DNA of 64,000 bases. Origin: a virus. The position numbers and the translations under genes were made by a program. The stretch covers positions 1 through 64,000 of the IMG/VR virus record IMGVR_UViG_3300037851_001030. One strand, written 5' to 3'. How positions within the stretch are numbered: position 1 is the stretch's first letter; every line of letters starts with the position of its first letter. The notes beneath the pieces were generated by a model. That model was not told where the DNA came from and searched no databases. It saw only the letters and a list, made by a program, of their open reading frames with translations. Below are positions 1-64,000 of the stretch, piece after piece.

Positions 1-1941
1 GGCGCGCGCCACGAGCGGTCCCGGGGTCGCGATCGACGCCCGGTGCAGGCGCAGGCGGATCCTAACAACCTGAACCGCGTCGCCAAGGCGCTTGGTCAGG
101 TTCGCGACCGTCAGCGAGTCCCAGCGGTCGGCCGGGTACATGGCGGGCGTCTGGAAATCCCAGGCGATGTTGGAGCCCTCCTCGTCCCACTGAGTGAAGC
201 TCACGGTCTCGGCGTCCCCACCCCCGATTTCGACCGTCGCGACCGCCATGCCGTCGAGCACCCCGTCCTCGAGCGCGAGCACCAGAGGACCAGCGCTCTT
301 GACCTCGGCCCGACGGATACCATTCAACGCCAGGCCGGGTAGCGTGCAGTCGACCATCGCCTGGGTCGTGCCCCACTTTAGGTAGCCACCCGGGATCCCG
401 GTCTGGAAGCAGTTGTGAACCAGTAGGCCCTCGACCACGTACGTGGGATCGTTTTCGACTTCGAGGTTGTAGACCTGGCCGGAGTACACCGTATGCGACC
501 GGGAAGCACGACGCACTCGAGACAACAGTGCCTCGCTCTTAAACGGCCAGCGACCCTTACGGGTACCTTTGTAGGCATCTCCCCTCTCCCAGCTAACAAC
601 GTAGGCTGGAAGACGCGAATTTACATTCGGGGTGAGAGCCTTGGCTTGCACACTGCGCAGAAGGGGCTGGTACCCTAGTCGATGTAGAATCTCCCCTATC
701 TGCAAGGCCAGAACTTTAGATGTCTGGGTGACCGTATTTTCTCCGCCGTTGTCACCGGCATAGATCCCCGACAGCAGAGCCCATGCCTTTGCTCTCGGCA
801 GTCTCATCCAATCTTCCGGGATACGCTTCTCGTGGCAGTGGGCGCCCAGGAAGTTTGGTAGCCACTGTGCGAGCGTGGTTCCGTACACGTTCACGTCCAA
901 GCCGTGGCTGCCTGGCCGCTGCGACACCGAAGTATTGTAACCGTATCTCTGGAAGAATGCGCGCACGCGATATTGGAGGTCAACTTCGTCCTCATGCAGG
1001 GAGAACGTTACCTGCCGCTTGCCAGCGCTGCCCTCGGCCAGGTACAGACCCATGACCCAGAAGAAATCCTCGTCTGCCTGGAACACGATACTGCCTTGGC
1101 GCTTTCCACGTTCGCGTTTGTCAGTGAACTGACGTGGAACTGTGATCTGCTCAAGATCCTGGTCTGGCCGGCGGTCCCATACTGGAACAAGCCAGTCGTC
1201 CTCGTGAATCGATTCTGCCGTTCGCCAACCAAGCGTGTGCTGTGGAAGGTAATGACTATCGAGATACTCCTTTGCGGCAGCCTGCGCAGCGGCCGCGGTG
1301 CTGTAGACTCCTAGGTGGAACCGACCCTGTTTTGGTGGCATCCCTGGAGCCGTAACCCGCATCTGCCAGCGGTCCCTACCCCGTCTGCTGGGCTTCGATG
1401 GCTTGGGCACACCGTCCCCGCGAGCGATGATGCGGTCACAGGTCTTCGGACCGCAAGGTTCCTGCCGGTGGCGAACGCTTATCAATCCGTAGAATGGGTG
1501 CTCAGGCGTGACCCACAACGGTCCGGGCGAAACGGTCGAGGTGACCGTACGCAGGTGACCGGTGTACGGCCGCGAGTGAACGGATTTAACCTTGTTGTAA
1601 TCGCCCTTCGACGTCATTACAAAGTCGCCCACGACCACGTCCTGGATCGGGACCCAGCCCCGTGTTGTTCGTACCAGAGTATCTGGCATGAAACAGACGG
1701 GGCACGCCATGTAGGGCGTGGCTCCGAGCGCGTGGCAGGAGCACCGGCGTCCGCTCGCGATCCGCTGGTAGAACCAGACGTCGCACCACTCGACGGTGTG
1801 ACTGGTCTTGGCTCGCTCTTCTATCGCCGGATACGTCTGGGTCGCGTGGAGATCCGAAAGCCAGAAGTGCGGTTGCCGAAACACATCGCTGCCATCGAAC
1901 CGACGCGTTGGTTCCTTGTTGCGGTAGCTTCGTCCGGACAT
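1..1941 (-). CDS. Edge-truncated CDS (first 647 codons; the C-terminus lies left of the window): zinc-ribbon (CxC...CxxC) phage protein interrupted by an intein
   Basis: Absent from the ORF track because no stop codon falls inside the window. Manual minus-strand translation from ATG 1941..1939 (MSGRSYRNKEPTRRFDGSDVFRQPHFW...) is stop-free down to position 1. Third positions are GC-rich. A GGGGTGAG run lies about 9 nt upstream of the ATG. Confidence 0.85.
   Translation of the reverse strand, partial: MSGRSYRNKEPTRRFDGSDVFRQPHFWLSDLHATQTYPAIEERAKTSHTVEWCDVWFYQRIASGRRCSCHALGATPYMACPVCFMPDTLVRTTRGWVPIQDVVVGDFVMTSKGDYNKVKSVHSRPYTGHLRTVTSTVSPGPLWVTPEHPFYGLISVRHRQEPCGPKTCDRIIARGDGVPKPSKPSRRGRDRWQMRVTAPGMPPKQGRFHLGVYSTAAAAQAAAKEYLDSHYLPQHTLGWRTAESIHEDDWLVPVWDRRPDQDLEQITVPRQFTDKRERGKRQGSIVFQADEDFFWVMGLYLAEGSAGKRQVTFSLHEDEVDLQYRVRAFFQRYGYNTSVSQRPGSHGLDVNVYGTTLAQWLPNFLGAHCHEKRIPEDWMRLPRAKAWALLSGIYAGDNGGENTVTQTSKVLALQIGEILHRLGYQPLLRSVQAKALTPNVNSRLPAYVVSWERGDAYKGTRKGRWPFKSEALLSRVRRASRSHTVYSGQVYNLEVENDPTYVVEGLLVHNCFQTGIPGGYLKWGTTQAMVDCTLPGLALNGIRRAEVKSAGPLVLALEDGVLDGMAVATVEIGGGDAETVSFTQWDEEGSNIAWDFQTPAMYPADRWDSLTVANLTKRLGDAVQVVRIRLRLHRASIATPGPLVARA
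412..1695 (-). mobile_element. Intein (428 codons) with LAGLIDADG homing-endonuclease core
   Basis: N-junction ACPV|CFMPDTLVRTTRGWVPIQDV (Cys1, block A-like). C-junction VYNLEVENDPTYVVEGLLVHN|CFQ (His-Asn then Cys+1). Two LAGLIDADG-type motifs: FFWVMGLYLAEGS and ALLSGIYAGDNG. Confidence 0.8.
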
Positions 1942-1943
1942 AC

Positions 1944-1972
1944 CCAAAACTCACCCCGACGGCTAGTTTTGG
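1944..1972. repeat. 8-bp perfect inverted repeat (CCAAAACT / AGTTTTGG, 13-nt spacer) filling the 33-bp gap between two divergent start codons
   Basis: Read directly: cat-ACCCAAAACT-caccccgacggct-AGTTTTGGT-catg. The symmetry extends to 10 of 12 positions including both ATGs. Confidence 0.7.
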
Positions 1973-1974
1973 TC

Positions 1975-3111
1975 ATGCCGACGTACACACGCGAAAGCAC
2001 GGTGGCTTTCGAACACCAGTTCGTGGACCTTCACGGCGATCCAATCCCACCGGTCGACGTTACGTATCCGCAGGTACAGATCGAGAACCCAGGCGGAGCA
2101 ATCGTGGCGTCCGGTATCGCGGTGGCCATGACGCCCGGGACCTGGCAGTGGAGCTGGACGATCCCAGCGGGCGCCACGCTCGGTGACGGCTGGCGCATCC
2201 GCTGGTCGCTCGTGGACCCAAGTCTGTCCACGCATGAGGCGGTAGAAGCGTTCGCGATCGCGGACCAGGTCCGGAGCCCTACGGGACTCGACCGCCTTGG
2301 AGCTTATCTCTGTGTACTTGGACAGAGCGAGCGGATCGTGTGGAAGGACGACTCCGACCCAGAGTACCTGGACCTCACGCTTCGGTCCCGAAGCGAGACG
2401 ATCGGCACCTGGAACAAGACCTTGCTAGTGCCGCCCGTGCCGTTGCTGTCCTACGTCTACGATCAGGGTCTCCACGTCTACTACGCCGATACGCCGGCCA
2501 TGACGACGTGGGGCGACTACCTGGCCCTCTGGAGGTCGCGGCCGAACGCGGCGAGCGCGTACGTGACCGAGACCCAGATGGTGCACGTTCCGCACGACTC
2601 GTTCTTCTTCTACGTGCCGTACCTACGCCAGCTCCTCGACAAGCTCGGCAAGGTCACGACGACGCCTCTCAGCTACCTCGACCTCGAGCTGTACCAGGCG
2701 TTCACACGCGGCCTCGAGTTCGTGAACGGCCAGGTGCCCTTCACGACCTGGACCTGGACCACGTTCCCGGAGAGTTTCGTGACCTGGTGGGTGTTCGCCG
2801 CCGGCATCTACGCGCTGGAAGCTCGTCAGCTCCTAGAGATCGAGCTTCAGCACAGCGCACAAGCCCTCAGTGTGACGCTCGAGTACGACCACCACAGCCC
2901 ACTATCCGAAGTGATACAGAGGTACACCACCCTGCTCCAGGAGTGGTTACCCAAAGCCAAGCTCGGAGCCTACCGCATGGCGGCTGGGCCTGGATCGGTG
3001 GGCGTACGACCGCTACGCCTGAGCTGGACGAGCCGAGTATTCAAGATCGGGAGTTCCAATAACCCGCTCGGAGATCTCGCCAACCTGATGTCCGCCTTGG
3101 GTTTACCGTAA
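1975..3111 (+). CDS. Hypothetical phage protein (378 aa), probably structural
   Basis: In-frame ATG at 1975 inside track ORF 1315..3111. Upstream of it the opposite strand is the real gene. From MPTYTRESTVAFEHQF the composition looks like a real protein. Confidence 0.75.
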   Translation: MPTYTRESTVAFEHQFVDLHGDPIPPVDVTYPQVQIENPGGAIVASGIAVAMTPGTWQWSWTIPAGATLGDGWRIRWSLVDPSLSTHEAVEAFAIADQVRSPTGLDRLGAYLCVLGQSERIVWKDDSDPEYLDLTLRSRSETIGTWNKTLLVPPVPLLSYVYDQGLHVYYADTPAMTTWGDYLALWRSRPNAASAYVTETQMVHVPHDSFFFYVPYLRQLLDKLGKVTTTPLSYLDLELYQAFTRGLEFVNGQVPFTTWTWTTFPESFVTWWVFAAGIYALEARQLLEIELQHSAQALSVTLEYDHHSPLSEVIQRYTTLLQEWLPKAKLGAYRMAAGPGSVGVRPLRLSWTSRVFKIGSSNNPLGDLANLMSALGLP

Positions 3112-3154
3112 CGATATCACATAGTTAGTTTCTAAGGTATCTATTATTGACTCC

Positions 3155-3437
3155 ATGGCCGCCTTGACCTACCCGCGGGTTCGCGGCCAACGCCGACTTC
3201 GTCGACTATTGCCACCAAAAGGTTATCCACGTCGACGGCGACTACTGGCACGGACTTGCTAACCCTGCGCGGCAGCGATACGATCGCGCCATCGACCGCT
3301 GGTGCTTCGATCACGGCTGGTCGTACGTGCGCCTGTGGGAGTCGCACATCTATTCGGACCCGGATCTGTGCTGGGCCCTGGTCTGTCGGATGCTTCGCAG
3401 CCCTACCTGGCTTGGCTTGCGATCGGATGGGTCTTGA
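3155..3437 (+). pseudogene. Start-less or frameshifted remnant of a Vsr/DUF559-like PD-(D/E)XK endonuclease
   Basis: The frame opening after TGA 3165..3167 reads ...ANADFVDYCHQKVIHVDGDYWHGLANPARQRYDRAIDRWCFDHGWSYVRLWESHIYSDPDL... to TGA 3435..3437. There is no ATG/GTG/TTG in that frame before codon 54. The only nearby ATG (3155) is in the adjacent frame. Confidence 0.45.
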
Positions 3438-3440
3438 AAT

Positions 3441-3818
3441 CTACAGCGGTTCGATCACGTTGACCGCGACTCGGTTCTCGGCGAATTGCTCTAGGTGAAT
3501 GTGGCACTCCTCGAGTTTCCGTGCAAAGCCCACGGCCACCAGCACCATCTCCACAGCCGCGGGTGACGGTGCTCGTCCTGGGTCCGGAGACGACATAGAC
3601 AGGTGCCGGTACCACCCCGTTGGGTGCTCCTCGACGCTAAGCGCAACCCGCCAGCCAAGGGGCAGATCCACGAACTGATCGAGGGGCACGGGGCTTCCCT
3701 TCCACGAGGGGTTGGAGCCTTGAGCGTACGCCTTTATCGTAGCGAGCGGGATCCTACGCTCGGGGCTTTCGGCTAGCGCCATCAGCTTGCGCAAGCTCGA
3801 CTCTATCTCCGGAGACAT
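3441..3818 (-). CDS. Hypothetical protein (125 aa)
   Basis: Internal ATG 3818 of track ORF 3441..4265 (MSPEIESSLRKLMALAE...). The upstream part of that ORF is Arg/Pro-rich off-frame read-through. Confidence 0.65.
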   Translation of the reverse strand: MSPEIESSLRKLMALAESPERRIPLATIKAYAQGSNPSWKGSPVPLDQFVDLPLGWRVALSVEEHPTGWYRHLSMSSPDPGRAPSPAAVEMVLVAVGFARKLEECHIHLEQFAENRVAVNVIEPL

Positions 3819-3829
3819 TATGAATGCCC

Positions 3830-4225
3830 TCACGTTGGGCGCCTCCTTCTCCGCCGCTTCCGCTGGATCGGTAGCGGCGGCGGCCTCGGTACCGGCTTCA
3901 TGTCGGCATGCGTAATGGTTGACGCCGGCCGTCCATGAGGCATCGACGTCCAGCAGGCTGCGCACACGAGGCGCAGGGCCTTGGTCCACGGGTACCGCTT
4001 CATGGTCCGCCAGTGGTATGGATTCCGACACAGCATGCAGCGGTAGAGCGCGGTCCGAACGCAGCGGTCCAGCGTCGTGCTGTAGCGATGCCCACAATCT
4101 AGCAAAAGCGATACATGAGTTCCCGAGACCTCTAAGACCGTGGCAAACGCCCCAGACCGCGCGCACGCGAACGAGCGGTCGGACGCCGTAAGGCGCACGC
4201 GGTCTCGGGGACGAATCGGGCGCAC
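3830..4225 (-). CDS. Hypothetical Cys-rich protein; start uncertain
   Basis: GC-rich third positions across ...RVRLTASDRSFACARSGAFATVLEVSGTHVSLLLDCGHRYSTTLDRCVRTALYRCMLCRNPYHW.... A candidate GTG at 4225 lies 2 nt after the TGA of the upstream gene. Confidence 0.4.
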   Translation of the reverse strand: MRPIRPRDRVRLTASDRSFACARSGAFATVLEVSGTHVSLLLDCGHRYSTTLDRCVRTALYRCMLCRNPYHWRTMKRYPWTKALRLVCAACWTSMPHGRPASTITHADMKPVPRPPPLPIQRKRRRRRRPT

Positions 4226-4227
4226 GA

Positions 4228-4611
4228 TCAGGGCACGAACGCGGGGGTGCCCCTCTCGGGGGCACAGCGACCGCAACGGCCTCGGCCTACCGCGACGAGG
4301 CACCCGCAGCCGGGGCACTCGCGGACACCAGGGGGCAGACCCCGATGCTGAGCCGAATGCCACTCCTCCAGCTCAGACTGGGTCCAGCGGCTCTTGCCAG
4401 CGCTGAAGCTTGACGGTGCCGGCTCCTCTCGCTGCGCGTTCTTCTGTTCCCGGTGATAGCGCTCGATCGCCTCGAAGCAAGCATGACCGACACGTTCCGC
4501 GTTGTCTTTGGCCTGGATCCTTGCGTAGTCAGCAACGCCGTCCTGCTCGTAGTCGTCCGACAGCGCACGCACGAGCGCGATCGGCAGCGCCACCATCACG
4601 GTCTCTTCCAT
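4228..4611 (-). CDS. Hypothetical protein with C-terminal CxxCxC...CxxC zinc-ribbon-like motif
   Basis: ATG 4611 is preceded by AGGAGACCCC. Plausible composition (MEETVMVALPIALVRALSDDYEQDG...). Confidence 0.65.
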   Translation of the reverse strand: MEETVMVALPIALVRALSDDYEQDGVADYARIQAKDNAERVGHACFEAIERYHREQKNAQREEPAPSSFSAGKSRWTQSELEEWHSAQHRGLPPGVRECPGCGCLVAVGRGRCGRCAPERGTPAFVP

Positions 4612-4624
4612 GGGGTCTCCTGTG

Positions 4625-4921
4625 TCAGCGTTCCTGAACCAGCTCGAGTGTGAGACGCAGACGATGACGGTAGGCGATGGCGGTGAGCAACGTACGGAGA
4701 GCCTCGATGTTTCGCCCCTTCGCGCCGATGACCTTGCCCGTCTCCTCAGGCGCCACCTTCATGGTCAGGAGCACGGAACCATTCCCAGACGCCTGTATCC
4801 CGATGGCAACCTCCTCAGGTGCGTCTACCAAAGCCTCGACCGCAGAGCGTGCGAGGGCCACCAGCGTTGCGTTCGGCGGTGCTGTGCGAGTGAGCTTGAG
4901 CGGGGTAACAGTGGTCATCAT
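4625..4921 (-). CDS. KH-domain RNA-binding protein, KhpA/YlqC (UPF0109)-like (98 aa)
   Basis: LVDAPEEVAIGIQASGNGSVLLTMKVAPEETGKVIGAKGRNIEALRTLLTAIA matches the KhpA pattern (PEEV...VAPED.GKVIGK.GR...A.R). Start is the ATGATG at 4921. Confidence 0.8.
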   Translation of the reverse strand: MMTTVTPLKLTRTAPPNATLVALARSAVEALVDAPEEVAIGIQASGNGSVLLTMKVAPEETGKVIGAKGRNIEALRTLLTAIAYRHRLRLTLELVQER

Positions 4922-4962
4922 GAACCGAGTGTAGAGGACGACGCCGTGCGCTGTCAAGCGTG

Positions 4963-5889
4963 CTAGAGGACGAGCCCGTTGTGAACGATCGTCACGCCGT
5001 CGGACAGGTGCCCGTTGTGAAGCACGAGCTTCTGACGGCTGTCCATACGGGAGAGCGACGCCAGGTTGGCGCAGGACCACACGAGGCGCAGGTAGCCGAC
5101 GAACGAGTTCGAGTTCACGATCTCGAGGGGCCGGTACGTGTACTCGCCAGAGAACATGGACGGCTGGTAGGTCGTTGCCATCCAGCCGCTCGTGTGGATC
5201 ACAGCATTCTCTGCGACGTGCGGCACGGCCGCCGACAACACGTAGCTACCATCAGGCGTCGCAGAGAACGCGCCCCCGGCCGAGCGATCGAACCCACCGG
5301 TCAGCAGACAGCTTGGGTAGTCGATCCGGTCGCTATCTGGCTCGATACGGCCGAGGTAGGCGCCTCCGTCGTAGTTCGTGTTGCCCGTGTGCGCGATCGC
5401 GACGAGGACCGTATCACGGTCGCTATGCACGTGGAGCACGCCATTCGGAGCCGCCGTGTGGTTGCCGCTGCCGAGGAGGAAGTTCGCGCTCGCGACCGTC
5501 GGGGCTGCCACGAAGCCACCATTAGCTCCGCCCTTCAGCGTCCAGCCCCCGCCCGGGGAGAAGCTGGCCACCAGCCGGTAGGTTCCTCCGGGTGCTTCGT
5601 CTAGCGCCACGACGTTGGTCGCCTGGAACTTGCACTGCCACCGTTGGCGACCCTTGAGCGCCTCGACCACGAACCAGGAGTTGTCAACGACGTTGCCGAT
5701 CGTGGACCAGGACCCGACGGCCGGTGAGCAGTCGACGAGGCGCCAGCGTCCGGAGTCGACCGCGTTCGCGGTCGTGAAGAACGCGTGGAAGAGCCGGTAG
5801 AGGGCCGACAGCCATTGCTGACCGGCAGCGGAGCCCGCGTTGTTGAGCACTCCACTCTGGCTGAACGTTATGGCGCTGGAGTTCGGCAT
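4963..5889 (-). CDS. Hypothetical structural (fibre-associated) protein, 308 aa
   Basis: Full track ORF. The ATG overlaps the stop of the upstream fibre gene (TGATG). Gly/Ser/Thr/Asn-rich beta-type composition. Confidence 0.75.
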   Translation of the reverse strand: MPNSSAITFSQSGVLNNAGSAAGQQWLSALYRLFHAFFTTANAVDSGRWRLVDCSPAVGSWSTIGNVVDNSWFVVEALKGRQRWQCKFQATNVVALDEAPGGTYRLVASFSPGGGWTLKGGANGGFVAAPTVASANFLLGSGNHTAAPNGVLHVHSDRDTVLVAIAHTGNTNYDGGAYLGRIEPDSDRIDYPSCLLTGGFDRSAGGAFSATPDGSYVLSAAVPHVAENAVIHTSGWMATTYQPSMFSGEYTYRPLEIVNSNSFVGYLRLVWSCANLASLSRMDSRQKLVLHNGHLSDGVTIVHNGLVL

Positions 5890-7994
5890 CAGGGCGTGAC
5901 CGCGGGTCCCGTGAACTGGTTGACGGTCAGGATCTCGGCTTCGATGTAGACGCCGTAGACCTTGTCACCGATCCCGGACGTACGCGGTCGGAAACCGATC
6001 CGAAGCATGTCGACGTAGCTGCCTACGGTGGCTTTTCCGTGCGTCCAGCCCATGCGGTCCGTAGACATCGTGTCAAGACGCCGCTCGGCCGAGGCTGACC
6101 CGAACTCCAGGTACCCGAGAGCAGCGTTGAGCGTGGTGACCACGGGCGGATTCGCGTCCCATATGGTCTTTCTGATATGGTCCGCATACATGAGCATCCG
6201 GTTCGCACCCGTGGCCTCACCGGCGGCCGCTTCCCAGTCCACGTTCACCCCGATGATAACACAGCCCTCGGGAAAGTACGAGGTCTGGAGCACGAGCGTG
6301 ATCTCAGTGCCAACGCCCGCGACGATCGTCTGGTAGAAGAAGTTGGCAGCGGGCGTGCCCGGCCACTGGGTCTGCCAGTAGGTTGGGTGCGGAGAGAACG
6401 TGAGGGGCAGCGCCCAGGTCACGGTCTTGACCGCAGTGTGACCAAAAGAGCTGCCCTCGACGCCCACACTGTTGTTCGACGTTCCCCGGACCCCAACAGC
6501 ATTCAGACCGTCGCCGTGCAAACCGGCGGCCCCCGCGTTCATGGACCGCCCGAAGATACCGATGGAACCCGAGTTGTTGCCCGCGTTCGTGACCGAGACC
6601 AGGTTCGTGGTCTCGCGGCCACTGATGTCGATGCAGGCAGCGCCGTTGTACCACTCGGGCCGAAGGACGATGTTTCCCTTCTCGAGCAAGTAGAACACCT
6701 CGGTCGTGTGACCAGGATCCAGGTAGAGGCCGCGAAGAACCTTGCTGGTGCCTCCCTGCAACCAGGCGATGGTCTTGCCGGCGTAGATCGACGGTGGCGC
6801 CGCGGACCCGAGGAACTCGAAGTCGCCGCTGTTGAGACCCAGATTGATGCCGAAGAGCGCGTTTACGTTTGACCCGATGATAGACCGCACGATGTAGATG
6901 TTCGCGGTCAGGCCGGGCTCGGCCACCATCGCGGGGATCACGCCCATGGGCCCCTTCACGCCCGCGGTCGTGGCGCCCGTCACGTCGAGCAGGAACACGC
7001 CGTTGTTCGATCCACTTGGGCTGCCGCTGATCTCGACGAGCACGAGCATGGCGCCCGTGACCGCGCCGTAGTTATAGGTGATCAGGCTGCACCCGACGCG
7101 CGTAAACGTGATCGGTCCCCCGGCACCAGCGGCCACGTCGATCGGCTCGTCTGCCTGGATATCGGTGCCGAAGACCAGGCGCTCGCGCACAAGGAGACCG
7201 CCGAGGTGGTTGAGTCCGTTCTTGACGATGTCGAGGCCGAGGGAGCCTGGTGCTGACGATCCTTCCTGGCGCACGCGCACGGCCGAATTGAAGATGTCCT
7301 CGACTCGGTCTGCGGTCACGTCCTGCACGACCTCGACCGCGCCACTATCCGCCGTGATAACGCGACCGGCCCCGCTACCGCCGTCGTCGTAGGCGCCGTC
7401 CAGCGTGGCCGCACCCTTCGCCGTGACCAGGGTCCAGGCGGATCCGTCCCACACGTAGAGCCCGTCGTTCGACTGCACGTGGTAGATGTCGCCCTCGCGC
7501 ACCGTCGAGTCCGTGGGCAGGTCTCCGGTCGTCGCGACCGTGCCCTTCCAGATGAGGCGACCCAGGGGCCCGCACTCGTCGCGCACGTCGTAGTGGATGT
7601 TGGCCGCCAGCACCTCAGTGGCACCGCCCGCGAGCTGGACGCGCCCGAGCACGATGAGGTAGTCCTTCTCCGCGTGCGCGGTGTAGGCCGACGCGCTCAT
7701 GACGACCTCGCTGAGCGTCGGGGTGCTCGGGTCGCCGAGAGCGTTGTACTTGGCCAGGATGCAGTGGTAGTTGTCGGTGCCGGGCGTGTACGTCAGCGTC
7801 TGGTACTGCGTGTCACGGACCGTGCACCCGTCCTGGCCCACGGCGCCGATGGGGGACCGCACGCACTGGAGCGTGCCGGCGATCGGCGTCAGGCGCCCAC
7901 CGTAGTAGATGCCGCGCTGCATGAGCCGCGACAGGCGCGCGTTCAAGGCCTCGGTCGCGTCACGGTGCTCGTACTGGAAGATCAGCTCTAGCAT
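5889..7994 (-). CDS. Tail-fibre-like protein, 701 aa
   Basis: ATG 7994 with GAGGCGGA upstream. Contains the GDIYHVQSNDGLYVWDGSAWTLV motif typical of phage fibre proteins. Long Gly/Ser/Asn-rich beta regions. Confidence 0.75.
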   Translation of the reverse strand: MLELIFQYEHRDATEALNARLSRLMQRGIYYGGRLTPIAGTLQCVRSPIGAVGQDGCTVRDTQYQTLTYTPGTDNYHCILAKYNALGDPSTPTLSEVVMSASAYTAHAEKDYLIVLGRVQLAGGATEVLAANIHYDVRDECGPLGRLIWKGTVATTGDLPTDSTVREGDIYHVQSNDGLYVWDGSAWTLVTAKGAATLDGAYDDGGSGAGRVITADSGAVEVVQDVTADRVEDIFNSAVRVRQEGSSAPGSLGLDIVKNGLNHLGGLLVRERLVFGTDIQADEPIDVAAGAGGPITFTRVGCSLITYNYGAVTGAMLVLVEISGSPSGSNNGVFLLDVTGATTAGVKGPMGVIPAMVAEPGLTANIYIVRSIIGSNVNALFGINLGLNSGDFEFLGSAAPPSIYAGKTIAWLQGGTSKVLRGLYLDPGHTTEVFYLLEKGNIVLRPEWYNGAACIDISGRETTNLVSVTNAGNNSGSIGIFGRSMNAGAAGLHGDGLNAVGVRGTSNNSVGVEGSSFGHTAVKTVTWALPLTFSPHPTYWQTQWPGTPAANFFYQTIVAGVGTEITLVLQTSYFPEGCVIIGVNVDWEAAAGEATGANRMLMYADHIRKTIWDANPPVVTTLNAALGYLEFGSASAERRLDTMSTDRMGWTHGKATVGSYVDMLRIGFRPRTSGIGDKVYGVYIEAEILTVNQFTGPAVTP

Positions 7995-8061
7995 GTCCGC
8001 CTCGGCTTAGTGTTCAGCGTGGTCTGTGGCCGCCAGATGTCGAACTCCCGAGGGCCGAGAA

Positions 8062-8090
8062 AGACTAGCCCGAGCGCGAGCGGCCGTCAA
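8062..8090 (-). promoter_or_regulatory. Candidate sigma70-type promoter upstream of the fibre operon
   Basis: Minus strand reads TTGACG (8090..8085), then a 17-nt spacer, then TAGTCT (8067..8062). It sits in the 227-nt non-coding gap 7995..8221. Confidence 0.3.
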
Positions 8091-8221
8091 TCCGGACAAC
8101 CATCGACAGGCCGGGAAGAAATCCGCGCGGACGCCCGATGGAAGGAGACCACCACGACCCGACCCACTACAACTTCCAGAGGCGACGGCGGAAAGAACGT
8201 TCTCGGTGAGGTTCCGGCCTC

Positions 8222-8791
8222 CTAGTCGTCGCGTGCCGCGAGGAAGTGGTGGACGATCTCGGACGCTAGCATCTTGGCGACTGCCACCGGGTCATCGCCA
8301 CCCTTCGTCGCCATCACGTGCTCCGCGCCATCAGGGAACTCGAGCGTCGCGATGCCGTTCGCCCTGGTCTCGGCACCGTTGATCTTGATCGTACACTCAT
8401 GGCGACCCTGAGAGTGCTCGGGGACGCGCGCCGGGTCTGGAGTCAGGTAGAGCTGGATCAGGATCCCATACTCCCAACCACCGCGAGGCTGAGTTGCGAC
8501 CGAGTCCTTGACCAAGGACATGCCCTTGAGCTTGGCCTTCTTCAGCTCCGTCATGATGAGCTTGGTCAGGGCCTTGGGCATGAACCTCGGGTCTGGGATC
8601 AGCTCCTCGAAGCCGGCGGCGCGCACCACCGAAGATACACGGAAACCTCCGACGGTCAGGCGCTCCAGCGTGTCGGCGTCCGCCAGGAACTGGTCATCAT
8701 CCTGGTCCTCGTAGTCCTCGAGCCCAGACTCGGGCGCTACCTCGAGCGGGCTGCGCTCGAGGTCGAACGGGTTTAGCAGGTTGCTTGGCAT
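8222..8791 (-). CDS. Hypothetical protein with acidic N-terminus (189 aa)
   Basis: ATG 8791 preceded by GGAGA (MPSNLLNPFDLERSPLEV...). Inside track ORF 8222..8821. Confidence 0.7.
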   Translation of the reverse strand: MPSNLLNPFDLERSPLEVAPESGLEDYEDQDDDQFLADADTLERLTVGGFRVSSVVRAAGFEELIPDPRFMPKALTKLIMTELKKAKLKGMSLVKDSVATQPRGGWEYGILIQLYLTPDPARVPEHSQGRHECTIKINGAETRANGIATLEFPDGAEHVMATKGGDDPVAVAKMLASEIVHHFLAARDD

Positions 8792-8837
8792 AGGCGGTCT
8801 CCGACATGGGGTAACCGCCAAAGGCTACGCCGAGGAA

Positions 8838-9164
8838 CTACTCGAACCAGTTCTTCTTGATCGCCTCTGCGAAGGTAGCGATGCCGTCGCCCAGGTCCTT
8901 GGCCATGCGCTGAGCGTGTATCTCCCCGAGGTCGTGGGCTCGCCGCGCGAGGCCTTCGACGTATGCCTCCAGCCTCTTGTAGTACTCCCTGTGGCCCTTG
9001 AGCGGCATGATGAGTGCGAGCAGGTCTTTCTTCAAGCCCTCGACCATCTTGTTCCGAGCCTCCGGCGAGTAGGTGCTGAGGTTCTTGCGAAAGACCTCCA
9101 CCACATCGTTCTGGGTAGGGGTACTCGCCGCCGCTCGGGTACGTACCTGGTCACTGATCTTCAT
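8838..9164 (-). CDS. Hypothetical helical protein (108 aa)
   Basis: ATG 9164 preceded by GGAGGATATCC (MKISDQVRTRAAAST...). Inside track ORF 8838..9221. Confidence 0.7.
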   Translation of the reverse strand: MKISDQVRTRAAASTPTQNDVVEVFRKNLSTYSPEARNKMVEGLKKDLLALIMPLKGHREYYKRLEAYVEGLARRAHDLGEIHAQRMAKDLGDGIATFAEAIKKNWFE

Positions 9165-9183
9165 GGATATCCTCCGAGAAAGG

Positions 9184-9639
9184 CTACACCCAGGTCCAGA
9201 GCACGTCGAGGTCGACCTCATACGTGATCGACTGCGTGGCCTGGTCCACGTCGGCGCTCCAATAGGTGGTCTGGTCAGAGTAGTCGACCTTGGTCCCCCG
9301 CACGTTGCGTCCGAAGCGATCTGCCGCGGTCTGCGCCACGAGCTTCTGAACCGCGGGCGTCAGCACCTTCAGTATCTGTGCGGGTACGGGTCCGCTGCGC
9401 AGGAGCCCGATCGCCTGGCGGTCGTTGAGCTTGCCGAGCGCCTCGGACAGAACGCGCTCCTGCTTGCCGAGGAGCCGCGCGAGCATCGGGCCCTGGATCA
9501 CGAACGTGACGGTGGCCTGACCCACGGCCTCTGCCTCGTAGTCGTCGTCAGGAAACTGGTCGGACGCCCAGTCCACGTCCTTGACCACGATGTCGGATGC
9601 TGCCTGCCGTAGCGTATCTCTGAGGATGGAAAGGTCCAT
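9184..9639 (-). CDS. Hypothetical protein (151 aa)
   Basis: ATG 9639 preceded by GGAGG plus a 7-nt spacer. The track start at 9645 is a TTG two codons upstream. Confidence 0.7.
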   Translation of the reverse strand: MDLSILRDTLRQAASDIVVKDVDWASDQFPDDDYEAEAVGQATVTFVIQGPMLARLLGKQERVLSEALGKLNDRQAIGLLRSGPVPAQILKVLTPAVQKLVAQTAADRFGRNVRGTKVDYSDQTTYWSADVDQATQSITYEVDLDVLWTWV

Positions 9640-9746
9640 GGCCAAACCTCCGTAGCGTTCAGCCCCTGAGGTCGTATAGGTCGCCGATAGCTACGACGTT
9701 CCCATCGGGAAGCTTCACGTCGCGCTGCTTATCTTCATGGCCAAAC

Positions 9747-9863
9747 CTAATCCCGCTTGGACTCCTCGAGCTGAGCCAGGACCTGGTGGAGCGTCTGGAA
9801 ACGAATGATCGACCACAGGTCAGCAATCGGAGCAATGGTGATCTTTGGGAGTTGCGCGGTCAA
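9747..9863 (-). CDS. Possible small protein (38 aa), TTG start overlapping the upstream stop (TTGA)
   Basis: Coding-like frame ...TAQLPKITIAPIADLWSIIRFQTLHQVLAQLEESKRD. GGAG lies 7 nt upstream of the TTG. The rest of track ORF 9747..9953 overlaps the neighbouring gene. Confidence 0.3.
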   Translation of the reverse strand: MTAQLPKITIAPIADLWSIIRFQTLHQVLAQLEESKRD

Positions 9864-10159
9864 AACACTGGCTCCGGGTCTGGGGTCGATTGGTCCTCTG
9901 GCGGAAACGGTGTGTAGCCGATCAGGCGCGTGCAGCGTTTGCACTTGTACCATCCGTCACCCTGGCAGTCGCCTGTGGGGTCCCCTATAGGCGTGAAGCA
10001 CTCATGCGAATCATCGTCGAGCGCCATGGCCTGGTTCATGAGCCACGTCCGCACCGATGGAGGCATCTTCGGTGGTGCAGGGATATTCATTGCATCGAGG
10101 CGAGATCTCCACTGATCGAGCGCCTCCAACCACATTTTGACTTCTTCGAAGTGAGTCAT
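9860..10159 (-). CDS. Hypothetical protein with C-terminal CxxC (99 aa)
   Basis: ATG 10159 forms an ATGA overlap with the upstream stop (MTHFEEVKMWLEALDQW...). Confidence 0.65.
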   Translation of the reverse strand: MTHFEEVKMWLEALDQWRSRLDAMNIPAPPKMPPSVRTWLMNQAMALDDDSHECFTPIGDPTGDCQGDGWYKCKRCTRLIGYTPFPPEDQSTPDPEPVF

Positions 10160-10416
10160 GTCTTGTCCCTCATCCAGCACGGAGGACAAGTGTATTCCGT
10201 GTCGGGTTCTGGCCAGTCAATCAGATCCGCGAAGTTCCTATTTACGCAGTCAGCGATATTAGCATCGATACCCTCGAACTTCGACGAGTCGTACCACACA
10301 TGCTCGATGGCTCGCTTAACCGCAGTACCATCGGCAGCACAGTTGTGGACGACCTGTTCGATGGGCATCCGCCTACCGCATTTCGGACACTGCCAGTAGA
10401 ACTGAATCGAACTCAT
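10156..10416 (-). CDS. Zinc-ribbon protein (CPKC...CPPC), 86 aa
   Basis: ATG 10416 preceded by GAGGATGAGG. Paired CxxC motifs sit at both ends. Confidence 0.7.
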   Translation of the reverse strand: MSSIQFYWQCPKCGRRMPIEQVVHNCAADGTAVKRAIEHVWYDSSKFEGIDANIADCVNRNFADLIDWPEPDTEYTCPPCWMRDKT

Positions 10417-10545
10417 GCCTCATCCTCGCTCGTGCAGTATCTGAAGTCCCTCCGCTCGACGTGTCACGTTCCAGGCTGATCCTGACCTCCATTCCGTAGC
10501 TGGAATGTGGCAGCGGACCACGATGTAACCGAGCCTCCGGCAAGG

Positions 10546-10992
10546 CTAAGGTGCCTTGCGGACCGACAGCTCCCACGGGTAGAAGGTCTCCATCTGACCA
10601 TCCGTGCTCACGCTGTAGACTGCGTAGGGCTTGACACGGCCTGCACCCGTCACGGTTCCGTGCCGGCCGCGGTGCTCCCCCCGCGTGATGATAACCTCGG
10701 TTCCGATCGGTATCAGCTCAAGCTGATACAGCCCGCTCTTGATCGCGACGACACCGTTCACGACTTCAGCGGGGCCGAGGGCCATGGACACGTCGTAGTT
10801 GTCAACCGGCCTGCCGTCGTGCTCGTAGAGCCGAAAGCGCTCGCCGGCCTTCACCTGGTTGAAGGGCACCGCGTGAAGCTCGCAGCCGTAGGCGTCGACC
10901 AGCATGACAGTTCGGGTCTTTACCGGTAGCTTGGGAGTCTGGGCATCGGAGGCGTGTGCGCCCTCACTGACCATAATCTCGAACTTGGCCAT
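10546..10992 (-). CDS. Hypothetical protein (148 aa)
   Basis: Full track ORF with plausible composition. Contains a KOW-like stretch GTEVIITRGEHRGRHGTVTG. Confidence 0.7.
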   Translation of the reverse strand: MAKFEIMVSEGAHASDAQTPKLPVKTRTVMLVDAYGCELHAVPFNQVKAGERFRLYEHDGRPVDNYDVSMALGPAEVVNGVVAIKSGLYQLELIPIGTEVIITRGEHRGRHGTVTGAGRVKPYAVYSVSTDGQMETFYPWELSVRKAP

Positions 10993-10995
10993 AGG

Positions 10996-11514
10996 TCACC
11001 CCCTTGGCGGCCGCGAGCGCCACGAGCGCAAGGCGCGGTCCAGTACGGTCAGGTAGTTCTCGAACGACAGGTAGATGCCGGGCACGATCGACTTCGCGTA
11101 GCCTCGCGTCTGCATCACGACGTCGTTCGTTCGCCTGAAGTCGGGGTCGCAGCCCACCACGATCTCGGGCGAACCCGTGAGAAGGTATCGCTGAAGATAC
11201 GTTCCGTACTCGAAGAAAACGATCGGGTTGTCGCTACCGCGCGCGAACCAGAACCCGATGATGTCGGCCTGCTGCATGGCCATCTGCTCCCAGCAGATTT
11301 GCCTGGTCGTGGCGCTAGGGTCCTTGACGTCGAACGTCGCGGCCCGAGGATTGAAGAACGTGCCATCGACCCCAGGCCGCAGGCGGTCCATGGGGGCGAG
11401 CGCGGCGATCAGATCCGACTGCCAGTCAGGGCAGTTCGAGATGCCGCCCGCCAGAAAGCACCACGGCCTCGGCAGGTGCGCGGCGTATAGCCCGGGTGCG
11501 GTCACAACGTTCAT
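10996..11514 (-). CDS. Nucleoside 2-deoxyribosyltransferase-like protein (172 aa)
   Basis: ATG 11514 preceded by GGAGGA. The pattern WCFLAGGISNCPDWQ...FFNPR...ICWEQMAMQQADIIGFWF...PIVFFEYG resembles the Nuc_deoxyri_tr2-type fold. Confidence 0.6.
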   Translation of the reverse strand: MNVVTAPGLYAAHLPRPWCFLAGGISNCPDWQSDLIAALAPMDRLRPGVDGTFFNPRAATFDVKDPSATTRQICWEQMAMQQADIIGFWFARGSDNPIVFFEYGTYLQRYLLTGSPEIVVGCDPDFRRTNDVVMQTRGYAKSIVPGIYLSFENYLTVLDRALRSWRSRPPRG

Positions 11515-11705
11515 GGATTCCTCCGTAGTCCTCGGTGAACGATCCGCTTGCCGCCGAGGAGCTGGCACGCGAGCGCGTAGTTGCCTGCGCGCTCGGCCTC
11601 GAGCGCCTTGGGGTTGAGCACGTAGCACTCGTGGTCGATCGGCTTGCCGTCCGACAGCCGGTGCCCGTGGTTGCAGAACGAGGTGCAAAAGATACGCTCA
11701 GCCAT
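11511..11705 (-). CDS. Hypothetical small Cys/His-rich protein (64 aa)
   Basis: Full track ORF. Its stop overlaps the next start (ATGA). GAGGAGGAGGG lies upstream. Confidence 0.55.
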   Translation of the reverse strand: MAERIFCTSFCNHGHRLSDGKPIDHECYVLNPKALEAERAGNYALACQLLGGKRIVHRGLRRNP

Positions 11706-11792
11706 CGGCTAGCCCTCCTCCTCGACGTAGGTAATGACCACCTCGTGCATGCGGTGATCGAGCGGTTGGGCCGCGCGCCAATCCTTGGGGTC

Positions 11793-12020
11793 CTAGAAAC
11801 CCTTGACCCGGAATTGCACGTTCGCGGTTGCCGGCTCCTCGTATCGAATCAGGTATCGCACGAACCGCGAGCAGCGAGTGGCCTTCCCCGTATTCGTCCC
11901 CTGATGACCGCAGCTTGCGCACCGGTAGCGGTAGACGCGCTGCCCACCAACGTCGGCGTACACCCGCATGCCCGCGAGCTGCTCGTATTGGAGCTGGCCT
12001 AGACAGCGTTGCGTCGGCAT
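11793..12020 (-). CDS. Hypothetical small protein (75 aa) ending at a TAG followed by 27 further in-frame sense codons
   Basis: ATG 12020 preceded by GGGAGGG (MPTQRCLGQLQYEQLAGMRVY...). TAATG overlap with the upstream gene. Confidence 0.55.
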   Translation of the reverse strand: MPTQRCLGQLQYEQLAGMRVYADVGGQRVYRYRCASCGHQGTNTGKATRCSRFVRYLIRYEEPATANVQFRVKGF

Positions 12021-12313
12021 TAGCCCTCCCGCAGCATGTGCTGAGAGTCCAGGTACCCGAGCAGCATCGTCTGGCGGTCGGCGGTCAGGGCCTTCCAGGC
12101 TGCGTGCAGGCGCTCGGCATCCGCCGAGTCCGGAGTCGCGACCTCGAAGGCCTCGCACACGTCGCTGTACCAGGTGTCAGCGATCTTGACGTCCTGTGGC
12201 AGGCTCTCGACCAGCGCTTTCGCAAGCATCAGGTCCAGACTTGGGATCGCGTCGCGCACCACCCGGATGCAGTTGATCTTGGATAGCTTCATGGACTTCA
12301 ACCGCACGATCAT
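12020..12313 (-). CDS. Ribosomal protein L7/L12 C-terminal-domain-like protein (97 aa)
   Basis: MIVRLKSMKLSKINCIRVVRDAIPSLDLMLAKALVESLPQDV parallels the L12 CTD pattern ([27 protein letters not shown]). ATG preceded by GAGGAGG. Confidence 0.5.
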   Translation of the reverse strand: MIVRLKSMKLSKINCIRVVRDAIPSLDLMLAKALVESLPQDVKIADTWYSDVCEAFEVATPDSADAERLHAAWKALTADRQTMLLGYLDSQHMLREG

Positions 12314-12587
12314 CTGGCTACCTCCTCGCGCTCTTGCGCACAGCCGGGATCAGTGGCTTGTCGGCCGGCCCCTTGACGCACTCCCGTTGACGGTAGGTCA
12401 AGACCGCCAGCCACTCCCCGCTGCCCTTCTGACGTAGGCCACGCGATTCTAGCAGCCGATAGGTCTCGAAGTCAACTTTATCTGTGCAGATAACGTAGCG
12501 GCGACGTCGGAGTCGAACAGCGAGGCACGACCCTTGAGCCCCGTCTCATCGTCCCTCCTGCCACCACAGATGTCTTACCACGGTCTC

Positions 12588-12857
12588 CTACTTCAAGGCC
12601 TCGACCAACTCGGCCGGGAGCTGACGATGGTACTTGGCCGCCCAGCGGGACACCGTCGCGACCTCGCGGTCCGTGAGCGGAAGCGACGAAGCCGCGAGCT
12701 GGTGGCCGTAGGGCGCGTCGAGCTTGTTGAAGCCCGCGCCGTCCAGCATCTGGGCTCCGTCGCACATACCGGCGAGCGTCTGCACCACGGTCTTCGCGAT
12801 CGCGCGCTGGGCGTCGGTCCAGGCGCGCTCGGGCCGCGCGGAGGTCAGGTTTGCCAT
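12588..12857 (-). CDS. Hypothetical protein (89 aa)
   Basis: Full track ORF with plausible composition. First gene downstream of the candidate promoter at 12885..12912. Confidence 0.65.
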   Translation of the reverse strand: MANLTSARPERAWTDAQRAIAKTVVQTLAGMCDGAQMLDGAGFNKLDAPYGHQLAASSLPLTDREVATVSRWAAKYHRQLPAELVEALK

Positions 12858-12884
12858 GCTCGGCTACGTTGTCGACCTACCACC

Positions 12885-12912
12885 ATCTTAGCATATGCTC
12901 AGATTGAGTCAA
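12885..12912 (-). promoter_or_regulatory. Candidate sigma70-type promoter with a palindrome in the spacer
   Basis: Minus strand reads TTGACT (12912..12907), a 16-nt spacer, then TAAGAT (12890..12885). The 10-bp palindrome AGCATATGCT (12890..12899) overlaps the spacer. This is the most A/T-rich intergenic patch of the left third. Confidence 0.4.
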
Positions 12913-12939
12913 TATCTTTTTTGATAGGAAACCAGAGCT

Positions 12940-13004
12940 TTTGGCGATCACTCTAAGCGTAGGGATTACGGGTAGTTGGAAGTGAAAAGCGGGGTTTGGC
13001 GATC
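12940..13004. repeat. Direct repeat TTTGGCGATC (12940..12949 and 12995..13004) upstream of the candidate promoter
   Basis: Read directly. Each copy is followed by a similar tail (ACTCTAAGCG / GCCCTACGTCG). Confidence 0.5.
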
Positions 13005-13007
13005 GCC

Positions 13008-14222
13008 CTACGTCGTCTTGACGTTCAGGCTCAAGGTGGCGTTGCAGGCCCCGATGAAGGCCCGCAGAGCCTCAGCGACGGCCGCCATGATCGGCTTGTA
13101 GCTCAGGAAGTCGAGCGGCCCCGCGGGCGGTGGCAGACTCGCGGCCTGGAAGTGGGCCGAGAGCGCCGTGAGAAACGGCACCATGACGGTTCCCAGGAAC
13201 GCCGTGCCCTTGATCACGGGCTCTCGAACGGGACCCGGACCTAACTCTGTGGATACGTTCCCGGCAAACGTGGCGGTCGTCGCTGCCTCGATCGTGGCCG
13301 CGGTCCCAGCCTGCATACCGAGGAGCTGGGCGAGCGTCACCTGGAGTTGCTTGAGCGCGACCGTGGTATCGGCCGCCTGCTCGGACACGTCGATCTGAGA
13401 CCCGATGCCGCGAAGCCGGAAGCTGCCGGCTACATCGACCTCGTGTTGGAGCACGACGGTCCCGGACCCATCGTAGAGTTCGCGTACAGCCCGCACGTTC
13501 TTTCCTGTCCACGCCTGCGTCGGCTGCCCGGCGTCATCAAAGATGTCGCCCTCCTGGTAGAGCGCGAGGCGCCCGCTCGGACGGCCGTATACGCGCAGGT
13601 ACTCTTTCGCGAAGCCGGCGTCCTCGCCCGTTGCGCCGGGCGGTCGCAGCCAGCGGTTGCGCTTGTCGTTCGTCAGGTTCCGAACAACGACCCCGAAGCG
13701 TTCTTCGTCCCCGATCGTATCCTCGTCGTGCTGGTGCAATTCCCTGACGTGGGTTGGCGCCCGCCAGCGGGCACGCATGCGCTTCGGGTCAAGTTCTCCG
13801 CGCACGACCCCGCCGCGGAGGCTGAGGACGCCGTCGGCGGCGCCCGCGACCACGGCGAGCCCCGGCGTCATGAGTTCAAACTCGCCCGCCTCGAGCGGCC
13901 GATAGAGCCCAGTCCCGGCTCGGTAGCGCTTGATCAGCTCAGCCGCCGACCTCGAGTAGTAGCCGAGCGGGGCCCGGCGCATCGAAGAGCCGGCGGTCCC
14001 CATCACCATGAGGCGCGCGCCGCGCTCGGGCTGCGCTCGGATCCAGGCGTTGGTCGAGAGCATGGGATGCGGTACCTGGACGGTGTCCGGACCCGCGATC
14101 GAGTCGACTACGCACTGATCGTTCTCGGTGTTGACAGACGTGACCTGGGTTTCGTAGGGACGGTCGCCGAAACCCTGGCCGCTCGGTGGTGGTTGCCTGC
14201 TGGGGGAAACGCTGGCGGTCAC
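13008..14222 (-). CDS. Structural protein, possibly baseplate hub or central-spike (gpV-like), 404 aa
   Basis: Full track ORF (GTG start). The segment VVDSIAGPDTVQVPHPMLSTNAWIRAQPERGARLMVMG is weakly reminiscent of the gpV OB-fold region. The functional call is tentative. Confidence 0.55.
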   Translation of the reverse strand: MTASVSPSRQPPPSGQGFGDRPYETQVTSVNTENDQCVVDSIAGPDTVQVPHPMLSTNAWIRAQPERGARLMVMGTAGSSMRRAPLGYYSRSAAELIKRYRAGTGLYRPLEAGEFELMTPGLAVVAGAADGVLSLRGGVVRGELDPKRMRARWRAPTHVRELHQHDEDTIGDEERFGVVVRNLTNDKRNRWLRPPGATGEDAGFAKEYLRVYGRPSGRLALYQEGDIFDDAGQPTQAWTGKNVRAVRELYDGSGTVVLQHEVDVAGSFRLRGIGSQIDVSEQAADTTVALKQLQVTLAQLLGMQAGTAATIEAATTATFAGNVSTELGPGPVREPVIKGTAFLGTVMVPFLTALSAHFQAASLPPPAGPLDFLSYKPIMAAVAEALRAFIGACNATLSLNVKTT

Positions 14223-14361
14223 GAGTAACTCTAAACCTTAGATACCAGCCACCCTGAATAGGCCGGCGGCGGGAATCTCGGGGCGCCTGGGCTGAGGTCC
14301 TTGATCAGGGGACTAGCTCGCGACCGGAAGTGCACCGCGCGACGACAGAGAACGCAAACCA

Positions 14362-14952
14362 TCACGCGTACGGCTTGAGCGCGTCGAGCGCGATCGCGGT
14401 CGGTTCGTTGATGATCGCGCCGCCCTCGACCGTGAACTGGAACGCCTCAAGCGCGGAAGCCACCACCTTGACCTCAGGTGCGCTACATGCGTACGCCAGG
14501 ATGTGGGACGCAACCTGATCGATCGGCGTCACGATCTCACCGTAGCGCCAGTATTCGAGTTCCAGGCGCGTGCCATAGGCAACCGCCTCGTAGACCGCAC
14601 GATTGGCCTTGGACGCGAGATACAGGACTGGGAACGATGGGTCGTTCAGGTACTGGAGCACGTGCACGTGCTCGTGAACCAGCACCACGATCTGAGCCCA
14701 GCGATCGTAGTACTCAGTCTCGACCCCGAGCGAGAACGGCGCATAGACGTCCTGGATCAGCGTGGTCGTGAACCGCTTCAAGAACGCTTCGTGGTCGAGC
14801 ACGCCCATGACCTGGAGCGTGTTGCCCACGGTCACCATGAGTGGGTGCTGGTCCTTGCGAATGAGCCGAGTGTTGTATCGCGCCCGCAACGCTTGCCAGA
14901 CGTCGGTTACGGCCTCGGCAGGTACTGGGTCTAGCTTCACTGGGGTAGGCAT
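14362..14952 (-). CDS. HExxH zinc-metallopeptidase-like protein (196 aa)
   Basis: Internal ATG 14952 (MPTPVKLDPVPAEAV...). Motif VVLVHEHVHVLQY. Confidence 0.6.
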   Translation of the reverse strand: MPTPVKLDPVPAEAVTDVWQALRARYNTRLIRKDQHPLMVTVGNTLQVMGVLDHEAFLKRFTTTLIQDVYAPFSLGVETEYYDRWAQIVVLVHEHVHVLQYLNDPSFPVLYLASKANRAVYEAVAYGTRLELEYWRYGEIVTPIDQVASHILAYACSAPEVKVVASALEAFQFTVEGGAIINEPTAIALDALKPYA

Positions 14953-15152
14953 GCGGCCCCCGCATCGGTCGTCTGGCAGCTCATGAGCTTCTCCGTGCGC
15001 GGCAAGCGCGCACAATCCATGAGCGGCTTCCACGTGCGGTCGGTCGAGCAGATCTCAACCACGCTCGCCGCGCAACGTCGGGTGGCCACCGTGGTGCAGG
15101 GTGGGCCGCAACCGACGAGCGCGAGGCCTAGCGCCACGTACAGGACGCGCAT
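14937..15152 (-). CDS. Small Cys-rich lipoprotein (71 aa)
   Basis: The last 71 codons of track ORF 14937..15668 read MRVLYVALGLALVGCGPPC..., a signal peptide with lipobox LVGC. The ATG sits 1 nt after the upstream stop. Confidence 0.5.
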   Translation of the reverse strand: MRVLYVALGLALVGCGPPCTTVATRRCAASVVEICSTDRTWKPLMDCARLPRTEKLMSCQTTDAGAACLPQ

Positions 15153-15153
15153 G

Positions 15154-15516
15154 TCACGCCAATCTGTGCTGGCCCTTGTGACCCGCGGGCAGCACGCACT
15201 GGGACCCGTTCTTGGCCCTGGCGGCGCAACGCCCCGCGACCGCATTCGGCGCGGCCGCGGTCTTGTCCGGCGCGATCGGACGCCGGAAGGCGACGGCAGC
15301 CGCCGGATAGAACGCGCGGCCATTCGGAGCGTCGAATACCAGCATCCCGGTGTAGGGATCGTGGCCGACGAGCGTGGCCTCGAACTCCGGCTCGTGCGCC
15401 GCGACGACATGAACCAGCACTTGCTGACCGTATGCGTCGCGACAGTACGGATACGAGATCGTGGCAGCGTTCGCCTTGGTCGCAGCCTTCGGCGCGACCT
15501 TCTTACCCTTCGGCAT
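15154..15516 (-). CDS. Hypothetical basic protein (120 aa)
   Basis: Full track ORF. Lys-rich N-terminus. C-terminal C...C...H...H pattern. Confidence 0.65.
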   Translation of the reverse strand: MPKGKKVAPKAATKANAATISYPYCRDAYGQQVLVHVVAAHEPEFEATLVGHDPYTGMLVFDAPNGRAFYPAAAVAFRRPIAPDKTAAAPNAVAGRCAARAKNGSQCVLPAGHKGQHRLA

Positions 15517-15826
15517 CGGAGTCTCCCATCGCTTGCGCGGTTAGCAGCCGAACAGCCTCTGGCTGTTTTCGACGTAAGTCGCCAGCTATCTGTCCCCAGT
15601 CCATGCTGCACTCGGCTGAGCACGTGAGCTTGGTGGAGCGGTTGGTCCAGAACGTTCCGCAGCAGCACGCGGGGTCTGCATGACCGAGGCGCTTCCTATA
15701 CAAGTGCATAATGCACGTTCTCTGGAAGCGGTAGACCTGCTCGGGCGCAACCGCGGCCAGCCGATGGCGCGCATAGCGCGCGATCGTGTCCTTGCGCGCG
15801 GTACCTACATAGTCCCAGCTCGTCAT
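15503..15826 (-). CDS. Hypothetical Cys-rich protein (107 aa)
   Basis: Full track ORF. ATGA overlap with the upstream 714-codon ORF. Confidence 0.6.
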   Translation of the reverse strand: MTSWDYVGTARKDTIARYARHRLAAVAPEQVYRFQRTCIMHLYRKRLGHADPACCCGTFWTNRSTKLTCSAECSMDWGQIAGDLRRKQPEAVRLLTAQAMGDSDAEG

Positions 15827-17967
15827 GGGCTAACCCTACCACGATCGTGATCGTCTTGCAATCGTCCGCGAGTGCTAGCTGGTAACAGGGCCGAAGGCCG
15901 ATTCAAAAGCTTGGGATCGACATCGGACGACTCAGGACTCGACTGCGCGACAGGATAGCTAACCCACTGAGCGGGGCCCATCGGGCCCCGGTGGGTTCGC
16001 TGTCCTGTCGCGGGGGCCTTCGGCCCCCTTCGAGTTTGGCCACGGACAACGGATCCACTCCTTGAATCCTCTAGTACAGTACGGATAGGGATCCCCTTAC
16101 TGGGATCCCTATCCGTATATAGATCAATCAAAGGAGGTATCTGTTCTATGGAGTTCTGCTCACCCTGTTCGGAGCGCTGAACAGCCTGAGACTGCTGGAG
16201 TCTGCGCTCGCGACGCTTCAGCAACCTCGCGTATTCTTCTTCTTCGCTGAAGTCGTTCCACTCGGCCTCGGGCTCCGGCTTCAGCTCGGGCTCGGGCGTG
16301 ACCTCGTCCCAGTTCTCGAGCGAGTCGAACAGGCCCTCTTCGGGAGCCCAGTTCTGGTACCCAAGGATCTCGGCCTCGCGGTCGAAGTCCGCCTGCTCGC
16401 GCTCGGCCTTCTGGTCGGCGCGCTCGCGCTCAGCCCGCTGGCGCTCACGCTCGGCGGTCGCCAGTGCCAGGCGCTCCTGCTCAGCCCGCTTGCGCCGGGC
16501 GGCCAGCCGCTGACAGTGCGTCCCGTAGGACGGCGTGCAGTCGACGAGGCCGTCGGGGCCCTCTCGCTTGAGCCCGACGAGCGCGGCGGTTGTGCGACCG
16601 CCGGTCCGTGATCGAACGCGATACGGGTGCTTCGTGCGGCCGGCGCGGACGCGGAACGCACGCGGAACCCGGATACCCTTGATGCCCTCCACCATGGTCT
16701 GCACGTCCTCACGGAGCTGTTCCCACTCGAGGTAGTTCCGGATCGAAATATCGTGGCCATCCCCTTGGGGCCGCGTCCAGCTACGAACGGCCGTGAACGC
16801 ACGGCAGCCTCGCGGGCGGTCGACGAGAAGGTCGAAGGGCCACATGTACTTCCGCCACAGGGCTTCGGGTACCGGACCGTAGTCAGGACCAGCGTACCCC
16901 TTCCGATAGGCCGCGCCGCAGGGAAGGTCGTAGGTCACGAGGTAGCCGCCGGGCACGCGCTGAGCGCGCGGCTGGCGCAGGCCCTTCCGTTCGCAGTTCA
17001 GCCGGATCTGGGCTAGCTGCCGGCCGCTTACGGGCCCGTTAACAATCTCGAGTGAGCGTCGGATGAGTCGGACCGGGATCCGGTTCTTGCGGATGGCTCG
17101 GTTCCAGGCACAGGCTGTAGACAGACTGATACCGAAGGCAGCCGCAGCCGTCTCGTTCGAGATATAGTAGCGCTGGCGCTTGCAGTCGGCTGGCCGACCA
17201 CCCCGCGTGGCGTCGGTTGCGCGGTCGAGCGCTCGGTAGCACTCTTGCGCGCTTGGTAGGTCGCCCTCGGGGTCGAACGCCTCCCGTACCCTGCGGTTGC
17301 GTTCGCCATCGCTTTGGGTGGCGCCTCCCCAGACCCCGCGCAGGCGCGAGTAGAGGGACTGAGCACAGAACGTGGCCCAGTGCCTGGCGTCGGCGCGGGG
17401 TCGGCGTGCCACGACCTCAGCAAGCGGTCGTCGCTCCGTGTAGTGGTGCGCCATGTAGAGCCAGCGGCGCACGTGGGATTCGATCCAGTTGTTTCGGTGC
17501 AGGTGGTCCTGGAGCGCTTCGAGGTAGGCATCGATCTCCGGGAACTTCAGCACCACGCGATCGCCCACGTACTCGACCCGTACGATTCCGGAGGCCGAAA
17601 GGCGGTCGAGAGCTGCGCGCGCGTACCGGTCGTTGGCTTTGCGCCCCATGCGATAGTGGCAGGTACTGGCCACCAGGTTGAGGACCTCGCGCCTGCGCGC
17701 GCTGTAGCTCTGGGCTACGTCGAGCTGGGTGATCTCGTGCGCGCACGCGAGCTGGAGTGAGATCGCGAGTACGGCTGACGGCATCCGACGGTGACCCTGG
17801 ACTCGGTCGTAGAGCGACGTGAGGAGCAGCCAGGAGTCGCGGATCTCGAGTCGGCTGCCGTAGACCTCGTCGAAGGTCGTCGCGATGTGGTCGCGCTCGA
17901 TCACTGTATCAGAATACGTAAGGTTTTCCGTCCACACGAACCAGCTCCACGAGCAGGAAGCCAACAT
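15823..17967 (-). CDS. Large DNA-binding protein (winged-helix/HTH plus Glu/Arg coiled coil); candidate replication initiator or regulator; both ends uncertain
   Basis: 714-codon open frame. HTH-like YYISNETAAAAFGISLSTACAWNRAIRKN. Coiled coil RKRAEQERLALATAERERQRAERERADQKAEREQ. An alternative GTG start at 17904 lies 5 nt after the upstream stop. The last ~105 codons lose GC3 bias and coincide with the hairpins. Confidence 0.65.
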   Translation of the reverse strand: MLASCSWSWFVWTENLTYSDTVIERDHIATTFDEVYGSRLEIRDSWLLLTSLYDRVQGHRRMPSAVLAISLQLACAHEITQLDVAQSYSARRREVLNLVASTCHYRMGRKANDRYARAALDRLSASGIVRVEYVGDRVVLKFPEIDAYLEALQDHLHRNNWIESHVRRWLYMAHHYTERRPLAEVVARRPRADARHWATFCAQSLYSRLRGVWGGATQSDGERNRRVREAFDPEGDLPSAQECYRALDRATDATRGGRPADCKRQRYYISNETAAAAFGISLSTACAWNRAIRKNRIPVRLIRRSLEIVNGPVSGRQLAQIRLNCERKGLRQPRAQRVPGGYLVTYDLPCGAAYRKGYAGPDYGPVPEALWRKYMWPFDLLVDRPRGCRAFTAVRSWTRPQGDGHDISIRNYLEWEQLREDVQTMVEGIKGIRVPRAFRVRAGRTKHPYRVRSRTGGRTTAALVGLKREGPDGLVDCTPSYGTHCQRLAARRKRAEQERLALATAERERQRAERERADQKAEREQADFDREAEILGYQNWAPEEGLFDSLENWDEVTPEPELKPEPEAEWNDFSEEEEYARLLKRRERRLQQSQAVQRSEQGEQNSIEQIPPLIDLYTDRDPSKGIPIRTVLEDSRSGSVVRGQTRRGPKAPATGQRTHRGPMGPAQWVSYPVAQSSPESSDVDPKLLNRPSALLPASTRGRLQDDHDRGRVSP
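15946..16028. other. Nested long hairpin (22-bp outer stem with one mismatch, plus a 7-bp GC inner stem) followed by a GGGGGCC-TTC-GGCCCCC hairpin
   Basis: CGCGACAGGATAGCTAACCCAC (15946..15967) pairs with GTGGGTTCGCTGTCCTGTCGCG (15991..16012). Inner stem GGGGCCC-ATC-GGGCCCC (15973..15989). Second hairpin at 16012..16028. Confidence 0.75.
16081..16116. other. Perfect 14-bp inverted repeat (ACGGATAGGGATCC / GGATCCCTATCCGT, 8-nt loop) next to an A/T-rich patch
   Basis: Read directly. Three GGATCC copies lie within 16050..16110. ATATAGATCAATCAAAGGAGG follows immediately. Confidence 0.75.
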
Positions 17968-18544
17968 CCGAGGCCTCGTCCGCGTGCACGTACATGATCC
18001 AGGGTGCGGACACGGGCTTGCTATTCCAGGGCTGCCAGACGACGAGGAGCTGGCCGCTGGGGTCGCGCCTCAGGTCTGGCACGCGGTCGCTCAAGACCAC
18101 CTGGTTCTCGAACAGGAGATCAGCTACGTCGGTTGTCGCGATCTCTAGCTGGTGGAAGCCCAGGCGCGAGAGCTGGTGCTTGGCCGCTTCGAGCGCACGA
18201 CCCGTGCGCGAGCTGACGAACGTGAGCGACATCGGTTGCGTGCTCTCGAGGTAGCGGAGCGCGTTCAGCACCACGGGGTTTGGAGCGAGCGCAGCGACCC
18301 GGAAGCTATCGTTGAACTGTGCGACCAGTTCCTCAGCCCGCCTGCGCTCGATACCAAGCACGGGCGCGAGCGCCCCGACGAAGTCTGGGGTCGTGAGCTG
18401 CTGGTGTCGAAGCGCTGTTTGCGGGTACAGGGGCCGGAGATAGGCAAGGAGACCACCCGCGTAATCCAAGAGCACACCATCTATCTCACAGTATACGTGC
18501 CTCAAGAGTCCTCTCAGCAGTGTCGGAGATAGGAGACGGCCCAC
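17909..18544 (-). CDS. HAD-superfamily hydrolase, 5'(3')-deoxyribonucleotidase-like; start uncertain
   Basis: N-terminal HVYCEIDGVLLDY matches the DxDGV HAD motif I. The GTG at 18544 overlaps the upstream gene by 31 nt. An internal TTG would give MRHVYCEIDG. Confidence 0.55.
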   Translation of the reverse strand: MGRLLSPTLLRGLLRHVYCEIDGVLLDYAGGLLAYLRPLYPQTALRHQQLTTPDFVGALAPVLGIERRRAEELVAQFNDSFRVAALAPNPVVLNALRYLESTQPMSLTFVSSRTGRALEAAKHQLSRLGFHQLEIATTDVADLLFENQVVLSDRVPDLRRDPSGQLLVVWQPWNSKPVSAPWIMYVHADEASDVGFLLVELVRVDGKPYVF

Positions 18545-18735
18545 GCCAGGTTCTGGACCGCGGTCAGCACCGATAGCTCCGGCGCGCGTTCTGACTTCTT
18601 GATCGCGACCGTGAGGTCGTCAAATAGCATACGGAGATCACCAAGGGGCATCTCGAAGAGCGGCCGGAGTACGGCCTCGATCGCCCGCACGTCGGAGTGC
18701 GCGTGAAGCGCTCGGGCAATGTCAGTGGCAGTCAC
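18514..18735 (-). CDS. Hypothetical protein (73 aa)
   Basis: Full track ORF with plausible helical composition. Confidence 0.6.
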   Translation of the reverse strand: MTATDIARALHAHSDVRAIEAVLRPLFEMPLGDLRMLFDDLTVAIKKSERAPELSVLTAVQNLAWAVSYLRHC

Positions 18736-18937
18736 AGCCCACCAGCTCGAAGGACCCTGGGATCAGATCGAACGCATGCCCGCAGCGTTCGCACGTGAAC
18801 GTCAGGACCAAAGCCCACTTATCAGCGTAGCCATGATCACGATTCGGCTTGAGCGTGGCGCCACAACCGGTCGTGAGGACGCGACACTCGGGGCACGTGG
18901 CGGAGACCGGCGAGGCACTGGGCTGGAACTTGAACAA
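18722..18937 (-). CDS. Zinc-ribbon protein (CPEC...CERC), 71 aa, TTG start
   Basis: Full track ORF with two CxxC pairs. First gene of the minus-strand block at a divergent junction. Confidence 0.6.
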   Translation of the reverse strand: MFKFQPSASPVSATCPECRVLTTGCGATLKPNRDHGYADKWALVLTFTCERCGHAFDLIPGSFELVGCDCH

Positions 18938-18992
18938 CGTTAGAACCCCCGCGTCATGGAAAGCTAAGCAGCGCTCAGGCTACCAGGCGCGC

Positions 18993-19022
18993 TTGACCGG
19001 CGTCAAGAATCTGTGCTAGAAC
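18993..19022 (+). promoter_or_regulatory. Candidate promoter for the plus-strand island, geometry compatible with a leaderless transcript
   Basis: TTGACC (18993..18998), an 18-nt spacer, then TAGAAC (19017..19022). The ATG at 19030 is 7 nt after the -10 element and has no Shine-Dalgarno. TTGACCGGCGTCAA is itself an inverted repeat. Confidence 0.3.
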
Positions 19023-19029
19023 AGAGTCC

Positions 19030-19338
19030 ATGGACATGCCTTCGTTCGAGGAGCTGGTACGACGTTTGGAAATGGTGGAGCGCAAGCTCTCGGTGCCGGT
19101 ACCGCGTACCACGTGCTTGGGTAGTGCCGAGGCCACGGTGGCCGCGCAGCTCGACATCCAGCACAGCGCCTCGGCTCAGGGCGCGTTCGTGACGACGGAG
19201 CTAGAAAAGGGCGTAGATGGCGAGTGGCACTACCGCGGCCGCCCCGCGCATCAGGTCGTGATCCGCGCGTTCCTTGACGGACTCAAGCCGGGGGTCGTGC
19301 TTCGCGTTTTGGCACCTACCAAGGGAGATAAACCATGA
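19030..19338 (+). CDS. Hypothetical protein (102 aa), translationally coupled to the caspase-like gene
   Basis: Full track ORF. ATGA overlap with the next gene. Confidence 0.65.
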   Translation: MDMPSFEELVRRLEMVERKLSVPVPRTTCLGSAEATVAAQLDIQHSASAQGAFVTTELEKGVDGEWHYRGRPAHQVVIRAFLDGLKPGVVLRVLAPTKGDKP

Positions 19339-20174
19339 TTCGCAAGGCCCTGCTCGTCGGGATCAACGCGTACGACGACTCCCCGCTTAGCGGGTGCGTG
19401 AACGATGCGATCGACCTCCGGGCCATGCTCATCAGTCGAGGCTGGGAGTCGAAGAACATCCGGATGCTGTGCGACCACCGGGCCACGGATCGGGCCATGC
19501 GAGAGCGCCTGCGCTGGCTGACGTACGACACCAAGAGCGACGCCCAGCTCGTGTTCGGGTTCTCCGGTCACGGGACTCAGCTCCGCGACCGATCGGGTGA
19601 CGAGGACTTGCTCGACCACAAGGACGAGGCTCTCTGCCCGATCGACTATGATGACATCTGGGATAATCCGTTCATCGACGACGTGCTGGCCGACGAATTC
19701 AAGCGCCTCGGCAGGAACCAGCGGCTGACGGTCGTGCTCGATTGCTGCCACTCGGGCACGGGCACGCGCGCCGTGCGCAATCCGGAGGAGATCAAGACGG
19801 AGCTGACCCCGATGCGCCGGGCGAAGTTCGTGCGCGCTCCGATCGACGTCGAGCTACGGGCCGAAGGGTGCACCGCAACCCGAAGGCTCGGTGTCAAGCG
19901 CCGCGGCCTGACGTTCGACACGGACCCCGCCATGCGCCACGTGCTGATCGCTGCCTGTCAGAGCAACCAGACGGCGGCCGACGCCCAGTTCGGTGACCGA
20001 CCCAACGGCGCGCTCACCCGGCACCTGCTGAACGCGTTCAAGACCCTAGGGCCGGCCCATACGTGGGTGGACATCATGCTCGAGACGGCTCGCACGCTCA
20101 AGGCCGACGGCTTCGAGCAGACGCCTGCGCTCGAAGGCATGGCGTCGCTCATCAATGGCTACCCAGACTTCTAG
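19335..20174 (+). CDS. Caspase-like (peptidase C14 / metacaspase-type) cysteine protease, 279 aa
   Basis: ALLVGINAYDDSPLSGCVNDA, the His site FGFSGHGTQ and the Cys site VVLDCCHSGTG occur in canonical order and spacing. GGGAGATAAACC lies upstream of the ATG. Confidence 0.85.
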   Translation: MIRKALLVGINAYDDSPLSGCVNDAIDLRAMLISRGWESKNIRMLCDHRATDRAMRERLRWLTYDTKSDAQLVFGFSGHGTQLRDRSGDEDLLDHKDEALCPIDYDDIWDNPFIDDVLADEFKRLGRNQRLTVVLDCCHSGTGTRAVRNPEEIKTELTPMRRAKFVRAPIDVELRAEGCTATRRLGVKRRGLTFDTDPAMRHVLIAACQSNQTAADAQFGDRPNGALTRHLLNAFKTLGPAHTWVDIMLETARTLKADGFEQTPALEGMASLINGYPDF

Positions 20175-20409
20175 ACCATACATGTCGGCGACCGAGTATC
20201 GCGCAAGGTACGACTTGACGACGGTACCTGGATTCGAAAAGGGGACGCGTGCCTCCGATCTAGTCCTCGGAGATACGGGACCATTCGTAGGTTGTCGTTC
20301 GAGAACACGGTCTTTGTCTACGAGGTAGAGTGGGACGACGGCTAACACGGTCGTTATTTTCGCCACGGAATAGACCCGGAGCCCGAGACCTCGGGAAGGA
20401 TAGTATGAA

Positions 20410-20751
20410 ATGGTCGATCGTGTTCTTGAGCTTTTCGAGCGGTTTGTCGTGGCCTACGAGCGTCGCGTTGAGCTGCTTTCGGCCTCGGCTCAGTCCTCGG
20501 TCTCAGCCTCGTCAACCTACACGGCTCTTCGTATTCGAGGCGGCTACGAATCCAAGCACAAGATCCAGTTCATCAAGGACGTCCGAGAGCTAACGGGAAT
20601 CGGCCTCAAAGAGGCCAAGAACGTCGTTGAGGGAGCGCGTCCCCTCATCGTGAAGACGAAGATGGTAGAGAGTATCTCTGAGGCGGCTGCCCGCTCCGCA
20701 TTGGTTATTCTCGAGAGCCTCGAGAATAACCTACCGATCGTGGTGTGGTGA
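20410..20751 (+). CDS. Ribosomal protein L7/L12 C-terminal-domain-like protein (113 aa)
   Basis: KIQFIKDVRELTGIGLKEAKNVVEGA closely parallels the L12 CTD core ([26 protein letters not shown]). GGGAAGGA lies upstream of the ATG. Confidence 0.7.
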   Translation: MVDRVLELFERFVVAYERRVELLSASAQSSVSASSTYTALRIRGGYESKHKIQFIKDVRELTGIGLKEAKNVVEGARPLIVKTKMVESISEAAARSALVILESLENNLPIVVW

Positions 20752-20755
20752 CCCG

Positions 20756-21115
20756 ATGAGCAGAGACCTTGGCGACTACAAGAGCCACGAATACTCGCCA
20801 CCAGACAGTAACGGCCGCGTGCTCTGTGAGTTCTACTGCGGCGAGTGCGTCGGGTACGTGTACGTGAAGCTCAACACCGCGCTCGAGGGCAACCACGTGG
20901 TTAACTGTCCAAACTGTGGGCACAAGCACTATCGCGTCGTCAAGGACGGGATCATCACCGACTGCCGGTTCAACGAGAACCAGGCGATCGCCGACGAGAT
21001 CGTGCCTATGAGGAGCGCCTGGCAGAAGGAGCGCCGGCCGCCCCCAGAGCTGGAGCCGGGTAAGGGCGCGGTCGCGATCATCCGTCAGCTCGAGGCCGTG
21101 GGAGAACACCGCTGA
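20756..21115 (+). CDS. Zinc-ribbon protein (CGEC...CPNCGH), 119 aa
   Basis: Full track ORF with plausible composition. Confidence 0.7.
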   Translation: MSRDLGDYKSHEYSPPDSNGRVLCEFYCGECVGYVYVKLNTALEGNHVVNCPNCGHKHYRVVKDGIITDCRFNENQAIADEIVPMRSAWQKERRPPPELEPGKGAVAIIRQLEAVGEHR

Positions 21116-21129
21116 GGAAGGAGAAGGCC

Positions 21130-21285
21130 ATGGAGAACAGTCAGGGGTACAGCGTCCGCTCGTGGAGGGAGAAGGAGGTCCGCACGTCCTGGGCTCGCAA
21201 GATCCTGCGCGAGATGGTGAAGCACGAGGTTGTGCGAGAGGTCGGTGTGGCTGGACGGTCCCGGACTTATGAGGCCGTGACATAG
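21130..21285 (+). CDS. Small protein (51 aa), possibly winged-helix
   Basis: Below the track size cutoff. ATG 21130 preceded by GGAAGGAGAAGG. MENSQGYSVRSWREKEVRTSWARKILREMVKHEVVREVGVAGRSRTYEAVT, then TAG. Confidence 0.45.
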   Translation: MENSQGYSVRSWREKEVRTSWARKILREMVKHEVVREVGVAGRSRTYEAVT

Positions 21286-21571
21286 CATCATGGTGGAGCT
21301 TTGACAACATCTCCTGGGTTGGACCGTATCCGACGATGAAGGTTGCGCTGACCGAGGCGCGGTGGACCATATCTGCGTCCGACCGACTGGAGAACGAAGG
21401 GTGAGTGATGATCGCGGATGTTGGCGACGCTGGACCATGCCGGGTACGATCCGAAGACGTCCCGGTGGTCGGCGCGTCGTCGTTGTTCAGCGACCATTGC
21501 CTGCGGTCGTCCGCTTCGCTTACAGACCACCCGAACGAGACCTCGTGATCGAGGAAGAAAGGACCAAGGCC

Positions 21572-21931
21572 ATGGGAGAAGCTAAGGACATCGTGGGGGT
21601 TGCGGCCGCGCCCAAGTCGCAGAGCCCGGACCGCCCGGAGCCGCAGGCTCGCGCGTTCCGCGATCGTAAGCTCCAGGTGGGATCACGCGCACGCGCAGGC
21701 GCCGGCACTGGCGTGCTCGGAGACCTATCGACCATGGTGGACCGACTCGATCGCGCGATCGAGGTCAAGCTTCAGGACCTCGACAACGAGCCTACCGCGA
21801 TCGCCGAGAACCACGTCAAGCTCGGTCTCCTGCGCGGGTCCTCCGCTCTTATCCGGAGAGCAAAGGCCATGCTCGAGGACTACGGACGCGACCTGGCGGA
21901 CGACATGGACCCGGCGGTTGATGTCGGCTGA
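21572..21931 (+). CDS. Hypothetical protein (119 aa)
   Basis: Internal ATG 21572 of track ORF 21362..21931, preceded by GAGGAAGAAAGGA. The upstream part is Arg-rich off-frame sequence. Confidence 0.6.
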   Translation: MGEAKDIVGVAAAPKSQSPDRPEPQARAFRDRKLQVGSRARAGAGTGVLGDLSTMVDRLDRAIEVKLQDLDNEPTAIAENHVKLGLLRGSSALIRRAKAMLEDYGRDLADDMDPAVDVG

Positions 21932-22281
21932 TGGAGGACGCGATGGTCGGTCCGAGTGACGATGGTAAGCACTTCGACGGTTCCGGTATTCCAACGCTGG
22001 CCGAAGTCCGGGCGCGCTCGGCGGAGCGAAGCAGCCCGCCTGTCGAGAGCGCGAGGGACATCGCGGACAAGGTCATGAGCGCCACCTGGCAGGCGATGCG
22101 CAACGACCGGCGCTTGCAGCCGTACGCGAATGGCGCGATCGAGATGGCCCTCGCGCTCCGCGCGTTTGATGCCGAGCACGCGGAGCTGTGGTCTCACCGG
22201 CTCAATACTTGTCCGGGTCACGAGGATGAGGGCGGACGCGACTGGTGCGCTTACTGTGGACCGCTACCGAAAGGATCGTAG
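21931..22281 (+). CDS. Hypothetical protein (116 aa)
   Basis: Full track ORF. TGATG overlap with the upstream gene. Confidence 0.65.
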   Translation: MEDAMVGPSDDGKHFDGSGIPTLAEVRARSAERSSPPVESARDIADKVMSATWQAMRNDRRLQPYANGAIEMALALRAFDAEHAELWSHRLNTCPGHEDEGGRDWCAYCGPLPKGS

Positions 22282-22283
22282 AC

Positions 22284-22733
22284 ATGCCACTGTCTCTCAA
22301 CACGCCGTCGAGTGCCAGGCCCCAGCGGCTGGTGTGGGACCCCAAGAACCGAGACGACGCGCACCAGGCCGGCCTACGAACGGGAGAGCTTCTACGCCAG
22401 GGGTGGACGCCAGCGCGGCCGCTGTCCGACGCCGAGATCGTAGGTGAGCAGCTAATGTATCCACCTACGAAGCCAGCGTACGAGGGCGTCATGCGGGTCC
22501 TCGATGAAAACGGTGACAGCCGCGTCGTGTGGGACCGGCGCGACAAGAACCAGGTGAAGGAGGCGTTCGCCAAGTTCAAGGACTTCATCGTCAAGGGCTA
22601 TCGCGCCTACGTGGTGAGGGGCGACGGTAGCCGCGGGAGCCGGCTCGACGAGTTCGACCCTCTGCTCGAAGAGATCCTCGTCGGGTCGAGGCCCGAGGAG
22701 CTGGTCATGGTGCCCGCCACGGTACCCAGCTAG
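22284..22733 (+). CDS. Hypothetical protein (149 aa)
   Basis: Internal ATG 22284 (MPLSLNTPSS...), 2 nt after the upstream stop. Confidence 0.65.
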   Translation: MPLSLNTPSSARPQRLVWDPKNRDDAHQAGLRTGELLRQGWTPARPLSDAEIVGEQLMYPPTKPAYEGVMRVLDENGDSRVVWDRRDKNQVKEAFAKFKDFIVKGYRAYVVRGDGSRGSRLDEFDPLLEEILVGSRPEELVMVPATVPS

Positions 22734-22743
22734 GAGGTTACCT

Positions 22744-23496
22744 ATGGTTACGAACACCATAACCTGGCATTCGGATAACAGCATGTGGAGCCCAGACCTG
22801 TGGACCAATTACACCCCCAGCTCCTGGGTCACTCAGGACGAGATGGCGGCGTCCAACCATATCTGGGTTGTGCCTTCGCTGGCGACCGTCACGTCGGCGT
22901 CAATCACTAGCGCTGTAGATACGAACTGGGTATGGGTACGTTCGTGGCAAGCCGATGCGGATTCGTCGGGCGGCACGCTGACGGCCGGCAGTTGGTGGCA
23001 CACGGTTCCCGAGGCGCAGAATTACTGGGTCATCAACGGGCTGCCCGAGCTGTCGAAGGCCGAACGGTTCCGTGAGCGGTTGCGGTCCCAGATGGACCCT
23101 GCATTGCGTTCGAGGTCCGACCCCAACCAGTTCGGGAACGTGGCGCAGAACGAGATCGTGGCACTCCAACTGCTGAAGTCCATGGTGAGCACCGATCGCT
23201 GGCGCAAGTACCTCAAGCATGGGTTCGTGGACGTGGTTGGGAGAAGTGGCCTCGTGTATCAGATCACGAGGGGAAAGTCGCACGTGCGTGTGTTCCGTCA
23301 AGGTGAGCGCCTCGCCGAGCTATGCGTGGTCCTTAAGAACCGGCACGCCATGCCGCCCACCGACGAGGTGATCACGCGCATGCTTATCGCGGAGAGCGAC
23401 GAGTCCGACCTCTGGCGCCGAGCCAACGTGTACGGCCTTAAGCATCCTCGGCCCCAGACTGAGGAGGATCTGGCCCGCATCGTGCTCGCGGCCTAG
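22744..23496 (+). CDS. Hypothetical Trp-rich protein (250 aa)
   Basis: ATG preceded by TAGGAGGTTACCT. Full track ORF. Confidence 0.7.
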   Translation: MVTNTITWHSDNSMWSPDLWTNYTPSSWVTQDEMAASNHIWVVPSLATVTSASITSAVDTNWVWVRSWQADADSSGGTLTAGSWWHTVPEAQNYWVINGLPELSKAERFRERLRSQMDPALRSRSDPNQFGNVAQNEIVALQLLKSMVSTDRWRKYLKHGFVDVVGRSGLVYQITRGKSHVRVFRQGERLAELCVVLKNRHAMPPTDEVITRMLIAESDESDLWRRANVYGLKHPRPQTEEDLARIVLAA

Positions 23497-23504
23497 CTTT
23501 TGGT

Positions 23505-24005
23505 ATGTACGCCATCCTCGCACTGGTCACCAACCGCACGAAGCGCACGTTCCAGATCTGCGCCCGACTCGGGTACGCGTATCAGGTCACGCATTTCTGC
23601 GTGGGGGCTAGCGGGCACGACCCCGATAGCCCGATCACGGCCAAGACCCCGGACCCGGACTACGACCCGATCCCACTCGCGACCGGGGACCGGCTACCAG
23701 AAGACCGCACGATCGACGCGACGGCCATCACGAGCGCCGAGGACGATCCGTACTACGCAACGATCTGGACGTGCGTGCTTCCGAAGACCGTGGCGACGGG
23801 ACCGCTCTCGAGCATCTATCTGCTGGCCAAGATGGTCTACCCTGGAACGCCGGTCGGTACCCAGCTCGCGGACTACAACGCGGCGCTCGTAGCCGCCGGC
23901 CTGCCCGAGGTCGGCAAGTTCTGGGTCCACTCGTTCGCCTACACTCCACTATCAGTGAAGGTAGACACCGAGGTTCGCACGCTGCCTTGTGCTGTTGTGT
24001 ATTAG
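23505..24005 (+). CDS. Hypothetical protein, possibly tail-collar-fibre (DUF3751)-like, 166 aa
   Basis: Full track ORF. HFCVGASGHDPDSPITAKTPDPDYDPIPL...YLLAKMVYPG is weakly reminiscent of the P2 gpH N-terminal type domain. Confidence 0.55.
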   Translation: MYAILALVTNRTKRTFQICARLGYAYQVTHFCVGASGHDPDSPITAKTPDPDYDPIPLATGDRLPEDRTIDATAITSAEDDPYYATIWTCVLPKTVATGPLSSIYLLAKMVYPGTPVGTQLADYNAALVAAGLPEVGKFWVHSFAYTPLSVKVDTEVRTLPCAVVY

Positions 24006-24241
24006 TCGAGACGCTCCTCGAATCGCTGAACCCATCGCCTGACGTCGAGCCCGCGATCGCGCTTGAGCGCGCGTAGGAATCGTGCGAGCGACAGCGCTTC
24101 ACGCTCGTAGACCTCGCGCAACACCGAGGGCTGCGTAGTCCAGGGTCCGAGCTTCGTGTGCGTGATCTTTTCTTCGCGCTCGTGCAGGTACTCAGCCAGC
24201 TTGGCCACGAGCGCAGGGTCAGGGCCTTCGTCTTTTGGCAT
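24002..24241 (-). CDS. Hypothetical protein (79 aa)
   Basis: Full track ORF. Its stop overlaps the stop of the convergent plus-strand gene by 4 nt. Confidence 0.6.
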   Translation of the reverse strand: MPKDEGPDPALVAKLAEYLHEREEKITHTKLGPWTTQPSVLREVYEREALSLARFLRALKRDRGLDVRRWVQRFEERLD

Positions 24242-24419
24242 TGTGCTCGCACCGGTCGATGATGTTGATCATCAGGACCAGAGATCCCACCACTCCGCCC
24301 ATGCCGTACCAGCACGTTATGGGCAGACCCCACACCTCAACCCGGTGGCCGAAGAACAGGCCCCAGAGCGCGTAGGCAACCACCGCGATCGGGACCCAGT
24401 AGAGGAACCAGGACCTCAT
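24219..24419 (-). CDS. Small membrane protein, two predicted TM helices (66 aa)
   Basis: WFLYWVPIAVVAYALWGLFFG and GMGGVVGSLVLMINII are hydrophobic spans. Confidence 0.6.
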   Translation of the reverse strand: MRSWFLYWVPIAVVAYALWGLFFGHRVEVWGLPITCWYGMGGVVGSLVLMINIIDRCEHNAKRRRP

Positions 24420-24427
24420 ACCGAAGA

Positions 24428-24703
24428 CTACGGCTGGTTAGCGCATGGCCCGTCGTGCTGGGGTGACCCGTCGGAGTTCTCCAGGCGCAGGGAACCGCGC
24501 GCGGCGAGCCCGCCGAGCCGTGCCTGAGCCTGGACGATGAGCGCTCGGGCCTCGGCCAGCCCCTCGGCGTAGCCATCGCGCCGTCCCTGCTCGTAGGCGC
24601 ACGCCGCGCACTTGTGCCGCTGTGGGCTGCGCTGGCTGCGAACCACGCGCGACAGCGCCTGCATGGTGGACCGTGGGTGCGCTTGCTGACAGGTTCTGGG
24701 CAT
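24428..24703 (-). CDS. Hypothetical protein (91 aa)
   Basis: ATG 24703 preceded by GGAGATACCC. Confidence 0.5.
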   Translation of the reverse strand: MPRTCQQAHPRSTMQALSRVVRSQRSPQRHKCAACAYEQGRRDGYAEGLAEARALIVQAQARLGGLAARGSLRLENSDGSPQHDGPCANQP

Positions 24704-24762
24704 GGGTATCTCCTGGGACAGTAACTACTCTATCCTATCACAGGACCGGTGGCTGTGGGAAG

Positions 24763-25584
24763 CTAGTTGGGGACGTAGACCAGAACGTAGTTGCGCGCGC
24801 CGTTTGGCACGAGCCCCGCGTTCGGGATGTAGCAGCCGTTCGGTGCGCACGCGGCGGCGTACGCGACGGTGCCGTTCGTGACCTTGACGTTCGCCACCCA
24901 CTGCTGGGGCAGAGCCCGGACCAGTGGGTGGGACAGGCCCAGCCGGTTCCCGAACCCGAAGCTGTAGTCGCCTGGGGAACCGCTGGCGTCGGCCGGCACG
25001 TAGATCGACGTGATGCTCTGGAAGCACACGACACCGTCGATCGTCTGGGTCAGGCTGGCGCCCAGCGCGGCGCAGACGATGCTCTCGGTCTGGGGTGCCC
25101 CGTCGAGATCGACGCCCGTCACTACGATCGTCTTCAGCGCGAGGGCCTCGCCAACGCCCGTGGCGCCGTAGACGCGGAAGTTGCGCGGATACGTTAGGTC
25201 GCCGCCTCCGGTCGTCCCGTTGAGCTGGCTTCCACTGTAGGTGGTCGCCACGGCGGGCGCCGCGGCCGCGGTCTTGATCGCGTTGTTCGAGGCGGCCGCC
25301 GGAGCCGTAAAGACGTCGCGCGCGAGTCCGCAGTCGTCGGGGGCAGGCGCGTCGAAGACCGTGGCATCGAACTTCGACAGCGGGACGCCGTTGAGGGTGG
25401 CGGTCACGAGCCCGTTCGTGACCAGTCGCTCCAGCTCCTTGCGGTGCCCGTCGACCTTGAACCTGGCCGCTGGGATCTGGCGCTGCTGGCCGCGGCGCAC
25501 CAGAACGCCGCCCAGGGGTACGGACCGGCTGGTCGCGGTCACGGTGACCATCCGACCACCGGTAGTGCTGACTGTGCGAAGCAT
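24763..25584 (-). CDS. Structural protein, paralogue A of a tandem pair (273 aa)
   Basis: ATG preceded by GGAAGGAGGA. Shares the block CFQSITSIYVPADASGSPGDYSFGFGNRLGLS with the upstream gene. Confidence 0.8.
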   Translation of the reverse strand: MLRTVSTTGGRMVTVTATSRSVPLGGVLVRRGQQRQIPAARFKVDGHRKELERLVTNGLVTATLNGVPLSKFDATVFDAPAPDDCGLARDVFTAPAAASNNAIKTAAAAPAVATTYSGSQLNGTTGGGDLTYPRNFRVYGATGVGEALALKTIVVTGVDLDGAPQTESIVCAALGASLTQTIDGVVCFQSITSIYVPADASGSPGDYSFGFGNRLGLSHPLVRALPQQWVANVKVTNGTVAYAAACAPNGCYIPNAGLVPNGARNYVLVYVPN

Positions 25585-25599
25585 CGGGTCCTCCTTCCC

Positions 25600-26424
25600 T
25601 TAGCCAGGGATGTACATGATGACCCAGTCGTGGGCATCGTTCGGGTCGTCGTTCGGGGTGTAGGACCCGAAGGGAGCGGCCGCCGCGGCGAGCGCGATGG
25701 TTCCCGCCACCGCCGGGACCGCGTTGTCGAAGAACTCGCCGACGAGCCCGCCTTGGGTCAGGGACTTGGACAGGCCGAGCGCCTTCCCGAACCCGATCTC
25801 GTAGTCGCCCGGGGACCCGCTGGCGTCGCCCGGCACGTAGACCGAGGTCACGCTCTTGAAGCATGACGTGCCCTGGGTCGTGACGTCCTCGCCGGCCCCG
25901 CGCGCCGGCACCGTGATGGTCTCGGTCAGCGGCTGGCCATACATGTCGAGGCCGGTCACGATGAAGTCCTTCTCCTCGAGCGCCTCGCCGCCGGCCGTCA
26001 CCGCGTGGATCGTGACGTTGCGCGCGACGTCGAAGGGGATCGCCCCGTAGGCGCCGTTGAGCGCCGCTCCGCTGTAGGTCTGGGCCGTGGCTGCCGCCGT
26101 CCAGACGGTCTTCACGCCGTTCGCGTCGACCGTGAGCACGTTGGCGAACACGTCGCGGACCATCCGCAGCTCGGCCGAGATCGGGGCATCGAGCGTCTGG
26201 GCCTCGGCGGTTGAGAGCGCGTCGGAGTTGTAGACGACCCGCGCCTTGCGGGCCGAGACCAACGTCGCGAGCTTCGTCGCGTGCGTCGGGTGGCCCTCGA
26301 TGTAGCGCAGCGAGATGGTCTTGGTCTTGTACGGACCGATGACCGTTCCGGCGACGCCGATCGAAGACCTCGTGAGGTTGGTGATGGAGACCGTACGGCC
26401 TGTGGCAGGGACTACGCGGAGCAT
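25600..26424 (-). CDS. Structural protein, paralogue B of a tandem pair (274 aa)
   Basis: Shares MLR.V..TGR.V..T N-terminus and CFKSVTSVYVPGDASGSPGDYEIGFGKALGLS with paralogue A. Confidence 0.8.
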   Translation of the reverse strand: MLRVVPATGRTVSITNLTRSSIGVAGTVIGPYKTKTISLRYIEGHPTHATKLATLVSARKARVVYNSDALSTAEAQTLDAPISAELRMVRDVFANVLTVDANGVKTVWTAAATAQTYSGAALNGAYGAIPFDVARNVTIHAVTAGGEALEEKDFIVTGLDMYGQPLTETITVPARGAGEDVTTQGTSCFKSVTSVYVPGDASGSPGDYEIGFGKALGLSKSLTQGGLVGEFFDNAVPAVAGTIALAAAAAPFGSYTPNDDPNDAHDWVIMYIPG

Positions 26425-26485
26425 GACGATTCCTTTCGGCTAGGACGGGTTTCCGTCAGGTTCACCTGCGGCTGTTCGTAGAAGG

Positions 26486-27781
26486 CTACGCCGACTCGAA
26501 GTCGGGCGGCGCCCCGCCGTGCAGGGAATTCGAGACCGGGGCCGTAGTCGAACACGACCCGCTCAGCCTAGTCCACTCCCATTCGAAGACCGCGGGCGGG
26601 TCCCGTCTCTGGGAGCTTAGCTCAGTAGATACAGCCACCACCGAGTCGAACCACACGTCCGAATCAAGCGGCGTGAGCGAGCACCCAGTCCACAGCTCGG
26701 TGAAGGGCTCTCCGCTATCTAGGGCGCTGCCGCTATCGAGGGGCCCACTGTCGAAGGGCGTGCCCGCCCCTAGCCCTGGTGGTAGCACGACGGCGTCGGG
26801 TCGATACGACCAGAACCGGCGCGCGACCTCGACCGACGTTGAGGGTGACACGAACGCCATCCAGGTGTCCATGGTCCCTATGAGGCCGAGTAGATACTGT
26901 AGGTTGTGCTGCGGCCAGTGGCTGTGGAGCACGGTCTGCCAGCCAGGCTCGTCTCCCTCGTCTGTGGGGTCCCAGGTGCCCATCCCGACCCCGATATAGG
27001 AGGTCGCTTCGACCGCCGACCGGAGGCGTAGTTGCTGAGGCACGTTGACCGCGAGCTGCCAGAGGGCGCGCTCACGTGCGGTGGGTAGGTCTGGGAGCCA
27101 GACGTTGAACTCGTAACCGTGATAGCTGGCGGGCGCCGGCCACAGCGTGTGTATCGCCGGGTCTACAATCGACCCCGGTATCATGGGTACGATGATGGGC
27201 GACCCGAGGGAGAAGGCCGCCGCGATCGAGTCGATCCCGAGCGTGGTGGGCGCCCCGTGAAAGACCGCACGACCGAGAAGCTTGACGGCGAGCGCTCGCA
27301 GGGCCTGGGTGTCAGGCAGCGACTGATGGTACTTGAAACGGAACTCGGTAGGGCGACTCGACCAGCGCGACGTCAGGCTCCAGTACTGAACCAGGTAGTC
27401 GAGGTACGTGTGCCGGAAGTAGTCGAGCGCCGCGCCCTTGTGAACAAGGGCCTGGTAGGAGAGCGAGACCCCGATCGATGCCTCTTCCCCGACGTCGTCG
27501 ACCACGCGCACCCAGTTGACGTCGGGCCACGGGGCAAGCGGACCAAGCTCCAGACGCACCGCGATCGAGTCGAGACCTATCTCCCCGACGAGACCGCCGT
27601 TCAGGTACACGCGGACTCGGCGCCCCATCGTTCCGGTTATCACGAACGCGGTTCGTGCCTCGATGGGCCTCGGGTTTGGGCCCGAGGTTGTGTACGCCAG
27701 TCCCGGCGGGATCGCGGCCATGATCCGCTGGAAGACCTGGTCTTCGTAGGATCCTACGGGCGCGATCGCGAGCGCGGTCAC
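26486..27781 (-). CDS. Baseplate-module structural protein (431 aa)
   Basis: GTG start in a GTGA overlap with the J-like gene. Function is suggested only by its position downstream of that gene. Confidence 0.7.
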   Translation of the reverse strand: MTALAIAPVGSYEDQVFQRIMAAIPPGLAYTTSGPNPRPIEARTAFVITGTMGRRVRVYLNGGLVGEIGLDSIAVRLELGPLAPWPDVNWVRVVDDVGEEASIGVSLSYQALVHKGAALDYFRHTYLDYLVQYWSLTSRWSSRPTEFRFKYHQSLPDTQALRALAVKLLGRAVFHGAPTTLGIDSIAAAFSLGSPIIVPMIPGSIVDPAIHTLWPAPASYHGYEFNVWLPDLPTARERALWQLAVNVPQQLRLRSAVEATSYIGVGMGTWDPTDEGDEPGWQTVLHSHWPQHNLQYLLGLIGTMDTWMAFVSPSTSVEVARRFWSYRPDAVVLPPGLGAGTPFDSGPLDSGSALDSGEPFTELWTGCSLTPLDSDVWFDSVVAVSTELSSQRRDPPAVFEWEWTRLSGSCSTTAPVSNSLHGGAPPDFESA

Positions 27782-29169
27782 AGGGCCACCACCCTCAGGT
27801 TGACGACCGGGTACTCGTGCGGCGCGAAGATGATGGGCTGCACCAGCATCGTCGCGCGATCCGGACGGTTGAACTTGTTCAGGACCATGCTGACCGAGAG
27901 CCTTGCCGTGAGGTCGTCGGCAAACGCCTTCGGGTCAAGCTCAAGCACGAAGTGCTGACGCGAGGTCAGGAGCGTGGGGTCTCGGAACCACCGCGTGACG
28001 AGGCTCTCGACGTCGGTCACGCGTGCCCCCGCGCCGTAGCTCGTGACCACCAGCTCGACGTCAACCGGAACCTGCTTGCCTTCGCGTACGATGGCGTCGG
28101 TTTGGAAGAGCTGAGCGTTGCTCTCGTTCATGTAGTTGTGGAAGTCGAGCACGAGCGCGTTGTAGCTGTAGGCCACGTAGACCGTATGCCCCGGTCCTGG
28201 CGCGGTGTCGAGGTCGATGGCGTCCTGCGCGAAGACCGTGCCACGAGTCGCCGGAGCCGTATCCCGTATGATAGTGTAGGTCGCCGCCACGCCGTCGACG
28301 AGCACGGCCGTTACCTCGAGCAGCGGGGCCTCTGGCAGCACGATCGTGGTCTCGGTGCCCGAGGTCGTGTACGTGTAGTCGGTCACGCCCAGTCGAGACC
28401 CGATGACGTAGATGTCGATCATCGAGCGCACCATACCGCTCGGCAGCCGCTCGAAGACGCCGACGTCGGCCGGCGTCAGTACCGCAGTGTCCTCGACCGC
28501 GCCCTGGGTGAAGCGGATCCCGAGGCTGGCGAGGCCGCCGGGCGTGCCGAGTGAATTTCCGAGTAGGACGGAGCGCAGGTCGTCGACGAACTCCTGGAGC
28601 GACTGGTTGGTGGAGCCGCCACGGAACTCGGAACTCGTGACACCGGAGACCCCCGAGATAGGGGTCTGGAGCACGTTGACGCTGCCCTCGGCGCAGTCGT
28701 AGTCGGGCCCGATCTCGACGGCCTCGGCCGGAACCGTGATCTCGTAGCGCCGCCTGCTGGCGACGAAGTAGGCCGCCACGTTGGCTGCGAAGAAGGTCAC
28801 GGCCTGGAGCGTCTTGTAGAAGTAGCGGCCGTCCGAGGTCGACCCCAGGGTCCCTTCCTCGATCGGTGTGTCTGCCTTGATCTCGTATGCGTAGAACGTC
28901 AGGTAGCCCTGGGACGGAGTGCCCTGGCTCAGGCTCATGCCGTAGTCACGGCCGACGGATGCGATCTCCTCGGTGGACCAGCGGTCAGCCGTCTCGAACT
29001 GGTAGCGCTGCGCCAGCGCATCGTTGGCAGCCTCTTGCTTCGATATCTCGACGGCCCATGGGTAGTGCGCGGTCTCGTAGACGGGGCCCTTGCGGGTGTC
29101 CACGTTCGGATTGATAAGCTCGGTGGTCTCAGCCATCGAGCGCGTGATTTCGTCGACGTCGCGCGCCAC
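27778..29169 (-). CDS. Baseplate J (gp47/gpJ)-like protein, 463 aa
   Basis: GYLTFYAYEIKADTPIEEGTLGSTSDGRYFYKT and VNVLQTPISGVSGVTSSEFRGGSTNQSLQEFVDDLRSVLLG follow the baseplate-J family pattern. Confidence 0.6.
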   Translation of the reverse strand: MARDVDEITRSMAETTELINPNVDTRKGPVYETAHYPWAVEISKQEAANDALAQRYQFETADRWSTEEIASVGRDYGMSLSQGTPSQGYLTFYAYEIKADTPIEEGTLGSTSDGRYFYKTLQAVTFFAANVAAYFVASRRRYEITVPAEAVEIGPDYDCAEGSVNVLQTPISGVSGVTSSEFRGGSTNQSLQEFVDDLRSVLLGNSLGTPGGLASLGIRFTQGAVEDTAVLTPADVGVFERLPSGMVRSMIDIYVIGSRLGVTDYTYTTSGTETTIVLPEAPLLEVTAVLVDGVAATYTIIRDTAPATRGTVFAQDAIDLDTAPGPGHTVYVAYSYNALVLDFHNYMNESNAQLFQTDAIVREGKQVPVDVELVVTSYGAGARVTDVESLVTRWFRDPTLLTSRQHFVLELDPKAFADDLTARLSVSMVLNKFNRPDRATMLVQPIIFAPHEYPVVNLRVVAL

Positions 29170-29170
29170 G

Positions 29171-29608
29171 CTACTTCTCCTGTACCTGGCTCAGGTCCAC
29201 GAGGTACCCGATCTTGAGCGGGTCGTCCTGGTCCTTGTTCTTTCGCTGGACCTCGACGACGTAGGCGTAGTGGAGGTCCTGCGGCTGGCTGCTGACCGTG
29301 ATCGTGAACTTGTCGATCTCCTCGGCCGCCCCAAGAGCCCGGTCCTGCTGCTGAAGCGCGATCAGGCGGTTTATCGAGTCCGATACGTCACTCTGGATCA
29401 CGGGCTTGTGGATGCCGCGCGCCCCGATCGAGCTGTTGCTTTGACGCACGTTAAGCTGGTTGCCCCAGCGCCCGTCCGGATACACGTCCTGGAGCAGCGT
29501 GCAGGCTACGTCCTGAGCGCACTTCTCGCGGTCGGATTCCGTGTAGTAGAAGCGGCCGCGGGAGTCAACGTAGTAGTCGCCGGCCGCCAGGCGGATGGTC
29601 GTGCTCAT
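29171..29608 (-). CDS. Small baseplate-module protein (position of gpW/gp25), 145 aa
   Basis: Full track ORF. Only positional and weak pattern support for the function. Confidence 0.55.
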   Translation of the reverse strand: MSTTIRLAAGDYYVDSRGRFYYTESDREKCAQDVACTLLQDVYPDGRWGNQLNVRQSNSSIGARGIHKPVIQSDVSDSINRLIALQQQDRALGAAEEIDKFTITVSSQPQDLHYAYVVEVQRKNKDQDDPLKIGYLVDLSQVQEK

Positions 29609-29641
29609 GGCACTTGAAGACTGTGCCCACGACGGCCGCGA

Positions 29642-30025
29642 TCACGCGCCCTGTTGTATCTGCTCGAGTACGTACTGGACGACCTTCATCGGGCCGTACT
29701 TGCCCCACTCCGTCACTTCGCCCCAGATGCCCACCGCCCACTCGTTGACGTCCTCGGGCTTCGCGTTGGCCTTCGCGGCGGCAGCACGCACCTTGTGCTC
29801 GAACGCGGCCAGCACCACCTTGCGGTCGAGGAACACGCGAACCTGGTCCTCGTCGTAGTTTGGCTGGCGTGGGATGGGCCAGATCGCCCCGACCACGGTC
29901 TGGCTTCTCCCAGACCCCTCGGTCAGGATGCTGTGACCGGTGACCTTGTCCCAGTCGTGGACTTTGAGCTTGAGAGCGATGACGAGCGCTTCGCTCTGAC
30001 TCTTCAGCATGGTGTGTGTGAACAT
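29642..30025 (-). CDS. Hypothetical protein (127 aa), start abuts the tRNA 3' end
   Basis: Full track ORF. ATG 30025 lies 2 nt from the tRNA discriminator base, with no Shine-Dalgarno. A second ATG at 30010 is possible. Confidence 0.6.
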   Translation of the reverse strand: MFTHTMLKSQSEALVIALKLKVHDWDKVTGHSILTEGSGRSQTVVGAIWPIPRQPNYDEDQVRVFLDRKVVLAAFEHKVRAAAAKANAKPEDVNEWAVGIWGEVTEWGKYGPMKVVQYVLEQIQQGA

Positions 30026-30027
30026 AG

Positions 30028-30100
30028 TGGAGCCGGGAGGACTCGAACCCCCTACCTCTAGCTTGCACAGCTAGCGCTCTCCCAGTTGAGCTACGGCCCC
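30028..30100 (-). tRNA. tRNA-Ala (anticodon UGC), CCA not encoded, unusual G at position 33
   Basis: GGGGCCG-TA-GCTC-AACTGGGA-GAGC-G-CTAGC-TGTGCAA-GCTAG-AGGTA-GGGGG-TTCGAGT-CCTCC-CGGCTCC-A. G3:U70 alanine identity pair. Canonical T-loop. Confidence 0.85.
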
Positions 30101-30147
30101 GACTACTTCACGATACGTCAGGATAAAGGAGGCTGTCAACCCTATTC

Positions 30148-30645
30148 TTACGTCCCGTCTACCGTGACCGAGGTGCGCTGAGACCCCGTCATGGTAGCGG
30201 TCACGCGGTCCTTGGTGTCCCCGACGTTCCGGAACGTGGCGACGGCCCCCGCGATCGAGGTCTTGCCCGCGAGAACCGCGAGCATGAGTCGGATCGCCTG
30301 ACGAAGAGTAACGCTAGACTCGATCCCGGCACTGACGTCCATCGGACCGGTCGCCTCCGTCGCCTCGCGTACGTGGGCCTGCACGAAGAAGTCGTCGCAG
30401 CCGGTCTTGACGACGCGAAGAACGAGGGGCCCGACCGTGTCGGTGTCGGTCGAGTTCAACTGCACGGTGTAGAGGCCACCCGCCAGCTCGGCCCAAGTGC
30501 CATCACTTGGAGTAGCCAGAGAGCCGCCATTCTTGGAGAGCGTCAACGTGGGACTAGTGACCCCGGTCTTTCCGGTAATGTGGTCGATGCGACTCACGAG
30601 TCGGACGTAGACCTTCTGGGTAGAGCCTTTGAGGATCGGGAACAT
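30148..30645 (-). CDS. Hypothetical structural protein (165 aa)
   Basis: Full track ORF. TAATG overlap with the upstream tailspike-like gene. Confidence 0.7.
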   Translation of the reverse strand: MFPILKGSTQKVYVRLVSRIDHITGKTGVTSPTLTLSKNGGSLATPSDGTWAELAGGLYTVQLNSTDTDTVGPLVLRVVKTGCDDFFVQAHVREATEATGPMDVSAGIESSVTLRQAIRLMLAVLAGKTSIAGAVATFRNVGDTKDRVTATMTGSQRTSVTVDGT

Positions 30646-33461
30646 TAGTTGAACCCCATGTTGAACTGCCCCCGCTGTACGATCGAGTCAAGCGCATACT
30701 GAGCCTGCTGGGACGTAGAGTCCGTGACCGTTGGGACGGTGAGATACGTGATCAAGGCACCCGCTGTTGCCGTCGTGACGTAGCAGCGGATTTTCATCCG
30801 GAAACCAGTCGCGGGATTGATCGGGCTGTTCACAGTACCGGCGACGCTTAGTGTACCCGTTCCGGTACCAGAGGCGATAACAATAGCGGTGGCTGTGTTA
30901 GAGAACGTGGAAGAGTTCGTGACCCTGACCCACCATGTGCGAGTCGTATTATTGTACGCGATGAGTGTGCCTGAGTCGGAAGGCGAGCCGCCCGAGTACT
31001 GCACGGTCTTTTCGATATCACTGGAGACGCAACTCACATAGCCACTGGATACGAAGCTCAGCTCGACGACGCCGACCTTGATGGGCAGCGCGTTGAATCG
31101 GAAGGTGAGGGAGCTAGCGGTACCTGTAGCGGCCTTGGACATCGTGCAGTTCGTGCTGCTATCAATCGATATGATGATCGTATCGGCTGGGATGTTCGTG
31201 CCGTACACGTAGTCCCCAACGGCTACGCCTGTGGTGCTGGTCATGGAGATCGTGGGCGACGTATTGGTGGTCGAGCCACCCGTGCGCTTGTAGTTCAGGT
31301 TCCGCCACGATCCTAGGAACCCACTACCAGTATCGATGTCGTAGAAGAAATCGATGTTGTTGGTGCTTGTGCCTGTGAGCGTGGCCTCGGCGGTCCCGAA
31401 CTGTGTGTGTCCGAGCACCCAGTAGGGTGTGAGGTACTGGACCTCGTCGGCTGAGTTGATCATTCTCAGGCTTCCAGCACCGTCAAAGCCAGAAGAGGTT
31501 CCTAGCTGCACCACGGTGTAGGACTGTTCGGATGGATCGCGATTGTAGGACTTCTCGTCGAATACGATCCCGAGCCTGCCAGCGGTCGTGCTTGTGAACA
31601 AGTCGAACCAGTGGACTCCGCACACCTGCGTCTGACCCGTGGTTGAGTTGGTACAGCGGCAGCCCTTGATGATGAAGTTGTAGACCGTCGGGGTCAGCGT
31701 GTCTCCCGTATCGAACCAACAATTGCGGAACTCGAGCCCGTCGCAGGAATTGTCGACGTTCTGCATGATGCCCGATCGAGTGTCCGACACGTAGATGCGG
31801 GCGAACGAGAGGCGCCACAAGCTAGCACCGGCCGCAGCCACCAGGAAGTAGCCCGTTGCGTTAGCACTACCGAGACTTAGCACCGAGCTTGGGGTCCCGA
31901 TGTTTCGCACACGGATGTTGTTGGACGCCACGATAATCTGGAAACAGCCCGTATACGGGTGCACGTTCGTCAGACCAAAGTGATCGATACCGTCGATCAC
32001 GATGTCGGAACAGAACGTGGTCATCGAGAAGTAGTACTGGCCGTTCGCGGTGCCCGTGGTGCCGTTGATCACGTCGCAGTAGGAGATCGTATCGAACCAG
32101 AGCTGTGAACTCGTGGTGATGAGAGCTACCTTCGCCCCGACGGCGGTTACGCCGCTCCACGAGCAATTCATGCAGCGGGTAATCGTCATCATACCCACGC
32201 TCGCGTTTGCTTTCGCGTCCATGACACGAAGGTTCGTGTTTGTGAACACGAGATCCACGCAGTCCGTCAGGGTAAGGACATAGTTACCAGAGGCCGATAC
32301 CTGCGCGCGACTGAACCAGCAGTCAGTGAATGTACCGCCGGAGAAGCACAGACTGATCGTGCATGTCATGGAGTTGGAGTATGCCTGGCCCACACCCACG
32401 TTATTGAACACGATAGGTTGGGTCACCTCGCTGATCGTGAAGATCTCAAAGATCGATGTGTTCTGGAGATAGACCGCGTACGGTTGGGATAGGTTCAGGT
32501 ACCAGGCACACATGCACTTATCAAAGTCGATAACCCCACCCGTTGTCGTGGCGAACTCGTATCGCGACGTTGCGGTGGAAGATGGAATGACATTGACCGC
32601 ACGATTGGCCGACGTCGTGTTCTGGAGCATGACGTTTGGAATACGAATCGCGCAGCCTGATGCCGGCACGTATCCGTAGTTGGTCCCGCTATCGTTACCG
32701 ATTCTCAGAAGCCCCTGAGAGGTAATGAACACGACCTTGCCGGCTACATCTGTGCGGTTCGCTATGCCAACGGTACCCGCCGCCGGATAGAATTCATAGG
32801 TACCCGAGCTGGGGCTGGTCTCGATCCACACGCCCGCGTAGTAGGTCCCGGTGACCGGAGCCGGAAGCTGGAATTGCTGGTTGGCGCTGCCATTGGTAGA
32901 CCCTACGCTGTACCAAGCGCCCCGGATGGTCACCTTCCCGAGTCTGGGCACCGTGATCGCCTGGGACTCTTCTGCCACGACCTCGATCCAGCCTACGACA
33001 TCGGCACCGGAACAGGTCGCCGTCATACTAGCTGTGCTGGCGGTCAACGTCTCGGCGGCGGCGAAGTTGCCGCTCTTGTTCTTGATCTTTATCCAGCCTG
33101 AAGCTGGCATCGTGGAGCCCGCAGTCGACGGCGCAACGTTCAGCGCTGACCACACGCCCAGGAAGTATCCCGTGGCTCCCCCGGACGACGTGATGGTCTC
33201 CCCGATAGCCGGGACGTTGTTAGCCCCGCTGCTGAAGGGGATCAACCGAACGTTCGTGCCGTCGATATAGAGTTCTCCTCCAGTAGCAGCCGCGATCGTC
33301 AGCGGACCGAAGGGACCTGTCGTCCCGGAGTGGTTGGCACAGTACCTAACGTCGGTGTCGATCGTCAGACGCGCACCCGCTGATATGTTTATCGTGTCGC
33401 CGCCACCCGGTGACGTGAGCGCGTCGAAGTTCGTGTTGGTCGTGACGTTGAACGTGGCCAT
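30645..33461 (-). CDS. Tailspike or depolymerase-like protein, probable right-handed beta-helix, 938 aa
   Basis: Long Asn/Thr/Gly/Ser/Cys-rich sequence with repetitive short beta-strand turns (…NVRLIPF…, …CMCAWYLNLSQ…, …NTNLRVMDAKAN…). Visibly lower GC than its neighbours. Confidence 0.65.
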   Translation of the reverse strand: MATFNVTTNTNFDALTSPGGGDTINISAGARLTIDTDVRYCANHSGTTGPFGPLTIAAATGGELYIDGTNVRLIPFSSGANNVPAIGETITSSGGATGYFLGVWSALNVAPSTAGSTMPASGWIKIKNKSGNFAAAETLTASTASMTATCSGADVVGWIEVVAEESQAITVPRLGKVTIRGAWYSVGSTNGSANQQFQLPAPVTGTYYAGVWIETSPSSGTYEFYPAAGTVGIANRTDVAGKVVFITSQGLLRIGNDSGTNYGYVPASGCAIRIPNVMLQNTTSANRAVNVIPSSTATSRYEFATTTGGVIDFDKCMCAWYLNLSQPYAVYLQNTSIFEIFTISEVTQPIVFNNVGVGQAYSNSMTCTISLCFSGGTFTDCWFSRAQVSASGNYVLTLTDCVDLVFTNTNLRVMDAKANASVGMMTITRCMNCSWSGVTAVGAKVALITTSSQLWFDTISYCDVINGTTGTANGQYYFSMTTFCSDIVIDGIDHFGLTNVHPYTGCFQIIVASNNIRVRNIGTPSSVLSLGSANATGYFLVAAAGASLWRLSFARIYVSDTRSGIMQNVDNSCDGLEFRNCWFDTGDTLTPTVYNFIIKGCRCTNSTTGQTQVCGVHWFDLFTSTTAGRLGIVFDEKSYNRDPSEQSYTVVQLGTSSGFDGAGSLRMINSADEVQYLTPYWVLGHTQFGTAEATLTGTSTNNIDFFYDIDTGSGFLGSWRNLNYKRTGGSTTNTSPTISMTSTTGVAVGDYVYGTNIPADTIIISIDSSTNCTMSKAATGTASSLTFRFNALPIKVGVVELSFVSSGYVSCVSSDIEKTVQYSGGSPSDSGTLIAYNNTTRTWWVRVTNSSTFSNTATAIVIASGTGTGTLSVAGTVNSPINPATGFRMKIRCYVTTATAGALITYLTVPTVTDSTSQQAQYALDSIVQRGQFNMGFN

Positions 33462-33464
33462 CCG

Positions 33465-36400
33465 CTATGTCCATCCCGATGGGAAGTAGAAGTTGATCGT
33501 GACTCCGCTGCCCGTAGGCCCCGTCGGTCCCACCGTACCAGCCCCCGTCGGTCCCGTAGGTCCCGTAGATCCGTCCCCAGACCCACCGCCCGTCGGACCC
33601 GTGACCCCTTGTGGCCCGGTCGGCCCCGTCGTGCCATCACCACCGCCACCCGTGGGACCCGTGACACCTTGTGCCCCGGTTGGCCCCGTTACGGTCGAGG
33701 CCTCACCCTGCTGGCCGGTGGGACCAGTTGGTCCGGTAACGGTAGAAGCGGAACCCTGAGCACCCGTTGGCCCGGTGGGTCCCGTGACAGTTGACGCCGC
33801 ACCTTGGGCACCCGTTGGTCCTGTCGGGCCCGTCACCGTACTCGCCGCACCCTGGGCGCCTGTAGGACCCGTGGGTCCCGTAACTGTGCTTGGGGATCCA
33901 GTCTGACCCGTCGGTCCTGTCGGGCCCGTGACGGTAGAAGCCTCCCCTTGCTGCCCCGTGGGGCCGGTAACGGTAGAAGCGGTGCCCTGCGCACCGGTCG
34001 GTCCGGTTGGCCCTGTCACAGTGGATGCAGAACCCTGTTGCCCCGTGGGTCCGGTCGGACCCGTCACGGTTGAAGCTGATCCTTGTTGTCCCGTCGGACC
34101 TGTTGGTCCGGTAACGGTCGAGGCCTCGCCCTGCTGACCTGTAGGCCCGGTAGGACCAGTGACAGTCGAGGGGCTGCCTTGTGCTCCCGTTGGACCTGTC
34201 GGTCCAGTAACCGTGCTGGCGGCGCCCTGAGCGCCCGTAGGACCAGTGGGTCCCGTGACCGTGCTATCTGCTCCGATAGATCCGGTGGGCCCGGTAGGGC
34301 CGGTTACCGTAGAAGGTGACCCCTGTTGACCCGTGGGACCCGTAGGGCCGGTAACCGTGCTCGCAGCACCTTGTTGCCCAGTAGGCCCAGTTGGTCCCGT
34401 TACGGTCGACGCCGACCCCTGTTGCCCAGTAGGCCCAGTTGGTCCCGTTACGGTCGAGGCCTCACCCTGCGGTCCCGTTGGTCCCGTCGGACCCGTTACC
34501 GTGCTATCAGCACCGATAGACCCAGTGGGACCCGTAGGGCCGGTGACGGTACTCGCGGATCCCTGCTGCCCTGTGGGTCCAGTGGGACCGGTAACGGTCG
34601 ATGGGTTACCTTGCTGGCCGGTCGGCCCCGTGGGCCCCGTGACGGTGGACGCCGACCCCTGTTGCCCGGTCGGTCCGGTTGGGCCCGTAACAGTTGAAGG
34701 CTCCCCTTGTACCCCTGTCGGGCCCGTGGGTCCCGTAACTGTGGAGGCTGCCCCTTGCTCGCCAGTTGGCCCAGTCACCGTGCTGGCGGAACCCGGCTGC
34801 CCCGTAGGACCCGTTGGCCCGGTCACGGTCGAAGGCGTACCTTGTTGACCGGTGGGACCCGTCGGACCGGTGACCGTAGAAGGAGACCCAGTTTGTCCTG
34901 TGGGCCCGGTTGGTCCGGTCACTGTGCTAGGGTCACCCTGCTGTCCAGTCGGACCGGTTGGTCCGGTCACGGTAGAAGGCGATCCAGTCTGTCCCATCGG
35001 ACCCGTGGGTCCGGTTACTGTGCTACTCGCCCCCTGTTGACCCGTCGGTCCCGTCGGACCCGTCACCGTGGACGGGTCCCCTTGCTGTCCGGTAGGACCG
35101 GTCGGACCCGTTATCGTCGAGGCCGCGCCAGGCTGCCCGGTCGGTCCGGTTGGTCCCGTAATGGTACTCGCGGATCCTTGTTGACCCGTTGGTCCAGTCG
35201 GACCAGTGATCGTGGAAGCCGATCCCTGTTGCCCAGTCGGGCCTGTCGGCCCCGTGACAACACTGGGCGCGCCTTGAGAACCGGTAGGACCCGTTATCGT
35301 CGAGGCCGCGCCAGGCTGCCCGGTCGGGCCAGTAGGACCAGTAACCGTGCTGGGAGAGCCCGTCTGACCCGTGGGTCCGGTCACGGTGGAGGGATCGCCC
35401 TGCGGTCCGGTCGGTCCCGTCACTACGGACGCGTCCCCTTGCTGTCCCGTAGGACCCGTAGGTCCCGTAACGGTACTTGCAGCTCCAACTGATCCAGTGG
35501 GCCCCGTAGGACCAGTTACCGTAGATGCCGATCCCTGAGCACCCGTGGGCCCAGTTGGGCCCGTCACTATAGACGGTGATCCCGTCTGTCCTGTTGGGCC
35601 CGTTGGCCCGGTAACCGTAGAAGCTGACCCCTGTGAACCAGTTGGACCTGTCGGGCCCGTCACGGTCGAGGGCGCTCCCTGCTGGCCGGTCGGTCCTGTT
35701 GGGCCAGTGACGAAACTATCTGCCCCGATGGGTCCCGTCGGACCCGTCGGACCTGTGGTAGTAGAAGCCGCACCTTGCGACCCTGTCGGCCCCGTGGGTC
35801 CCGTCACCGTCGAGGCCGCGCCCGTGGGGCCGGTCACCAGACTGGCGGCACCCGTAGGACCCGTCGGCCCAGTCGGACCGACGTTGGTCTGAATAGATAC
35901 GACGGACCCGAGCGTGCTGAGCCGGAAGTCTACGTAGTCGTCACCCGTGCCAGTCGATCGAATTCGGCTCTTCACCGTGTTCGAGTACGAGTTATCCGAC
36001 TGGATAATCAGGGTAGCGATAGCCTTCCACTCAACGAACAGGGCGCTTAGTTGGCCGGTAGCCAGGCCAAAGATCTCGGTCAGAGCCCCATCACGGGCGG
36101 CGCTTACGGTTGTGTAGCGGGCTTGCCCCATCACGATCTTGATAGGGGTCGCAATATCGGTCGTGGCGATCACATGGGCCAGAACGTAATCGCCGTTCGT
36201 GATCTCCGTTAGCTGCCACGAGCCAGTCACCAGCTCGTTCCAGGCAGCCCGTCCGCTGCCCGTCGTTGTGACCGGGAAGTTGGTAGCCGCTACCCGCCGC
36301 CACTCCGTGGCCCCCGAGCGGTAGAGGATAGGGGCCTGAAGGACCGTGGACAACGTCTGGGGCGCTCCGTTGGTGATCGCGTAGGTGATGTCCTCGTCGC

Positions 36401-37490
36401 AGATCGAGCCGTCGTCCACGGAGCACTGAGCGTGAGAATCCAGCGCGCCAGAAGCGTCGGCCGTGATGTTCCCGAGTGCAAGCCCAGACCGGTACCGGGT
36501 GCCCTGAGTGATGTGCTCGTAGAGATGAGTAGCGGCATCCATGATCCTTCCATGCCGCTCATCTCCGACGACTACCGCGTACGCAGTCGCCTGGTTCCAG
36601 TAGATGGTCGCGACGAACGCGAACTTGAGGATCAGGTCGTCCGAGTACGTCATGGTCGAGGTCAGCGTTCCTGACGCATCGAAGTAGACGTAGTGGATCC
36701 CCGTGGTGTTGCTGATCACCCTGTTCTGCGCGGTCGTCTTCACGAACTTCATGCCGCCGGAATAGAACGTGAAGTCCGATCCAGTCGGGGTGATCGTCAG
36801 TGTTAGGCTGCCCTCGGTGAATGAGAGCGTGGTCTCAGATCGGTCAACGAAGCCGTTCTCCGGACTGCCACCTCGCACATCAGAGAGGAGAGCGTAGACC
36901 TTGCTGTTGGAAGAGGCCGAGTTCTCCAACAGCACGTAGTCCGTGCCTGTCGGGGAAGACAGCCCTGTTATCCCAGCGATCTCGCCCGATACGCTCTTGT
37001 GGAAAGCGTCCGTGTCCGAACCGCTCGCTGGACCAGTCGGGCCTGTGGACCCTTGGGTCCCAGTGGGCCCCGTGACGGTGGACGCTTCGCCTTGCGCTCC
37101 GGTTGGACCCGTAGCGCCCGTGGGCCCGGACGGACCGGTTACCGTGCTAGGGCTTCCCTGCTGTCCCGTCGGACCGGTAGGCCCCTGTATTCCGGTTATC
37201 TGACTCCATACAGCGGAACCGGCTGAGGCGTTGGTGCAGACGTATTCGGTCCCGGCCACCGTGTTCAGCCAGAGAGACCCTACTTCGTAACCCAGACTGG
37301 TGTCATCGTTAGACGTGGGGTCGGTAGCCGCCGCATAGTTGTTCTTGACCGAGTCGACGACCTTCACGGCCCCATTGCGATAGACCCTGAGCACCTTGTC
37401 CGTGGTGTTGAACCACACCTGACCTTCTACAGGGGTCGCCGGGTCGGAGGTGAGCAGGTCAAATTCGAGGCTGTTTATCTGAAGAGGCAT
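33465..37490 (-). CDS. Giant collagen-like fibre protein (1341 aa): N-terminal fibre-type domain, short GXY segment, globular domain, then about 50 units of a 16-residue repeat
   Basis: Full track ORF. N-terminus has fibre motifs ([34 protein letters not shown]...AVWSQI). C-terminal two thirds are [16 protein letters not shown] units. Confidence 0.9.
33500..35895 (-). repeat. In-frame 48-nt coding repeat array (GPTGPTGxQGxxSTVT units)
   Basis: A 48-nt period is visible directly in the DNA. Units are near-identical at the amino-acid level but differ at many third-codon positions. Confidence 0.9.
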
Positions 37491-37491
37491 A

Positions 37492-42117
<4,626 letters not shown>

Positions 42118-42349
42118 CTGGGGTCTCCGCCATGGCCTTGGTGAGTTCGTCGAACGCCTTGAGTGCTGCGTCTCGTTGCCGGGTTACCTGCTCGTTCTCG
42201 GCCGCGGTTGCTTGCGCCCGAGCTTCGGCGTTCGTCGCCCGCTTCTCGCACTCAGCGATCCGGTCCTTGAGACGGGATATCCATACGGATAGCCACACGG
42301 ACACGCCCGTCAGCGTCAAGGCCAGAGCTGCCATCACGTAGCCCATGGG

Positions 42350-42874
42350 TCACTTGGGGTCCTCGGCGTCCACCGCCTGGGGCGCCGCCGTGTTGCCCGC
42401 GTCCGACGCGGGGGCCCCAGCGCCGGCCGGCGTGGTCGCCGCGGCCGGTGCCGGCTTGCCCTTCTCCCCCAGCTTAGCTTCGATTAGGTTCGTGAGCTTC
42501 TCGGCGGCCAGCTCCCTGAGCTTGAAGTCCTTAATCAGTCCGTTCGCGATCTCGATCGCCTTCGCGAGCTTCGCCGCGCTCGAGTCCGGGGGCTGGCCCG
42601 CTTTGAGCTTCGAGGCCGCGATCTGCTCCACGGCGTTGATGGCGGACGTCACGGCCGCCGTGTACTGCTGCGACTGCACCTGGATGTTGTATCGGCGCAG
42701 TAAAGCTCCGATGAGGACCGGCAGCACGATCGAGGCGATCACGAGCACGATCTGAAGCCCGAAGTTCAGCAACATCTGCCACCACTTCTGACCGGCGGCC
42801 GCGCTCTCGGCAGCCTGCGCGGCCGAGGAAGCGATCACCACCAACGCGGATCCCGTGAACGCTGTGTAACGCAT
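42350..42874 (-). CDS. Holin-like membrane protein (LL-H-type pattern), 174 aa
   Basis: Hydrophobic N-terminus plus TM (MLLNFGLQIVLVIASIVLPVLIGALL), then QYTAAVTSAINAVEQIAAS...AKLAKAIEIANGLI, resembling LL-H family holins. GGAGAAAACT precedes the ATG. Confidence 0.5.
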   Translation of the reverse strand: MRYTAFTGSALVVIASSAAQAAESAAAGQKWWQMLLNFGLQIVLVIASIVLPVLIGALLRRYNIQVQSQQYTAAVTSAINAVEQIAASKLKAGQPPDSSAAKLAKAIEIANGLIKDFKLRELAAEKLTNLIEAKLGEKGKPAPAAATTPAGAGAPASDAGNTAAPQAVDAEDPK

Positions 42875-42887
42875 AGTTTTCTCCGGC

Positions 42888-42946
42888 GGTTTAGGGTTGG
42901 TCAGCGCCGCAGGTGTTGTACCTATGGCGTCACGAAACCCTAAACC
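42888..42946. promoter_or_regulatory. 11-bp perfect inverted repeat (GGTTTAGGGTT ... AACCCTAAACC, 37-nt spacer) in a divergent intergenic region
   Basis: Read directly at 42888..42898 and 42936..42946, between the holin start (42874) and the plus-strand cassette start (42959). Confidence 0.6.
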
Positions 42947-42958
42947 CGGGGGCCATTC

Positions 42959-43261
42959 GTGGACCTAGACCGATTGATAACTGCGGTTCGTCGGAACTAC
43001 ATTATCCGTCACGTGTCCGGCGGCTACTGGACCGGTGCCAAGTGGCACCACGATCGAAAGCGTGCACTGCGCTACGAGTCGCTCGCCGAACTCCCGACGG
43101 AGATCCCGGGCTATGGACGCGAGGCCAAGACCCCACTCGCGCTCGTTCGTCACCGCGGCGGCTCGACGCTCGCGGGTTACCACCCGTGGAAGAACGACGT
43201 CAAGGTGGGCAAGCGCCGCAAGGCCCGGCGGCCCCTTCACGCGTTCGTGATGCCGGAGTAG
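42959..43261 (+). CDS. Hypothetical basic protein (100 aa), GTG start
   Basis: Full track ORF with plausible composition. Confidence 0.6.
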   Translation: MDLDRLITAVRRNYIIRHVSGGYWTGAKWHHDRKRALRYESLAELPTEIPGYGREAKTPLALVRHRGGSTLAGYHPWKNDVKVGKRRKARRPLHAFVMPE

Positions 43262-43263
43262 GC

Positions 43264-43704
43264 ATGCGGCTATCAGACCTCGCGTCGAAAGACCGCTGGC
43301 TCTGGCACGTGATCCGGAGCCAGGATCTACCGGTGGTGACCGCCGACGGAATCGTACCCTTGACGGGCGACACGTTTCTTGTCGAGACCCGCAAGGCCGC
43401 ATTCCCGGGCGATGGGCGCACAGTCCTTCGCATCGACAGGCGCGCGATAAACGTGAAGCGCCTGCATCGCGTGCCAGAGTGGTCGGCCTGGGTATCCGGT
43501 CGGGTCGAGGACCTGCCGCAGGCTCTGATTCGCTACTGGCAACGGGTCGCGCTCGTGGGCGAGGACACGAGCCGCCGGGCTCTGCGCACGCAGCTCGCGA
43601 GGGTCGAGACCCTCTGGCGGTACGACGGGATCATCAAGGCCGAAGCCATCGCGGCGCTCGATCGCTGCGGACTGTACCTTCGCCTGAAAGGGTATCAACT
43701 GTGA
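43264..43704 (+). CDS. Hypothetical protein (146 aa)
   Basis: ATG 43264 in the frame of track ORF 42913..43704 (MRLSDLASKDRWLWHVIRSQ...), 2 nt after the upstream stop. Confidence 0.6.
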   Translation: MRLSDLASKDRWLWHVIRSQDLPVVTADGIVPLTGDTFLVETRKAAFPGDGRTVLRIDRRAINVKRLHRVPEWSAWVSGRVEDLPQALIRYWQRVALVGEDTSRRALRTQLARVETLWRYDGIIKAEAIAALDRCGLYLRLKGYQL

Positions 43705-44054
43705 TACTTACCAAGCTCGCGGCGACCGTGAGGGGCGAGACCGCCGTCGTCGTGGCTCCTGACCTCCCGAAGTTGTTTCCCAAGCCGGCCTACATGGAGG
43801 CGACCTCCGAGCAGGGCGACCGCGTCAGCTATCGGGGCGACGGCACGTCGTGGCAGTCGGAGTACAACGGCTCCACGATCCTCATTCGGGCCTCCTGGCC
43901 CCGTGACCTCGGGCCCATGACCGACCTGCTTGGCGACAAGGCGGTCGCGACCGGGAATCAGTACGTGTACGAGTACACGTACGAGGACATGCAGGCGTTC
44001 GCCCCCGCGCGCGAGCGCCTCGTGAAGCTCTTCCACCGAATCTCTCGGAGCTAG
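43701..44054 (+). CDS. Hypothetical protein (117 aa), GTG start in a GTGA overlap
   Basis: Frame of track ORF 43479..44054 from VILTKLAATVRGETAVVVAPDL. Confidence 0.55.
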   Translation: MILTKLAATVRGETAVVVAPDLPKLFPKPAYMEATSEQGDRVSYRGDGTSWQSEYNGSTILIRASWPRDLGPMTDLLGDKAVATGNQYVYEYTYEDMQAFAPARERLVKLFHRISRS

Positions 44055-44056
44055 CT

Positions 44057-44944
44057 ATGGCCGACTACAATGTAATCCCAGTCGAAACCGCAGTCGCCGC
44101 CGATGCCATCACGCGAGCCGTGGCCTATCACCGCAGCATTGCGGAGCTGGCGACCGCCTCGGACAGTGCCGATGCTCAGAGCGACGAGTCGAACACGCCC
44201 ACGGAGCTAGCGCGAGCCAGCGACGCGGTCGTGATCGCGATGGCCTACGGCAAGACCATCACCGAGACCCCCACGGGCGTGGACGAGGTCGAGATCCGCT
44301 TCAGGTTGCGGCCTCGCTACGTGCACGTCCACCACGTGATCGGGAAGCCGGCCTACTGTCTGTCGTCGTACGAGGACTACCGTGGGCTCGTCGGTCCCAG
44401 GCATAGCGTGGTGCTGAACCGTGGTCGCGCGGAGCGCGTGTCGACCAGGTCGTTCGAGGCCTGGCCCGCCGAGCGGCAGCGGCTCGCCTACATGATGGAG
44501 AAGGGCGTGATCCTGGTGCACGAGGACTATCTCGGCACGCAGCGCGAGCTGACAGCCGAGCAGGTAGACTCGTACGTGTCCGACAACTCGCCCTACGTCA
44601 CGTGGGTCCAGCACCGAGTGATCACGGGCGCTCCGGTAGCCCCTGACGCGACGCCGCCCGACGCTTCGTCGCTGGGCACGCGCTGTTCAGGCTTCGAGCG
44701 CGTCCTGATCAAGGCCGATATCGTGGGTGGTGTGTCCCCTGACGTCGACATCGCGGTCTGGTACCGGTCGCCGACGGCAACCGACAAGGGCGCCTGGGTT
44801 CTGGCTGGTAGCGCCGTGGACCTGGCGCATGACACCGAGCTTCCGTTCCCTGCGCGTCACGGCGAGCTGTTCATCCAGCTCACGGACCAGGACGGGGACC
44901 CGACCGAGGTCACATTCTACATCTCCGGAACCACCGCGAGCTAG
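44057..44944 (+). CDS. Virion-associated-type protein with N-terminal E-x-A-x-A-x-D repeats (295 aa)
   Basis: Full track ORF. VETAVAAD, AELATASD, ELARASD and ETPTGVD are spaced about 20 residues apart, as in the minus-strand structural genes. Confidence 0.7.
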   Translation: MADYNVIPVETAVAADAITRAVAYHRSIAELATASDSADAQSDESNTPTELARASDAVVIAMAYGKTITETPTGVDEVEIRFRLRPRYVHVHHVIGKPAYCLSSYEDYRGLVGPRHSVVLNRGRAERVSTRSFEAWPAERQRLAYMMEKGVILVHEDYLGTQRELTAEQVDSYVSDNSPYVTWVQHRVITGAPVAPDATPPDASSLGTRCSGFERVLIKADIVGGVSPDVDIAVWYRSPTATDKGAWVLAGSAVDLAHDTELPFPARHGELFIQLTDQDGDPTEVTFYISGTTAS

Positions 44945-45771
44945 CGCAACTCGAATGGAAGCTTCTTGCAAGAGAAGCCGGCGGCGCCCGGGTGCCCACC
45001 GCCGCCGTGCTGCTTGCAGAGGGCTCCACAGTCGATGTCTTCGCGCTCGGTGTAGACGCTGACGGTCCAGCCCCCCTTGCCCCAGCGGAAGGCGATCATG
45101 AGCGCGTGGCGCTTGGGGTCGAAGACCGCGGCGAAGGCCATGGACCCGTGCGCGCCGTTGATCGCGATCGCCTTGTGACCCTCGAACTTGGTCTCGAACG
45201 ACGTGGCCTTCGCGATACCTGCCTGGTCGTACTTCACGTACTCGTGGACCGCGCGGCCGCGCTCCATGACCCCGGACAGGTCAGCGTTGCGCTGTAGTAC
45301 GTGGTCCCAGATGACCTCGGCCGGACCGTGGGGCAGGCTCAGCATGCCGTACTGGAAGGGTAGCACGTCGGTGTCGCGCTTCTCGTCGTAGTCCCAGACG
45401 TCGAACTTGGACAGCAGCTCGATGGCCAGCGGTGGCTTGCCACCCTGAAAGTGATTCCAGGTCAGATAGCAGGCACCCACACCCTCTCTACAGTAGGGCG
45501 CCGGGAACTTGGCGGCCTTGGCCTCTTCGATCGCGCTCCTGTGATGGTCGATCCAGGTAAGGGACGCGGCCTGCTGACCTAGCTTCACCATCTCGGTGAA
45601 TGGCTGGAAGCTGAAGTCGACCATGATCACGTGACGCCCGCTCAGGTCCGGGATCGGGTCTTTGTAGTCCATGGCGCGTAGCTCGACGCCGTGGACCGCC
45701 CGTCGTACGATCGCCGCGCTCGACATTCCATCGAGGTCCGTGTGGTGGATGCAGATGATGGCGTCGCTCAT
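44941..45771 (-). CDS. DHH/DHHA1-family phosphoesterase (NrnA/RecJ-core-like), 276 aa
   Basis: Motifs in order: IHHTDLDG (DxD), VIMVDFS, WIDHHRS (DHH), and DHHA1-type HGGGGHPGAAGF. GGAGGTACC precedes the ATG. Confidence 0.85.
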   Translation of the reverse strand: MSDAIICIHHTDLDGMSSAAIVRRAVHGVELRAMDYKDPIPDLSGRHVIMVDFSFQPFTEMVKLGQQAASLTWIDHHRSAIEEAKAAKFPAPYCREGVGACYLTWNHFQGGKPPLAIELLSKFDVWDYDEKRDTDVLPFQYGMLSLPHGPAEVIWDHVLQRNADLSGVMERGRAVHEYVKYDQAGIAKATSFETKFEGHKAIAINGAHGSMAFAAVFDPKRHALMIAFRWGKGGWTVSVYTEREDIDCGALCKQHGGGGHPGAAGFSCKKLPFELR

Positions 45772-46043
45772 GGTACCTCCGCTTCGATCACTTCGTCGTA
45801 GGCTCCGATCTCGGTCAGGAGCCGCAGCGCATCCCGGACCTCACGGTCTATCACTTCGAGTTGCCGTCGTGTGTGCTCAATGCGGGCGCTATCGATCGCA
45901 CCTCGGACCTTGTCGGCCAGCTCCGCGCGCGCGTCCGAGATCGCGGCGTCGACCGCGTGCAGCGCCTCGAAGTCGGTGTGCAGGTTGTCGGTTGCTACCT
46001 TGAGGCGCTTGACCGCGTCGTAGAGCTTTTCTCGTGGTGTCAT
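45768..46043 (-). CDS. Hypothetical coiled-coil protein (91 aa)
   Basis: Full track ORF. ATGA overlap with the DHH gene. Confidence 0.6.
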   Translation of the reverse strand: MTPREKLYDAVKRLKVATDNLHTDFEALHAVDAAISDARAELADKVRGAIDSARIEHTRRQLEVIDREVRDALRLLTEIGAYDEVIEAEVP

Positions 46044-46057
46044 GCTACGTATAGTTC

Positions 46058-47167
46058 CTACAAGATCCCAGCCTTCTCCAGGCGGGACCGGATGAAGTCC
46101 TCTACGTTCCGCTTCCAGTATGGCACGCGAATGAGAACAACACCATAGTATCTAGCAAGACATCGCTTCCTGTTATCGGATCTCCGCGACTGTGCAAGCC
46201 GCTTACTACCGTAGCAGTTTTGATAGTGAAGAAAGCCTTGATATTCAAAGGCTACGCCGTGCTCTTTGTTGTAGCCATCGAGTTGCAGCGATCGCGTGCC
46301 ACGTCCACGGAGCCACGTGGGGCTACTTCGAGGGAACTTCCACCCCGTTAGGCGCTCAAAGATCAAACGAACTCTCTCCTCTTCTATGGACCCACCATTA
46401 CCTGTAGGAAAACAGTCTGGACAAAGGCGGTGACCACGAAGCACCTCGTGGCAACTTGATATCCATTCTGTGCCACATGCCCGACAGACCAAGGTAGTAT
46501 CATAAGAGATACCATAGTATTCGCCGATGATGCTGACCCCAATCTTGCGCAGTCGTTGAGCAACTCGAGACTGAGGAACGCGACGTTTTTCGGATACCTT
46601 TCGGTACTGGCATTTGGGACATCCACCATTGTCTGAAAAGATGTCGTGAGGGCGGGTCTTCCAACGGTATCCGCAGGTGGTACAGCGCGTGTTTACTTTG
46701 GTCCTGTTGTTTAGATACGTCCCCAGCAGTGTGAGCCCTCTCTCGGAGTATCGACGCTCCGCCTGTTTCTGTGTCACAGCCTTCGTTCTCGAACAGTGTG
46801 GGCACCCGCCATAGCTATTGATAGCCATTGATCGTACTCGGGCGGCCGGGCGCTTCCACGTCCCCTTACATCGGTCACAACGAAGGGCCACGCTCCGACC
46901 GGTTCTTGAAATCATGGAGAGACCAAAGGATTTCAGCCTCTTTTCTATCTCTCGATCCGTCAATTTCCTGTTCGGTCGGCAAAAAGGACACCGATTCGGA
47001 CCAGAGACGATGGACCGAAAAGCATCTCTTGTAGATGACCAGGTCTGCTTGCATCGCGTGCAGAGAACCTCTGATAATTCACGGGATGGATCGTGAATAT
47101 CCAACAAAATCAAGTTCTTACGTGATAGTCTACGACGGACTTCGGCGTCAGATAGTTTGGCTGGCAT
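46058..47167 (-). CDS. Free-standing homing-endonuclease-like protein: four zinc-ribbon modules plus a C-terminal PD-(D/E)XK-type nuclease domain
   Basis: Four C..C...W...(x)...CP.C modules (CTRCKQTW..CPFC, CDRCKGTW..CPHC, CTTCGYRW..CPKC, CRACGTEW..CPDC). C-terminus LQLDGYNKEHGVAFEYQGFLHY...VVLIRVPYW. Clearly more A/T-rich than the flanks. ATG 47167 is preferred over the GTG at 47176. Confidence 0.75.
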   Translation of the reverse strand: MPAKLSDAEVRRRLSRKNLILLDIHDPSRELSEVLCTRCKQTWSSTRDAFRSIVSGPNRCPFCRPNRKLTDREIEKRLKSFGLSMISRTGRSVALRCDRCKGTWKRPAARVRSMAINSYGGCPHCSRTKAVTQKQAERRYSERGLTLLGTYLNNRTKVNTRCTTCGYRWKTRPHDIFSDNGGCPKCQYRKVSEKRRVPQSRVAQRLRKIGVSIIGEYYGISYDTTLVCRACGTEWISSCHEVLRGHRLCPDCFPTGNGGSIEEERVRLIFERLTGWKFPRSSPTWLRGRGTRSLQLDGYNKEHGVAFEYQGFLHYQNCYGSKRLAQSRRSDNRKRCLARYYGVVLIRVPYWKRNVEDFIRSRLEKAGIL

Positions 47168-47185
47168 GCCAAACACTACGCCGTT

Positions 47186-47563
47186 TTAACCGGACCTTGA
47201 CCAGAAGTGGCCGCCTAGCGATGTTATCACGGCGACTACATCATCGCGGCTCAGTAGTTCGCGCTTGCGCGCGAGCGGCATGAACCAGGGGATGAGCGTG
47301 CCGTTTAGGCTTAGCTCTATGGGCTCAGCGAGCAGGATCGTATGGTAGACCTTCGTGAGCGTGCAGCTCGAGGCCGTCACTAGCACCAGGTCCTTGTGCT
47401 CGATTTTCTGGATCGCGTTAACGAGGAAGCAGCCTGCTGGCTCGCTTGGCTGGGTCTCGGCCAGGATGTCGCAGAGCCAGAACTCCTCGGGCTGAGGCTC
47501 GACCTTTGGCGCCACGCCGTTCGGGTGTAGCACGAGCGCGATCTTGCCGAGCGTCCGACTCAC
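47186..47563 (-). CDS. Hypothetical protein (125 aa), GTG start
   Basis: Full track ORF with GC-rich third positions. Confidence 0.55.
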   Translation of the reverse strand: MSRTLGKIALVLHPNGVAPKVEPQPEEFWLCDILAETQPSEPAGCFLVNAIQKIEHKDLVLVTASSCTLTKVYHTILLAEPIELSLNGTLIPWFMPLARKRELLSRDDVVAVITSLGGHFWSRSG

Positions 47564-47683
47564 GACGCGGTTGACGAACTGCGGACTCGACCCTTCACGG
47601 CCGAACCCATGACTGCGCGTGGGCCGCGGCGCGACGTCGTTTTCGAAAAAGCGTAGGACGGTTAGCGTTTTCGTTTTCCGAGT

Positions 47684-48586
47684 CTAGGGGACCTGAGCGT
47701 AAGGCCAGTAGATGACCTCGAGCACGGGGATCTTCAGGCTCTGGCCCGCGATGCCCGTAAACACTAGCTCTACGGTACCATTGTCAGTCCACACGGCGCT
47801 ACGATCAACGACGATCTCGTCCCAGGCGTAACCGACGCGTCCGAAAGCCGTGGTGTTGGCGACCGGCGTGCCGGCGCTGTCCCGTGCGAAGATCGCGACG
47901 GCCAGAGGCGCGTTGAACGCGCTCTTGATTCGTACGGAGTAGGGCCCGACGCCGTTGATGATTGGAAAGCTGATGCGCGCCGTTGTCTGGGTCACGATCG
48001 GGGTGCCGAGTGGTACGGAGAACACCGACTCGACGTTTGGCGCAGTGTATGTGGTAGTGTACGTGGTACCGGTTCCGAGTTCGGACGTGAAGGCCGGCGG
48101 TGTCACGCGGTAGGGCCGCCGATTGATGGCGAGCCGCAGGAGGTCCCAGGGATTCAGCTTCGGCGCGCTTGTGATGTGGTCAGTCGACAGTGCTACGCCA
48201 CCGCCCGGGTGTCGGATCCAGCCAAGGATCGTGCTGTCCGAGAACGGCGGGCTCGTGAGCAGAGAAGCTGTGATCGAGTACGTGACGGGGCCCCCGCCGA
48301 TGAGACCCATCGCGATCGGCTGGTAGCGGGAGAACACCGTGTAGTTCGTCGGCAGAGCCGGAGGGAACCCCAGCGGCGTGAGCGGCAGGTAGAAGGCGTC
48401 GGTTTCGACCACGAGTAGACCCGCTGGGATCAGAAACGAGCCCGCGTTGACCTTCAGCTCACCCGTGGTCGACGACGGCTCCAGGTCGAGGCCCTGGTAC
48501 ACCCCCGGATACATGAGGTTCGCATGGAGCTGGCTCCAGGCCTGCCAGTCATAGGGCGTTCCAGAGTCGGTCAGGCGCTTCTGCAC
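47684..48586 (-). CDS. Structural protein (300 aa)
   Basis: GTG start preceded by GAGGTG. Beta-rich composition. The N-terminal pattern resembles that of the two larger fibre-type proteins (5889..7994, 48595..50802). Confidence 0.75.
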   Translation of the reverse strand: MQKRLTDSGTPYDWQAWSQLHANLMYPGVYQGLDLEPSSTTGELKVNAGSFLIPAGLLVVETDAFYLPLTPLGFPPALPTNYTVFSRYQPIAMGLIGGGPVTYSITASLLTSPPFSDSTILGWIRHPGGGVALSTDHITSAPKLNPWDLLRLAINRRPYRVTPPAFTSELGTGTTYTTTYTAPNVESVFSVPLGTPIVTQTTARISFPIINGVGPYSVRIKSAFNAPLAVAIFARDSAGTPVANTTAFGRVGYAWDEIVVDRSAVWTDNGTVELVFTGIAGQSLKIPVLEVIYWPYAQVP

Positions 48587-48594
48587 GTTTCACC

Positions 48595-50802
48595 TCATGT
48601 CCATAGCAATACGGCCATGGCGTCGAGCGCCCAGCCAGCGGTTTCGATGCGCACGGTGTTGGCAACCGCGACCCAGAAACGCGCCGCGGTCTTGCCTGTG
48701 AGCGAGGTCGCGGTTGAGTACAGGCCGTAGGCGTAGGACGTCATCTGGACCCACGATCCCCAGCCCCCGGATACACCGTCCTGGAGCTGGACCCACACGC
48801 CGGGGATCAGAGGCGGCCGCCGGTCGCTCGGACTCGTGGAGCTGAGCACCACGCGGATCGTCGCGATGCCAGAGGGTAGCATGAGGGCCCGCGTCATGTA
48901 GCTCCGGTCGGCTCCGTCTGCCAGGCGGCTGCGCCCGGGCGACAGCTCGACCTGGAACGTACCGGTCGGCGACTCGCCCGCCACGATCATGGCCTCGAGA
49001 TCGCGCTGGCTGTCATACTGAGGCCGGCGGAAGTCTTCGAGGTAGGCGAACGACCGAGAGCCCGCGGGCTCGCTCAGGATCGGGCTGTGCACCAGGTTGT
49101 CGATTGCGATGAGGTTCGCGTTGTCGTAGCGCAAATCGTAGCGGACCGGCCTCATGTCGTGAAGAGCCGAGATCCGGGTTCCGTCCCACTGGATCGCAGC
49201 CGCCGGGCAGGAGTACGCGAGCGCCGGCACGTAGGCTGGGTCCATATGGACCCAGGCTGCCATGGCCGCGCTGGCCCCTGCGTTCGTAGCTAGCTCCAGA
49301 GATACGGAGGTCACGCTGCGGAAACGGATCGAGGTCTTCTTGAACTGCGCCTCCCAGGTGGCAGCATAGGGCAGAGACGGCGGCGCGCTCCAGGTGCTGT
49401 CGAACGTCAGCAGCTCGGAGCCGGACGCGCCCGTCGCGTCATCGATGCCCGTGACGCGAATTCGGACGTCGAGCGTGGGTCCGGCAGCGGCTCCGTCAAG
49501 CGCCACGATCACGCGCCCGGGCCCGAGCGGGGTGATCGTGGGCGTGATCCCCGTCGCCATATCTGAGAGCTTGGTCCGGCAGATCAGGACCTGGGGGTTC
49601 TTCACGATCGCGGCGTTCGCCAGGAACAACCGATAGGCCATCGGGATGGGCCCGACGTCGCCCAGAGTGTCTGTGAGCGTGAGCGCGGAGTCCGTGACGT
49701 AGATCTTGCCGTTGGCGATGACAGCCTCTCCCGTGCCCGGGGTGGCGGCCACAAACTGCGTGGGCGAGACCGTGGCCGGCGGTTCGAGCGCGGTCACGCG
49801 GACGGCCCTGACCGTCAGGTTGGTGGACGCCGGTACCACGTAGACGCCCGAGGGCTGATAGATGATGTTCGTACGTGGCAGGATCGCGAACGCGAACTCG
49901 ACGTCGCTCGGATCCCCGACCACGGATCCTAGCGCGACCGGATAGTAATCGAGACGGATATACTTGGACCCCGGCACACCCGTCACGGTTCCGCTGCCGT
50001 CGTCCGTCAGGATGCTACCCGCGAGTACTGAGGTCGTGCACAGAGTGCCCGGGATCCCGGGCAGGCCCTCGCGCGCGATCACGACCCCAATGTGCCGCGT
50101 GAGCGCTGGGATCAGCCAGTCGCCGACCTGGAAGTCGTTCAGCGAGTTGCCGTGCGGGTTCGTGTTCGAGACCGTGCCGCTGCCGACGGCCGTGCGGTGA
50201 CGGATGTCGACGGGAGAGAACCACGGCCGGAGCCAGGTGTACGACGATCGGCTGTGCGTGACTACTAGCGTCTTGCTGCCGGTCGACGAGACCTGAACCG
50301 AGACCACGGCCAAGGGCACGCTATCGTCCTTGATCGCCGCCTCGAGCGCCGTCCATTGCGTGATCGTGTAGCACACGATACGCGCGGACTCTGCGGGCCT
50401 CACGCGCTGGCTTGCGACCGGGGACCCGTAGGGGTTGTACTGGTTTCCGCCGTCGATCGTGTAGTGCTTGATCGTGACGACGTTCTGGGCCTCAGCGTCC
50501 ACCGAGGCCGGCGCTATTCCTACCACCGTGCTCGAGAGCCAGACGCGATGGCCGCTCGGCGTCACCGCGATCCCTGGCGCCACGTTCAGGACCAGATCGG
50601 AGACGGACACCGCGAGCGCAGACGGATAGGTCGCCGGGTCCGTATCGGCTATGATACCCGGAGACGCATACGCGCTGTAGTCGGGGTGGCCCGTCGTCAG
50701 GAGCATCCGCTCGAGGAACTCCTCGTTCATGACCCGCTGGTCGGTAGCCAGATCGGTCGAACTTGGCGAGGAGTTATAGTTCGCGCCCGGTAGCAGAGTC
50801 AC
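48595..50802 (-). CDS. Large structural or fibre-type protein (735 aa)
   Basis: GTG start preceded by AGGAG. Full track ORF. Confidence 0.8.
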   Translation of the reverse strand: MTLLPGANYNSSPSSTDLATDQRVMNEEFLERMLLTTGHPDYSAYASPGIIADTDPATYPSALAVSVSDLVLNVAPGIAVTPSGHRVWLSSTVVGIAPASVDAEAQNVVTIKHYTIDGGNQYNPYGSPVASQRVRPAESARIVCYTITQWTALEAAIKDDSVPLAVVSVQVSSTGSKTLVVTHSRSSYTWLRPWFSPVDIRHRTAVGSGTVSNTNPHGNSLNDFQVGDWLIPALTRHIGVVIAREGLPGIPGTLCTTSVLAGSILTDDGSGTVTGVPGSKYIRLDYYPVALGSVVGDPSDVEFAFAILPRTNIIYQPSGVYVVPASTNLTVRAVRVTALEPPATVSPTQFVAATPGTGEAVIANGKIYVTDSALTLTDTLGDVGPIPMAYRLFLANAAIVKNPQVLICRTKLSDMATGITPTITPLGPGRVIVALDGAAAGPTLDVRIRVTGIDDATGASGSELLTFDSTWSAPPSLPYAATWEAQFKKTSIRFRSVTSVSLELATNAGASAAMAAWVHMDPAYVPALAYSCPAAAIQWDGTRISALHDMRPVRYDLRYDNANLIAIDNLVHSPILSEPAGSRSFAYLEDFRRPQYDSQRDLEAMIVAGESPTGTFQVELSPGRSRLADGADRSYMTRALMLPSGIATIRVVLSSTSPSDRRPPLIPGVWVQLQDGVSGGWGSWVQMTSYAYGLYSTATSLTGKTAARFWVAVANTVRIETAGWALDAMAVLLWT

Positions 50803-50810
50803 GTTTGCTC

Positions 50811-52661
50811 CTATAGCAGGACCGCGCCCGCGTTCATGGATTCACCGCGGGGGTCAGGTCGCAGGAGGTCGAAGCTGGGCCACAGCGGCTTAACGAAGAG
50901 ACAGGACCCCGCCCAGTCGTCCTGTTCCAGGCGCACGACGGTGTTGTGTTCTATGAAGGCCGCGGCCGACTCCCGCGCCCACCATCCGTAGATTCGTACC
51001 ACGGTTCCAGGGTCCGACACCAGCCGAAAGTCGATAGCGGTTGCCTCGTCGTCTGTCGCCTGGAGCTGCACGATGACGAGGGCCGACGTACCGCTCAGGG
51101 TCGTTATCTGGTCCGCGTTGGGCGGAAGCCGAACGAGAGCTTGAGAGCCCGCGGGGAACGAGTACGACGGCAGCGGCGCGAGCGACAGGACCCAGCTCAG
51201 GCCGCCACCACCACCGGCCATACCGACGACCGTGAAGCCAGTTGTGGTGACAGCCTCGGTCAGGACGAGGTTTCCGGGCGTGCCCGAAACTCGTGCCACG
51301 AGCTGGGTTTCGTAGCCCACGGTCTTGACATCGAGGTCTAGGGTCTCACCTACCGACCCGCGCCAGCCAGAGATCGCCGCGCTGATGACGGCCGCCACCT
51401 GCTCTCGCGTGGTCACGTAGCGCAAGTCGATGGTGGTGCGTCCTGGTGTTGGTGTGAAGATATCGCTCACACGGAACTCAAAGACGACTGTCTGAGTCAC
51501 CAGCGTGTCGCTGTTGACGGCCGAGACTGTAATGGTCTCGTTGTCCAGAAACAGAGCCTTGGCCACGGCCGTGATCGAACCCGTCGCATGGGTTGTGGGT
51601 GGCGCCACGTGAGGTGCAAGCTTGGTGGTGAGCCGGAAGTGACCGTTGGCGTCACACGTAGCGTAGGCCACGGTGCCGGCAGCCGAGATCGAGCCCGCGT
51701 GGCAGTCCCAGAACAGGAGCTGATCGGCCCGGATGTTGGCCGTCATCACGGGCGCGTTATGGGCCCCTGTCAGGTAGGACGTGATCGCTGACCGGTCGCT
51801 GCGGTAGGACCGGTAGGTCACGCACTCGGTGTAGGCCGTATCCTTGATGATAGGTCCGCTAGCCCAGTCGATGAGGAACGGGCCGATGGGGCGAAGCGCA
51901 CGCGTTCCGTAGATCGGGATGGGTACGAAGTTCGAGAAGTACGCTGGGTACGCTCGAATGTAGACGACCTCATCGGTGGCCAGGGACCTCGCGAACGGCC
52001 TATCCAACGCGATCTGGTACTTGTAGCCTTCGACGTCGGTCTCGACCAGATCGACCTTGGTGAGCGTGTGCCGAACCGCTTGCTGGTAGGTGCCGGCGGT
52101 CACGGGCACCTCAAGCTGGTCACCCGGTGTCAGCCGCAGGATGCTCGCGATCCTCACGGTCGAGGTGCCGGCCGACTTCGGCTCCTCGATCGTGACCGGG
52201 AACGCGTGCACACGAAGACGCGCTCCGGCGGCCACCGGTTGGATTAGCGCTTCGGACAGCGCGATGCTGGTTGGAGTCCACGAGATGGCGGCCGCCCGCT
52301 GAACCGAGTTAACCTGGATCAGCGACTCGTCGAGCAAGTCGGTCGGTACGTGGTCCACCGTGAGGGCGCGGTCCCCGGTGGCAGCGGCCTGCGTGACGGT
52401 CACGAACATGTCGGGTCGCCAGATCGAACCTTGGGCTCCGAGCCGAACTGCGAACCTCGGCGTGCCCCGCATCCAGGGATCGATCGGAATGGCCAGGCCC
52501 CGGACCCTCACGTAGGCGGACGCGTCCGTCCACATGGACCGCGTGATCATGTCGCGGAGCGAGGCGACCGGACGGTAGCGCCCAAGGCTCTGCTGACCAC
52601 CGCCACCGGTCGACGGTGCTGTTCGCTCGGGGTAGCGCGTGCTCGAGGTCGTGACGGCCAT
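50811..52661 (-). CDS. Large structural protein (616 aa)
   Basis: ATG 52661 (MAVTTSSTRYPERTAP...) lies 1 nt after the upstream stop. The track ORF's 21 extra N-terminal codons overlap the upstream gene. Confidence 0.8.
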   Translation of the reverse strand: MAVTTSSTRYPERTAPSTGGGGQQSLGRYRPVASLRDMITRSMWTDASAYVRVRGLAIPIDPWMRGTPRFAVRLGAQGSIWRPDMFVTVTQAAATGDRALTVDHVPTDLLDESLIQVNSVQRAAAISWTPTSIALSEALIQPVAAGARLRVHAFPVTIEEPKSAGTSTVRIASILRLTPGDQLEVPVTAGTYQQAVRHTLTKVDLVETDVEGYKYQIALDRPFARSLATDEVVYIRAYPAYFSNFVPIPIYGTRALRPIGPFLIDWASGPIIKDTAYTECVTYRSYRSDRSAITSYLTGAHNAPVMTANIRADQLLFWDCHAGSISAAGTVAYATCDANGHFRLTTKLAPHVAPPTTHATGSITAVAKALFLDNETITVSAVNSDTLVTQTVVFEFRVSDIFTPTPGRTTIDLRYVTTREQVAAVISAAISGWRGSVGETLDLDVKTVGYETQLVARVSGTPGNLVLTEAVTTTGFTVVGMAGGGGGLSWVLSLAPLPSYSFPAGSQALVRLPPNADQITTLSGTSALVIVQLQATDDEATAIDFRLVSDPGTVVRIYGWWARESAAAFIEHNTVVRLEQDDWAGSCLFVKPLWPSFDLLRPDPRGESMNAGAVLL

Positions 52662-52662
52662 G

Positions 52663-52989
52663 TCAGTCCTTGTCCGGTGGCGGCCTTGAGTGCATGGCGA
52701 TGTATAGCTCGAGTGATAGGACAACTCGGTCCAGTACGTAGGCGATCGCCGCGCCGGCCAGCACGTAGAGCACCGTGTCCCGTCGCAGGAACTCGTGCGG
52801 GCCCCGGTAGAGTAGGTAGAGCCCGGTGCTGGTCCAGATCCCTGTGCAGAAGTGGCACGCTAGCATGCGTCGGAGGAACGCCAGACGGGATACAAGCCTC
52901 CGGGGCGCCGCGAATATCTCGGCGTCGCACGCGAGGAACGTGAGCCCGTAGGCCGCGAGCAAGAACAGACTGAGAGCGGATGGCCCCAC
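52663..52989 (-). CDS. Small multi-pass membrane protein (DUF1360-like pattern), 108 aa
   Basis: Hydrophobic spans LSLFLLAAYGLTFLA, CHFCTGIWTSTGLYLLY and VLYVLAGAAIAYVL. GTG start. Confidence 0.55.
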   Translation of the reverse strand: MGPSALSLFLLAAYGLTFLACDAEIFAAPRRLVSRLAFLRRMLACHFCTGIWTSTGLYLLYRGPHEFLRRDTVLYVLAGAAIAYVLDRVVLSLELYIAMHSRPPPDKD

Positions 52990-53010
52990 GTCGAAAGTCT
53001 ATGCCTGTAG

Positions 53011-54993
53011 CTAGCTTACGACAACCACTACTTCGTCGGCGGCGGTCGCTCGCTCTTCCGGACCGAAGACGGTGAGCGGCGGATAGTTGACGGTGAGCGC
53101 GAGCACGCGGATCGACCTCCGCGTGTGGAAACCCGCGGGGAAGTGGCCGACGGCGAGAGGGAAACGCGTGCCAACCACGTCGCTCGGGTTGTTAGATGAA
53201 ACGATACGAGCCCACAACATGACCTCACCGATGGGATCGGATATCACGTCGGGCGGCACCGCACAGTAATAGGTAGCGGACCAGCCGTTCTTCACGGCCT
53301 TCGCCACGGTCCCGGTCCAGATCGGCTGTTCGAGCGAGGCGTCCGCCGGTTCCACGGGACGAACAACCGCGGGGTTGTCCGCTTGGTAACCGCCCTTGCC
53401 CACTTGATATTGGTCGACGACCCACACCAAGCTGTCGCTGATCGAACGCGCGACATGTGCTTCGCCCACGGTGGTGAACGTGCAGACCATGGCCTCGGCC
53501 TCGGCCTCACGCGGTGGCACGTAGCCGACGTCGGCCAGGCACCAGCTACAGTCGAGCTTGCCGGATGCCAGCGCGAGTCCGAGCTGGAAGTTCAGAAGGT
53601 CGGTCGAGCGCCAGGGCTTGCCGATGGTAGGGTTCAGCCAGAAGTCCTCGGCCAGCTCGAGGAAGGCCGAGGACGTTACCTGGAACGGGCGCCCCACGTA
53701 GACGCGGCCGCTGATCCGGAGTACCGGGTGAACGACCGAGACCCCAACATAGCCAGGCGTCGTGCGCAAGCGCGCTCGCCAGCGCAGGCCATACCAGTTG
53801 GCCTCCGTGCTTTGGAGCACCTCGAACGTTATTAGCTTGGCAGATACCGTGGCGTCTGCCCGCAAGTAGCTGGCGTCGTTTGGGAGGTACGAGTTCACGT
53901 CCTCCCAGGCGGCCTCTCCCGCATTGGGCGCCACGATCGTCCACTCGTTGAACGTTCCCCCGCCCGTGGGCGCGAGCCGCACAATACCTTCGGGGCGAAG
54001 GCTAGCAAACAGCTCGAGAGCCGCGTAGGAAACTCGGGGTTCTCCCGCGAGCGTGGTGAGCCCCCACTCGGCTCCCGCCACCATCTCAGGGGTCCAACGG
54101 ACTGGACCCGTGAATGCCGGGCGGTAGGTGAATGGGACATAGGCCGACTGATAGATCGTGGGCTGTACCACCGTCCAGCGACCGGCCGGGCCCTCCACGG
54201 TTGATACGTCGTGAACGTGTGCCCCAACCGATCCGCCCTTGCCGCGCCAATGGAGCACGACGCGGTCGATCTGTAGCTCGTCCGGTAGAGCCGGGGGCTC
54301 GTCGGTCCGTAGTAGAATCGGAGCGCTGTTCTCGCCCTGAACGTACGATAGGTCTCCCGTGTCCTCGGCGACGGCCTGCGGCGCGCTCGCGGTTGCGGGG
54401 ACCGTCGTCCAGTCTAGGCCTGCGGACCCCGGCTCATTGAGAGGTACCGTACGGTAGGGCATGGGCTCGACCGCAACCGAGAGCCGCAGCTCCGAGACAC
54501 GGACGTCGCCCGAGGTCGCGAAGCCGAACGAGAAGTCGGTTGCCCGCAGCTCGGCTGCGGTCCAGCGGCGGCCGCTGAACGGAGACACCGGGTAGTGCAG
54601 CACATACCAGGCGTAGCCGACGGCGAACGCCTGCGCGGTGCCCACGTCCTCGCGTCCATTGACGCGGATCGTGGGCTGTGCGGTGCCCGTCCCCAGTGCC
54701 CGGATCAGGAGGCTGACGCCTGTGATGCGGTGGGGCGCGCCCGCGGGCAGGAGCACGGGCTCGAACGTGACCCGGAAGCTCGCGGCCGCCGCGGTGTTGG
54801 CCACGTATGTGGCGTCGGACGCGTCCGAGAACACCGTGAGCACCGGCGTTCCGTAGGGGGTCTCGACGAAGTCCTGGGGTACCCATGCGCGTGGATACAG
54901 TACGAGGCCCACGCCGCTCGGATAGGGGATCGCTACGTACTGCGCGTCCGTTGCGCGCGCACTCTCGGTGACCGTCACGTCCGTAGTTGCCAT
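53011..54993 (-). CDS. Large structural protein (660 aa) with N-terminal TESARATD motif
   Basis: Full track ORF, ATG start. Confidence 0.8.
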   Translation of the reverse strand: MATTDVTVTESARATDAQYVAIPYPSGVGLVLYPRAWVPQDFVETPYGTPVLTVFSDASDATYVANTAAAASFRVTFEPVLLPAGAPHRITGVSLLIRALGTGTAQPTIRVNGREDVGTAQAFAVGYAWYVLHYPVSPFSGRRWTAAELRATDFSFGFATSGDVRVSELRLSVAVEPMPYRTVPLNEPGSAGLDWTTVPATASAPQAVAEDTGDLSYVQGENSAPILLRTDEPPALPDELQIDRVVLHWRGKGGSVGAHVHDVSTVEGPAGRWTVVQPTIYQSAYVPFTYRPAFTGPVRWTPEMVAGAEWGLTTLAGEPRVSYAALELFASLRPEGIVRLAPTGGGTFNEWTIVAPNAGEAAWEDVNSYLPNDASYLRADATVSAKLITFEVLQSTEANWYGLRWRARLRTTPGYVGVSVVHPVLRISGRVYVGRPFQVTSSAFLELAEDFWLNPTIGKPWRSTDLLNFQLGLALASGKLDCSWCLADVGYVPPREAEAEAMVCTFTTVGEAHVARSISDSLVWVVDQYQVGKGGYQADNPAVVRPVEPADASLEQPIWTGTVAKAVKNGWSATYYCAVPPDVISDPIGEVMLWARIVSSNNPSDVVGTRFPLAVGHFPAGFHTRRSIRVLALTVNYPPLTVFGPEERATAADEVVVVVS

Positions 54994-54997
54994 CGTC

Positions 54998-56272
54998 TCA
55001 CCGTAGGGGCACCACTATCCGCGCGACGCCCTCCGTCGTTAGGTTCGGGAACGAGGCGGCCGCGAACGGCAGCTCCCGCAGGATCTCCTCGGCCCGGGGG
55101 CTAGACAGGATCCTAACATAGAACAGGACCTCAGACGACCCCAGCGGAAGGTCTACCCGCATCACAAGCGCGCCGTCCTGTGGCTCGCTCGTGGCCAGTA
55201 CCAGGTCGGTCTCGAGGTCGGTCGCCGTCACGTCTTCCGACGACCGCAGGAGCAAGCTGGCGTTGTGCACACCGGTTCCTACTTGGGCTCGGACGAAGGC
55301 GTAGGCCGTACCGTCGTGCGCCGATCGCGCTACGAGCGCTCGGCCCTGGGCGGTTAGCGCCGCGTGGATGAGGGTCGCAGGGAACCGCGCCTCGTAGGGC
55401 ACGTGATAGTTCGTCTGTATCTCACGAGGTAGCCACTCGTCGCTGGCATAGGCCTCCTCGGAGATGATGACGTGCTTGTAGAACTGCTTGAGAACCGCAT
55501 CCGACGCCACGCCCTCGGCCAAGGCCGTGCGTGCGAAGGTCATGTTTCGGAACGTGGCGTCGGCCGCCACTCCGTCAAGAGTAGCAACGATGCGGTAGTT
55601 CGTGACCACGCGGCGGTACACGATGTCTGCCGCGGTGGCCTCTTCCGACACGCTGCGGAACGATTCCGTCGACCGCCTGGCGTCGTCGGATGCAATCGCC
55701 GTCAGCGTAGCTCTGCGTACGTGGGTCAGCAAATTCGAGGTAGCGTCGGACGCTACCGCAGCCTCAGCCGCCAACCTCTCAGACGATGCCGCGCGTATGG
55801 GTGCGTCAGAGGCAACCGCGGCCTCGGATACCACGCGGTAGGACTCGACCGAGCGCACGTGCTCGTCGGTCGCGATTGCAGACTCCACCGCCACACGATT
55901 ACGCCCAAGAACTGTGGTCACAGCATCGGCGCCAGTGGCCGATTCCGTGATCTCGATCTTGAACGTCAGCACGAGGCGCACAACCACGGAGTCGGCTGCG
56001 ATAGCGGACTCGGACACAGACCGCCCGGATACGGTAGACCTAACGGGACCGTCAGACGCGGTCGCAGACTCCGCTACCGCTACGAACCTGGTGCGTCTGG
56101 TCTGAACCTCGTCAGACGCGGTCGCAGACTCCGCTACCGCTACGAACCTGGTGCGTCTGGTCTGAACCTCGTCAGACGCGGTCGCCGATTCGGTGGCCAC
56201 GACCTCGGTCGTGGACCCGCCCAGCGGGTCCCAGCCGTACTCGAGTCCGTAATGTGAACCGAATCCGCTCAA
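54998..56272 (-). CDS. Repeat protein (424 aa): about 13 units of roughly 20 residues carrying E-[ST]-A-x-[AG]-x-D, plus a C-terminal globular domain
   Basis: TTG start. ...TESATASDEVQTRRTRFVAVAESATASDEVQTRRTRFVAVAESATASDGPV...SESAIAADSV...TESATGADAV...VESAIATDEH... Confidence 0.8.
   Translation of the reverse strand: MSGFGSHYGLEYGWDPLGGSTTEVVATESATASDEVQTRRTRFVAVAESATASDEVQTRRTRFVAVAESATASDGPVRSTVSGRSVSESAIAADSVVVRLVLTFKIEITESATGADAVTTVLGRNRVAVESAIATDEHVRSVESYRVVSEAAVASDAPIRAASSERLAAEAAVASDATSNLLTHVRRATLTAIASDDARRSTESFRSVSEEATAADIVYRRVVTNYRIVATLDGVAADATFRNMTFARTALAEGVASDAVLKQFYKHVIISEEAYASDEWLPREIQTNYHVPYEARFPATLIHAALTAQGRALVARSAHDGTAYAFVRAQVGTGVHNASLLLRSSEDVTATDLETDLVLATSEPQDGALVMRVDLPLGSSEVLFYVRILSSPRAEEILRELPFAAASFPNLTTEGVARIVVPLR
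56051..56185 (-). repeat. Perfect 60-bp tandem duplication (2.25 copies) inside the repeat-protein gene
   Basis: 56051..56110 is identical to 56111..56170, and the first 15 nt repeat again at 56171..56185. Confidence 0.95.
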
Positions 56273-56302
56273 GGCCTATCCTACGGTTGCCGCGTTATCA
56301 AC

Positions 56303-58810
56303 CTACGACGATACAGTCCAGGTTCCGATGTAGCTCGTCGCATGCCACTTTCCAGCCACTATACACACTAGACGAATCGCAGCGCCGTTGTCTGTAGCAC
56401 TGATCTGATCTGTACCCGAAGTCTCACTAGTTCCGATTCTGATTGTATCCGAGCCATTCGGTACTATCGTCATGGTGTCATCGTTCTGAAGCACGAACTC
56501 GTAGTTCAGACCAACAGCGGCGGTGGGCAAATTGAATGTGATCGGGGTGGTGGTACCTGTGAAAAGGTTGCCGGTCTCAGACGTCAGAATTGTTCTAGGG
56601 GTTGATCCCTGACTCCGGACCAGGACGTTTAGGGGCATAACCGCTGTTGATGATCGGGAACCATCTAGGTATCCATCAACATACCCAGTAGTCCTCAGTA
56701 GCTGATTGCCCATCACGGCAGAGCCGTTGTTGTAGGGCGAGGACGTGTTGTTGAAACTACGATATTGGAAGGTCCGATTCGCGCCTATCGGGATACTTAG
56801 CGTAAGGTTAGTCGTGTTTGCATACCCGTTATTTGCGTCAACCCACGTGAAGCCTATAGGAGCTGTATCAGAGGTGCTTGGGTTTGCTGAGGGTGTTGCG
56901 GTCTCTGTGTAGATCTGGAACCATGCTGCCCCATTCCCGCTGGAGTGCGCACCACTGAATTCCGTCAGTAGCGAACGCGCTGTAGCAGGAGCCCACGCCG
57001 AAGCATCAACGCTTTGCGGGCTAACCTTCCATGTGCTTGTATAGTCTGCGATAGTGCCAGCAGCATCAAGAAGAAACAGGCTCCCTATCTGGTACCATTT
57101 TCTGATGTCTGTGTTGTTATACACCGCACCGAGATAACGCCAAACAGCATATCCTGTGGGTCCAGTCGAAGGGGGCGAGATCGACCCAACAACGGCCAAC
57201 TGACCGGCCGTTGCGCTAGGTACACCATAGATGTACCACCACCCGTTCGATTCCGATCCTGTGTCCCTTCCACCTAGTCCGGAAGTCGTGATATCGAACG
57301 TCAGTGTTCCGGTATACGTGTATCTTTGACCGTCGTTGAGCAGAACGCGTAGTTCGCTCGAGGCGCCCGGACCAGCCTTGACATTCACCACAGAGGCAGA
57401 GCTGTACTCCAAGATCGGAACGTTCTCCGGCTGGACGTAGCCGCCACGGAACTGCAAAACCCCTATCTTGGCATCATACAGGTAGAACGCATTTGTCGCA
57501 TACTTTGCCTGGATCTTCAGCGTGTGCGCGCCGGCTGTGGCGAAGGTGTAGTTTCTCGAGAAGCTGAGATCGAGAGCTATCCCAGTCCCTCCGTTAGATG
57601 CCGCCGGGGCGTCCAACGCAACCCCGTCTATCACCCACTGGACGTAAGCGTTGTATGCGCCGGCAACATAGGCATTGCCTTGGAAGTTGAGTTGCACACT
57701 TTCGCCAGCTAGCGTAGTGATCGTAACGGATAATCCAGACACGTCCGTGTACGACGTATTACTTACAGAGATAGGATTGGTTGCTGCGTTGGCTGTAGAA
57801 GAGATAGCGCCTGTTGTTCCATTGAACGTGATGTTGGCTTTACCGTCGACATTAGCTATATCGACATTGGGGCCGATGAAATTGAACGAACGCGGGGTAT
57901 CAATCGCCGCAACCCCGTCGTGCTCAACGGGTACCAGACCCCCACGGAATTGAAACACATCGAGGCGCATTCCAGCTTTTGGTGTCCACTGCGCAGTGCC
58001 GTAAGCTGCCTGCACCTTGATCGTATGCGATCCAGCACCTGTTAGAGCAACCGCACGAGGGGCGCCTAGAGGTGCCGCGTACGTTCCAGTCCTTCCCAGC
58101 AAGCGATCTGCACTCCCACTTGGAACAGCGGCCCCATCGACATTCAAACGAATCATCACATCGGCCAGCGAAGCACCTTGAAGCCCCCACCCAGAGATAC
58201 ACACCAGAACAGTTTCGTTGCCAGATGTCGTAACGGATACACTAAGACCTGAGATATCAGCGTAAGTAGGGTGCGCGGACGAAACTGCGGACGCATCAGC
58301 GGACAACTCGGCAGACGTCGGGATAATGCCGCCCGCACCACTACCACTAACCAACGTCCCCCTTACTACTGCCCTGGTGTAGGCATCTGAATTCCAGGTC
58401 CCGGTCCCAAGAACGCGGCGCCACTGGATCTCAATCGTGTGCGAGCCTGCTGTCAGCTCGACACTTCCAACCATCGTCTTATACCCTCGCACAGGTGGGC
58501 TAGCGGCTGTAGCTATTCCCCAACCCGTGTTATCACTTCCGACATAGATTGGCGTACCCGCAACATCTATAGCTATGCGGTACCGACCTTCCTCCGTGCC
58601 AGACGTCGCGAATCCATCGATCATCAACTGGATCAGGTAAGTACCTGTGACAGGTACTACAAACGTACCTGTGGAACCAGACATTTGAACGAACGTGCCG
58701 CTTGTCGTAGACGTAACTCCCGGAGCTGCATCCAACATAGGTACCGTGATGCCTGGGATAGATACAAATGCGTTAGCTACTTGATCGACTTTAAGAGATG
58801 GAGTTGGCAT
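56303..58810 (-). CDS. Large fibre or receptor-binding-type protein (835 aa), lower GC
   Basis: Full track ORF, ATG start. Internally repetitive Ig/jelly-roll-like segments (…HTIEIQWRRV…, …HTIKVQAAYG…, …HTLKIQAKYA…). Confidence 0.8.
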   Translation of the reverse strand: MPTPSLKVDQVANAFVSIPGITVPMLDAAPGVTSTTSGTFVQMSGSTGTFVVPVTGTYLIQLMIDGFATSGTEEGRYRIAIDVAGTPIYVGSDNTGWGIATAASPPVRGYKTMVGSVELTAGSHTIEIQWRRVLGTGTWNSDAYTRAVVRGTLVSGSGAGGIIPTSAELSADASAVSSAHPTYADISGLSVSVTTSGNETVLVCISGWGLQGASLADVMIRLNVDGAAVPSGSADRLLGRTGTYAAPLGAPRAVALTGAGSHTIKVQAAYGTAQWTPKAGMRLDVFQFRGGLVPVEHDGVAAIDTPRSFNFIGPNVDIANVDGKANITFNGTTGAISSTANAATNPISVSNTSYTDVSGLSVTITTLAGESVQLNFQGNAYVAGAYNAYVQWVIDGVALDAPAASNGGTGIALDLSFSRNYTFATAGAHTLKIQAKYATNAFYLYDAKIGVLQFRGGYVQPENVPILEYSSASVVNVKAGPGASSELRVLLNDGQRYTYTGTLTFDITTSGLGGRDTGSESNGWWYIYGVPSATAGQLAVVGSISPPSTGPTGYAVWRYLGAVYNNTDIRKWYQIGSLFLLDAAGTIADYTSTWKVSPQSVDASAWAPATARSLLTEFSGAHSSGNGAAWFQIYTETATPSANPSTSDTAPIGFTWVDANNGYANTTNLTLSIPIGANRTFQYRSFNNTSSPYNNGSAVMGNQLLRTTGYVDGYLDGSRSSTAVMPLNVLVRSQGSTPRTILTSETGNLFTGTTTPITFNLPTAAVGLNYEFVLQNDDTMTIVPNGSDTIRIGTSETSGTDQISATDNGAAIRLVCIVAGKWHATSYIGTWTVSS

Positions 58811-58818
58811 GGGTCACC

Positions 58819-60030
58819 CTATGTCGAGAACACGCAGGTGATAATGTCGCCCGCGGTCAAGCTGGTTGTCACGAGCGTAGTGGGAGCGGAGTATCCGTAC
58901 TCGAGGCCCGTGGAAGGCGACGCTTGGTAGCGCAGGCGCTGTCCGTTTCGATACACACCCAATATGTTAACGCCCGACAGCATGTTCGCGTTGGTCGCAG
59001 GCGTCGCCCCTAGCGTGAAGTTCTGCTGTCCGGTGGGTCCGGTGGCCGTGAACTCCTGCTCGCGGAAGTTGGCCCCGCTGCCTCCGCCTGTGGGCCCCGT
59101 GGGCCCGGTAGCTGACGCTGACCCCGTGGGTCCGGTCGGACCCGTGACCGTGCTCGCGGCGCCCACGCTCCCCGTAGGTCCCGTCGGTCCGGTTGGACCC
59201 GTGACCGTGCTCGCGTCGCCTGTTGGCCCTGTTGGGCCCGTTGTAGATCCTGACCCCGTGGGACCGGTCGGACCCGTGACCGTGCTCGCGTCCCCCGTGG
59301 GGCCCGTTACGATAGGGCCCGTCGGTCCCGTCGGACCCGTGATGTCGCTCGCGCTTCCCGTCGGTCCCGTCGGCCCGGTCGCTGTGGGTCCGGTCGGACC
59401 CGGGACCGTGCTCGCGTCGCCTGTGGGGCCGGTAACAGCGGGACCGGTTGGACCCGTGACCGTCGACGGAGACCCCGTTGGGCCCGTGGGTCCAGTCGAC
59501 GCTTCTCCGGTCGGACCCGTGACGGTCGAGGCCGCGCCCTGAGTTCCGGTTGGCCCAGTCGGACCCGTGACGATGGACGCCAACGTCTCGTTGAGGTCAT
59601 TGGCGTAGCGCTTCATGCTCTCAGGCGGGAGCTTGAGGCCGCCCTCGGTCAGGATATAGGCGATCGCCTGGCAGCTCGTACCGTCGCCGAGGGGGAACGA
59701 GCGGGGCTTCGACCAGCCGTCCGCGTTCCTCGCTCGCAGGCTGAAGCAGTACCCGCCGATCACATCAAGCGTGATATCCGGGTTCTGGACGGTCGACACG
59801 CCATCCGTGAAGTCGTCGTTCGTGCCGCTCGCCACCGTGCTTGTGGCCGGGTATCCACCCTGATTGTAGGGATCGCCTGCGGTTCCTAGCGGCAGGACGC
59901 TCCATTCCCAATCCGTGATCGGACCGTTGGTGGCGGATCCCGTCAGCGTAATGGTCTTCGGCAAGGTCGACGCCGCGTAGCTCGCGCTGTGACTCCCACC
60001 GATTAGCGCCGTGCAAACTGGAACCGGCAT
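58819..60030 (-). CDS. Collagen-like fibre protein (403 aa): Ig-like N-module, GPT repeats, C-terminal knob
   Basis: ATG preceded by GAGGTGAAGC. Central [21 protein letters not shown]... region. Confidence 0.85.
59055..59580 (-). repeat. In-frame GPT-rich collagen-like coding repeats
   Basis: Same repeat family as 33500..35895 and 37775..41800. Confidence 0.85.
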
Positions 60031-60038
60031 GCTTCACC

Positions 60039-61526
60039 TCAGAGCGGAATGATGACTCGGGCCACGCGGGTCTCGGCTTGAGCCAAGAACCACGTGGGGA
60101 ATAGGGACACGGCGAACGGGACCTCGGTCAAGTCGTTGGTGCGCGCATACAATACTAGCTCCTGGGCCCCAAGGACCGTCTGCTGGAACCGACAGCAGCA
60201 GGCCAGCGCCCGTGAGTTGAACCCTTCGATCTCAACGGTTCCCCAGGCAGACGGCGTTATCAGCTCGGTCGTATCCTCGCTGCTACTAGGTAGGCGCGCC
60301 CAGCGGGGCTGCTCCCAGCTCGTTCCGATCCGCGCACGGGTCAGAACCAGTGCTCGACCTTGTTGGGCCCCGCGGACCAGGTTCCGGCCCATCGCGGTCA
60401 GAGCCGCTCGCGGGGTTCTAATCGAGGTCGGACTAACGCGAGTTCCTGGCTCGTAGAGTACTTGGACGACGTCCGCGGCGTATGCGCTTTCTGTTGACAC
60501 GCGCGGGAATAGCCTGCCGAAGCCAACGTCGTCGGAAGCGCGGGCTGATTCCTCCACGATTACTTGGGTAGTGGTAGACAGATCTCCAAGCAGCGCTGTT
60601 GGATCGTTGGTAAGGTATCCGCTAGTGGACGAGAAATTGGACCCGTGGTCTATTGACTCCCATACTGTGGTGGTGCCACCATAAGACGCTGTGATGTAGA
60701 CGTGCTGTCCGTCTGGCGACCATAGGGGCCGGACCGAGTTTAGACCGGAAAACGGGGTCTGATTCCCAGTCTGCAAGGTGTGAGATGATCCGTTGTACCT
60801 GGCTACCCGAAAGTCGAACGCGGTGTAGAAAACACCGGCGGCGTACACATGGGAGGAGTCGGGCGCGTGCAGAGATCCGGATGCTCCATAGGCAGACCAA
60901 GCGAGCTGACCGCAATTAACGAAGCTGGACCCGTTCCACTTGATCAGGTGTCGCCCGCCCTCGAAGCATGAGATGTATACCTCATTGGGACCGCAGCCCC
61001 ATACTCCAAGAGGAGGATCTGGTGTGAATCCTACGTCCGCACACAGCTCTGACCAGCGGTCGGTCCAGGTGGCTCCGTCCCAGTATCCGACGTGCTGATT
61101 TCCAGCACCGCCGGCTCCGCTAACGTGCCATATGTCAGTTAGGGAGGAAGCCCAGGCCTGCATTCCCAGACCGGACCAGCCTGAGTTTCGCATATATACC
61201 CAGGTACCCGATTCGTACTTGGATATATGCCCTCCCGACATCATGATGAGGTCGCCACCGCCAACGTCTACGATCTGAGTCCAGTCGGGCGTTGTTCCAG
61301 GGTGACCTGTATTCACCCAAGACGAGGCGCCGCTTGGCAGTCTCCATATCTTTTGTGCGACATGGTCACAGACGAATATGTCGCCGTTCCTCGTCCCTGC
61401 CATGGCGCGTCCGCCTGAGGCAGCGACGATAGGCGGTTGGTAAGGAAACGTTGACCAGGACCCAGACCCAAGGGTCTTCTCGTACAGAGTCTTGTTTGCG
61501 GGGGACCAGAGTAGAGCTTTCTTCAT
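60039..61526 (-). CDS. Beta-propeller-like protein (about six blades, one Asp-box-like SIDHGSNFS), E-S-A-x-A-x-D linker and C-terminal domain, 495 aa
   Basis: Recurring blades: GDIFVCDH..IWRLPSGASSWVN, GDLIMMSGGHISKYESGTWVY, TDIWHVSG...VGYWDGATWTD, NEVYISCFEGGRHLIKWNGSSFVN, SHVYAAG...VARYNGSSHTL, QHVYITASYGGTTTVWESIDHGSNFS. Confidence 0.7.
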   Translation of the reverse strand: MKKALLWSPANKTLYEKTLGSGSWSTFPYQPPIVAASGGRAMAGTRNGDIFVCDHVAQKIWRLPSGASSWVNTGHPGTTPDWTQIVDVGGGDLIMMSGGHISKYESGTWVYMRNSGWSGLGMQAWASSLTDIWHVSGAGGAGNQHVGYWDGATWTDRWSELCADVGFTPDPPLGVWGCGPNEVYISCFEGGRHLIKWNGSSFVNCGQLAWSAYGASGSLHAPDSSHVYAAGVFYTAFDFRVARYNGSSHTLQTGNQTPFSGLNSVRPLWSPDGQHVYITASYGGTTTVWESIDHGSNFSSTSGYLTNDPTALLGDLSTTTQVIVEESARASDDVGFGRLFPRVSTESAYAADVVQVLYEPGTRVSPTSIRTPRAALTAMGRNLVRGAQQGRALVLTRARIGTSWEQPRWARLPSSSEDTTELITPSAWGTVEIEGFNSRALACCCRFQQTVLGAQELVLYARTNDLTEVPFAVSLFPTWFLAQAETRVARVIIPL

Positions 61527-61741
61527 CGGTCCCTACCCGTTACCAGGGGACTGTAGGGCTGCGAGTGGGTCCTAGTTGGAGCATCTATCGGCTCTGGCGG
61601 AACCGGCGGTTCGGTCCCTGCGTCTAGGCACTGACCATAGGGCGGTTCTTCTACTCCGAACTGACCTCCACCGAAGACGCAGGTCTCTCCCGGCACTGAA
61701 GGGGACGACCATTCGAGCGTGGTGTTGGGTTGGTAAGCCAT
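61523..61741 (-). CDS. Small Pro-rich protein (72 aa)
   Basis: Full track ORF, overlapping both neighbours (TGATG and ATGA). Confidence 0.5.
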   Translation of the reverse strand: MAYQPNTTLEWSSPSVPGETCVFGGGQFGVEEPPYGQCLDAGTEPPVPPEPIDAPTRTHSQPYSPLVTGRDR

Positions 61742-62820
61742 CAGACCTGCTGTCCACGGAAGATCACAGGGGTGTCACGCTTCGGATCGTACGCCATCCG
61801 CGCCTTGGTGCGGAAGAAGTGGTTGTTGGCTGCGCCTCCGCTCACAGGGTCGTTGTAGTCAGTCTCAGTTCCTAATGCTCTCCTCCAGCGTGAGCCATTC
61901 CAGAGCCATGCCCCGCGACCATAGTAGCTGGTACCAGGATTCGTATAGCCGAGTCCACGTCCGCCGTAGACCAGCATGCCTCCTAGGTTGCGGTGGTAGC
62001 ACATGGCGGCTCCAGAACGCCCAGTGTTTCCGACTGGACCAGGGCCAGGGCCGGCGTGGACCCTAGAAAAACCTTCAGCGAACTCGCTGCTCTCCCATAC
62101 GTCGGAAAAGAACGTGTTTTCGTCTCCGTTAACGTGGCCTCCGTAAACCACAACCGTGTCACGGGACTGATCTAGAGCCATCGAGAAGTAACGACGCTCG
62201 TCGGGGACCGGAGACGCGCTCAACACTAGTAGCCCACCAGCAGAACCTACCGCTGAGTAGAACCCGTAGCCGAACCCGTCGTTAAATCGGCCCAGTAACC
62301 TGGGGACTCCAGGGTTTGAAGGATCGTTGATGGGTCCACTGCACATCATTGGTGGGTAAAGTACGTGTCCCTCCATGCTCTCCACCGGAAACCCGAAACC
62401 CCATTCAGGGTGACAGCTCCAAGTGAAATCTGGGTCGCTCCAGCCAAGTTGCACCCACTCGTACCTCCCATGACTCCGATCAAATGCGGCTATCAAAACC
62501 GATCCATCGTAGTCGACGGCAGCTTGGATGTGACCAGAGCTGAAGTTCACACTGAAGGGAGAGCCCCAACTACTGGTATCCGCCGAAGAGAGCAGCGTCC
62601 AAATATCCTCGGTCGGCTCTCTCGCCCATAACTGTAGTTTCTCCACCTCTAGGTCTTCGTCATAGTCGAACACGACCACGCAAACACGCTGGATGGCGGG
62701 CCAGTAGAACAAGTTTGCGTCTGCCTGGTTCCCCTGCTCGATCGGTGGCCACGGGTGGCAGTCGCTCGTGATCACCCCGTAAGGGAGCTGCGCGCCGCTC
62801 TCTAGAAGGTTCCAGGCCAC
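61741..62820 (-). CDS. Kelch-repeat-like propeller protein (359 aa), GTG start
   Basis: C-terminal RYFSMALDQSRDTVVVYGGHVNGDENTFFSDVWE and RSGAAMCYHRNLGGMLVYGGRG...AWLWNGSRWRR fit the Kelch motif. Confidence 0.6.
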   Translation of the reverse strand: MAWNLLESGAQLPYGVITSDCHPWPPIEQGNQADANLFYWPAIQRVCVVVFDYDEDLEVEKLQLWAREPTEDIWTLLSSADTSSWGSPFSVNFSSGHIQAAVDYDGSVLIAAFDRSHGRYEWVQLGWSDPDFTWSCHPEWGFGFPVESMEGHVLYPPMMCSGPINDPSNPGVPRLLGRFNDGFGYGFYSAVGSAGGLLVLSASPVPDERRYFSMALDQSRDTVVVYGGHVNGDENTFFSDVWESSEFAEGFSRVHAGPGPGPVGNTGRSGAAMCYHRNLGGMLVYGGRGLGYTNPGTSYYGRGAWLWNGSRWRRALGTETDYNDPVSGGAANNHFFRTKARMAYDPKRDTPVIFRGQQV

Positions 62821-62823
62821 GAT

Positions 62824-63603
62824 CTACTCCGGAGCCTTGTTGGAGATCGACCACCAGCCCGGGTTCGTAGCCGAGTACTCGGCCACGAAGATGACCTTGT
62901 TGTCAATCCATGACCCTAGTGCTGCGGTTCCATCTAATACCCCATCCAGCAGGTAACCAGAAGGAACCGTAAAGTTGAAGGCTCCCGTGCCTGCGTTAAG
63001 ACGAACCGCGATCGTCTTCCCGTGGTCCGCCTCGGTGATCTCGGGCAGGTTGATCGTGGTGTTCTCTCCGTCATTGGTGCCGATCAAGAACTCTCCGAAG
63101 GCCGCGTTGTGAGTCACCCCATAACCAATGCGAGTTGGGTTCCATATGGAACCAGCGGCGGTCTCGAGCTTGTCCAAGCATTCTCGAAGCTGCGCAGCTC
63201 CCCAGTTGTACTGGTGGTCTCCGGGTTTCGGCAGATCGAGCATCTGACTCTTGATCACCACGCACTGCTGACCATTCGCCTTGTCCGTGGCAGGGACAGA
63301 TGGACCTTCGCCATTCGTGGCGACTGCTTGCACCACGATCGTTCCGTCAGCGGTATCCGTTGGGATACCTTCCAGGTCCACGGCAGACGAGCTGCCCGCA
63401 CCGGTCGTGGCGACCCCATTCGTGAAGTCGCCCCACGTACCGCTGAGGAGCGCCTCGAGCCCTTCAGGGACCGATAGGATAGTCCAGGTCCAGCCCGTCG
63501 GAGATTCGGTGGCAGTCGCCGAGAGCGCGGCGTCGTACGTGCCGCCGCCCTCGTTCCACGAGATCACGATCTTCGCATCGCAGGTTACAGCCGGGATCGC
63601 CAT
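62824..63603 (-). CDS. Fibre or receptor-binding-type protein (259 aa) sharing its N-terminal module with 58819..60030
   Basis: ATG preceded by AGGAGACTCGT. Matching segments: PTGWTWTILSVPEG with [21 protein letters not shown] with DDFTDGVST, and QQCVVIKSQMLDLPKPG with [20 protein letters not shown]. Confidence 0.75.
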   Translation of the reverse strand: MAIPAVTCDAKIVISWNEGGGTYDAALSATATESPTGWTWTILSVPEGLEALLSGTWGDFTNGVATTGAGSSSAVDLEGIPTDTADGTIVVQAVATNGEGPSVPATDKANGQQCVVIKSQMLDLPKPGDHQYNWGAAQLRECLDKLETAAGSIWNPTRIGYGVTHNAAFGEFLIGTNDGENTTINLPEITEADHGKTIAVRLNAGTGAFNFTVPSGYLLDGVLDGTAALGSWIDNKVIFVAEYSATNPGWWSISNKAPE

Positions 63604-63714
63604 ACGAGTCTCCTAGTTCAGACCGCCAGTAGGCCCGAGAGATACGTTGCAGATACTAGCGAATTCATTGAGCCCTTTGGCGGCTGTGGCGCACAAAAGG
63701 CTAGCCCAGGGGCG

Positions 63715-64000
63715 CTAGTTGGTGCAGCCGCCCTGACCCTGGCCGCAGCTCGGGCACAGGAGGCAACGGCCGTTCTGAACCATGCGGTTTCCGCAGGCAG
63801 GGCACAGGTGTATCTCTGACTTCATGGTCCAGGTGGGGGCGGTCGAGCTGCTCGCGGCCGGCTCTACCTCGACGTCTGCATCGGGCTCAGCCTCGGACTT
63901 GGGCCCATAGTTCTCTAGCATCCAGCGCGCCACGTAGTCCGCCGGGCTCGAGTAGTAGTGCCCGTCGAACCAGCCGTCGGGCGGCCAGCGCAGGCCCACG
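63715..64000 (-). CDS. C-terminal end of a gene running off the right edge; Cys-rich tail resembling class II ribonucleotide reductase (NrdJ)
   Basis: ...SPADYVARWMLENYG...CPACGNRMVQNGRCLLCPSCGQGQGGC (Cx2Cx10Cx2Cx2Cx6C). The track M at 63999 is a GTG, and the frame is open to the window edge. Confidence 0.45.
   Translation of the reverse strand, partial: VGLRWPPDGWFDGHYYSSPADYVARWMLENYGPKSEAEPDADVEVEPAASSSTAPTWTMKSEIHLCPACGNRMVQNGRCLLCPSCGQGQGGCTN

Follow-up and report, generated by a model that had tools for sequence, protein, structure and literature searches.

A class-1 LAGLIDADG intein within the four-cysteine motif of a phage protein that probably belongs to the virion neck

Does the long stop-free frame at the left end of this viral sequence encode one large protein, or a smaller protein interrupted by a mobile element predicted to remove itself? 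We addressed this question in the window, a stretch of 64,000 nucleotides (positions 1 to 64,000 of IMG/VR record IMGVR_UViG_3300037851_001030). Translation of the minus strand from the ATG at 1941 to position 1 gave 647 codons with no stop, bearing out the initial annotation, which had reported a frame absent from the open reading frame list; it is missing there because the lister skips frames running off the window end. Leftward extension, as the annotation had advised, was provided by Logan contig SRR12687606_92440, on which the full gene reaches its stop and encodes a product of 747 amino acids; the first 647 codons lie in the window (1–1941, minus strand), and the last 100 codons and the stop lie to its left (L001:15890-16192). 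The start, MSGRSYRNKEP, is kept in homologs. A high-GC artefact was ruled out as the source of the frame by the more than 200 homologous cluster representatives, the continuation to a stop and the GC3 data (0.86 in the exteins). We also rejected a plus-strand ORF (1315–3111) as a rival gene over the 5′ end, given that gene calling and conservation both pick out 1975–3111 alone. A scan of positions 1–3300 found no promoters or terminators.

Positions 412–1695 (minus strand) of this frame encode 428 amino acids, precursor residues 83–510, which constitute a complete in-frame class-1 intein with all splicing residues, and splicing itself is predicted from the sequence. These boundaries are exactly those of the initial annotation, and every peptide quoted there was verified codon by codon. 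The intein is flanked by an N-extein of residues 1–82 (1696–1941, minus strand) and a C-extein, of which residues 511–647 lie inside the window (1–411, minus strand). We aligned 11 related inteins (the window copy and ten relatives; alignment A4) and located the splicing motifs against this alignment, all on the minus strand. Block A, CFMPDTLV (1672–1695), opens with Cys1, which is precursor Cys83 and nearly invariant across the alignment; block B carries the TxxH motif as TPEH (1498–1509), whose T63 and H66 are also nearly invariant. Blocks F and G, VYNLEVENDPTYVVEGLLVHN (412–474), end in the invariant His-Asn pair H427 and N428, and Cys+1 (409–411) follows directly after ...LLVHN, and is present in all ten relatives. 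Canonical intein chemistry (Cys1, TxxH, His-Asn and Cys+1) was thus found in full. Block F, which carries Asp in many inteins, carries Asn here and throughout the intein clade.

Profile and fold comparisons were consistent with this assignment. PF13403 (Hint_2) scored 31.8 bits against a gathering cut-off of 28.4, and TIGR01443 (intein_Cterm) 26.9 bits against 15.6, so that the proposed Hint check came out positive at curated cut-offs; TIGR01445, for the intein N-terminal region, scored 14.7 against a curated 24.5, and PF14890 18.2 against 35.8, both below threshold. The AlphaFold model of the intein (pLDDT 85) found its best PDB matches in PI-SceI (E 1.9e-16), TliVMA, PI-PkoII, PI-PfuI and I-DmoI. 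PI-SceI (the yeast VMA1 intein), TliVMA, PI-PkoII and PI-PfuI share with it a Hint domain that is interrupted by a LAGLIDADG endonuclease with two motifs, an additional insert for DNA recognition after block B, and the class-1 chemistry of Cys1, TxxH, His-Asn and Cys+1. In sequence the relationship is distant: PI-PkoII gives a weak match, identity to PI-SceI and archaeal inteins is only 12–14%, and host protein and phage setting differ. A tblastn search with nine related inteins found no second intein in the window. The intein is a new allele of a familiar type of mobile element, and its host family is new.

The initial annotation had proposed to look for intein-less alleles; such alleles do occur, and they run on without a break at precisely the junction predicted. 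The closest (P0001, 86% identical) reads straight through the site, CPV being followed immediately by CYMVGIPGG; together with seven other homologs (P0001–P0008; 300–392 amino acids) it lacks the 428 residues and reads CPVC-YMVGIPGG or an equivalent without a gap. Aligning the empty site at the DNA level gives the same exact junction as the proteins do; in the empty allele of L002 it reads TGTCCCGTT followed directly by TGCTAT. These alleles bear on the reading in which the gene is a dead pseudogene, or the insert does not splice and the mature protein retains it as a Hint-type or domesticated domain. That only some profile models pass their thresholds would suit such a reading, but all four splicing positions and the 747-codon frame are intact, homologs lack the insert precisely at the junction, and a retained insert would leave the fourth Cys about 428 residues from the rest of an invariant four-Cys motif; we regard it as highly improbable. 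None of the observations that the initial annotation had named as arguments against an intein was made, neither a stop or frameshift, nor a missing Hint match, nor a conserved non-splicing domain.

The motif that splicing would rebuild is the hallmark of the host family, which comprises at least 207 cluster representatives of about 320 amino acids each. In a 91-sequence alignment, the only invariant columns are the four Cys of CxC-x10-CxxC (C48, C50, C61 and C64 in P0001 numbering) and one Gly, bearing out the claim that the junction lies inside a conserved, putatively metal-binding knuckle. The first three Cys end the N-extein (CSC, 1735–1743, and CPV, 1696–1704, minus strand), and the fourth is Cys+1, followed by FQTGIPGGYLKWG. 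The initial annotation described the rebuilt motif as a CxC-x12-CPVC zinc ribbon; the insertion does split this motif, but x12 was a miscount, and the spliced host reads C67-x-C69-x10-C80-x2-C83, with xGxGxxGGYxKxG downstream. The predicted junction peptide is ...MACPVCFQTGIPGGY..., also written ACPVCFQTGIPGGY. As modelled (pLDDT 93.7), the spliced protein of about 319 amino acids consists of an N-terminal helix, a four-Cys zinc ribbon, for which zinc binding is predicted, and beta-sandwich domains. The host extein had no sequence match in Pfam, NCBIfam or the PDB (the last searched with extein profiles), and Pfam returned nothing for eight family members, which supports the view that this is not a classic intein host.

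We then considered what the host does. A role in the virion neck or in head completion is probable, an inference that draws on fold matches covering part of the protein, on the genes nearby and on names given in databases. When BFVD and the PDB were searched with the extein model, proteins of the neck, of head closure and of the T4 portal-neck-tail assembly matched in part, over about 95 residues: the BFVD entries named 'head closure knob', 'neck protein' and 'neck hetero-dimeric protein' matched at E 6e-7 to 8e-3 over about 95 columns, and 9mkb_0 at probability 0.99, likewise over about 95 columns; the searches do not report which part of the query these matches cover. Of the 91 family members, five hit one of two PHROGs that bear the name 'virion structural protein' (phrog_38102 and phrog_1004), and one member has a C-terminal extension matching PHROGs of that name. 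The divergently oriented neighbour (1975–3111, plus strand; 378 amino acids) is head-tail-connector-like (phrog_17327, E 2.3e-10); homologs of it lie directly beside the zinc-ribbon gene in L001 and L006, and with other genes in between in L002, L003 and L007. BLASTP of this neighbour against gp106 and gp107 of Rhodococcus phage E3 returned nothing. Proteins of phrog_2806 share the knuckle motif, and their genes lie three to four genes upstream of the tail sheath gene; one of them, E3 gp108, bears the annotation 'structural protein' and is encoded a short way upstream of the sheath gene. Against a neck role, the host gene in L003 and L006 is also near primase, sigma-factor and RecA genes. The host resembles T4 gp13/gp14-type neck proteins in having a connector-like neighbour and a fold that partly matches the T4 portal-neck-tail complex (about 95 residues); gp13 and gp14, however, lack the four-Cys motif and show no sequence-profile similarity to the host (hhalign of the family profile, no signal, probability 0.1% for both).

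The endonuclease domain occupies 571–1080 (minus strand) and is recognised by its conserved residues and fold, together with a sub-threshold LAGLIDADG_3 match. Motif 1, FFWVMGLYLAEGS, contains GLYLAEGS with Glu221 (1027–1065), motif 2 is LLSGIYAGDNG with Asp315 (745–777), and Lys290 lies at 826–828, all on the minus strand; each of these three residues is invariant in the intein alignment. The fold matches I-DmoI, PI-PkoII and PI-PfuI, with I-DmoI and I-Tsp061I at probability 1.00. The two LAGLIDADG motifs of the initial annotation stand, with catalytic residues and fold in agreement; the proposed profile check fell just short, the domain scanned alone scoring 21.2 bits against the curated 22.5 of LAGLIDADG_3 (PF14528).

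Several features of its distribution are what a homing element would leave behind. Most of the 207 family representatives lack the intein; it occurs in four of the best 150, always at the same site, and homologous inteins occupy this site in three distant family members. For the same protein pairs, the inteins are 42–44% identical and the exteins 26–29%. GC3 is 0.65 in the intein versus 0.86 in the exteins, suggesting a fairly recent arrival. Its closest relative (45% identity) sits at the equivalent Cys of a different host family; in further families of phage proteins, members of the same clade precede the second Cys of a CxxC, and the hosts of related inteins include homologs of actinophage proteins of the cluster C type (phrog_2806, 2807 and 3170). 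Sporadic spread, greater intein than extein identity and the GC3 drop are indirect signs of the homing predicted from these sequences. Neither megablast of window positions 1–4000 nor tblastn of the spliced extein matched any of 50,697 phage records, and tblastn of family members P0035, P0124 and P0142 against phage records was equally negative, so that no cultured relative is usable for annotation; the cultured phages of the INPHARED collection hold no close copy of the intein or host family. A search for related loci with the eight-sequence family alignment returned two IMG/VR loci only.

It is possible, though we favour it less, that splicing is intact while the endonuclease is decaying or dead, and that the intein is now inherited only vertically in this lineage, at a late stage of the homing cycle. 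Motif 2 is off-consensus, LLSGIYAGDNG here versus G[VI]xDGDG in seven relatives, so the endonuclease could be weakened, and the sub-threshold LAGLIDADG_3 score points the same way. Against this, catalytic Glu221, Lys290 and Asp315 are kept in a full-length domain with a confident fold, and the low GC3 suggests a fairly recent arrival.

The N-terminal half of the Hint domain is separated from the endonuclease by an insert (1081–1470, minus strand; delimited from the intein alignment) at the same position as the DNA-recognition region of PI-SceI. It contains a conserved C-x-P-x-x-C (1438–1455) and a three-strand-plus-helix unit resembling AP2/Arm domains (1252–1389), defined by the secondary structure of the model: strands 103–105, 109–115 and 125–131, then helix 134–148, at a pLDDT of only 61–85. 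The insert is thus an AP2/Arm-like unit with a small CxPxxC element, unlike the corresponding region of PI-SceI-type inteins. The window copy matched Arm-DNA-bind_3 at E 0.03 and had no match to Pfam AP2 (PF00847); four of five homologous inserts matched PF00847 at E 7e-6 to 1.6e-3 (19–27 bits), all below the gathering score of 33.3, and we therefore call the unit AP2-like rather than filing it as an AP2 member. The equivalent insert of P0054 weakly matched an HNH-endonuclease PHROG and an integrase PHROG. We conclude that the intein has an extra unit, predicted to be AP2-like and to bind DNA. HNH-AP2 homing endonucleases of phages and cyanobacteria likewise join an AP2-like DNA-binding unit to a homing nuclease, but here the nuclease is of the LAGLIDADG type and embedded in an intein. 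As far as a limited literature search shows, an AP2-like unit combined with an intein-embedded LAGLIDADG nuclease is not known to have been described.

Taken together, it is very probable that the gene encodes a 747-residue precursor of a roughly 319-residue probable neck protein, with a class-1 intein between Val82 and the Cys predicted to be the fourth zinc ligand. After translation, Cys83 would begin an N-S acyl shift, attack by Cys511 (+1) would give the branched intermediate, and cyclisation of Asn510 would free the intein; ligation of the exteins would then put Cys511 in the former place of Cys83, completing the CxxC knuckle and so enabling zinc binding and folding of the mature protein. 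During co-infection, the free intein would cut intein-less alleles near the conserved CxxC-xGxGxxGG coding stretch, and repair would copy the intein into the empty allele. Such a choice of site is typical of inteins: being the most conserved stretch of the family, it offers a stable target, and insertion before an obligatory Cys lets the host supply the +1 nucleophile. Mycobacteriophage inteins are mostly LAGLIDADG-bearing and adjoin residues that are invariant within conserved motifs (Kelley et al. 2016, PMC5050341), in hosts that include virion and packaging proteins such as portal and terminase (PMC5050341). The present intein is likewise phage-borne and next to invariant residues of a conserved motif; none of the 13 mycobacteriophage host groups (PMC5050341) is identified as the present zinc-ribbon protein, and one is an unnamed hypothetical protein.

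The position of Cys1 also invites a regulatory reading, in which zinc or a Cys80-Cys83 (-3/1) disulfide holds Cys1, delays splicing and so times maturation of the virion protein. On this reading, Cys67, Cys69 and Cys80 would form with the intein's own Cys1, in the precursor, the same CxC...CxxC tetrad as in the mature protein. Cys occurs at -3 here and in eight of ten inteins of the clade. Precedent exists in the Cys-3/Cys1 disulfide 'redox trap' that controls the engineered Ssp DnaE and native Pyrococcus abyssi MoaA inteins (PMC3922620); zinc inhibition of splicing is documented, judging by titles in the reference list of that paper. Those inteins likewise have Cys at -3 and a CxxC spanning the N-terminal splice junction, but here the CxxC is half of a putative four-Cys metal site of the host. 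However, most family members manage without an intein, and Cys at -3 follows automatically from insertion into CxxC, so that no adaptive explanation is needed; we consider such a switch unlikely. A broader version, quite unlikely in our estimation, would make the intein a zinc- or redox-gated maturation switch of the neck protein, with Cys1 as a stand-in ligand passed to Cys+1, in a clade that as a whole may have come to specialise, with the aid of the AP2-like unit, on CxxC knuckles and their second Cys.

For annotation, an 83-kDa 'hypothetical protein' becomes a 35-kDa protein and a mobile element. That a LAGLIDADG intein carries an AP2-like unit gives a hint of how target recognition gets extended, and a naturally occurring precursor whose Cys1 and Cys+1 would be rivals for one ligand position is convenient for testing metal or redox control. 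Furthermore, the intein catalogue gains a new host family and insertion site, in a widespread, unnamed phage four-Cys family that is probably of the virion neck, and the rule that inteins sit at the most conserved, essential residues is extended to a Cys that is a predicted metal ligand, in what is probably a virion protein.

Translation of the minus strand from ATG 1941 to position 1 gave 647 codons with zero stops, as the initial annotation had proposed; the frame is missing from the mechanical ORF list because ORFs running off an end go unlisted. The same sequence is present on Logan contig SRR12687606_92440 (locus L001), which extends the contig leftwards and completes the gene with a stop at 747 aa. 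With this complete copy and an extein GC3 of 0.86, typical for this 63.6% GC genome, the precursor frame is a real gene. Every peptide quoted in the initial annotation was found in codon-by-codon checks on the minus strand: the Cys1 block CFMPDTLV at 1672-1695, the two LAGLIDADG motifs at 1027-1065 and 745-777, the terminal block at 412-474, whose last two residues are His-Asn, and Cys+1 at 409-411. These positions place the intein at exactly 412-1695 of the window, 428 codons that encode precursor aa 83-510.

We sought intein-less alleles using the conceptually spliced extein as query, and recovered the homologs P0001 (86% identical) and P0002 (46%). Neither has the 428 residues, nor do six further homologs of 315-392 aa that a profile search brought in. 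Across the junction, P0001 reads CPVC-YMVGIPGGYIKWG and the window protein CPV[intein]C-FQTGIPGGYLKWG, with the empty site in the DNA alignment being TGTCCCGTT/TGCTATATGGTAGGAATTCCGGGTGGT (slashes mark insertion or splice points). P0001 (L002:3937-4896) was called from an internal ATG; its conserved N-terminus, VSGRSYRNKEP, begins at a GTG 57 nt upstream. The DNA alignment places the true start at this GTG, and P0001 and the window extein are therefore collinear over 319 aa. Because intein-less alleles align across the junction, comparison and motifs both define the intein boundaries.

Profile searches of the kind suggested as a check supported the intein assignment: Pfam Hint_2 matched residues 82-134 at 31.8 bits (gathering score 28.4) and NCBIfam intein_Cterm scored 26.9 (cut-off 15.6), whereas the N-terminal NCBIfam model, Pfam Intein_splicing and LAGLIDADG_3 fell below their own cut-offs for this intein. 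An AlphaFold model built from an alignment of eleven related inteins (mean pLDDT 85) had PI-SceI as its top PDB fold match (E 1.9e-16); the other best matches were the TliVMA and PhoVMA inteins, PI-PkoII, PI-PfuI, and I-DmoI, which covers the central domain alone. Invariant or nearly so in the relatives' alignment were the splicing residues (Cys1, block-B Thr and His, penultimate His, terminal Asn, Cys+1) and the endonuclease residues (LAGLIDADG acidic Glu221 and Asp315, plus Lys290). At the level of sequence, these results show that the class-1 intein is complete and in frame and that it carries a LAGLIDADG domain with two motifs, the same kind of element as PI-SceI.

When 1.84 billion cluster representatives were searched exhaustively with a profile (E <= 0.001), at least 207 members of the host family emerged, most of 300-350 aa; the family had no match in Pfam, NCBIfam or PDB sequences, nor by tblastn in 50,697 phage records. 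In a 91-sequence alignment (mean identity 20%), only four Cys and one Gly were invariant, within the motif GRRCSC-x9-14-CxxC-xGTGxVGGYxKxG; the intein therefore splits the family's single most conserved feature. Its Cys+1 is the fourth Cys of this motif, confirming the proposed insertion inside a Cys knuckle. The spliced four-Cys motif exists as well, but not with the x12 spacer first given: the real spacing is C67-x-C69-x10-C80-x2-C83.

Four of the best 150 family representatives carry the insertion: the window protein (P0010), P0054, P0066 and the N-terminally truncated P0062. The inteins are all homologous and occupy one common site (CHV/C, CVS/C in relatives); in the same protein pairs, inteins are 42-44% identical versus 26-29% for exteins. 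The closest intein overall (P0158, 45%) lies in a different host protein, which has only the helix-plus-knuckle module in common with the family (hhalign 96.5% over 59 columns). Related inteins occur in phrog_2806 proteins (CSR/C and CDR/C) and a phrog_2807 protein (CKV/C), and distant relatives interrupt a 4Fe-4S ferredoxin CxxCxxC motif (P0164, CVFCGL/C...HN/CVDACP) and a papain-like peptidase at its presumed catalytic Cys (P0163, QSPS/C...HN/CVGHS). In eight of the clade's 10 inteins the insertion immediately precedes the second Cys of a CxxC. Intein GC3 is 0.65, versus 0.86 for the exteins, and is low uniformly through the intein sub-domains. Together, distribution, identity contrast and GC3 point to horizontal spread by homing. 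We found no close copy of the intein in cultured phages, and no second intein within the 64-kb window. A free-standing HNH endonuclease gene at 46058-47176 (-) (phrog_559, E 1e-39) represents another type of homing element carried by this genome. Separately, GC3 is much lower at 56303-58810 (0.54) and 60039-61526 (0.65) (-) than in most window genes (0.75-0.87), a hint that these stretches are of mosaic origin.

Block B and the endonuclease are separated by an insert of ~130 residues, in the place occupied by the DNA-recognition region of PI-SceI, with a conserved C-x-P-x(1-2)-C and a predicted three-strand-plus-helix unit. The window insert gave only a weak Arm-DNA-binding match (E 0.03); four of five homologous inserts matched Pfam AP2 below the gathering score, with E values between 7e-6 and 1.6e-3, and that of P0054 weakly matched an HNH-endonuclease PHROG and an integrase PHROG. 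The putative unit is termed AP2-like here rather than counted in the AP2 family. It was acquired or dropped within the clade, since P0161, P0163 and P0164, which are more distant inteins, do not have it. The C-x-P-x-x-C element (PCGPKTC, 1438-1455 (-), His residues nearby) is kept in all close intein relatives, including P0161 without the AP2-like unit, and may form a small metal site inside the intein.

We lean slightly towards the host being a neck or head-completion protein, on evidence that is indirect and points one way apart from the counterpoints given below. The confident extein model (pLDDT 93.7, pTM 0.89) matched uncharacterised proteins from Achromobacter phage Motura and Erwinia phage pEa_SNUABM_5 over nearly their full length, and over about 95 residues matched proteins named head closure knob, neck protein and neck hetero-dimeric protein, as well as one chain of the T4 portal-neck-tail complex. 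Matches to PHROGs named 'virion structural protein' came from 5/91 family members and from the C-terminal extension of one member. The phrog_2806 proteins, a group that also hosts a related intein, have the knuckle motif in common with the host family; their counterparts are a protein of cluster-C-type mycobacteriophages and Rhodococcus phage E3 gp108, annotated 'structural protein', and a tail sheath gene sits three to four genes downstream. The counterpoints are that genes for primase, sigma factor and RecA are also found nearby in two contigs, and that comparing the family profile with the known neck proteins T4 gp13 and gp14, which lack its Cys motif, returned nothing.

Also in favour of the neck reading, the divergent neighbour (378 aa, 1975-3111 (+)) is a head-tail-connector-like gene (head-tail-connector PHROG, E 2.3e-10), with just 33 bp between its start and the ATG of the intein gene; four other contigs have a homolog of it close to the zinc-ribbon gene. 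The listed 598-aa ORF at 1315-3111 (+) is an upstream over-extension of this gene; its first 660 bases are antisense to the intein gene, without coding conservation. In the P0066 genome, the connector-like homolog (L007:6386-8995 (-), 869 aa) has its own unrelated LAGLIDADG intein (GGEMQF/CVTGDTLV...IVSHN/SLGAQD, where +1 is Ser); in that genome, inteins have thus entered two virion-module genes that lie near each other. Baseplate-wedge (phrog_6) and tail-fibre PHROG matches at 27778-29169 and 58819-60030 (-) support a tailed phage and suggest a contractile tail. Two adjacent giant proteins with collagen triple-helix repeats (33465-37490 and 37492-41829 (-); 1341 and 1445 aa) are presumably fibres, and a single tRNA-Ala (TGC) gene lies at 30027-30100 (-).

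By established intein chemistry, Cys83 would undergo an N-S acyl shift, followed by trans-thioesterification onto Cys511, cyclisation of Asn510 and an S-N shift, yielding ...MACPV-CFQTG... and completing the CxxC knuckle. By established homing biology, the free intein would cut empty alleles near the conserved knuckle-coding DNA during co-infection, and repair would copy the intein into the cut allele. In the precursor, Cys1 takes the fourth-ligand position and Cys80 stands at -3, so zinc or a -3/1 disulfide could hold the junction, resembling the redox trap of the engineered Ssp DnaE intein and the native Pyrococcus abyssi MoaA intein (PMC3922620). We regard such gating as speculative and improbable, because insertion at this site by itself puts a Cys at -3.

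Earlier work has documented phage inteins in conserved motifs well, with portal and terminase proteins among the hosts (PMC5050341, PMC4760082). Literature searches for an intein with an AP2 domain and LAGLIDADG, and for an intein in a neck protein, returned no description of either. The host family and insertion site are new, as is an AP2-like unit on a LAGLIDADG intein; also new are the intein's place at the putative metal-ligand Cys of a probable virion protein and the clade's apparent preference for CxxC.

Follow-up and report, generated by a model that had tools for sequence, protein, structure and literature searches.

The RNase III sites of phage T7 and the sib retroregulator of lambda are intercistronic hairpins of polycistronic phage mRNAs, and terminators without a U tract ('I-shaped' terminators) are known from high-GC bacteria. 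Replication origins can be embedded in or lie next to initiator genes, as is the case for lambda ori inside gene O, SPP1 gene 38 and P22 gene 18. Rickettsia palindromic elements are dispersed repeats consisting of palindromic DNA inserted in frame in genes, while the 'ornate' RNAs GOLLD and ROOL of Rfam are phage-borne, multi-helix and conserved by covariation. The locus analyzed here forms the end of a 714-codon open reading frame in a 64-kb stretch of phage DNA (the window). With the intercistronic hairpins and I-shaped terminators it shares stable stems of at least 20 bp between same-strand phage cistrons, GC-rich stems lacking a U tract, and a position that is conserved while the sequence is not. 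Unlike them, it comprises five to seven helices including a three-way junction over about 330 nt, and the upstream ORF has no stop codon ahead of these helices. As in lambda ori, the frame stays open across a nucleotide-constrained stretch adjoining a putative DNA-binding protein, and an A/T-richer patch adjoins inverted repeats; in contrast to lambda, iterons are lacking, the A/T patch is not conserved in the relative L003, no C-terminal domain follows and the ORF protein is not recognisable as an initiator. The element is phage-borne, multi-helix and covariation-conserved like GOLLD and ROOL but smaller (about 330 nt), situated inside an ORF, recognised in only three lineages and without family match. 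Hairpin-forming sequence is read in frame within a host protein just as in the Rickettsia elements; unlike these, it is single-copy in 64 kb and its counterpart in the distant relative L001 is non-coding.

The region from 15,830 to 16,190 is the most structured stretch of the window. For its 361 nucleotides the minus strand gives a fold energy of -168 kcal/mol (z -7.4) and the plus strand one of -176.8 kcal/mol (z -8.6), values that were not reached by any of 100 shuffles, and in a sliding fold scan of the whole window the element supplied the four strongest outliers on both strands. An assembly artefact or frameshift error is ruled out because L004, an assembly produced independently, agrees at 100% identity over 8.1 kb including the element. 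The stretch from about 15,830 to 16,150 is best read as an unclassified element of single-stranded nucleic acid, conserved and densely folded, and not as a functional protein domain.

Read along the minus strand, that is in the sense of the ORF, an 83-nt hairpin with a perfect 16-bp tip is followed by a small hairpin, by a three-way junction combining an all-GC hairpin (7 bp, 3-nt loop) with a nested hairpin of 65 nt, and by an enclosed multi-tier hairpin that brings the element to its end about 10-30 nt upstream of the start of the next gene (Table 1). The initial annotation had placed four structural elements at 15840-16180, all of which are present with small corrections. The nested hairpin has the predicted arms of 22 nt (15946-15967 / 15991-16012, 91% complementary) with two mismatches instead of one, one of the two being a G.T wobble on the plus strand, and its inner stem measures 8 rather than 7 bp (15972-15979 / 15983-15990, loop of 3 nt). 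GGGGGCC-TTC-GGCCCCC is found as described, and the perfect inverted repeat extends over 16 instead of 14 bp. The A/T patch was seen again, as were AAGGAGGT and, 9 nt behind it, an ATG opening a 10-codon ORF on the opposite strand. At the base of the long hairpin ACCUCCUU pairs with AAGGAGU. All-GC hairpins of 7 bp with a 3-nt loop are rare in the window, and two of the three in 64 kb lie within the element. The three local GGATCC copies already noted (16051, 16089, 16103) compare with 0.13 expected (P = 3e-4), one of them shifting position in L003, and GATC is about 3-fold enriched (P = 0.011).

Table 1. Features of the structured element and of the genes surrounding it (window coordinates)
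Feature	Position	Strand	Remarks
714-codon ORF	15823..17967	-	gene caller start at 17904 = 693 aa
Tail / structured element	15826..16150	-	open frame, GC3 bias lost, pairing and folding energy conserved
Long hairpin	16056..16138	-	imperfect, 83 nt; contains the A/T patch
Perfect 16-bp inverted repeat (long-hairpin tip)	16080-16095 / 16102-16117	-	6-nt spacer/loop
Small hairpin H3	16038..16061; 6-bp stem 16042-16058	-	G.U pairs in sense orientation
Three-way junction	15937..16035	-	closing stem P1 + H4 + H5
Closing stem P1	16030-16035 / 15937-15942	-	closes the three-way junction
All-GC hairpin H4	16012-16028	-	GGGGGCC-TTC-GGCCCCC
Nested long hairpin H5	15947-16011	-	8-bp GC hairpin cap
H6 domain	15863..15929	-	CGUCCG/CGGACG closing stem around three-tier hairpin
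H6 three-tier hairpin	15877-15911	-	tip GGCC-UUC-GGCC
H7 or candidate promoter TTGCAA-N17-TAGGGT	15833..15861	-	ends 6 nt upstream of the 107-aa gene's ATG
Hairpins additional to the initial annotation	16159-16190; 16042-16058; 15877-15911; 15841-15863		
Opposite-strand mini-ORF MEFCSPCSER	16148..16180	+	behind AAGGAGGT (16131-16138), 9 nt, ATG (16148)
Downstream 107-aa gene	15503..15826	-	ATG overlaps the TGA of the ORF (ATGA)

The protein encoded by the 714-codon ORF is an orphan with a conserved core at aa 34-500 (window 16468-17868), a weak winged-helix-like domain at aa ~87-141 and an HTH at aa ~268-295; the matches to HTH_Tnp_4 and HTH_23 are sub-threshold, and the sequence gave no matches in Pfam, PHROG, NCBIfam and PDB. 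Its AF2 model is poor (pLDDT 40) with residues 599-714 predicted as disordered, and Foldseek returned weak winged-helix matches only (E >= 0.08), so that a fold assignment from this model was dropped. The sole homolog, P0002, was retrieved in a full HMMER scan (36% identity; 33% by BLASTP over query aa 34-499), while a word-indexed protein search returned the window's own protein only. P0002 lacks the tail and ends about 50 aa past the conserved core. In GenBank phages and PLSDB plasmids, neither the DNA nor the protein of the ORF had a match, and viral, genome and metagenome contigs were likewise scanned without a match to the protein, a two-sequence profile or exact DNA motifs. None of 50,697 deposited phage genomes is related to this lineage, and the element was found in only three lineages.

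As had been claimed, the ORF loses its GC3 bias over the element and stays open. GC3 falls from about 0.9 to 0.4-0.5 below about 16,200, the drop lying near 16,150-16,200, and the tail contains rare codons and is rich in R, P, G and S. Over 375 nt the frame has no stop codon, compared with four to nine in the other five frames, and only 0.6% of dinucleotide shuffles stay open (P about 0.006); for L003 alone, the open frame is not significant (P = 0.29). The ATGA overlap with the next gene is real. In L003, a 1-nt insertion changes the junction to TAG, 5 nt and the ATG of the 107-aa gene. This gene shares 90% amino acid identity with its L003 counterpart (dN/dS 0.19), and is absent from L001; a third variant of it (P0008) is carried by an ENA contig of 786 bp that extends 379 nt upstream of the gene. 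Between 18,937 and 4,228 every gene is located on the minus strand, and successive genes from 18,937 down to 15,154 overlap by 4 to 59 bases.

The comparative depth amounts to two effective sequences and one distant analogue. Relatives were obtained by two routes only, the full HMMER scan and a neighbouring gene for a 120-aa protein. L003 is about 89% identical across the element. Its identity to the tail is 0.87, 0.90 and 0.89 at the three codon positions, that is without periodicity, as opposed to 0.65-0.82 at third and 0.83-0.98 at first and second positions of the flanking genes. The dN/dS of the tail is 0.63, with a dN of 0.11 (0.02-0.06 in neighbours) and a dS of 0.18 (0.32-0.73 in neighbours); in other words, the 'synonymous' sites of the tail are 2-4 times more conserved than those of the neighbouring genes. 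Because the codon positions are flat, dN/dS is 0.63 and dS is low relative to the neighbours, selection is taken to act on the nucleotides and not on the peptide. Conservation is dense and includes unpaired linkers.

The local MFE folds of the window and of L003 have 76 of 111 pairs in common, whereas random placement of the same 37 substitutions leaves 41 +/- 15 (P = 0.009). Compensatory double changes number four in these local folds against 0.34 expected (P = 0.0005), and folding energy is retained compared with simulated substitutions (P = 0.005). RNAalifold reports six pairs changed on both sides with pairing retained. The compensatory changes are distributed over the element: G-C to U-A at 16113/16084, by which the inverted repeat stays perfect in L003; two adjacent changes in H3 (16055/16045 and 16054/16046) together with one G.U to G-C; G-C to A-U at 16000/15958 in H5; and A-U to G-C at 15911/15877 as well as U-A to C-G at 15905/15883 in H6. 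The lower stem of the long hairpin adopts an alternative pairing in L003 (GAUCCU/AGGAUC), and the tip loop of H5 is inverted from GAU to ATC in L002 and L003. Unconstrained global MFE folding yielded two compensatory pairs versus 1.2 expected, which is not significant, and an intersection of 40 of 109 pairs; since this intersection is unstable, local folding was used. The substitution pattern indicates that pairing is under selection. Stem conservation through compensatory changes in relatives, proposed as a check by the initial annotation, thus gave a positive result, and the opposite was seen of what it had named as speaking against it, stems lost beside a conserved peptide tail. Of its proposals of an origin, a packaging signal or a structured RNA, that of a structured element stands because stems are kept by double substitutions while the peptide tail is not conserved.

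In L001, the corresponding gene (protein 33% identical) ends before a 538-nt gap which shows the same layout as the element without sequence similarity. A hairpin at the stop codon is followed by a three-way junction at 3034-3147 consisting of an all-GC 7-bp, 3-nt-loop hairpin, the only one of its kind in L001, and a long capped hairpin. All of this is non-coding DNA. L001 also has an A/T-richer patch, with a GC content of 0.43-0.44 (the patch of the window has 0.50), and a perfect inverted repeat comparable to that of the window is lacking in L001. A covariance model, built from near-identical sequences, scored L001 with 10 bits at E = 6, which is not significant. The analysis shows that the fold is real, that selection acts on pairing and nucleotides and not on the peptide, and that position and architecture are met again in a distant relative. 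These observations agree better with a folded single strand than with a duplex binding site, because the stems that carry compensatory changes are imperfect and multi-tiered and include internal loops and G.U pairs (H3, H6), and because the branched junction recurs in L001 without sequence similarity.

The strand preference is not consistent among the stems. There is some evidence suggesting the sense strand: the operon is encoded on one strand, hairpin A of L001 folds with -19.8 sense versus -9.2 antisense and has five G.U pairs, the downstream stretch of L001 with -21.0 versus -9.5, and H3 of L003 with -9.7 kcal/mol versus -2.3. On the other hand, in all three sequences the antisense versions of the nested hairpin and of the three-way junction are the stabler ones by 5-11 kcal/mol, and three single transitions in L003 produce G.U pairs antisense but A.C mismatches sense.

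We tentatively favour, at somewhat less than even confidence, a cis-acting intercistronic RNA module in the sense operon transcript that would mark and protect a transcript boundary; that RNA is the acting molecule, that it derives from the sense strand and that boundary and coupling functions are combined is what we infer. The module might block 3' exonucleases and serve as substrate for double-strand-specific processing, or else be a U-tract-less terminator or attenuator. No U-tract terminator-like site was found by a terminator scan of 14,500-19,500, and no GC stem-loop with a U tract is present on the transcribed strand of the element, its sense-strand GC hairpins being directly followed by GCGACAGG. 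A terminator in an ORF without stop codon would create non-stop mRNAs and the open frame therefore argues against simple termination. Ribosomes travelling along the open frame would melt the fold. Expression of the downstream genes could be restored if ribosomes continue through the open tail and re-initiate at ATGA, or alternatively from the promoter-like TTGCAA-N17-TAGGGT. The latter, which may be either a promoter or the hairpin H7 (6-bp stem, 11-nt loop), has both hexamers identical in L003, with four substitutions confined to the spacer or loop, and is unique in the window at up to two mismatches (1.3 matches expected by chance); it does not pass a sigma-70 consensus scan, which revealed no consensus promoter. 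A bolder and distinctly doubtful version sees an ornate phage RNA of a new class, both translated and folded, as a translation-gated switch. The frame would be kept open so that upstream ribosome traffic melts the three-way-junction domain and is handed to the next gene at the ATGA junction; once translation stops, the fold would re-form and alter what becomes of the transcript. The RNA might be recognised by a cognate partner, the winged-helix/HTH protein from the gene immediately upstream.

An origin of replication, or another site of unwound DNA, placed where its own initiator gene ends is a weaker rival to the RNA module, gained little from the present analysis and is in our view unlikely. 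In this model the hairpins, extruded or folded on single strands, would have the winged-helix/HTH protein bound close by, and the frame would be maintained across the site as in lambda O. The weak winged-helix and HTH features, the parallel to lambda O in an ORF that is open over constrained nucleotides, and the adjacency of gene and element also in the relative with the 33% identical protein are in agreement with this, as are stems without consistent strand preference, the enrichment of GATC and the loop inversion (GAT to ATC), which is of the type that template switching at a DNA hairpin may produce. Cumulative GC skew passes through a flat minimum at 12.6-16.5 kb, for which gene orientation does not account; this minimum is, however, broad and has its lowest point at 12,611. 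Furthermore, the repeat search gave no iterons but direct-repeat families of two copies each, the window contains no further match to the half-site of the inverted repeat, and duplex DNA is unlikely to extrude stems that are imperfect, multi-tiered and interspersed with G.U pairs. The A/T patch is eroded in L003 (TATATA to CTTCTA, A+T 14/21 to 11/21), no protein domain follows the element as it does in lambda O, and neither helicase nor primase nor polymerase was recognised among the scanned neighbours. A DnaA box at GGATCCACT was rejected on account of three mismatches to the consensus. An independent small non-coding RNA gene, antisense (plus strand) or cut from the sense mRNA, appears less likely again. 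In the antisense version, H6' and the nested hairpin would precede GGGGGCC-UUC-GGCCCCC and UUCGAGUUU as terminator. The all-GC hairpin of the plus strand is indeed followed by TTCGAGTTTGG and its L001 antisense equivalent by TTTCTGAC, the three-way junction is stabler antisense in all three sequences, and the dense conservation extends to unpaired linkers. Yet the T-tails fail the terminator scan, a conserved plus-strand promoter is lacking (a candidate -10 near 15,870 is altered in L003), the flanking hairpins favour the sense strand and no Rfam family matches.

It is very unlikely that the tail is a translated disordered C-terminal extension, arisen by stop-codon loss or by a selfish palindromic insertion of the Rickettsia kind, with hairpins devoid of cellular function. 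While L003 shares the open frame with the window and the R/P/G/S-rich tail is predicted to be disordered and missing from the distant homolog, the conservation of 'synonymous' sites beyond that of neighbouring genes, the compensatory changes that keep pairing, the lack of a second copy in 64 kb and the non-coding nature of the analogous structure in L001 all speak against it. Slightly more improbable still is a duplex site for a dimeric regulator (operator) or a recombinase at the 16 + 6 + 16 inverted repeat, the rest being incidental. The architecture fits, with lox/dif-like inverted arms around an asymmetric 6-bp spacer; in fact, 16080-16117 has the geometry of a tyrosine-recombinase core site (16-bp arms, 6-bp asymmetric spacer). 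GGATCC is enriched, and a symmetric double change that keeps the half-sites identical is also predicted for a dimer site. Such a site covers only 38 of about 330 conserved nucleotides, though, and the half-site has no second copy in the window. L001 offers no repeat of this kind, and the ORF and the scanned neighbours contain no integrase or recombinase domain and thus no cognate recombinase gene. A protelomerase target was rejected as the centre of the repeat is non-palindromic.

Several further candidates were discarded. At the gathering threshold of Rfam 15 only a tRNA-Ala at 30,028-30,100 passes, and a relaxed search returned 19.6 bits versus a 60-bit threshold as the top local match, so that the covariance-model scan suggested initially yielded no family for the element at either level. 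A group I intron is not indicated, with no Intron_gpI match even at E <= 10, nor is a gene split by one, as the distant homolog stops short of the element and L001 lacks the 107-aa gene. Against a retron msr-msd or a TnpB/IscB omega RNA stand adjacent proteins without RVT, OrfB or RuvC-type domains and the lack of an Rfam match, including HEARO, which we take to be the IscB-associated RNA family. Against a dispersed element of the RPE or MITE type speaks the absence of further copies from the 64-kb window, which is part of a 210-kb contig. A pac site is unlikely since the only packaging-related gene recognised, encoding a head-tail connector-like protein at 1315-3111, lies at a distance of about 13 kb. 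A sigma-70 promoter at TATATA was rejected for want of a -35 box and because TATATA is lost in L003. The mini-ORF on the opposite strand is probably not a gene: the block from its SD to the ATG is invariant in L003 (23 nt, 100%), but the reading frame differs in length, with 10 codons in the window and six in L003 (MGFCSP).

Hardly any structured non-coding elements have been mapped in large phages that are uncultivated. In the present case, selection on the fold is evidenced by compensatory changes and by an architecture that recurs without sequence similarity. The element would be annotated away because the gene caller reads through it as protein; the 'C-terminal tail' of an orphan phage ORF can thus conceal a nucleic-acid element. 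With about 330 nt and an adjacent DNA-binding-like protein, it offers a small target for questions of transcript boundaries or replication start in such phages.

The gene caller assigns the last roughly 330 nt of the 714-codon ORF to the C-terminus of an orphan protein, but this stretch is a real, selected and unclassified structured element. All of the features listed for this region in the initial annotation are found in the sequence, with small corrections: in the nested hairpin, the outer stem carries two mismatches (one is a G.T wobble on the plus strand) instead of one and the inner stem comprises 8 rather than 7 bp, and the perfect inverted repeat measures 16 rather than 14 bp and lengthens into an imperfect 83-nt hairpin. 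Additional hairpins are included in the table. The 361-nt fold is far more stable than its shuffled counterparts, with z scores of -7.4 (minus strand) and -8.6 (plus strand), and in a scan of all 64 kb the strongest outliers on either strand are four overlapping 150-nt segments located here. An independent Logan assembly, L004, matches the window across 8,145 bases at 100% identity, so that neither the sequence nor the open frame is an assembly error.

Positions of features, with sequence identity to the closer relative L003 (codon positions 1, 2, 3), compensatory pairs and folding energies (kcal/mol, sense / antisense)
Feature	Position	Strand	Detail
Connector-like protein	1315-3111		
A/T-richer gap	12858-13007	minus	GC 0.49
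223-aa gene	14362-15033	minus	identity 0.83, 0.92, 0.68
107-aa gene			identity 0.92, 0.94, 0.82
404-aa gene			identity 0.97, 0.98, 0.65
714-codon ORF	15823..17967	minus	
Tail of the ORF	15826-16150	minus	identity 0.87, 0.90, 0.89 (flat)
Additional hairpin	15841-15863		
Additional hairpin	15877-15911		
Pairs in hairpin 15877-15911, around GGCC-UUC-GGCC	15911/15877, 15905/15883		compensatory pairs
Three-way junction	15937-16035		-72.8 / -78.3
Pair in nested hairpin	16000/15958		compensatory pair
Additional (small) hairpin, H3	16042-16058		in L003: -9.7 / -2.3
Pairs in small hairpin	16055/16045, 16054/16046		compensatory pairs
Inverted repeat	16080-16095 / 16102-16117		
Pair in inverted repeat	16113/16084		compensatory, G-C to U-A; 16-bp repeat stays perfect
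23-nt block	16126-16148	minus	
Additional hairpin	16159-16190		
Caspase-domain gene	19335-20174	plus	279 aa
113-aa gene	20410-20751	plus	
Baseplate_J protein	27778-29169		
Very large ORFs	30645-41829	minus	938, 1341, 1445 aa
Three-way junction, L003			-58.4 / -69.8
Hairpin A, L001			-19.8 / -9.2
Downstream stretch, L001			-21.0 / -9.5
Three-way junction, L001	3034-3147		-70.9 / -77.4
Direct repeats, L001	3411-3470		

A search of 1.84 billion representative proteins turned up a single homolog of the ORF, P0002 (562 aa; 36% identity in that search, 33% by BLASTP over query residues 34-499). Its gene lies on a 4.1-kb contig (L001), stops about 50 residues past the conserved core and is followed by a 538-nt gap and a homolog of the window's 120-aa gene. 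Via the latter gene two short contigs from closer relatives, L002 and L003, were found, which share 99.7% identity with one another and 83-89% with the window; L003 spans positions 16,212-15,826.

Read along the ORF, GC3 in its frame holds at about 0.9 as far as position 16,240 or so, fades between 16,150 and 16,200 and is lost below, where the rare codons ATA, CTA, TTA, AGG, AGT and CGA occur. The frame nevertheless remains without a stop across 375 nt, as only 0.6% of dinucleotide-preserving shuffles do, while the other five frames contain 4 to 9 stops. In comparison with L003 the flanking genes diverge in a coding pattern and the tail is flat. For the tail dN is 0.111 and dS 0.176 (dN/dS 0.63), as opposed to dN of 0.02-0.06 and dS of 0.32-0.73 in neighboring genes. 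The tail peptide is thus nearly free of constraint, whereas its 'silent' sites show two- to fourfold higher conservation than nearby neutral sites; it is the nucleotides that are under selection. The L003 frame is likewise open, with a 1-nt insertion shifting the stop to a TAG 5 nt before the next ATG; taken alone this is not significant (P = 0.29), because only 37 substitutions are involved. The 23-nt block CCATAGAACAGATACCTCCTTTG (minus strand) is unchanged in L003 despite its rare codons; it includes ACCTCCTTT, which matches exactly the anti-Shine-Dalgarno 3' end of 16S rRNA, and pairs with an AAGGAG 70 nt downstream.

The check for compensatory changes proposed in the initial annotation was borne out against L003: RNAalifold yields six pairs altered on both sides and still paired. 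Since that structure was chosen with knowledge of the covariation, unbiased tests were added. With the unconstrained minimum free energy structure of the window, compensatory pairs are not significant (2 versus 1.2 expected). Folding energy, on the other hand, is held in L003 far better than with the same substitutions placed randomly, on both strands (P = 0.02 with the window as the starting sequence and below 0.001 with L003). When local structures (span up to 105 nt) were predicted independently for both sequences, 76 of 111 pairs were common, compared with 41 +/- 15 in simulations (P = 0.009), four were compensatory versus 0.34 expected (P = 0.0005), and energy was again retained (P = 0.005). 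The loop of the inner GC hairpin, a perfect 8-bp stem with a 3-nt loop (15980-15982), reads GAU in the window and AUC in L002 and L003; these are reverse complements of each other, so the loop has undergone an inversion, the kind of change that template switching at a DNA palindrome would be expected to produce.

Although L001 and the element in the window have no sequence in common, the region after the L001 gene is organized in the same way. An A/T-richer patch (GC 0.43-0.44) holds a hairpin beginning at the stop codon and is followed by a three-way junction, in which an 8-bp stem closes off a 7-bp all-GC hairpin with a loop of 3 nt and a long hairpin whose cap is a further, GC-rich hairpin, also with a 3-nt loop; these three parts recur in identical order in the window junction. 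Hairpins with a 7-bp all-GC stem and a 3-nt loop are rare: there are three in the 64 kb, two of them within the element, and the only one in L001 falls in the 538-nt gap. A covariance model of the window junction has its sole full-length L001 match at 3034-3146, although at 10 bits this is not significant (E = 6). The architectural resemblance is suggestive, not proven. Upstream of the 120-aa gene homolog, L001 also carries three direct repeats, GA(C/T)ACCGT(A/T)(C/T)GC, two of them preceded by a TTGACA-like hexamer, which could be iterons or operators; no equivalent was seen in the window.

At the locus, Rfam models matched at neither gathering nor relaxed thresholds, and neither a terminator with a U tract nor a promoter of sigma-70 consensus was found; the window contains no second copy of any part of the element, and genes for a recombinase, a reverse transcriptase or TnpB/IscB are absent next door. 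TTGCAA-N17-TAGGGT, ending 6 nt ahead of the next ATG with conserved hexamers and a variable spacer, could be a promoter, but a conserved hairpin and its loop would give the same pattern, and matches to the motif are about as many as chance predicts.

The window (GC 63.6%), derived from a 210-kb contig, is phage-like, with a Baseplate_J protein, a connector-like protein and one tRNA-Ala. Deposited phages contain no relatives of the DNA around the element or of the proteins tried (the ORF, its 223-aa neighbor, portal-like, baseplate), and plasmids none of the ORF. The ORF sits in a minus-strand gene run from 18,937 down to 4,228, in which consecutive genes share 4 to 59 bases down to 15,154. Of the neighboring proteins only the 223-aa one matches a family strongly (phrog_13834, E = 4e-39, without known function), yet tblastn finds it neither in deposited phages nor in IMG/VR. 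The minus-strand block is interrupted by several 120-330-nt gaps, one of which, the A/T-richer gap, carries a good sigma-70-type promoter, TTGACT-N16-TAAGAT, suggesting that the host uses canonical -35/-10 promoters. A gene with a strong caspase domain (Peptidase_C14, E = 8e-27) opens the divergent plus-strand block adjoining the operon. The 113-aa protein, with a precomputed Pfam Ribosomal_L12 (L7/L12) match on an identical Logan contig and only weak PHROG matches, may be a phage-encoded ribosomal protein. The three very large ORFs are presumably tail or fiber proteins; the longest lies in a region of 70-76% GC that has numerous short internal repeats and folds strongly at the local level. 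Cumulative GC skew climbs from a broad minimum (12,600-16,500) to about 55.6 kb, a switch unexplained by gene orientation, as genes on either side are mostly on the minus strand.

Of the three models initially put forward, a structured RNA, a replication origin and a pac site, the first fares best in that pairing is selected. An origin embedded in the gene as in lambda O would combine an open frame with nucleotide-level constraint in just this way, and is consistent with gene and element adjoining in the distant relative too, with weak winged-helix and HTH features of the ORF, a roughly 3-fold enrichment of GATC and the flat skew minimum at 12.6-16.5 kb. We nevertheless consider it improbable: the element is devoid of iterons, its A/T patch erodes in L003, extrusion of the imperfect stems from duplex DNA is unlikely, and no replication genes were recognized among the neighbors scanned. 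The 13 kb that separate the element from the only recognized packaging-related gene, that for the connector-like protein, make a pac site unlikely.

Among the stems bearing compensatory changes are helices of several tiers that contain internal loops and G.U pairs; together with the recurring branched junction, they are more in keeping with a single strand that folds than with a protein-binding site in duplex DNA. Folding preference between strands is mixed among the elements; the sense strand is favored, with low certainty, as gene orientation shows that it is transcribed. The best-supported reading, in which strand, molecule and mechanism are inferred, is that the element acts in cis as an RNA module of the sense operon transcript, where the ORF adjoins the next gene, and the frame would most economically be explained as kept open by ribosomes reading through the tail to the ATGA junction.

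Follow-up and report, generated by a model that had tools for sequence, protein, structure and literature searches.

A large, high-GC uncultivated phage was found to carry a resident gene for a minimal cysteine protease, which is assigned from profile matches and a structural model to the metacaspase/orthocaspase branch (C14B) and not to the animal-caspase type. The window, i.e. the whole stretch of DNA that was analysed, comprises 64,000 nucleotides (positions 1 to 64,000 of IMG/VR virus record IMGVR_UViG_3300037851_001030). The protease has the fold of its family with an intact active site and S1 pocket, its gene lies in a phage genome, and no partner gene is conserved beside it. We infer its timing, autoprocessing and target class: with about even chances of being right, it is an early, non-structural accessory protease that would cut after Arg or Lys and act on proteins within the infected cell. 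The gene is preceded by a small open reading frame that overlaps its start:

19030–19338, + strand: gene for a 102-aa small protein, under purifying selection relative to L001 (a fragment of a related phage)
19335–20174, + strand: gene for the 279-aa metacaspase/orthocaspase-type cysteine protease, p20-like and p10-like core only (Pfam, profile, AF2 and Foldseek)

The family was assessed by Pfam, profile comparison and structure prediction. The Peptidase_C14 profile (PF00656, clan CD) matched residues 3–268 with E=7.9e-27 and 94.9 bits (the cut-off being 21.4 bits), and Pfam found no further domain in the protein. The chain ends 11 residues past the C14 domain, and a C-terminal ligand-sensing domain is absent. 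A profile search matched the solved metacaspases Yca1, CgMCA-I, AtMC4 and TbMCA2 with E-values from 4e-51 to 6e-37. The AF2 model (pLDDT 78.6, pTM 0.80) shows the caspase-hemoglobinase alpha/beta fold; the best Foldseek matches were AtMC4, AtMC9, GSU0716, CgMCA-I, TbMCA2 and Yca1, and the Foldseek probability was 1.00 to metacaspases, to the paracaspase MALT1 and to caspases. The sole PHROG match was phrog_18397, a family of unknown function. Overall, the protease is a minimal form of the enzyme, made up of the p20-like and p10-like core without prodomain or sensor.

Alignment with the characterised metacaspases located the catalytic dyad and the linker that joins the two parts of the core:

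19569–19571, + strand: codon of the catalytic His79 (SGHG), aligned with the catalytic His of TbMCA2, Yca1 and CgMCA-I
19746–19748, + strand: codon of the catalytic Cys138, the second Cys of DCCHSG, aligned with TbMCA2 Cys213
19752–19835, + strand: residues 140–167, the linker that joins the p20-like to the p10-like part, candidate autoprocessing region (pLDDT < 50)

In the mutant TbMCA2 chain of 4AF8, Cys213 is a Gly. The residues H79 and C138 of the phage protease, together with D24 and D136, were conserved in all 72 viral and 119 database homologues (191/191); position 137 varied between Cys, Ser and Ala. The S1 pocket of TbMCA2, formed by Cys92, Asp95, Ser156 and Asp211, corresponds in the alignment to C21, D24, S77 and D136 (the roles of the TbMCA2 and CgMCA-I residues are taken from PMC4357240 and PMC9622860). 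Given that the dyad and the acidic S1 residues D24 and D136 are invariant, the P1 preference should be for Arg/Lys and not for Asp. The earlier note on this DNA had proposed a C14 protease whose dyad is intact and which carries no extra sensor or effector domain, and had named a C14 profile search and the conservation of the catalytic residues among homologues as the checks; the proposal came through both.

The Ca2+ site was conserved in part. Asp173, Asp189 and Asp190 of TbMCA2 are D97, D115 and D116 in the phage protease, and the fourth ligand (Asp220 in TbMCA2, Asp245 in CgMCA-I) is Arg145, a position that is basic in 119 of 119 close database homologues. With three of the four aspartates of the type I/II metacaspase site present and the fourth missing, the protease was filed as orthocaspase-like, outside the canonical type I metacaspases. 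The Arg at the position of Asp220 also means that its regulation may differ from that of the characterised metacaspases. The four-Asp site is a feature of eukaryotic metacaspases and is not universal in C14B. The linker holds, besides R145, the near-invariant basic residue K164 (Arg or Lys at this position in 119/119 database and 69/72 viral homologues), and the chain may be cleaved within residues 140–167.

The nearest relatives of the protease (46–55% identity) were found in phage replication or nucleotide-metabolism blocks, which carry genes for RNR, dCMP deaminase, 5'-3' exonuclease, ThyX and ligase. One near relative adjoins the anti-defence gene Tad6, and portal or capsid genes never adjoin the protease gene in these relatives. 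The phage protease belongs to an NJ subclade of 10–12 sequences on phage-like contigs, without a member from 185,579 species genomes; the subclade is nested in a very large family of ~270-aa standalone proteases, which extends over at least 183 IMG/VR loci and at least 587 matches in species genomes. No conserved neighbours of the viral or cellular metacaspases were found, the synteny being confined to the level of lineages and having nothing in common with the window. As neither the phage nor the cellular members of the family keep a particular neighbour, the context is nearly uninformative on function. In another viral sublineage, ClpS and Hsp20 genes accompany the metacaspase. The curated phage resources yielded three tblastn matches in 50,697 GenBank phage records, and BFVD contained no bacteriophage protein with a matching fold. 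In the literature, as far as searchable, a phage caspase appears only as an annotation label, and a comparative review of jumbo phages (PMC7824862) does not mention caspases. The family of enzymes is an established one that turns up on many contigs of phages, and nothing here points to a new mechanism.

The gene order around the protease was identical on two further assemblies: L001, and L095, which is another assembly of the same phage with independent gene calls that agree with the open reading frames of the window. The two genes overlap by 4 nt at 19335–19338 (ccATGAtt), where the TGA of the 102-aa ORF lies over the ATG of the protease gene, and the ATGA overlap is kept in L001. They stand at the head of a strand-switched block and downstream of a promoter-like element:

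18992–19022, + strand: promoter-like TTGACC-N15-TGcTAGAAC in the 92-bp divergent intergenic region, followed by TCTGTGCTAGAACAGA
19321–19327, + strand: Shine-Dalgarno-like AAGGGAG, 7 nt 5' of the protease ATG and within the 3' end of the 102-aa ORF (read from the sequence)
19030–24005, + strand: island of ~5 kb with some nine small genes and the two-gene pair at its head (ORF maps and L095 gene calls)

The ATGA coupling and the position of the pair at the opening of a plus-strand island, flanked by minus-strand blocks, had both been pointed out in the earlier note and are seen in the maps as described. A perfect 6-4-6 palindrome, CTTGACCGGCGTCAAG, at 18992–19007 overlaps the promoter-like element; it occurs once in the window, where chance alone would give 0.08 matches. 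A 38-nt core of the element is identical in L001 despite diverged flanking coding DNA, and as a conserved, consensus-like sequence it is a putative promoter. The element was missed by a generic sigma-70 scan, the generic promoter/terminator scan being uninformative, and the one similar site elsewhere in the window (12446–12475) was not significant. Within the island, the L7/L12-CTD-like gene has a family assignment and none of the remaining genes does.

The codon changes relative to L001 indicate that the 102-aa ORF is a genuine coding gene: the 100 aligned codons contained 20 synonymous-only and 13 nonsynonymous changes, and the differences were distributed 9/7/22 over the three codon positions. 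Its product consists of an N-terminal helix, a variable middle that is probably disordered, and a C-terminal mini-domain of ~45 aa with the motif DGEWxYxGrPAHQVVIxxFLdGLKPGVVL; in the L001 version an insertion of 48 aa separates the two modules. Among 1.84 billion representatives seven proteins matched, five of which did so through the C-terminal module only. No match was obtained in Pfam (even at E<=1), PHROG, PADLOC or PDB. Searches of Pfam and of the PDB sequences matched neither CI-2 nor another inhibitor family, and Pfam gave no antitoxin-type HTH, RHH or AbrB fold. A CI-2-like fold thus gained no support from sequence; the AF2 model of the protein was unreliable (pLDDT 45) and too poor for a fold search. 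A possible paralogue of the 102-aa protein at 14926–14729 (tblastn E=4e-4) was discarded, as the alternative frame of a longer and better ORF and compositional noise in high-GC DNA.

The earlier note described the two genes as an operon in which the partner may inhibit the protease or be its substrate. Such a regulated pair, with the 102-aa protein acting as a co-translated inhibitor, chaperone, first substrate or antitoxin to a protease toxin, is in our estimate unlikely. The overlap retained in L001 and the purifying selection on the 102-aa protein, which is better conserved than the N-terminus of the protease (87% versus 70%, relative to L001), are in line with it. A protease without a sensor needs some control, and the lineage-specific protein PCi, which controls PCaspase, provides a precedent (bioRxiv 10.1101/2023.06.23.546230). 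Moreover, in L002 and L003, the closest relatives, an ORF of ~100 aa likewise overlaps the protease start. However, these ORFs had no significant similarity to the 102-aa protein (BLASTP E=0.03 and 0.25; hhalign probability <2% with the 2-sequence as well as the 7-sequence profile) and their homology to it is not supported; in L092 the ORF upstream of the protease is a different one, Cys-rich and 70 aa long. Overlapping genes are normal in dense phage genomes. The 102-aa ORF accompanies a metacaspase in this one close phage lineage only, and because the lineage also shares the flanking genes, the co-occurrence in L001 is not independent evidence. The protein or its mini-domain was absent from ~150 non-redundant other metacaspase loci, viral and cellular, and the mini-domain was found in phage small-gene arrays without a metacaspase; these two observations leave a functional two-gene unit, and with it a dedicated inhibitor or substrate role, without comparative support. 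A type II toxin-antitoxin system does not fit either, as Pfam shows no DNA-binding fold in the 102-aa protein and the co-occurrence is limited to one lineage. From these comparisons, the 102-aa product is probably unrelated, a small phage protein specific to this lineage, and not a dedicated inhibitor or substrate.

The two genes could alternatively serve defence or exclusion, with the protease as an abortive-infection-type executioner directed against competing phages or as part of a lysogen addiction module; we consider this rather unlikely. The characterised bacterial standalone and two-gene caspases are defence effectors that cleave indiscriminately after Arg, and such caspase operons have been reported on mobile elements. 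The PADLOC 'caspase' model indeed matched the protease with E=3e-21, but the match covers profile positions 5–158 of 453 and is thus limited to the protease core. The protease does not have the C-terminal sensor domain that Thoeris IV caspases carry, the partner is not a TIR protein, and PADLOC reported no defence component (SAVED-CHAT, cyclase, CRISPR or other) among the nine neighbouring genes. Furthermore, the window showed neither an integrase nor a repressor, and the closest relatives stand among the replication genes of apparently lytic-type modules.

It is very improbable that the gene does not belong to a phage at all, i.e. that a cellular standalone metacaspase lies beside a prophage or that the contig is chimeric. 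Members of the family are plentiful in cellular genomes, among them contigs several Mb long, and one relative of 44% identity (L087) is located inside a polysaccharide-synthesis cluster. In the window, however, phage structural genes occur on both sides of the protease gene, with a head-tail connector-like gene (1315–3111) on one side and a baseplate wedge gene (27778–29169) on the other, together with two collagen-like tail fibre genes (33465–37490 and 37492–41829). An HNH endonuclease gene (46058–47176) and a tRNA-Ala (30027–30100) were also found, and the ~45 ORFs scanned included no cellular housekeeping gene. Since capsid and terminase genes were not identified within the window, it is identified as phage DNA by the matches for connector, baseplate, tail fibre and HNH endonuclease and by the lack of cellular genes. 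The closest protein relatives are on phage-like contigs, in the subclade that is absent from species genomes. The GC content of the protease gene and of the island equals that of the surrounding genome, and a recent horizontal acquisition of the gene was rejected for this reason. No close DNA relatives were present among the 50,697 GenBank phages or in a single-sequence scan of IMG/VR. The earlier note was right in placing the protease on a phage.

The known prohead proteases have herpesvirus-assemblin-like folds (S78, U35 and S80) and do not belong to clan CD. The virion-maturation role that had also been suggested, in which the enzyme would process the prohead or scaffold, can hardly be correct. 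In its favour, phages commonly require a maturation protease and none was identified in the window; in addition, one of the distant sublineages of viral sequences (L058, L064, L067 and L072) has the metacaspase at a distance of 1–3 kb from an ORF of 321 aa with a capsid-like look on visual inspection. Against it, this ORF has no Pfam match, and the prohead proteases are located between portal and capsid genes, whereas the present gene belongs to an island of small genes on the strand opposite to the structural block, has no prohead-protease profile match and has its nearest relatives among replication genes.

For the early accessory protease that we favour, the following course of events may be envisaged. 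The gene would be co-transcribed with the 102-aa gene, probably from a host-type promoter in the divergent intergenic region, which would place the expression of the protease early. The enzyme would be produced as a single chain, co-expressed with the 102-aa protein, and mature or become active via the flexible inter-domain linker. It may then cleave host proteins, and possibly phage proteins, in the infected cell in favour of the phage, the benefit being host takeover or the destruction of defence proteins. On the other hand, an unregulated, promiscuous Arg-specific protease would be a danger to the phage; this speaks for some form of control, with the 102-aa protein as the nearest candidate for it. 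A more far-reaching proposal, which we regard as improbable, is that phages took over the executioner-type Arg-specific caspase of the cell, in a bare, sensor-less form, as an early offensive weapon, e.g. against defence proteins or translation factors, with a PCi-like co-translated, lineage-specific protein for its timing and with the L7/L12-CTD-like protein (here) or ClpS/Hsp20 (in the other sublineage) for steering it to targets or for disposal of the cleaved products.

The bacterial caspase-like proteases of type IV Thoeris and PCaspase are promiscuous, Arg-specific executioners of abortive infection. The same catalytic core, free of a sensor, is resident in phage genomes, with a phage-borne subclade and relatives on at least 183 viral contigs, which raises the question what a virus gains from the cell's suicide enzyme and how it avoids harming itself. 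The enzyme class itself is ordinary, and its phage-borne members are nearly invisible in the curated phage resources.

Other virus-encoded C14 proteases are the metacaspases of giant eukaryotic viruses (Fadolivirus, Clandestinovirus, Yasminevirus and others), which were the only viral BFVD proteins with this fold (E down to 5e-17); they differ from the phage protease by their eukaryotic hosts and greater length (330–410 aa). [quoted passage not shown] In contrast, the 102-aa partner has no TIR domain, the locus is a phage genome and not a defence island, and the phage protease lacks the C-terminal domain that is proposed to bind N7-cADPR. The PCaspase of the Haliangium ochraceum type III-B CRISPR/CBASS cascade is also a standalone protein, with the dyad H79/C146 compared to H79/C138 in the phage protease, a likeness by description and not by sequence alignment. 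PCaspase is inhibited by PCi, a small lineage-specific protein without homologues elsewhere (bioRxiv 10.1101/2023.06.23.546230); it is activated via SAVED-CHAT cleavage, after which its substrate range is broad, and its defence locus includes a sigma factor and a kinase. By comparison, an activating CHAT protease, a sigma factor, a kinase and CRISPR type III/CBASS components were absent among the window ORFs scanned.

Compared to the type I metacaspases Yca1 (4F6O), CgMCA-I (7QP0) and TbMCA2 (4AF8), the phage protease has no N-terminal prodomain, a much shorter linker and ~20–25% identity, its gene is prokaryotic/viral, and the fourth Ca2+ ligand is replaced by Arg145. Shared with them are the fold and the order of elements, the dyad in SGHG and D-x-C-H-S-G, the acidic S1 pocket and three of the four Ca2+-site aspartates. 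GSU0716 (3BIJ), a structural-genomics protein with no known function, matches the fold strongly and is similar in having a single domain and a length of ~285 aa. Orthocaspases are described in PMC6426788 as cleaving after basic residues and having the HC dyad in a p20-like domain. MaOC1 of Microcystis is chromosomal and cleaves a neighbouring antitoxin (PMC7935541), whereas the phage locus has no toxin-antitoxin module; as prokaryotic orthocaspases, MaOC1 and its kind resemble the phage protease in being C14 enzymes with the HC dyad in the p20-like domain.

The caspase-like protease and its 102-aa partner head a plus-strand run of ORFs spanning some 5 kb (19030-24005) between minus-strand blocks, which bears out the earlier description of a pair that opens a strand-switched island. 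The two genes are:

19030-19338, plus strand, partner ORF, 102 aa
19335-20174, plus strand, protease ORF, 279 aa, Pfam Peptidase_C14

The partner stop overlaps the protease start in an ATGA, as read from the sequence, and a Shine-Dalgarno-like AAGGGAG is located 7 nt 5' of the protease start. Gene calls made independently on a second assembly of this phage (L095) match this block. Judged by codon comparison, the partner ORF is a real gene, because its differences from the homologue on a fragment of a related phage (L001) are mostly synonymous and at third positions (20 synonymous-only and 13 nonsynonymous over 100 aligned codons; 9/7/22 differences at codon positions 1/2/3). A 211-aa gene (17909-18544, minus strand), situated between genes for 714-aa and 73-aa products, is missing from the otherwise syntenic L001, indicating local mosaicism beside the operon.

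The phage identity of the window was assessed from the following genes:

1315-3111, head-tail connector-like protein
27778-29169, baseplate wedge protein
30027-30100, minus strand, tRNA-Ala (TGC), among tail and baseplate genes
33465-37490, minus strand, collagen-repeat tail-fibre protein, 1,341 aa
37492-41829, minus strand, collagen-repeat tail-fibre protein, 1,445 aa
46058-47176, HNH endonuclease
58819-60030, minus strand, third fibre-like protein

The positions of the connector, baseplate and fibre genes place phage genes on both sides of the operon, and no cellular housekeeping functions were found among the ~45 window ORFs scanned. The window comes from a contig of 210,455 bp. In GC content the protease gene does not differ from the DNA around it, which marks it as resident. 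Among 50,697 GenBank phage records, none is closely related to the window at the DNA level. The three fibre or fibre-like proteins have matches in actinophage-style PHROGs of the 'collagen like minor tail' type, which together with a GC content of 63.6% may hint at a high-GC host. The large ORFs of the minus-strand run 48595-58810 (735, 637, 660, 424 and 835 aa) gave no significant Pfam or PHROG match; the 424-aa ORF has one borderline match to a PHROG family of unknown function (E=3e-4). A 223-aa ORF (14362-15033, minus strand) has no Pfam match, and its HExxH motif (VLVHEHVHVLQY) suggests a metallopeptidase. A DHH/DHHA1 phosphoesterase-family protein (Pfam E=1.8e-7 and 5e-4) is encoded at 44941-45771 on the minus strand.

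Peptidase_C14 matches residues 3-268 of the protease (E=7.9e-27; 94.9 bits at a cut-off of 21.4), and no further domain was found by Pfam, in keeping with the absence of sensor or effector domains proposed earlier. A profile of 18 homologues recovered the solved metacaspases CgMCA-I, Yca1, AtMC4, TbMCA2 and AtMC9 (E=4e-51 to 6e-37) and the bacterial structure GSU0716 (5e-25). The same structures ranked first when the AF2 model (pLDDT 78.6, pTM 0.80) was searched with Foldseek, with the paracaspase MALT1 and animal caspases far lower. Residues were mapped by residue-level alignment combined with published residue roles (PMC4357240, PMC9622860), and conservation was counted over 72 non-identical viral and 119 database homologues.

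Active-site and metal-site residues of TbMCA2 and their counterparts in the window protein.
Catalytic Cys: TbMCA2 Cys213; window protein C138
Catalytic His: TbMCA2 His of SGHG; window protein H79
S1 pocket: TbMCA2 Cys92/Asp95/Ser156/Asp211; window protein C21/D24/S77/D136
Ca2+ site: TbMCA2 Asp173/Asp189/Asp190; window protein D97/D115/D116
Ca2+ site, fourth ligand: TbMCA2 Asp220 (Asp245 in CgMCA-I); window protein R145

H79, C138, D24 and D136 are conserved in 100% of both sets, the dyad thus being intact in 191/191 homologues. With this conservation and the C14 match, the family call of the earlier note clearly stands: the protease is a real, new phage-borne member of a known, very large enzyme family, and its identity as a genuine C14 enzyme is close to certain. 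The acidic S1 pocket predicts cleavage after Arg or Lys. Arg cleavage has been measured for the bacterial caspase of type IV Thoeris (bioRxiv 10.1101/2024.10.24.620036), and cleavage after basic residues for orthocaspases (PMC6426788). At position 145 (codon 19767-19769), every one of the 119 close database homologues has R or K, as do 53 of the 72 viral ones (R in 51); D occurs in 17 of the viral sequences. The Arg at the fourth-ligand position hints at possible Ca2+-independent regulation, in which R145 may provide a built-in positive charge in place of the metal. Residues 140-167 of the model have a pLDDT <50 and include a nearly invariant basic position, 164 (K here, R in 116/119), which is a plausible candidate autoprocessing site.

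With a limit of E<=1e-5, the word-indexed search yielded 2,192 homologues, most of them ~270 aa long with a single domain. At least 183 IMG/VR loci carry one; among the 80 retrieved, 8 lie on contigs >200 kb and 7 are giant-virus MAGs. In GTDB species genomes there are at least 587, some on Mb-scale contigs; the taxa include Desulfobacterota, Nitrosomonadales, Methanothrix, Spirochaetota, Planctomycetota and Chloroflexota. One 62,246-bp contig (L010/L108) is listed twice, as a viral genome in IMG/VR and within a 'Deltaproteobacteria bacterium' MAG of the species-genome collection, so some 'cellular' matches may be binned phage contigs. Curated phage resources are almost devoid of these proteases: GenBank phage records gave three tblastn matches (the best a 485-kb uncultured phage, 34% identity), BFVD matched only giant-virus proteins, and the literature searched mentions viral metacaspases only as annotation-level auxiliary genes.

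The closest relatives (P0002-P0006, P0009 and P0010; 46-57% identity) fall within a neighbour-joining subclade of 10-12 sequences that contains no species-genome members, and their surroundings are phage-like wherever context exists. On two such contigs (L002 and L003) the protease gene is flanked on one side by ribonucleotide reductase, dCMP deaminase, an HU-like protein and a 5'-3' exonuclease, and on the other by ThyX or DNA ligase. A 43%-identical relative (P0014) on the phage-like contig L086 has a gene of the Tad6 (Thoeris anti-defence) family two genes upstream and, at the same distance on the downstream side, a weak Zeta_toxin-like gene (L086 positions 6475-7338 and 9646-10608). Unlike these phage-like contexts, a 44%-identical relative (L087) lies inside a bacterial polysaccharide cluster. 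In a separate viral sublineage (L051, 282-3218; L037, L040, L042, L044, L055) a weak YkuD-like ORF precedes the metacaspase, and genes for Hsp20 (Pfam E=3e-13) and ClpS (E=4e-24) come after it together with a SufBD-like gene; metacaspase, N-degron adaptor and small heat-shock protein suggest a proteostasis or degradation module in those phages.

The 92-bp divergent intergenic region before the operon holds TTGACC-N15-TGcTAGAAC, overlapped by a perfect palindrome (CTTGACCGGCGTCAAG) that is unique in the window (0.08 expected); L001 shares a 38-nt core without a single difference. The site was not called by a generic promoter scan, nor was its recurrence significant. The first ATG follows the -10-like hexamer by 7 nt with no obvious Shine-Dalgarno before it, so that a leaderless early transcript made by host RNA polymerase is possible. 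We consider an early, non-structural, intracellular protease that would serve host takeover or counter-defence the most likely role, and hold this statement as a whole to be about evenly balanced. The reading in which the partner controls the protease, the first of two main rivals, is rather improbable. It keeps some probability because the inhibitor PCi of PCaspase, a protease of the Haliangium ochraceum type III-B CRISPR/CBASS cascade, is likewise lineage-specific (bioRxiv 10.1101/2023.06.23.546230). Comparative genomics does not support a dedicated pairing. The partner had no Pfam, PHROG or PADLOC match and none by sequence to solved structures, and its AF2 model (pLDDT 45) is too poor for use. 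Only one homologue covers its full length: P0122, encoded on L001, with an overall identity of 58% (87% over aligned parts), carries a 48-aa insertion separating N- and C-terminal modules; this adjacency is not independent evidence, since L001 shares the flanking genes. Exhaustive HMMER over 1.84 billion representatives added five proteins (64-177 aa) that share only a ~45-aa C-terminal mini-domain, their N-termini differing or being zinc ribbons; its contexts include a long small-gene phage-like array without metacaspase (L093) and a site directly after DnaB helicase. Across six-frame translations of 170-odd loci the mini-domain HMM was found only in the window's lineage and L093/L094. In L002 and L003, ~100-aa ORFs overlap the start of the protease; these are mutually related (E=4e-32), with no demonstrable homology to the partner, and another contig (L092) has a different upstream ORF (70 aa, Cys-rich). 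Neighbourhood clustering gave no general companion family at viral or cellular loci (best cellular case 5/80). Of the two-gene operon proposed previously, in which the partner may be an inhibitor or substrate, co-transcription holds and co-translation is probable, and the dedicated functional pair finds no comparative support. The other main rival, an exclusion or defence effector carried by the phage, is improbable, and the virion-maturation enzyme offered by the earlier note is very unlikely, as neither gene position nor profile fits a prohead protease.

The gene directly downstream of the protease (20410-20751, plus strand) has a 113-aa product in which Pfam recognises, above threshold, the C-terminal domain of ribosomal L7/L12 (PF00542, E=1.4e-10) and no L12 N-terminal domain; crAss-like phage cr50_1 and Enterobacter phages (one 249-kb) have hypothetical proteins that match it weakly. 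The C-terminal domain is the part of L7/L12 that contacts EF-Tu and EF-G. EF-Tu is cleaved by bacterial caspase-like defence proteases (bioRxiv 10.1101/2024.10.24.620036).

Overall, the data bring no new mechanism and offer a clean, testable entry into why phages carry a bare bacterial executioner protease. No recognisable toxin-antitoxin pair was found in the two genes. Type IV Thoeris (TIR plus caspase-like defence) was ruled out, the partner not being a TIR protein and the protease having no C-terminal sensor domain, as was a SAVED-CHAT/PCaspase cascade, the locus having no CHAT protease, cyclase or CRISPR. Canonical type I metacaspases have a prodomain and a fourth Ca2+ ligand, whereas the window protease has neither; from its sequence, it is predicted to work like orthocaspases and PCaspase-type enzymes.
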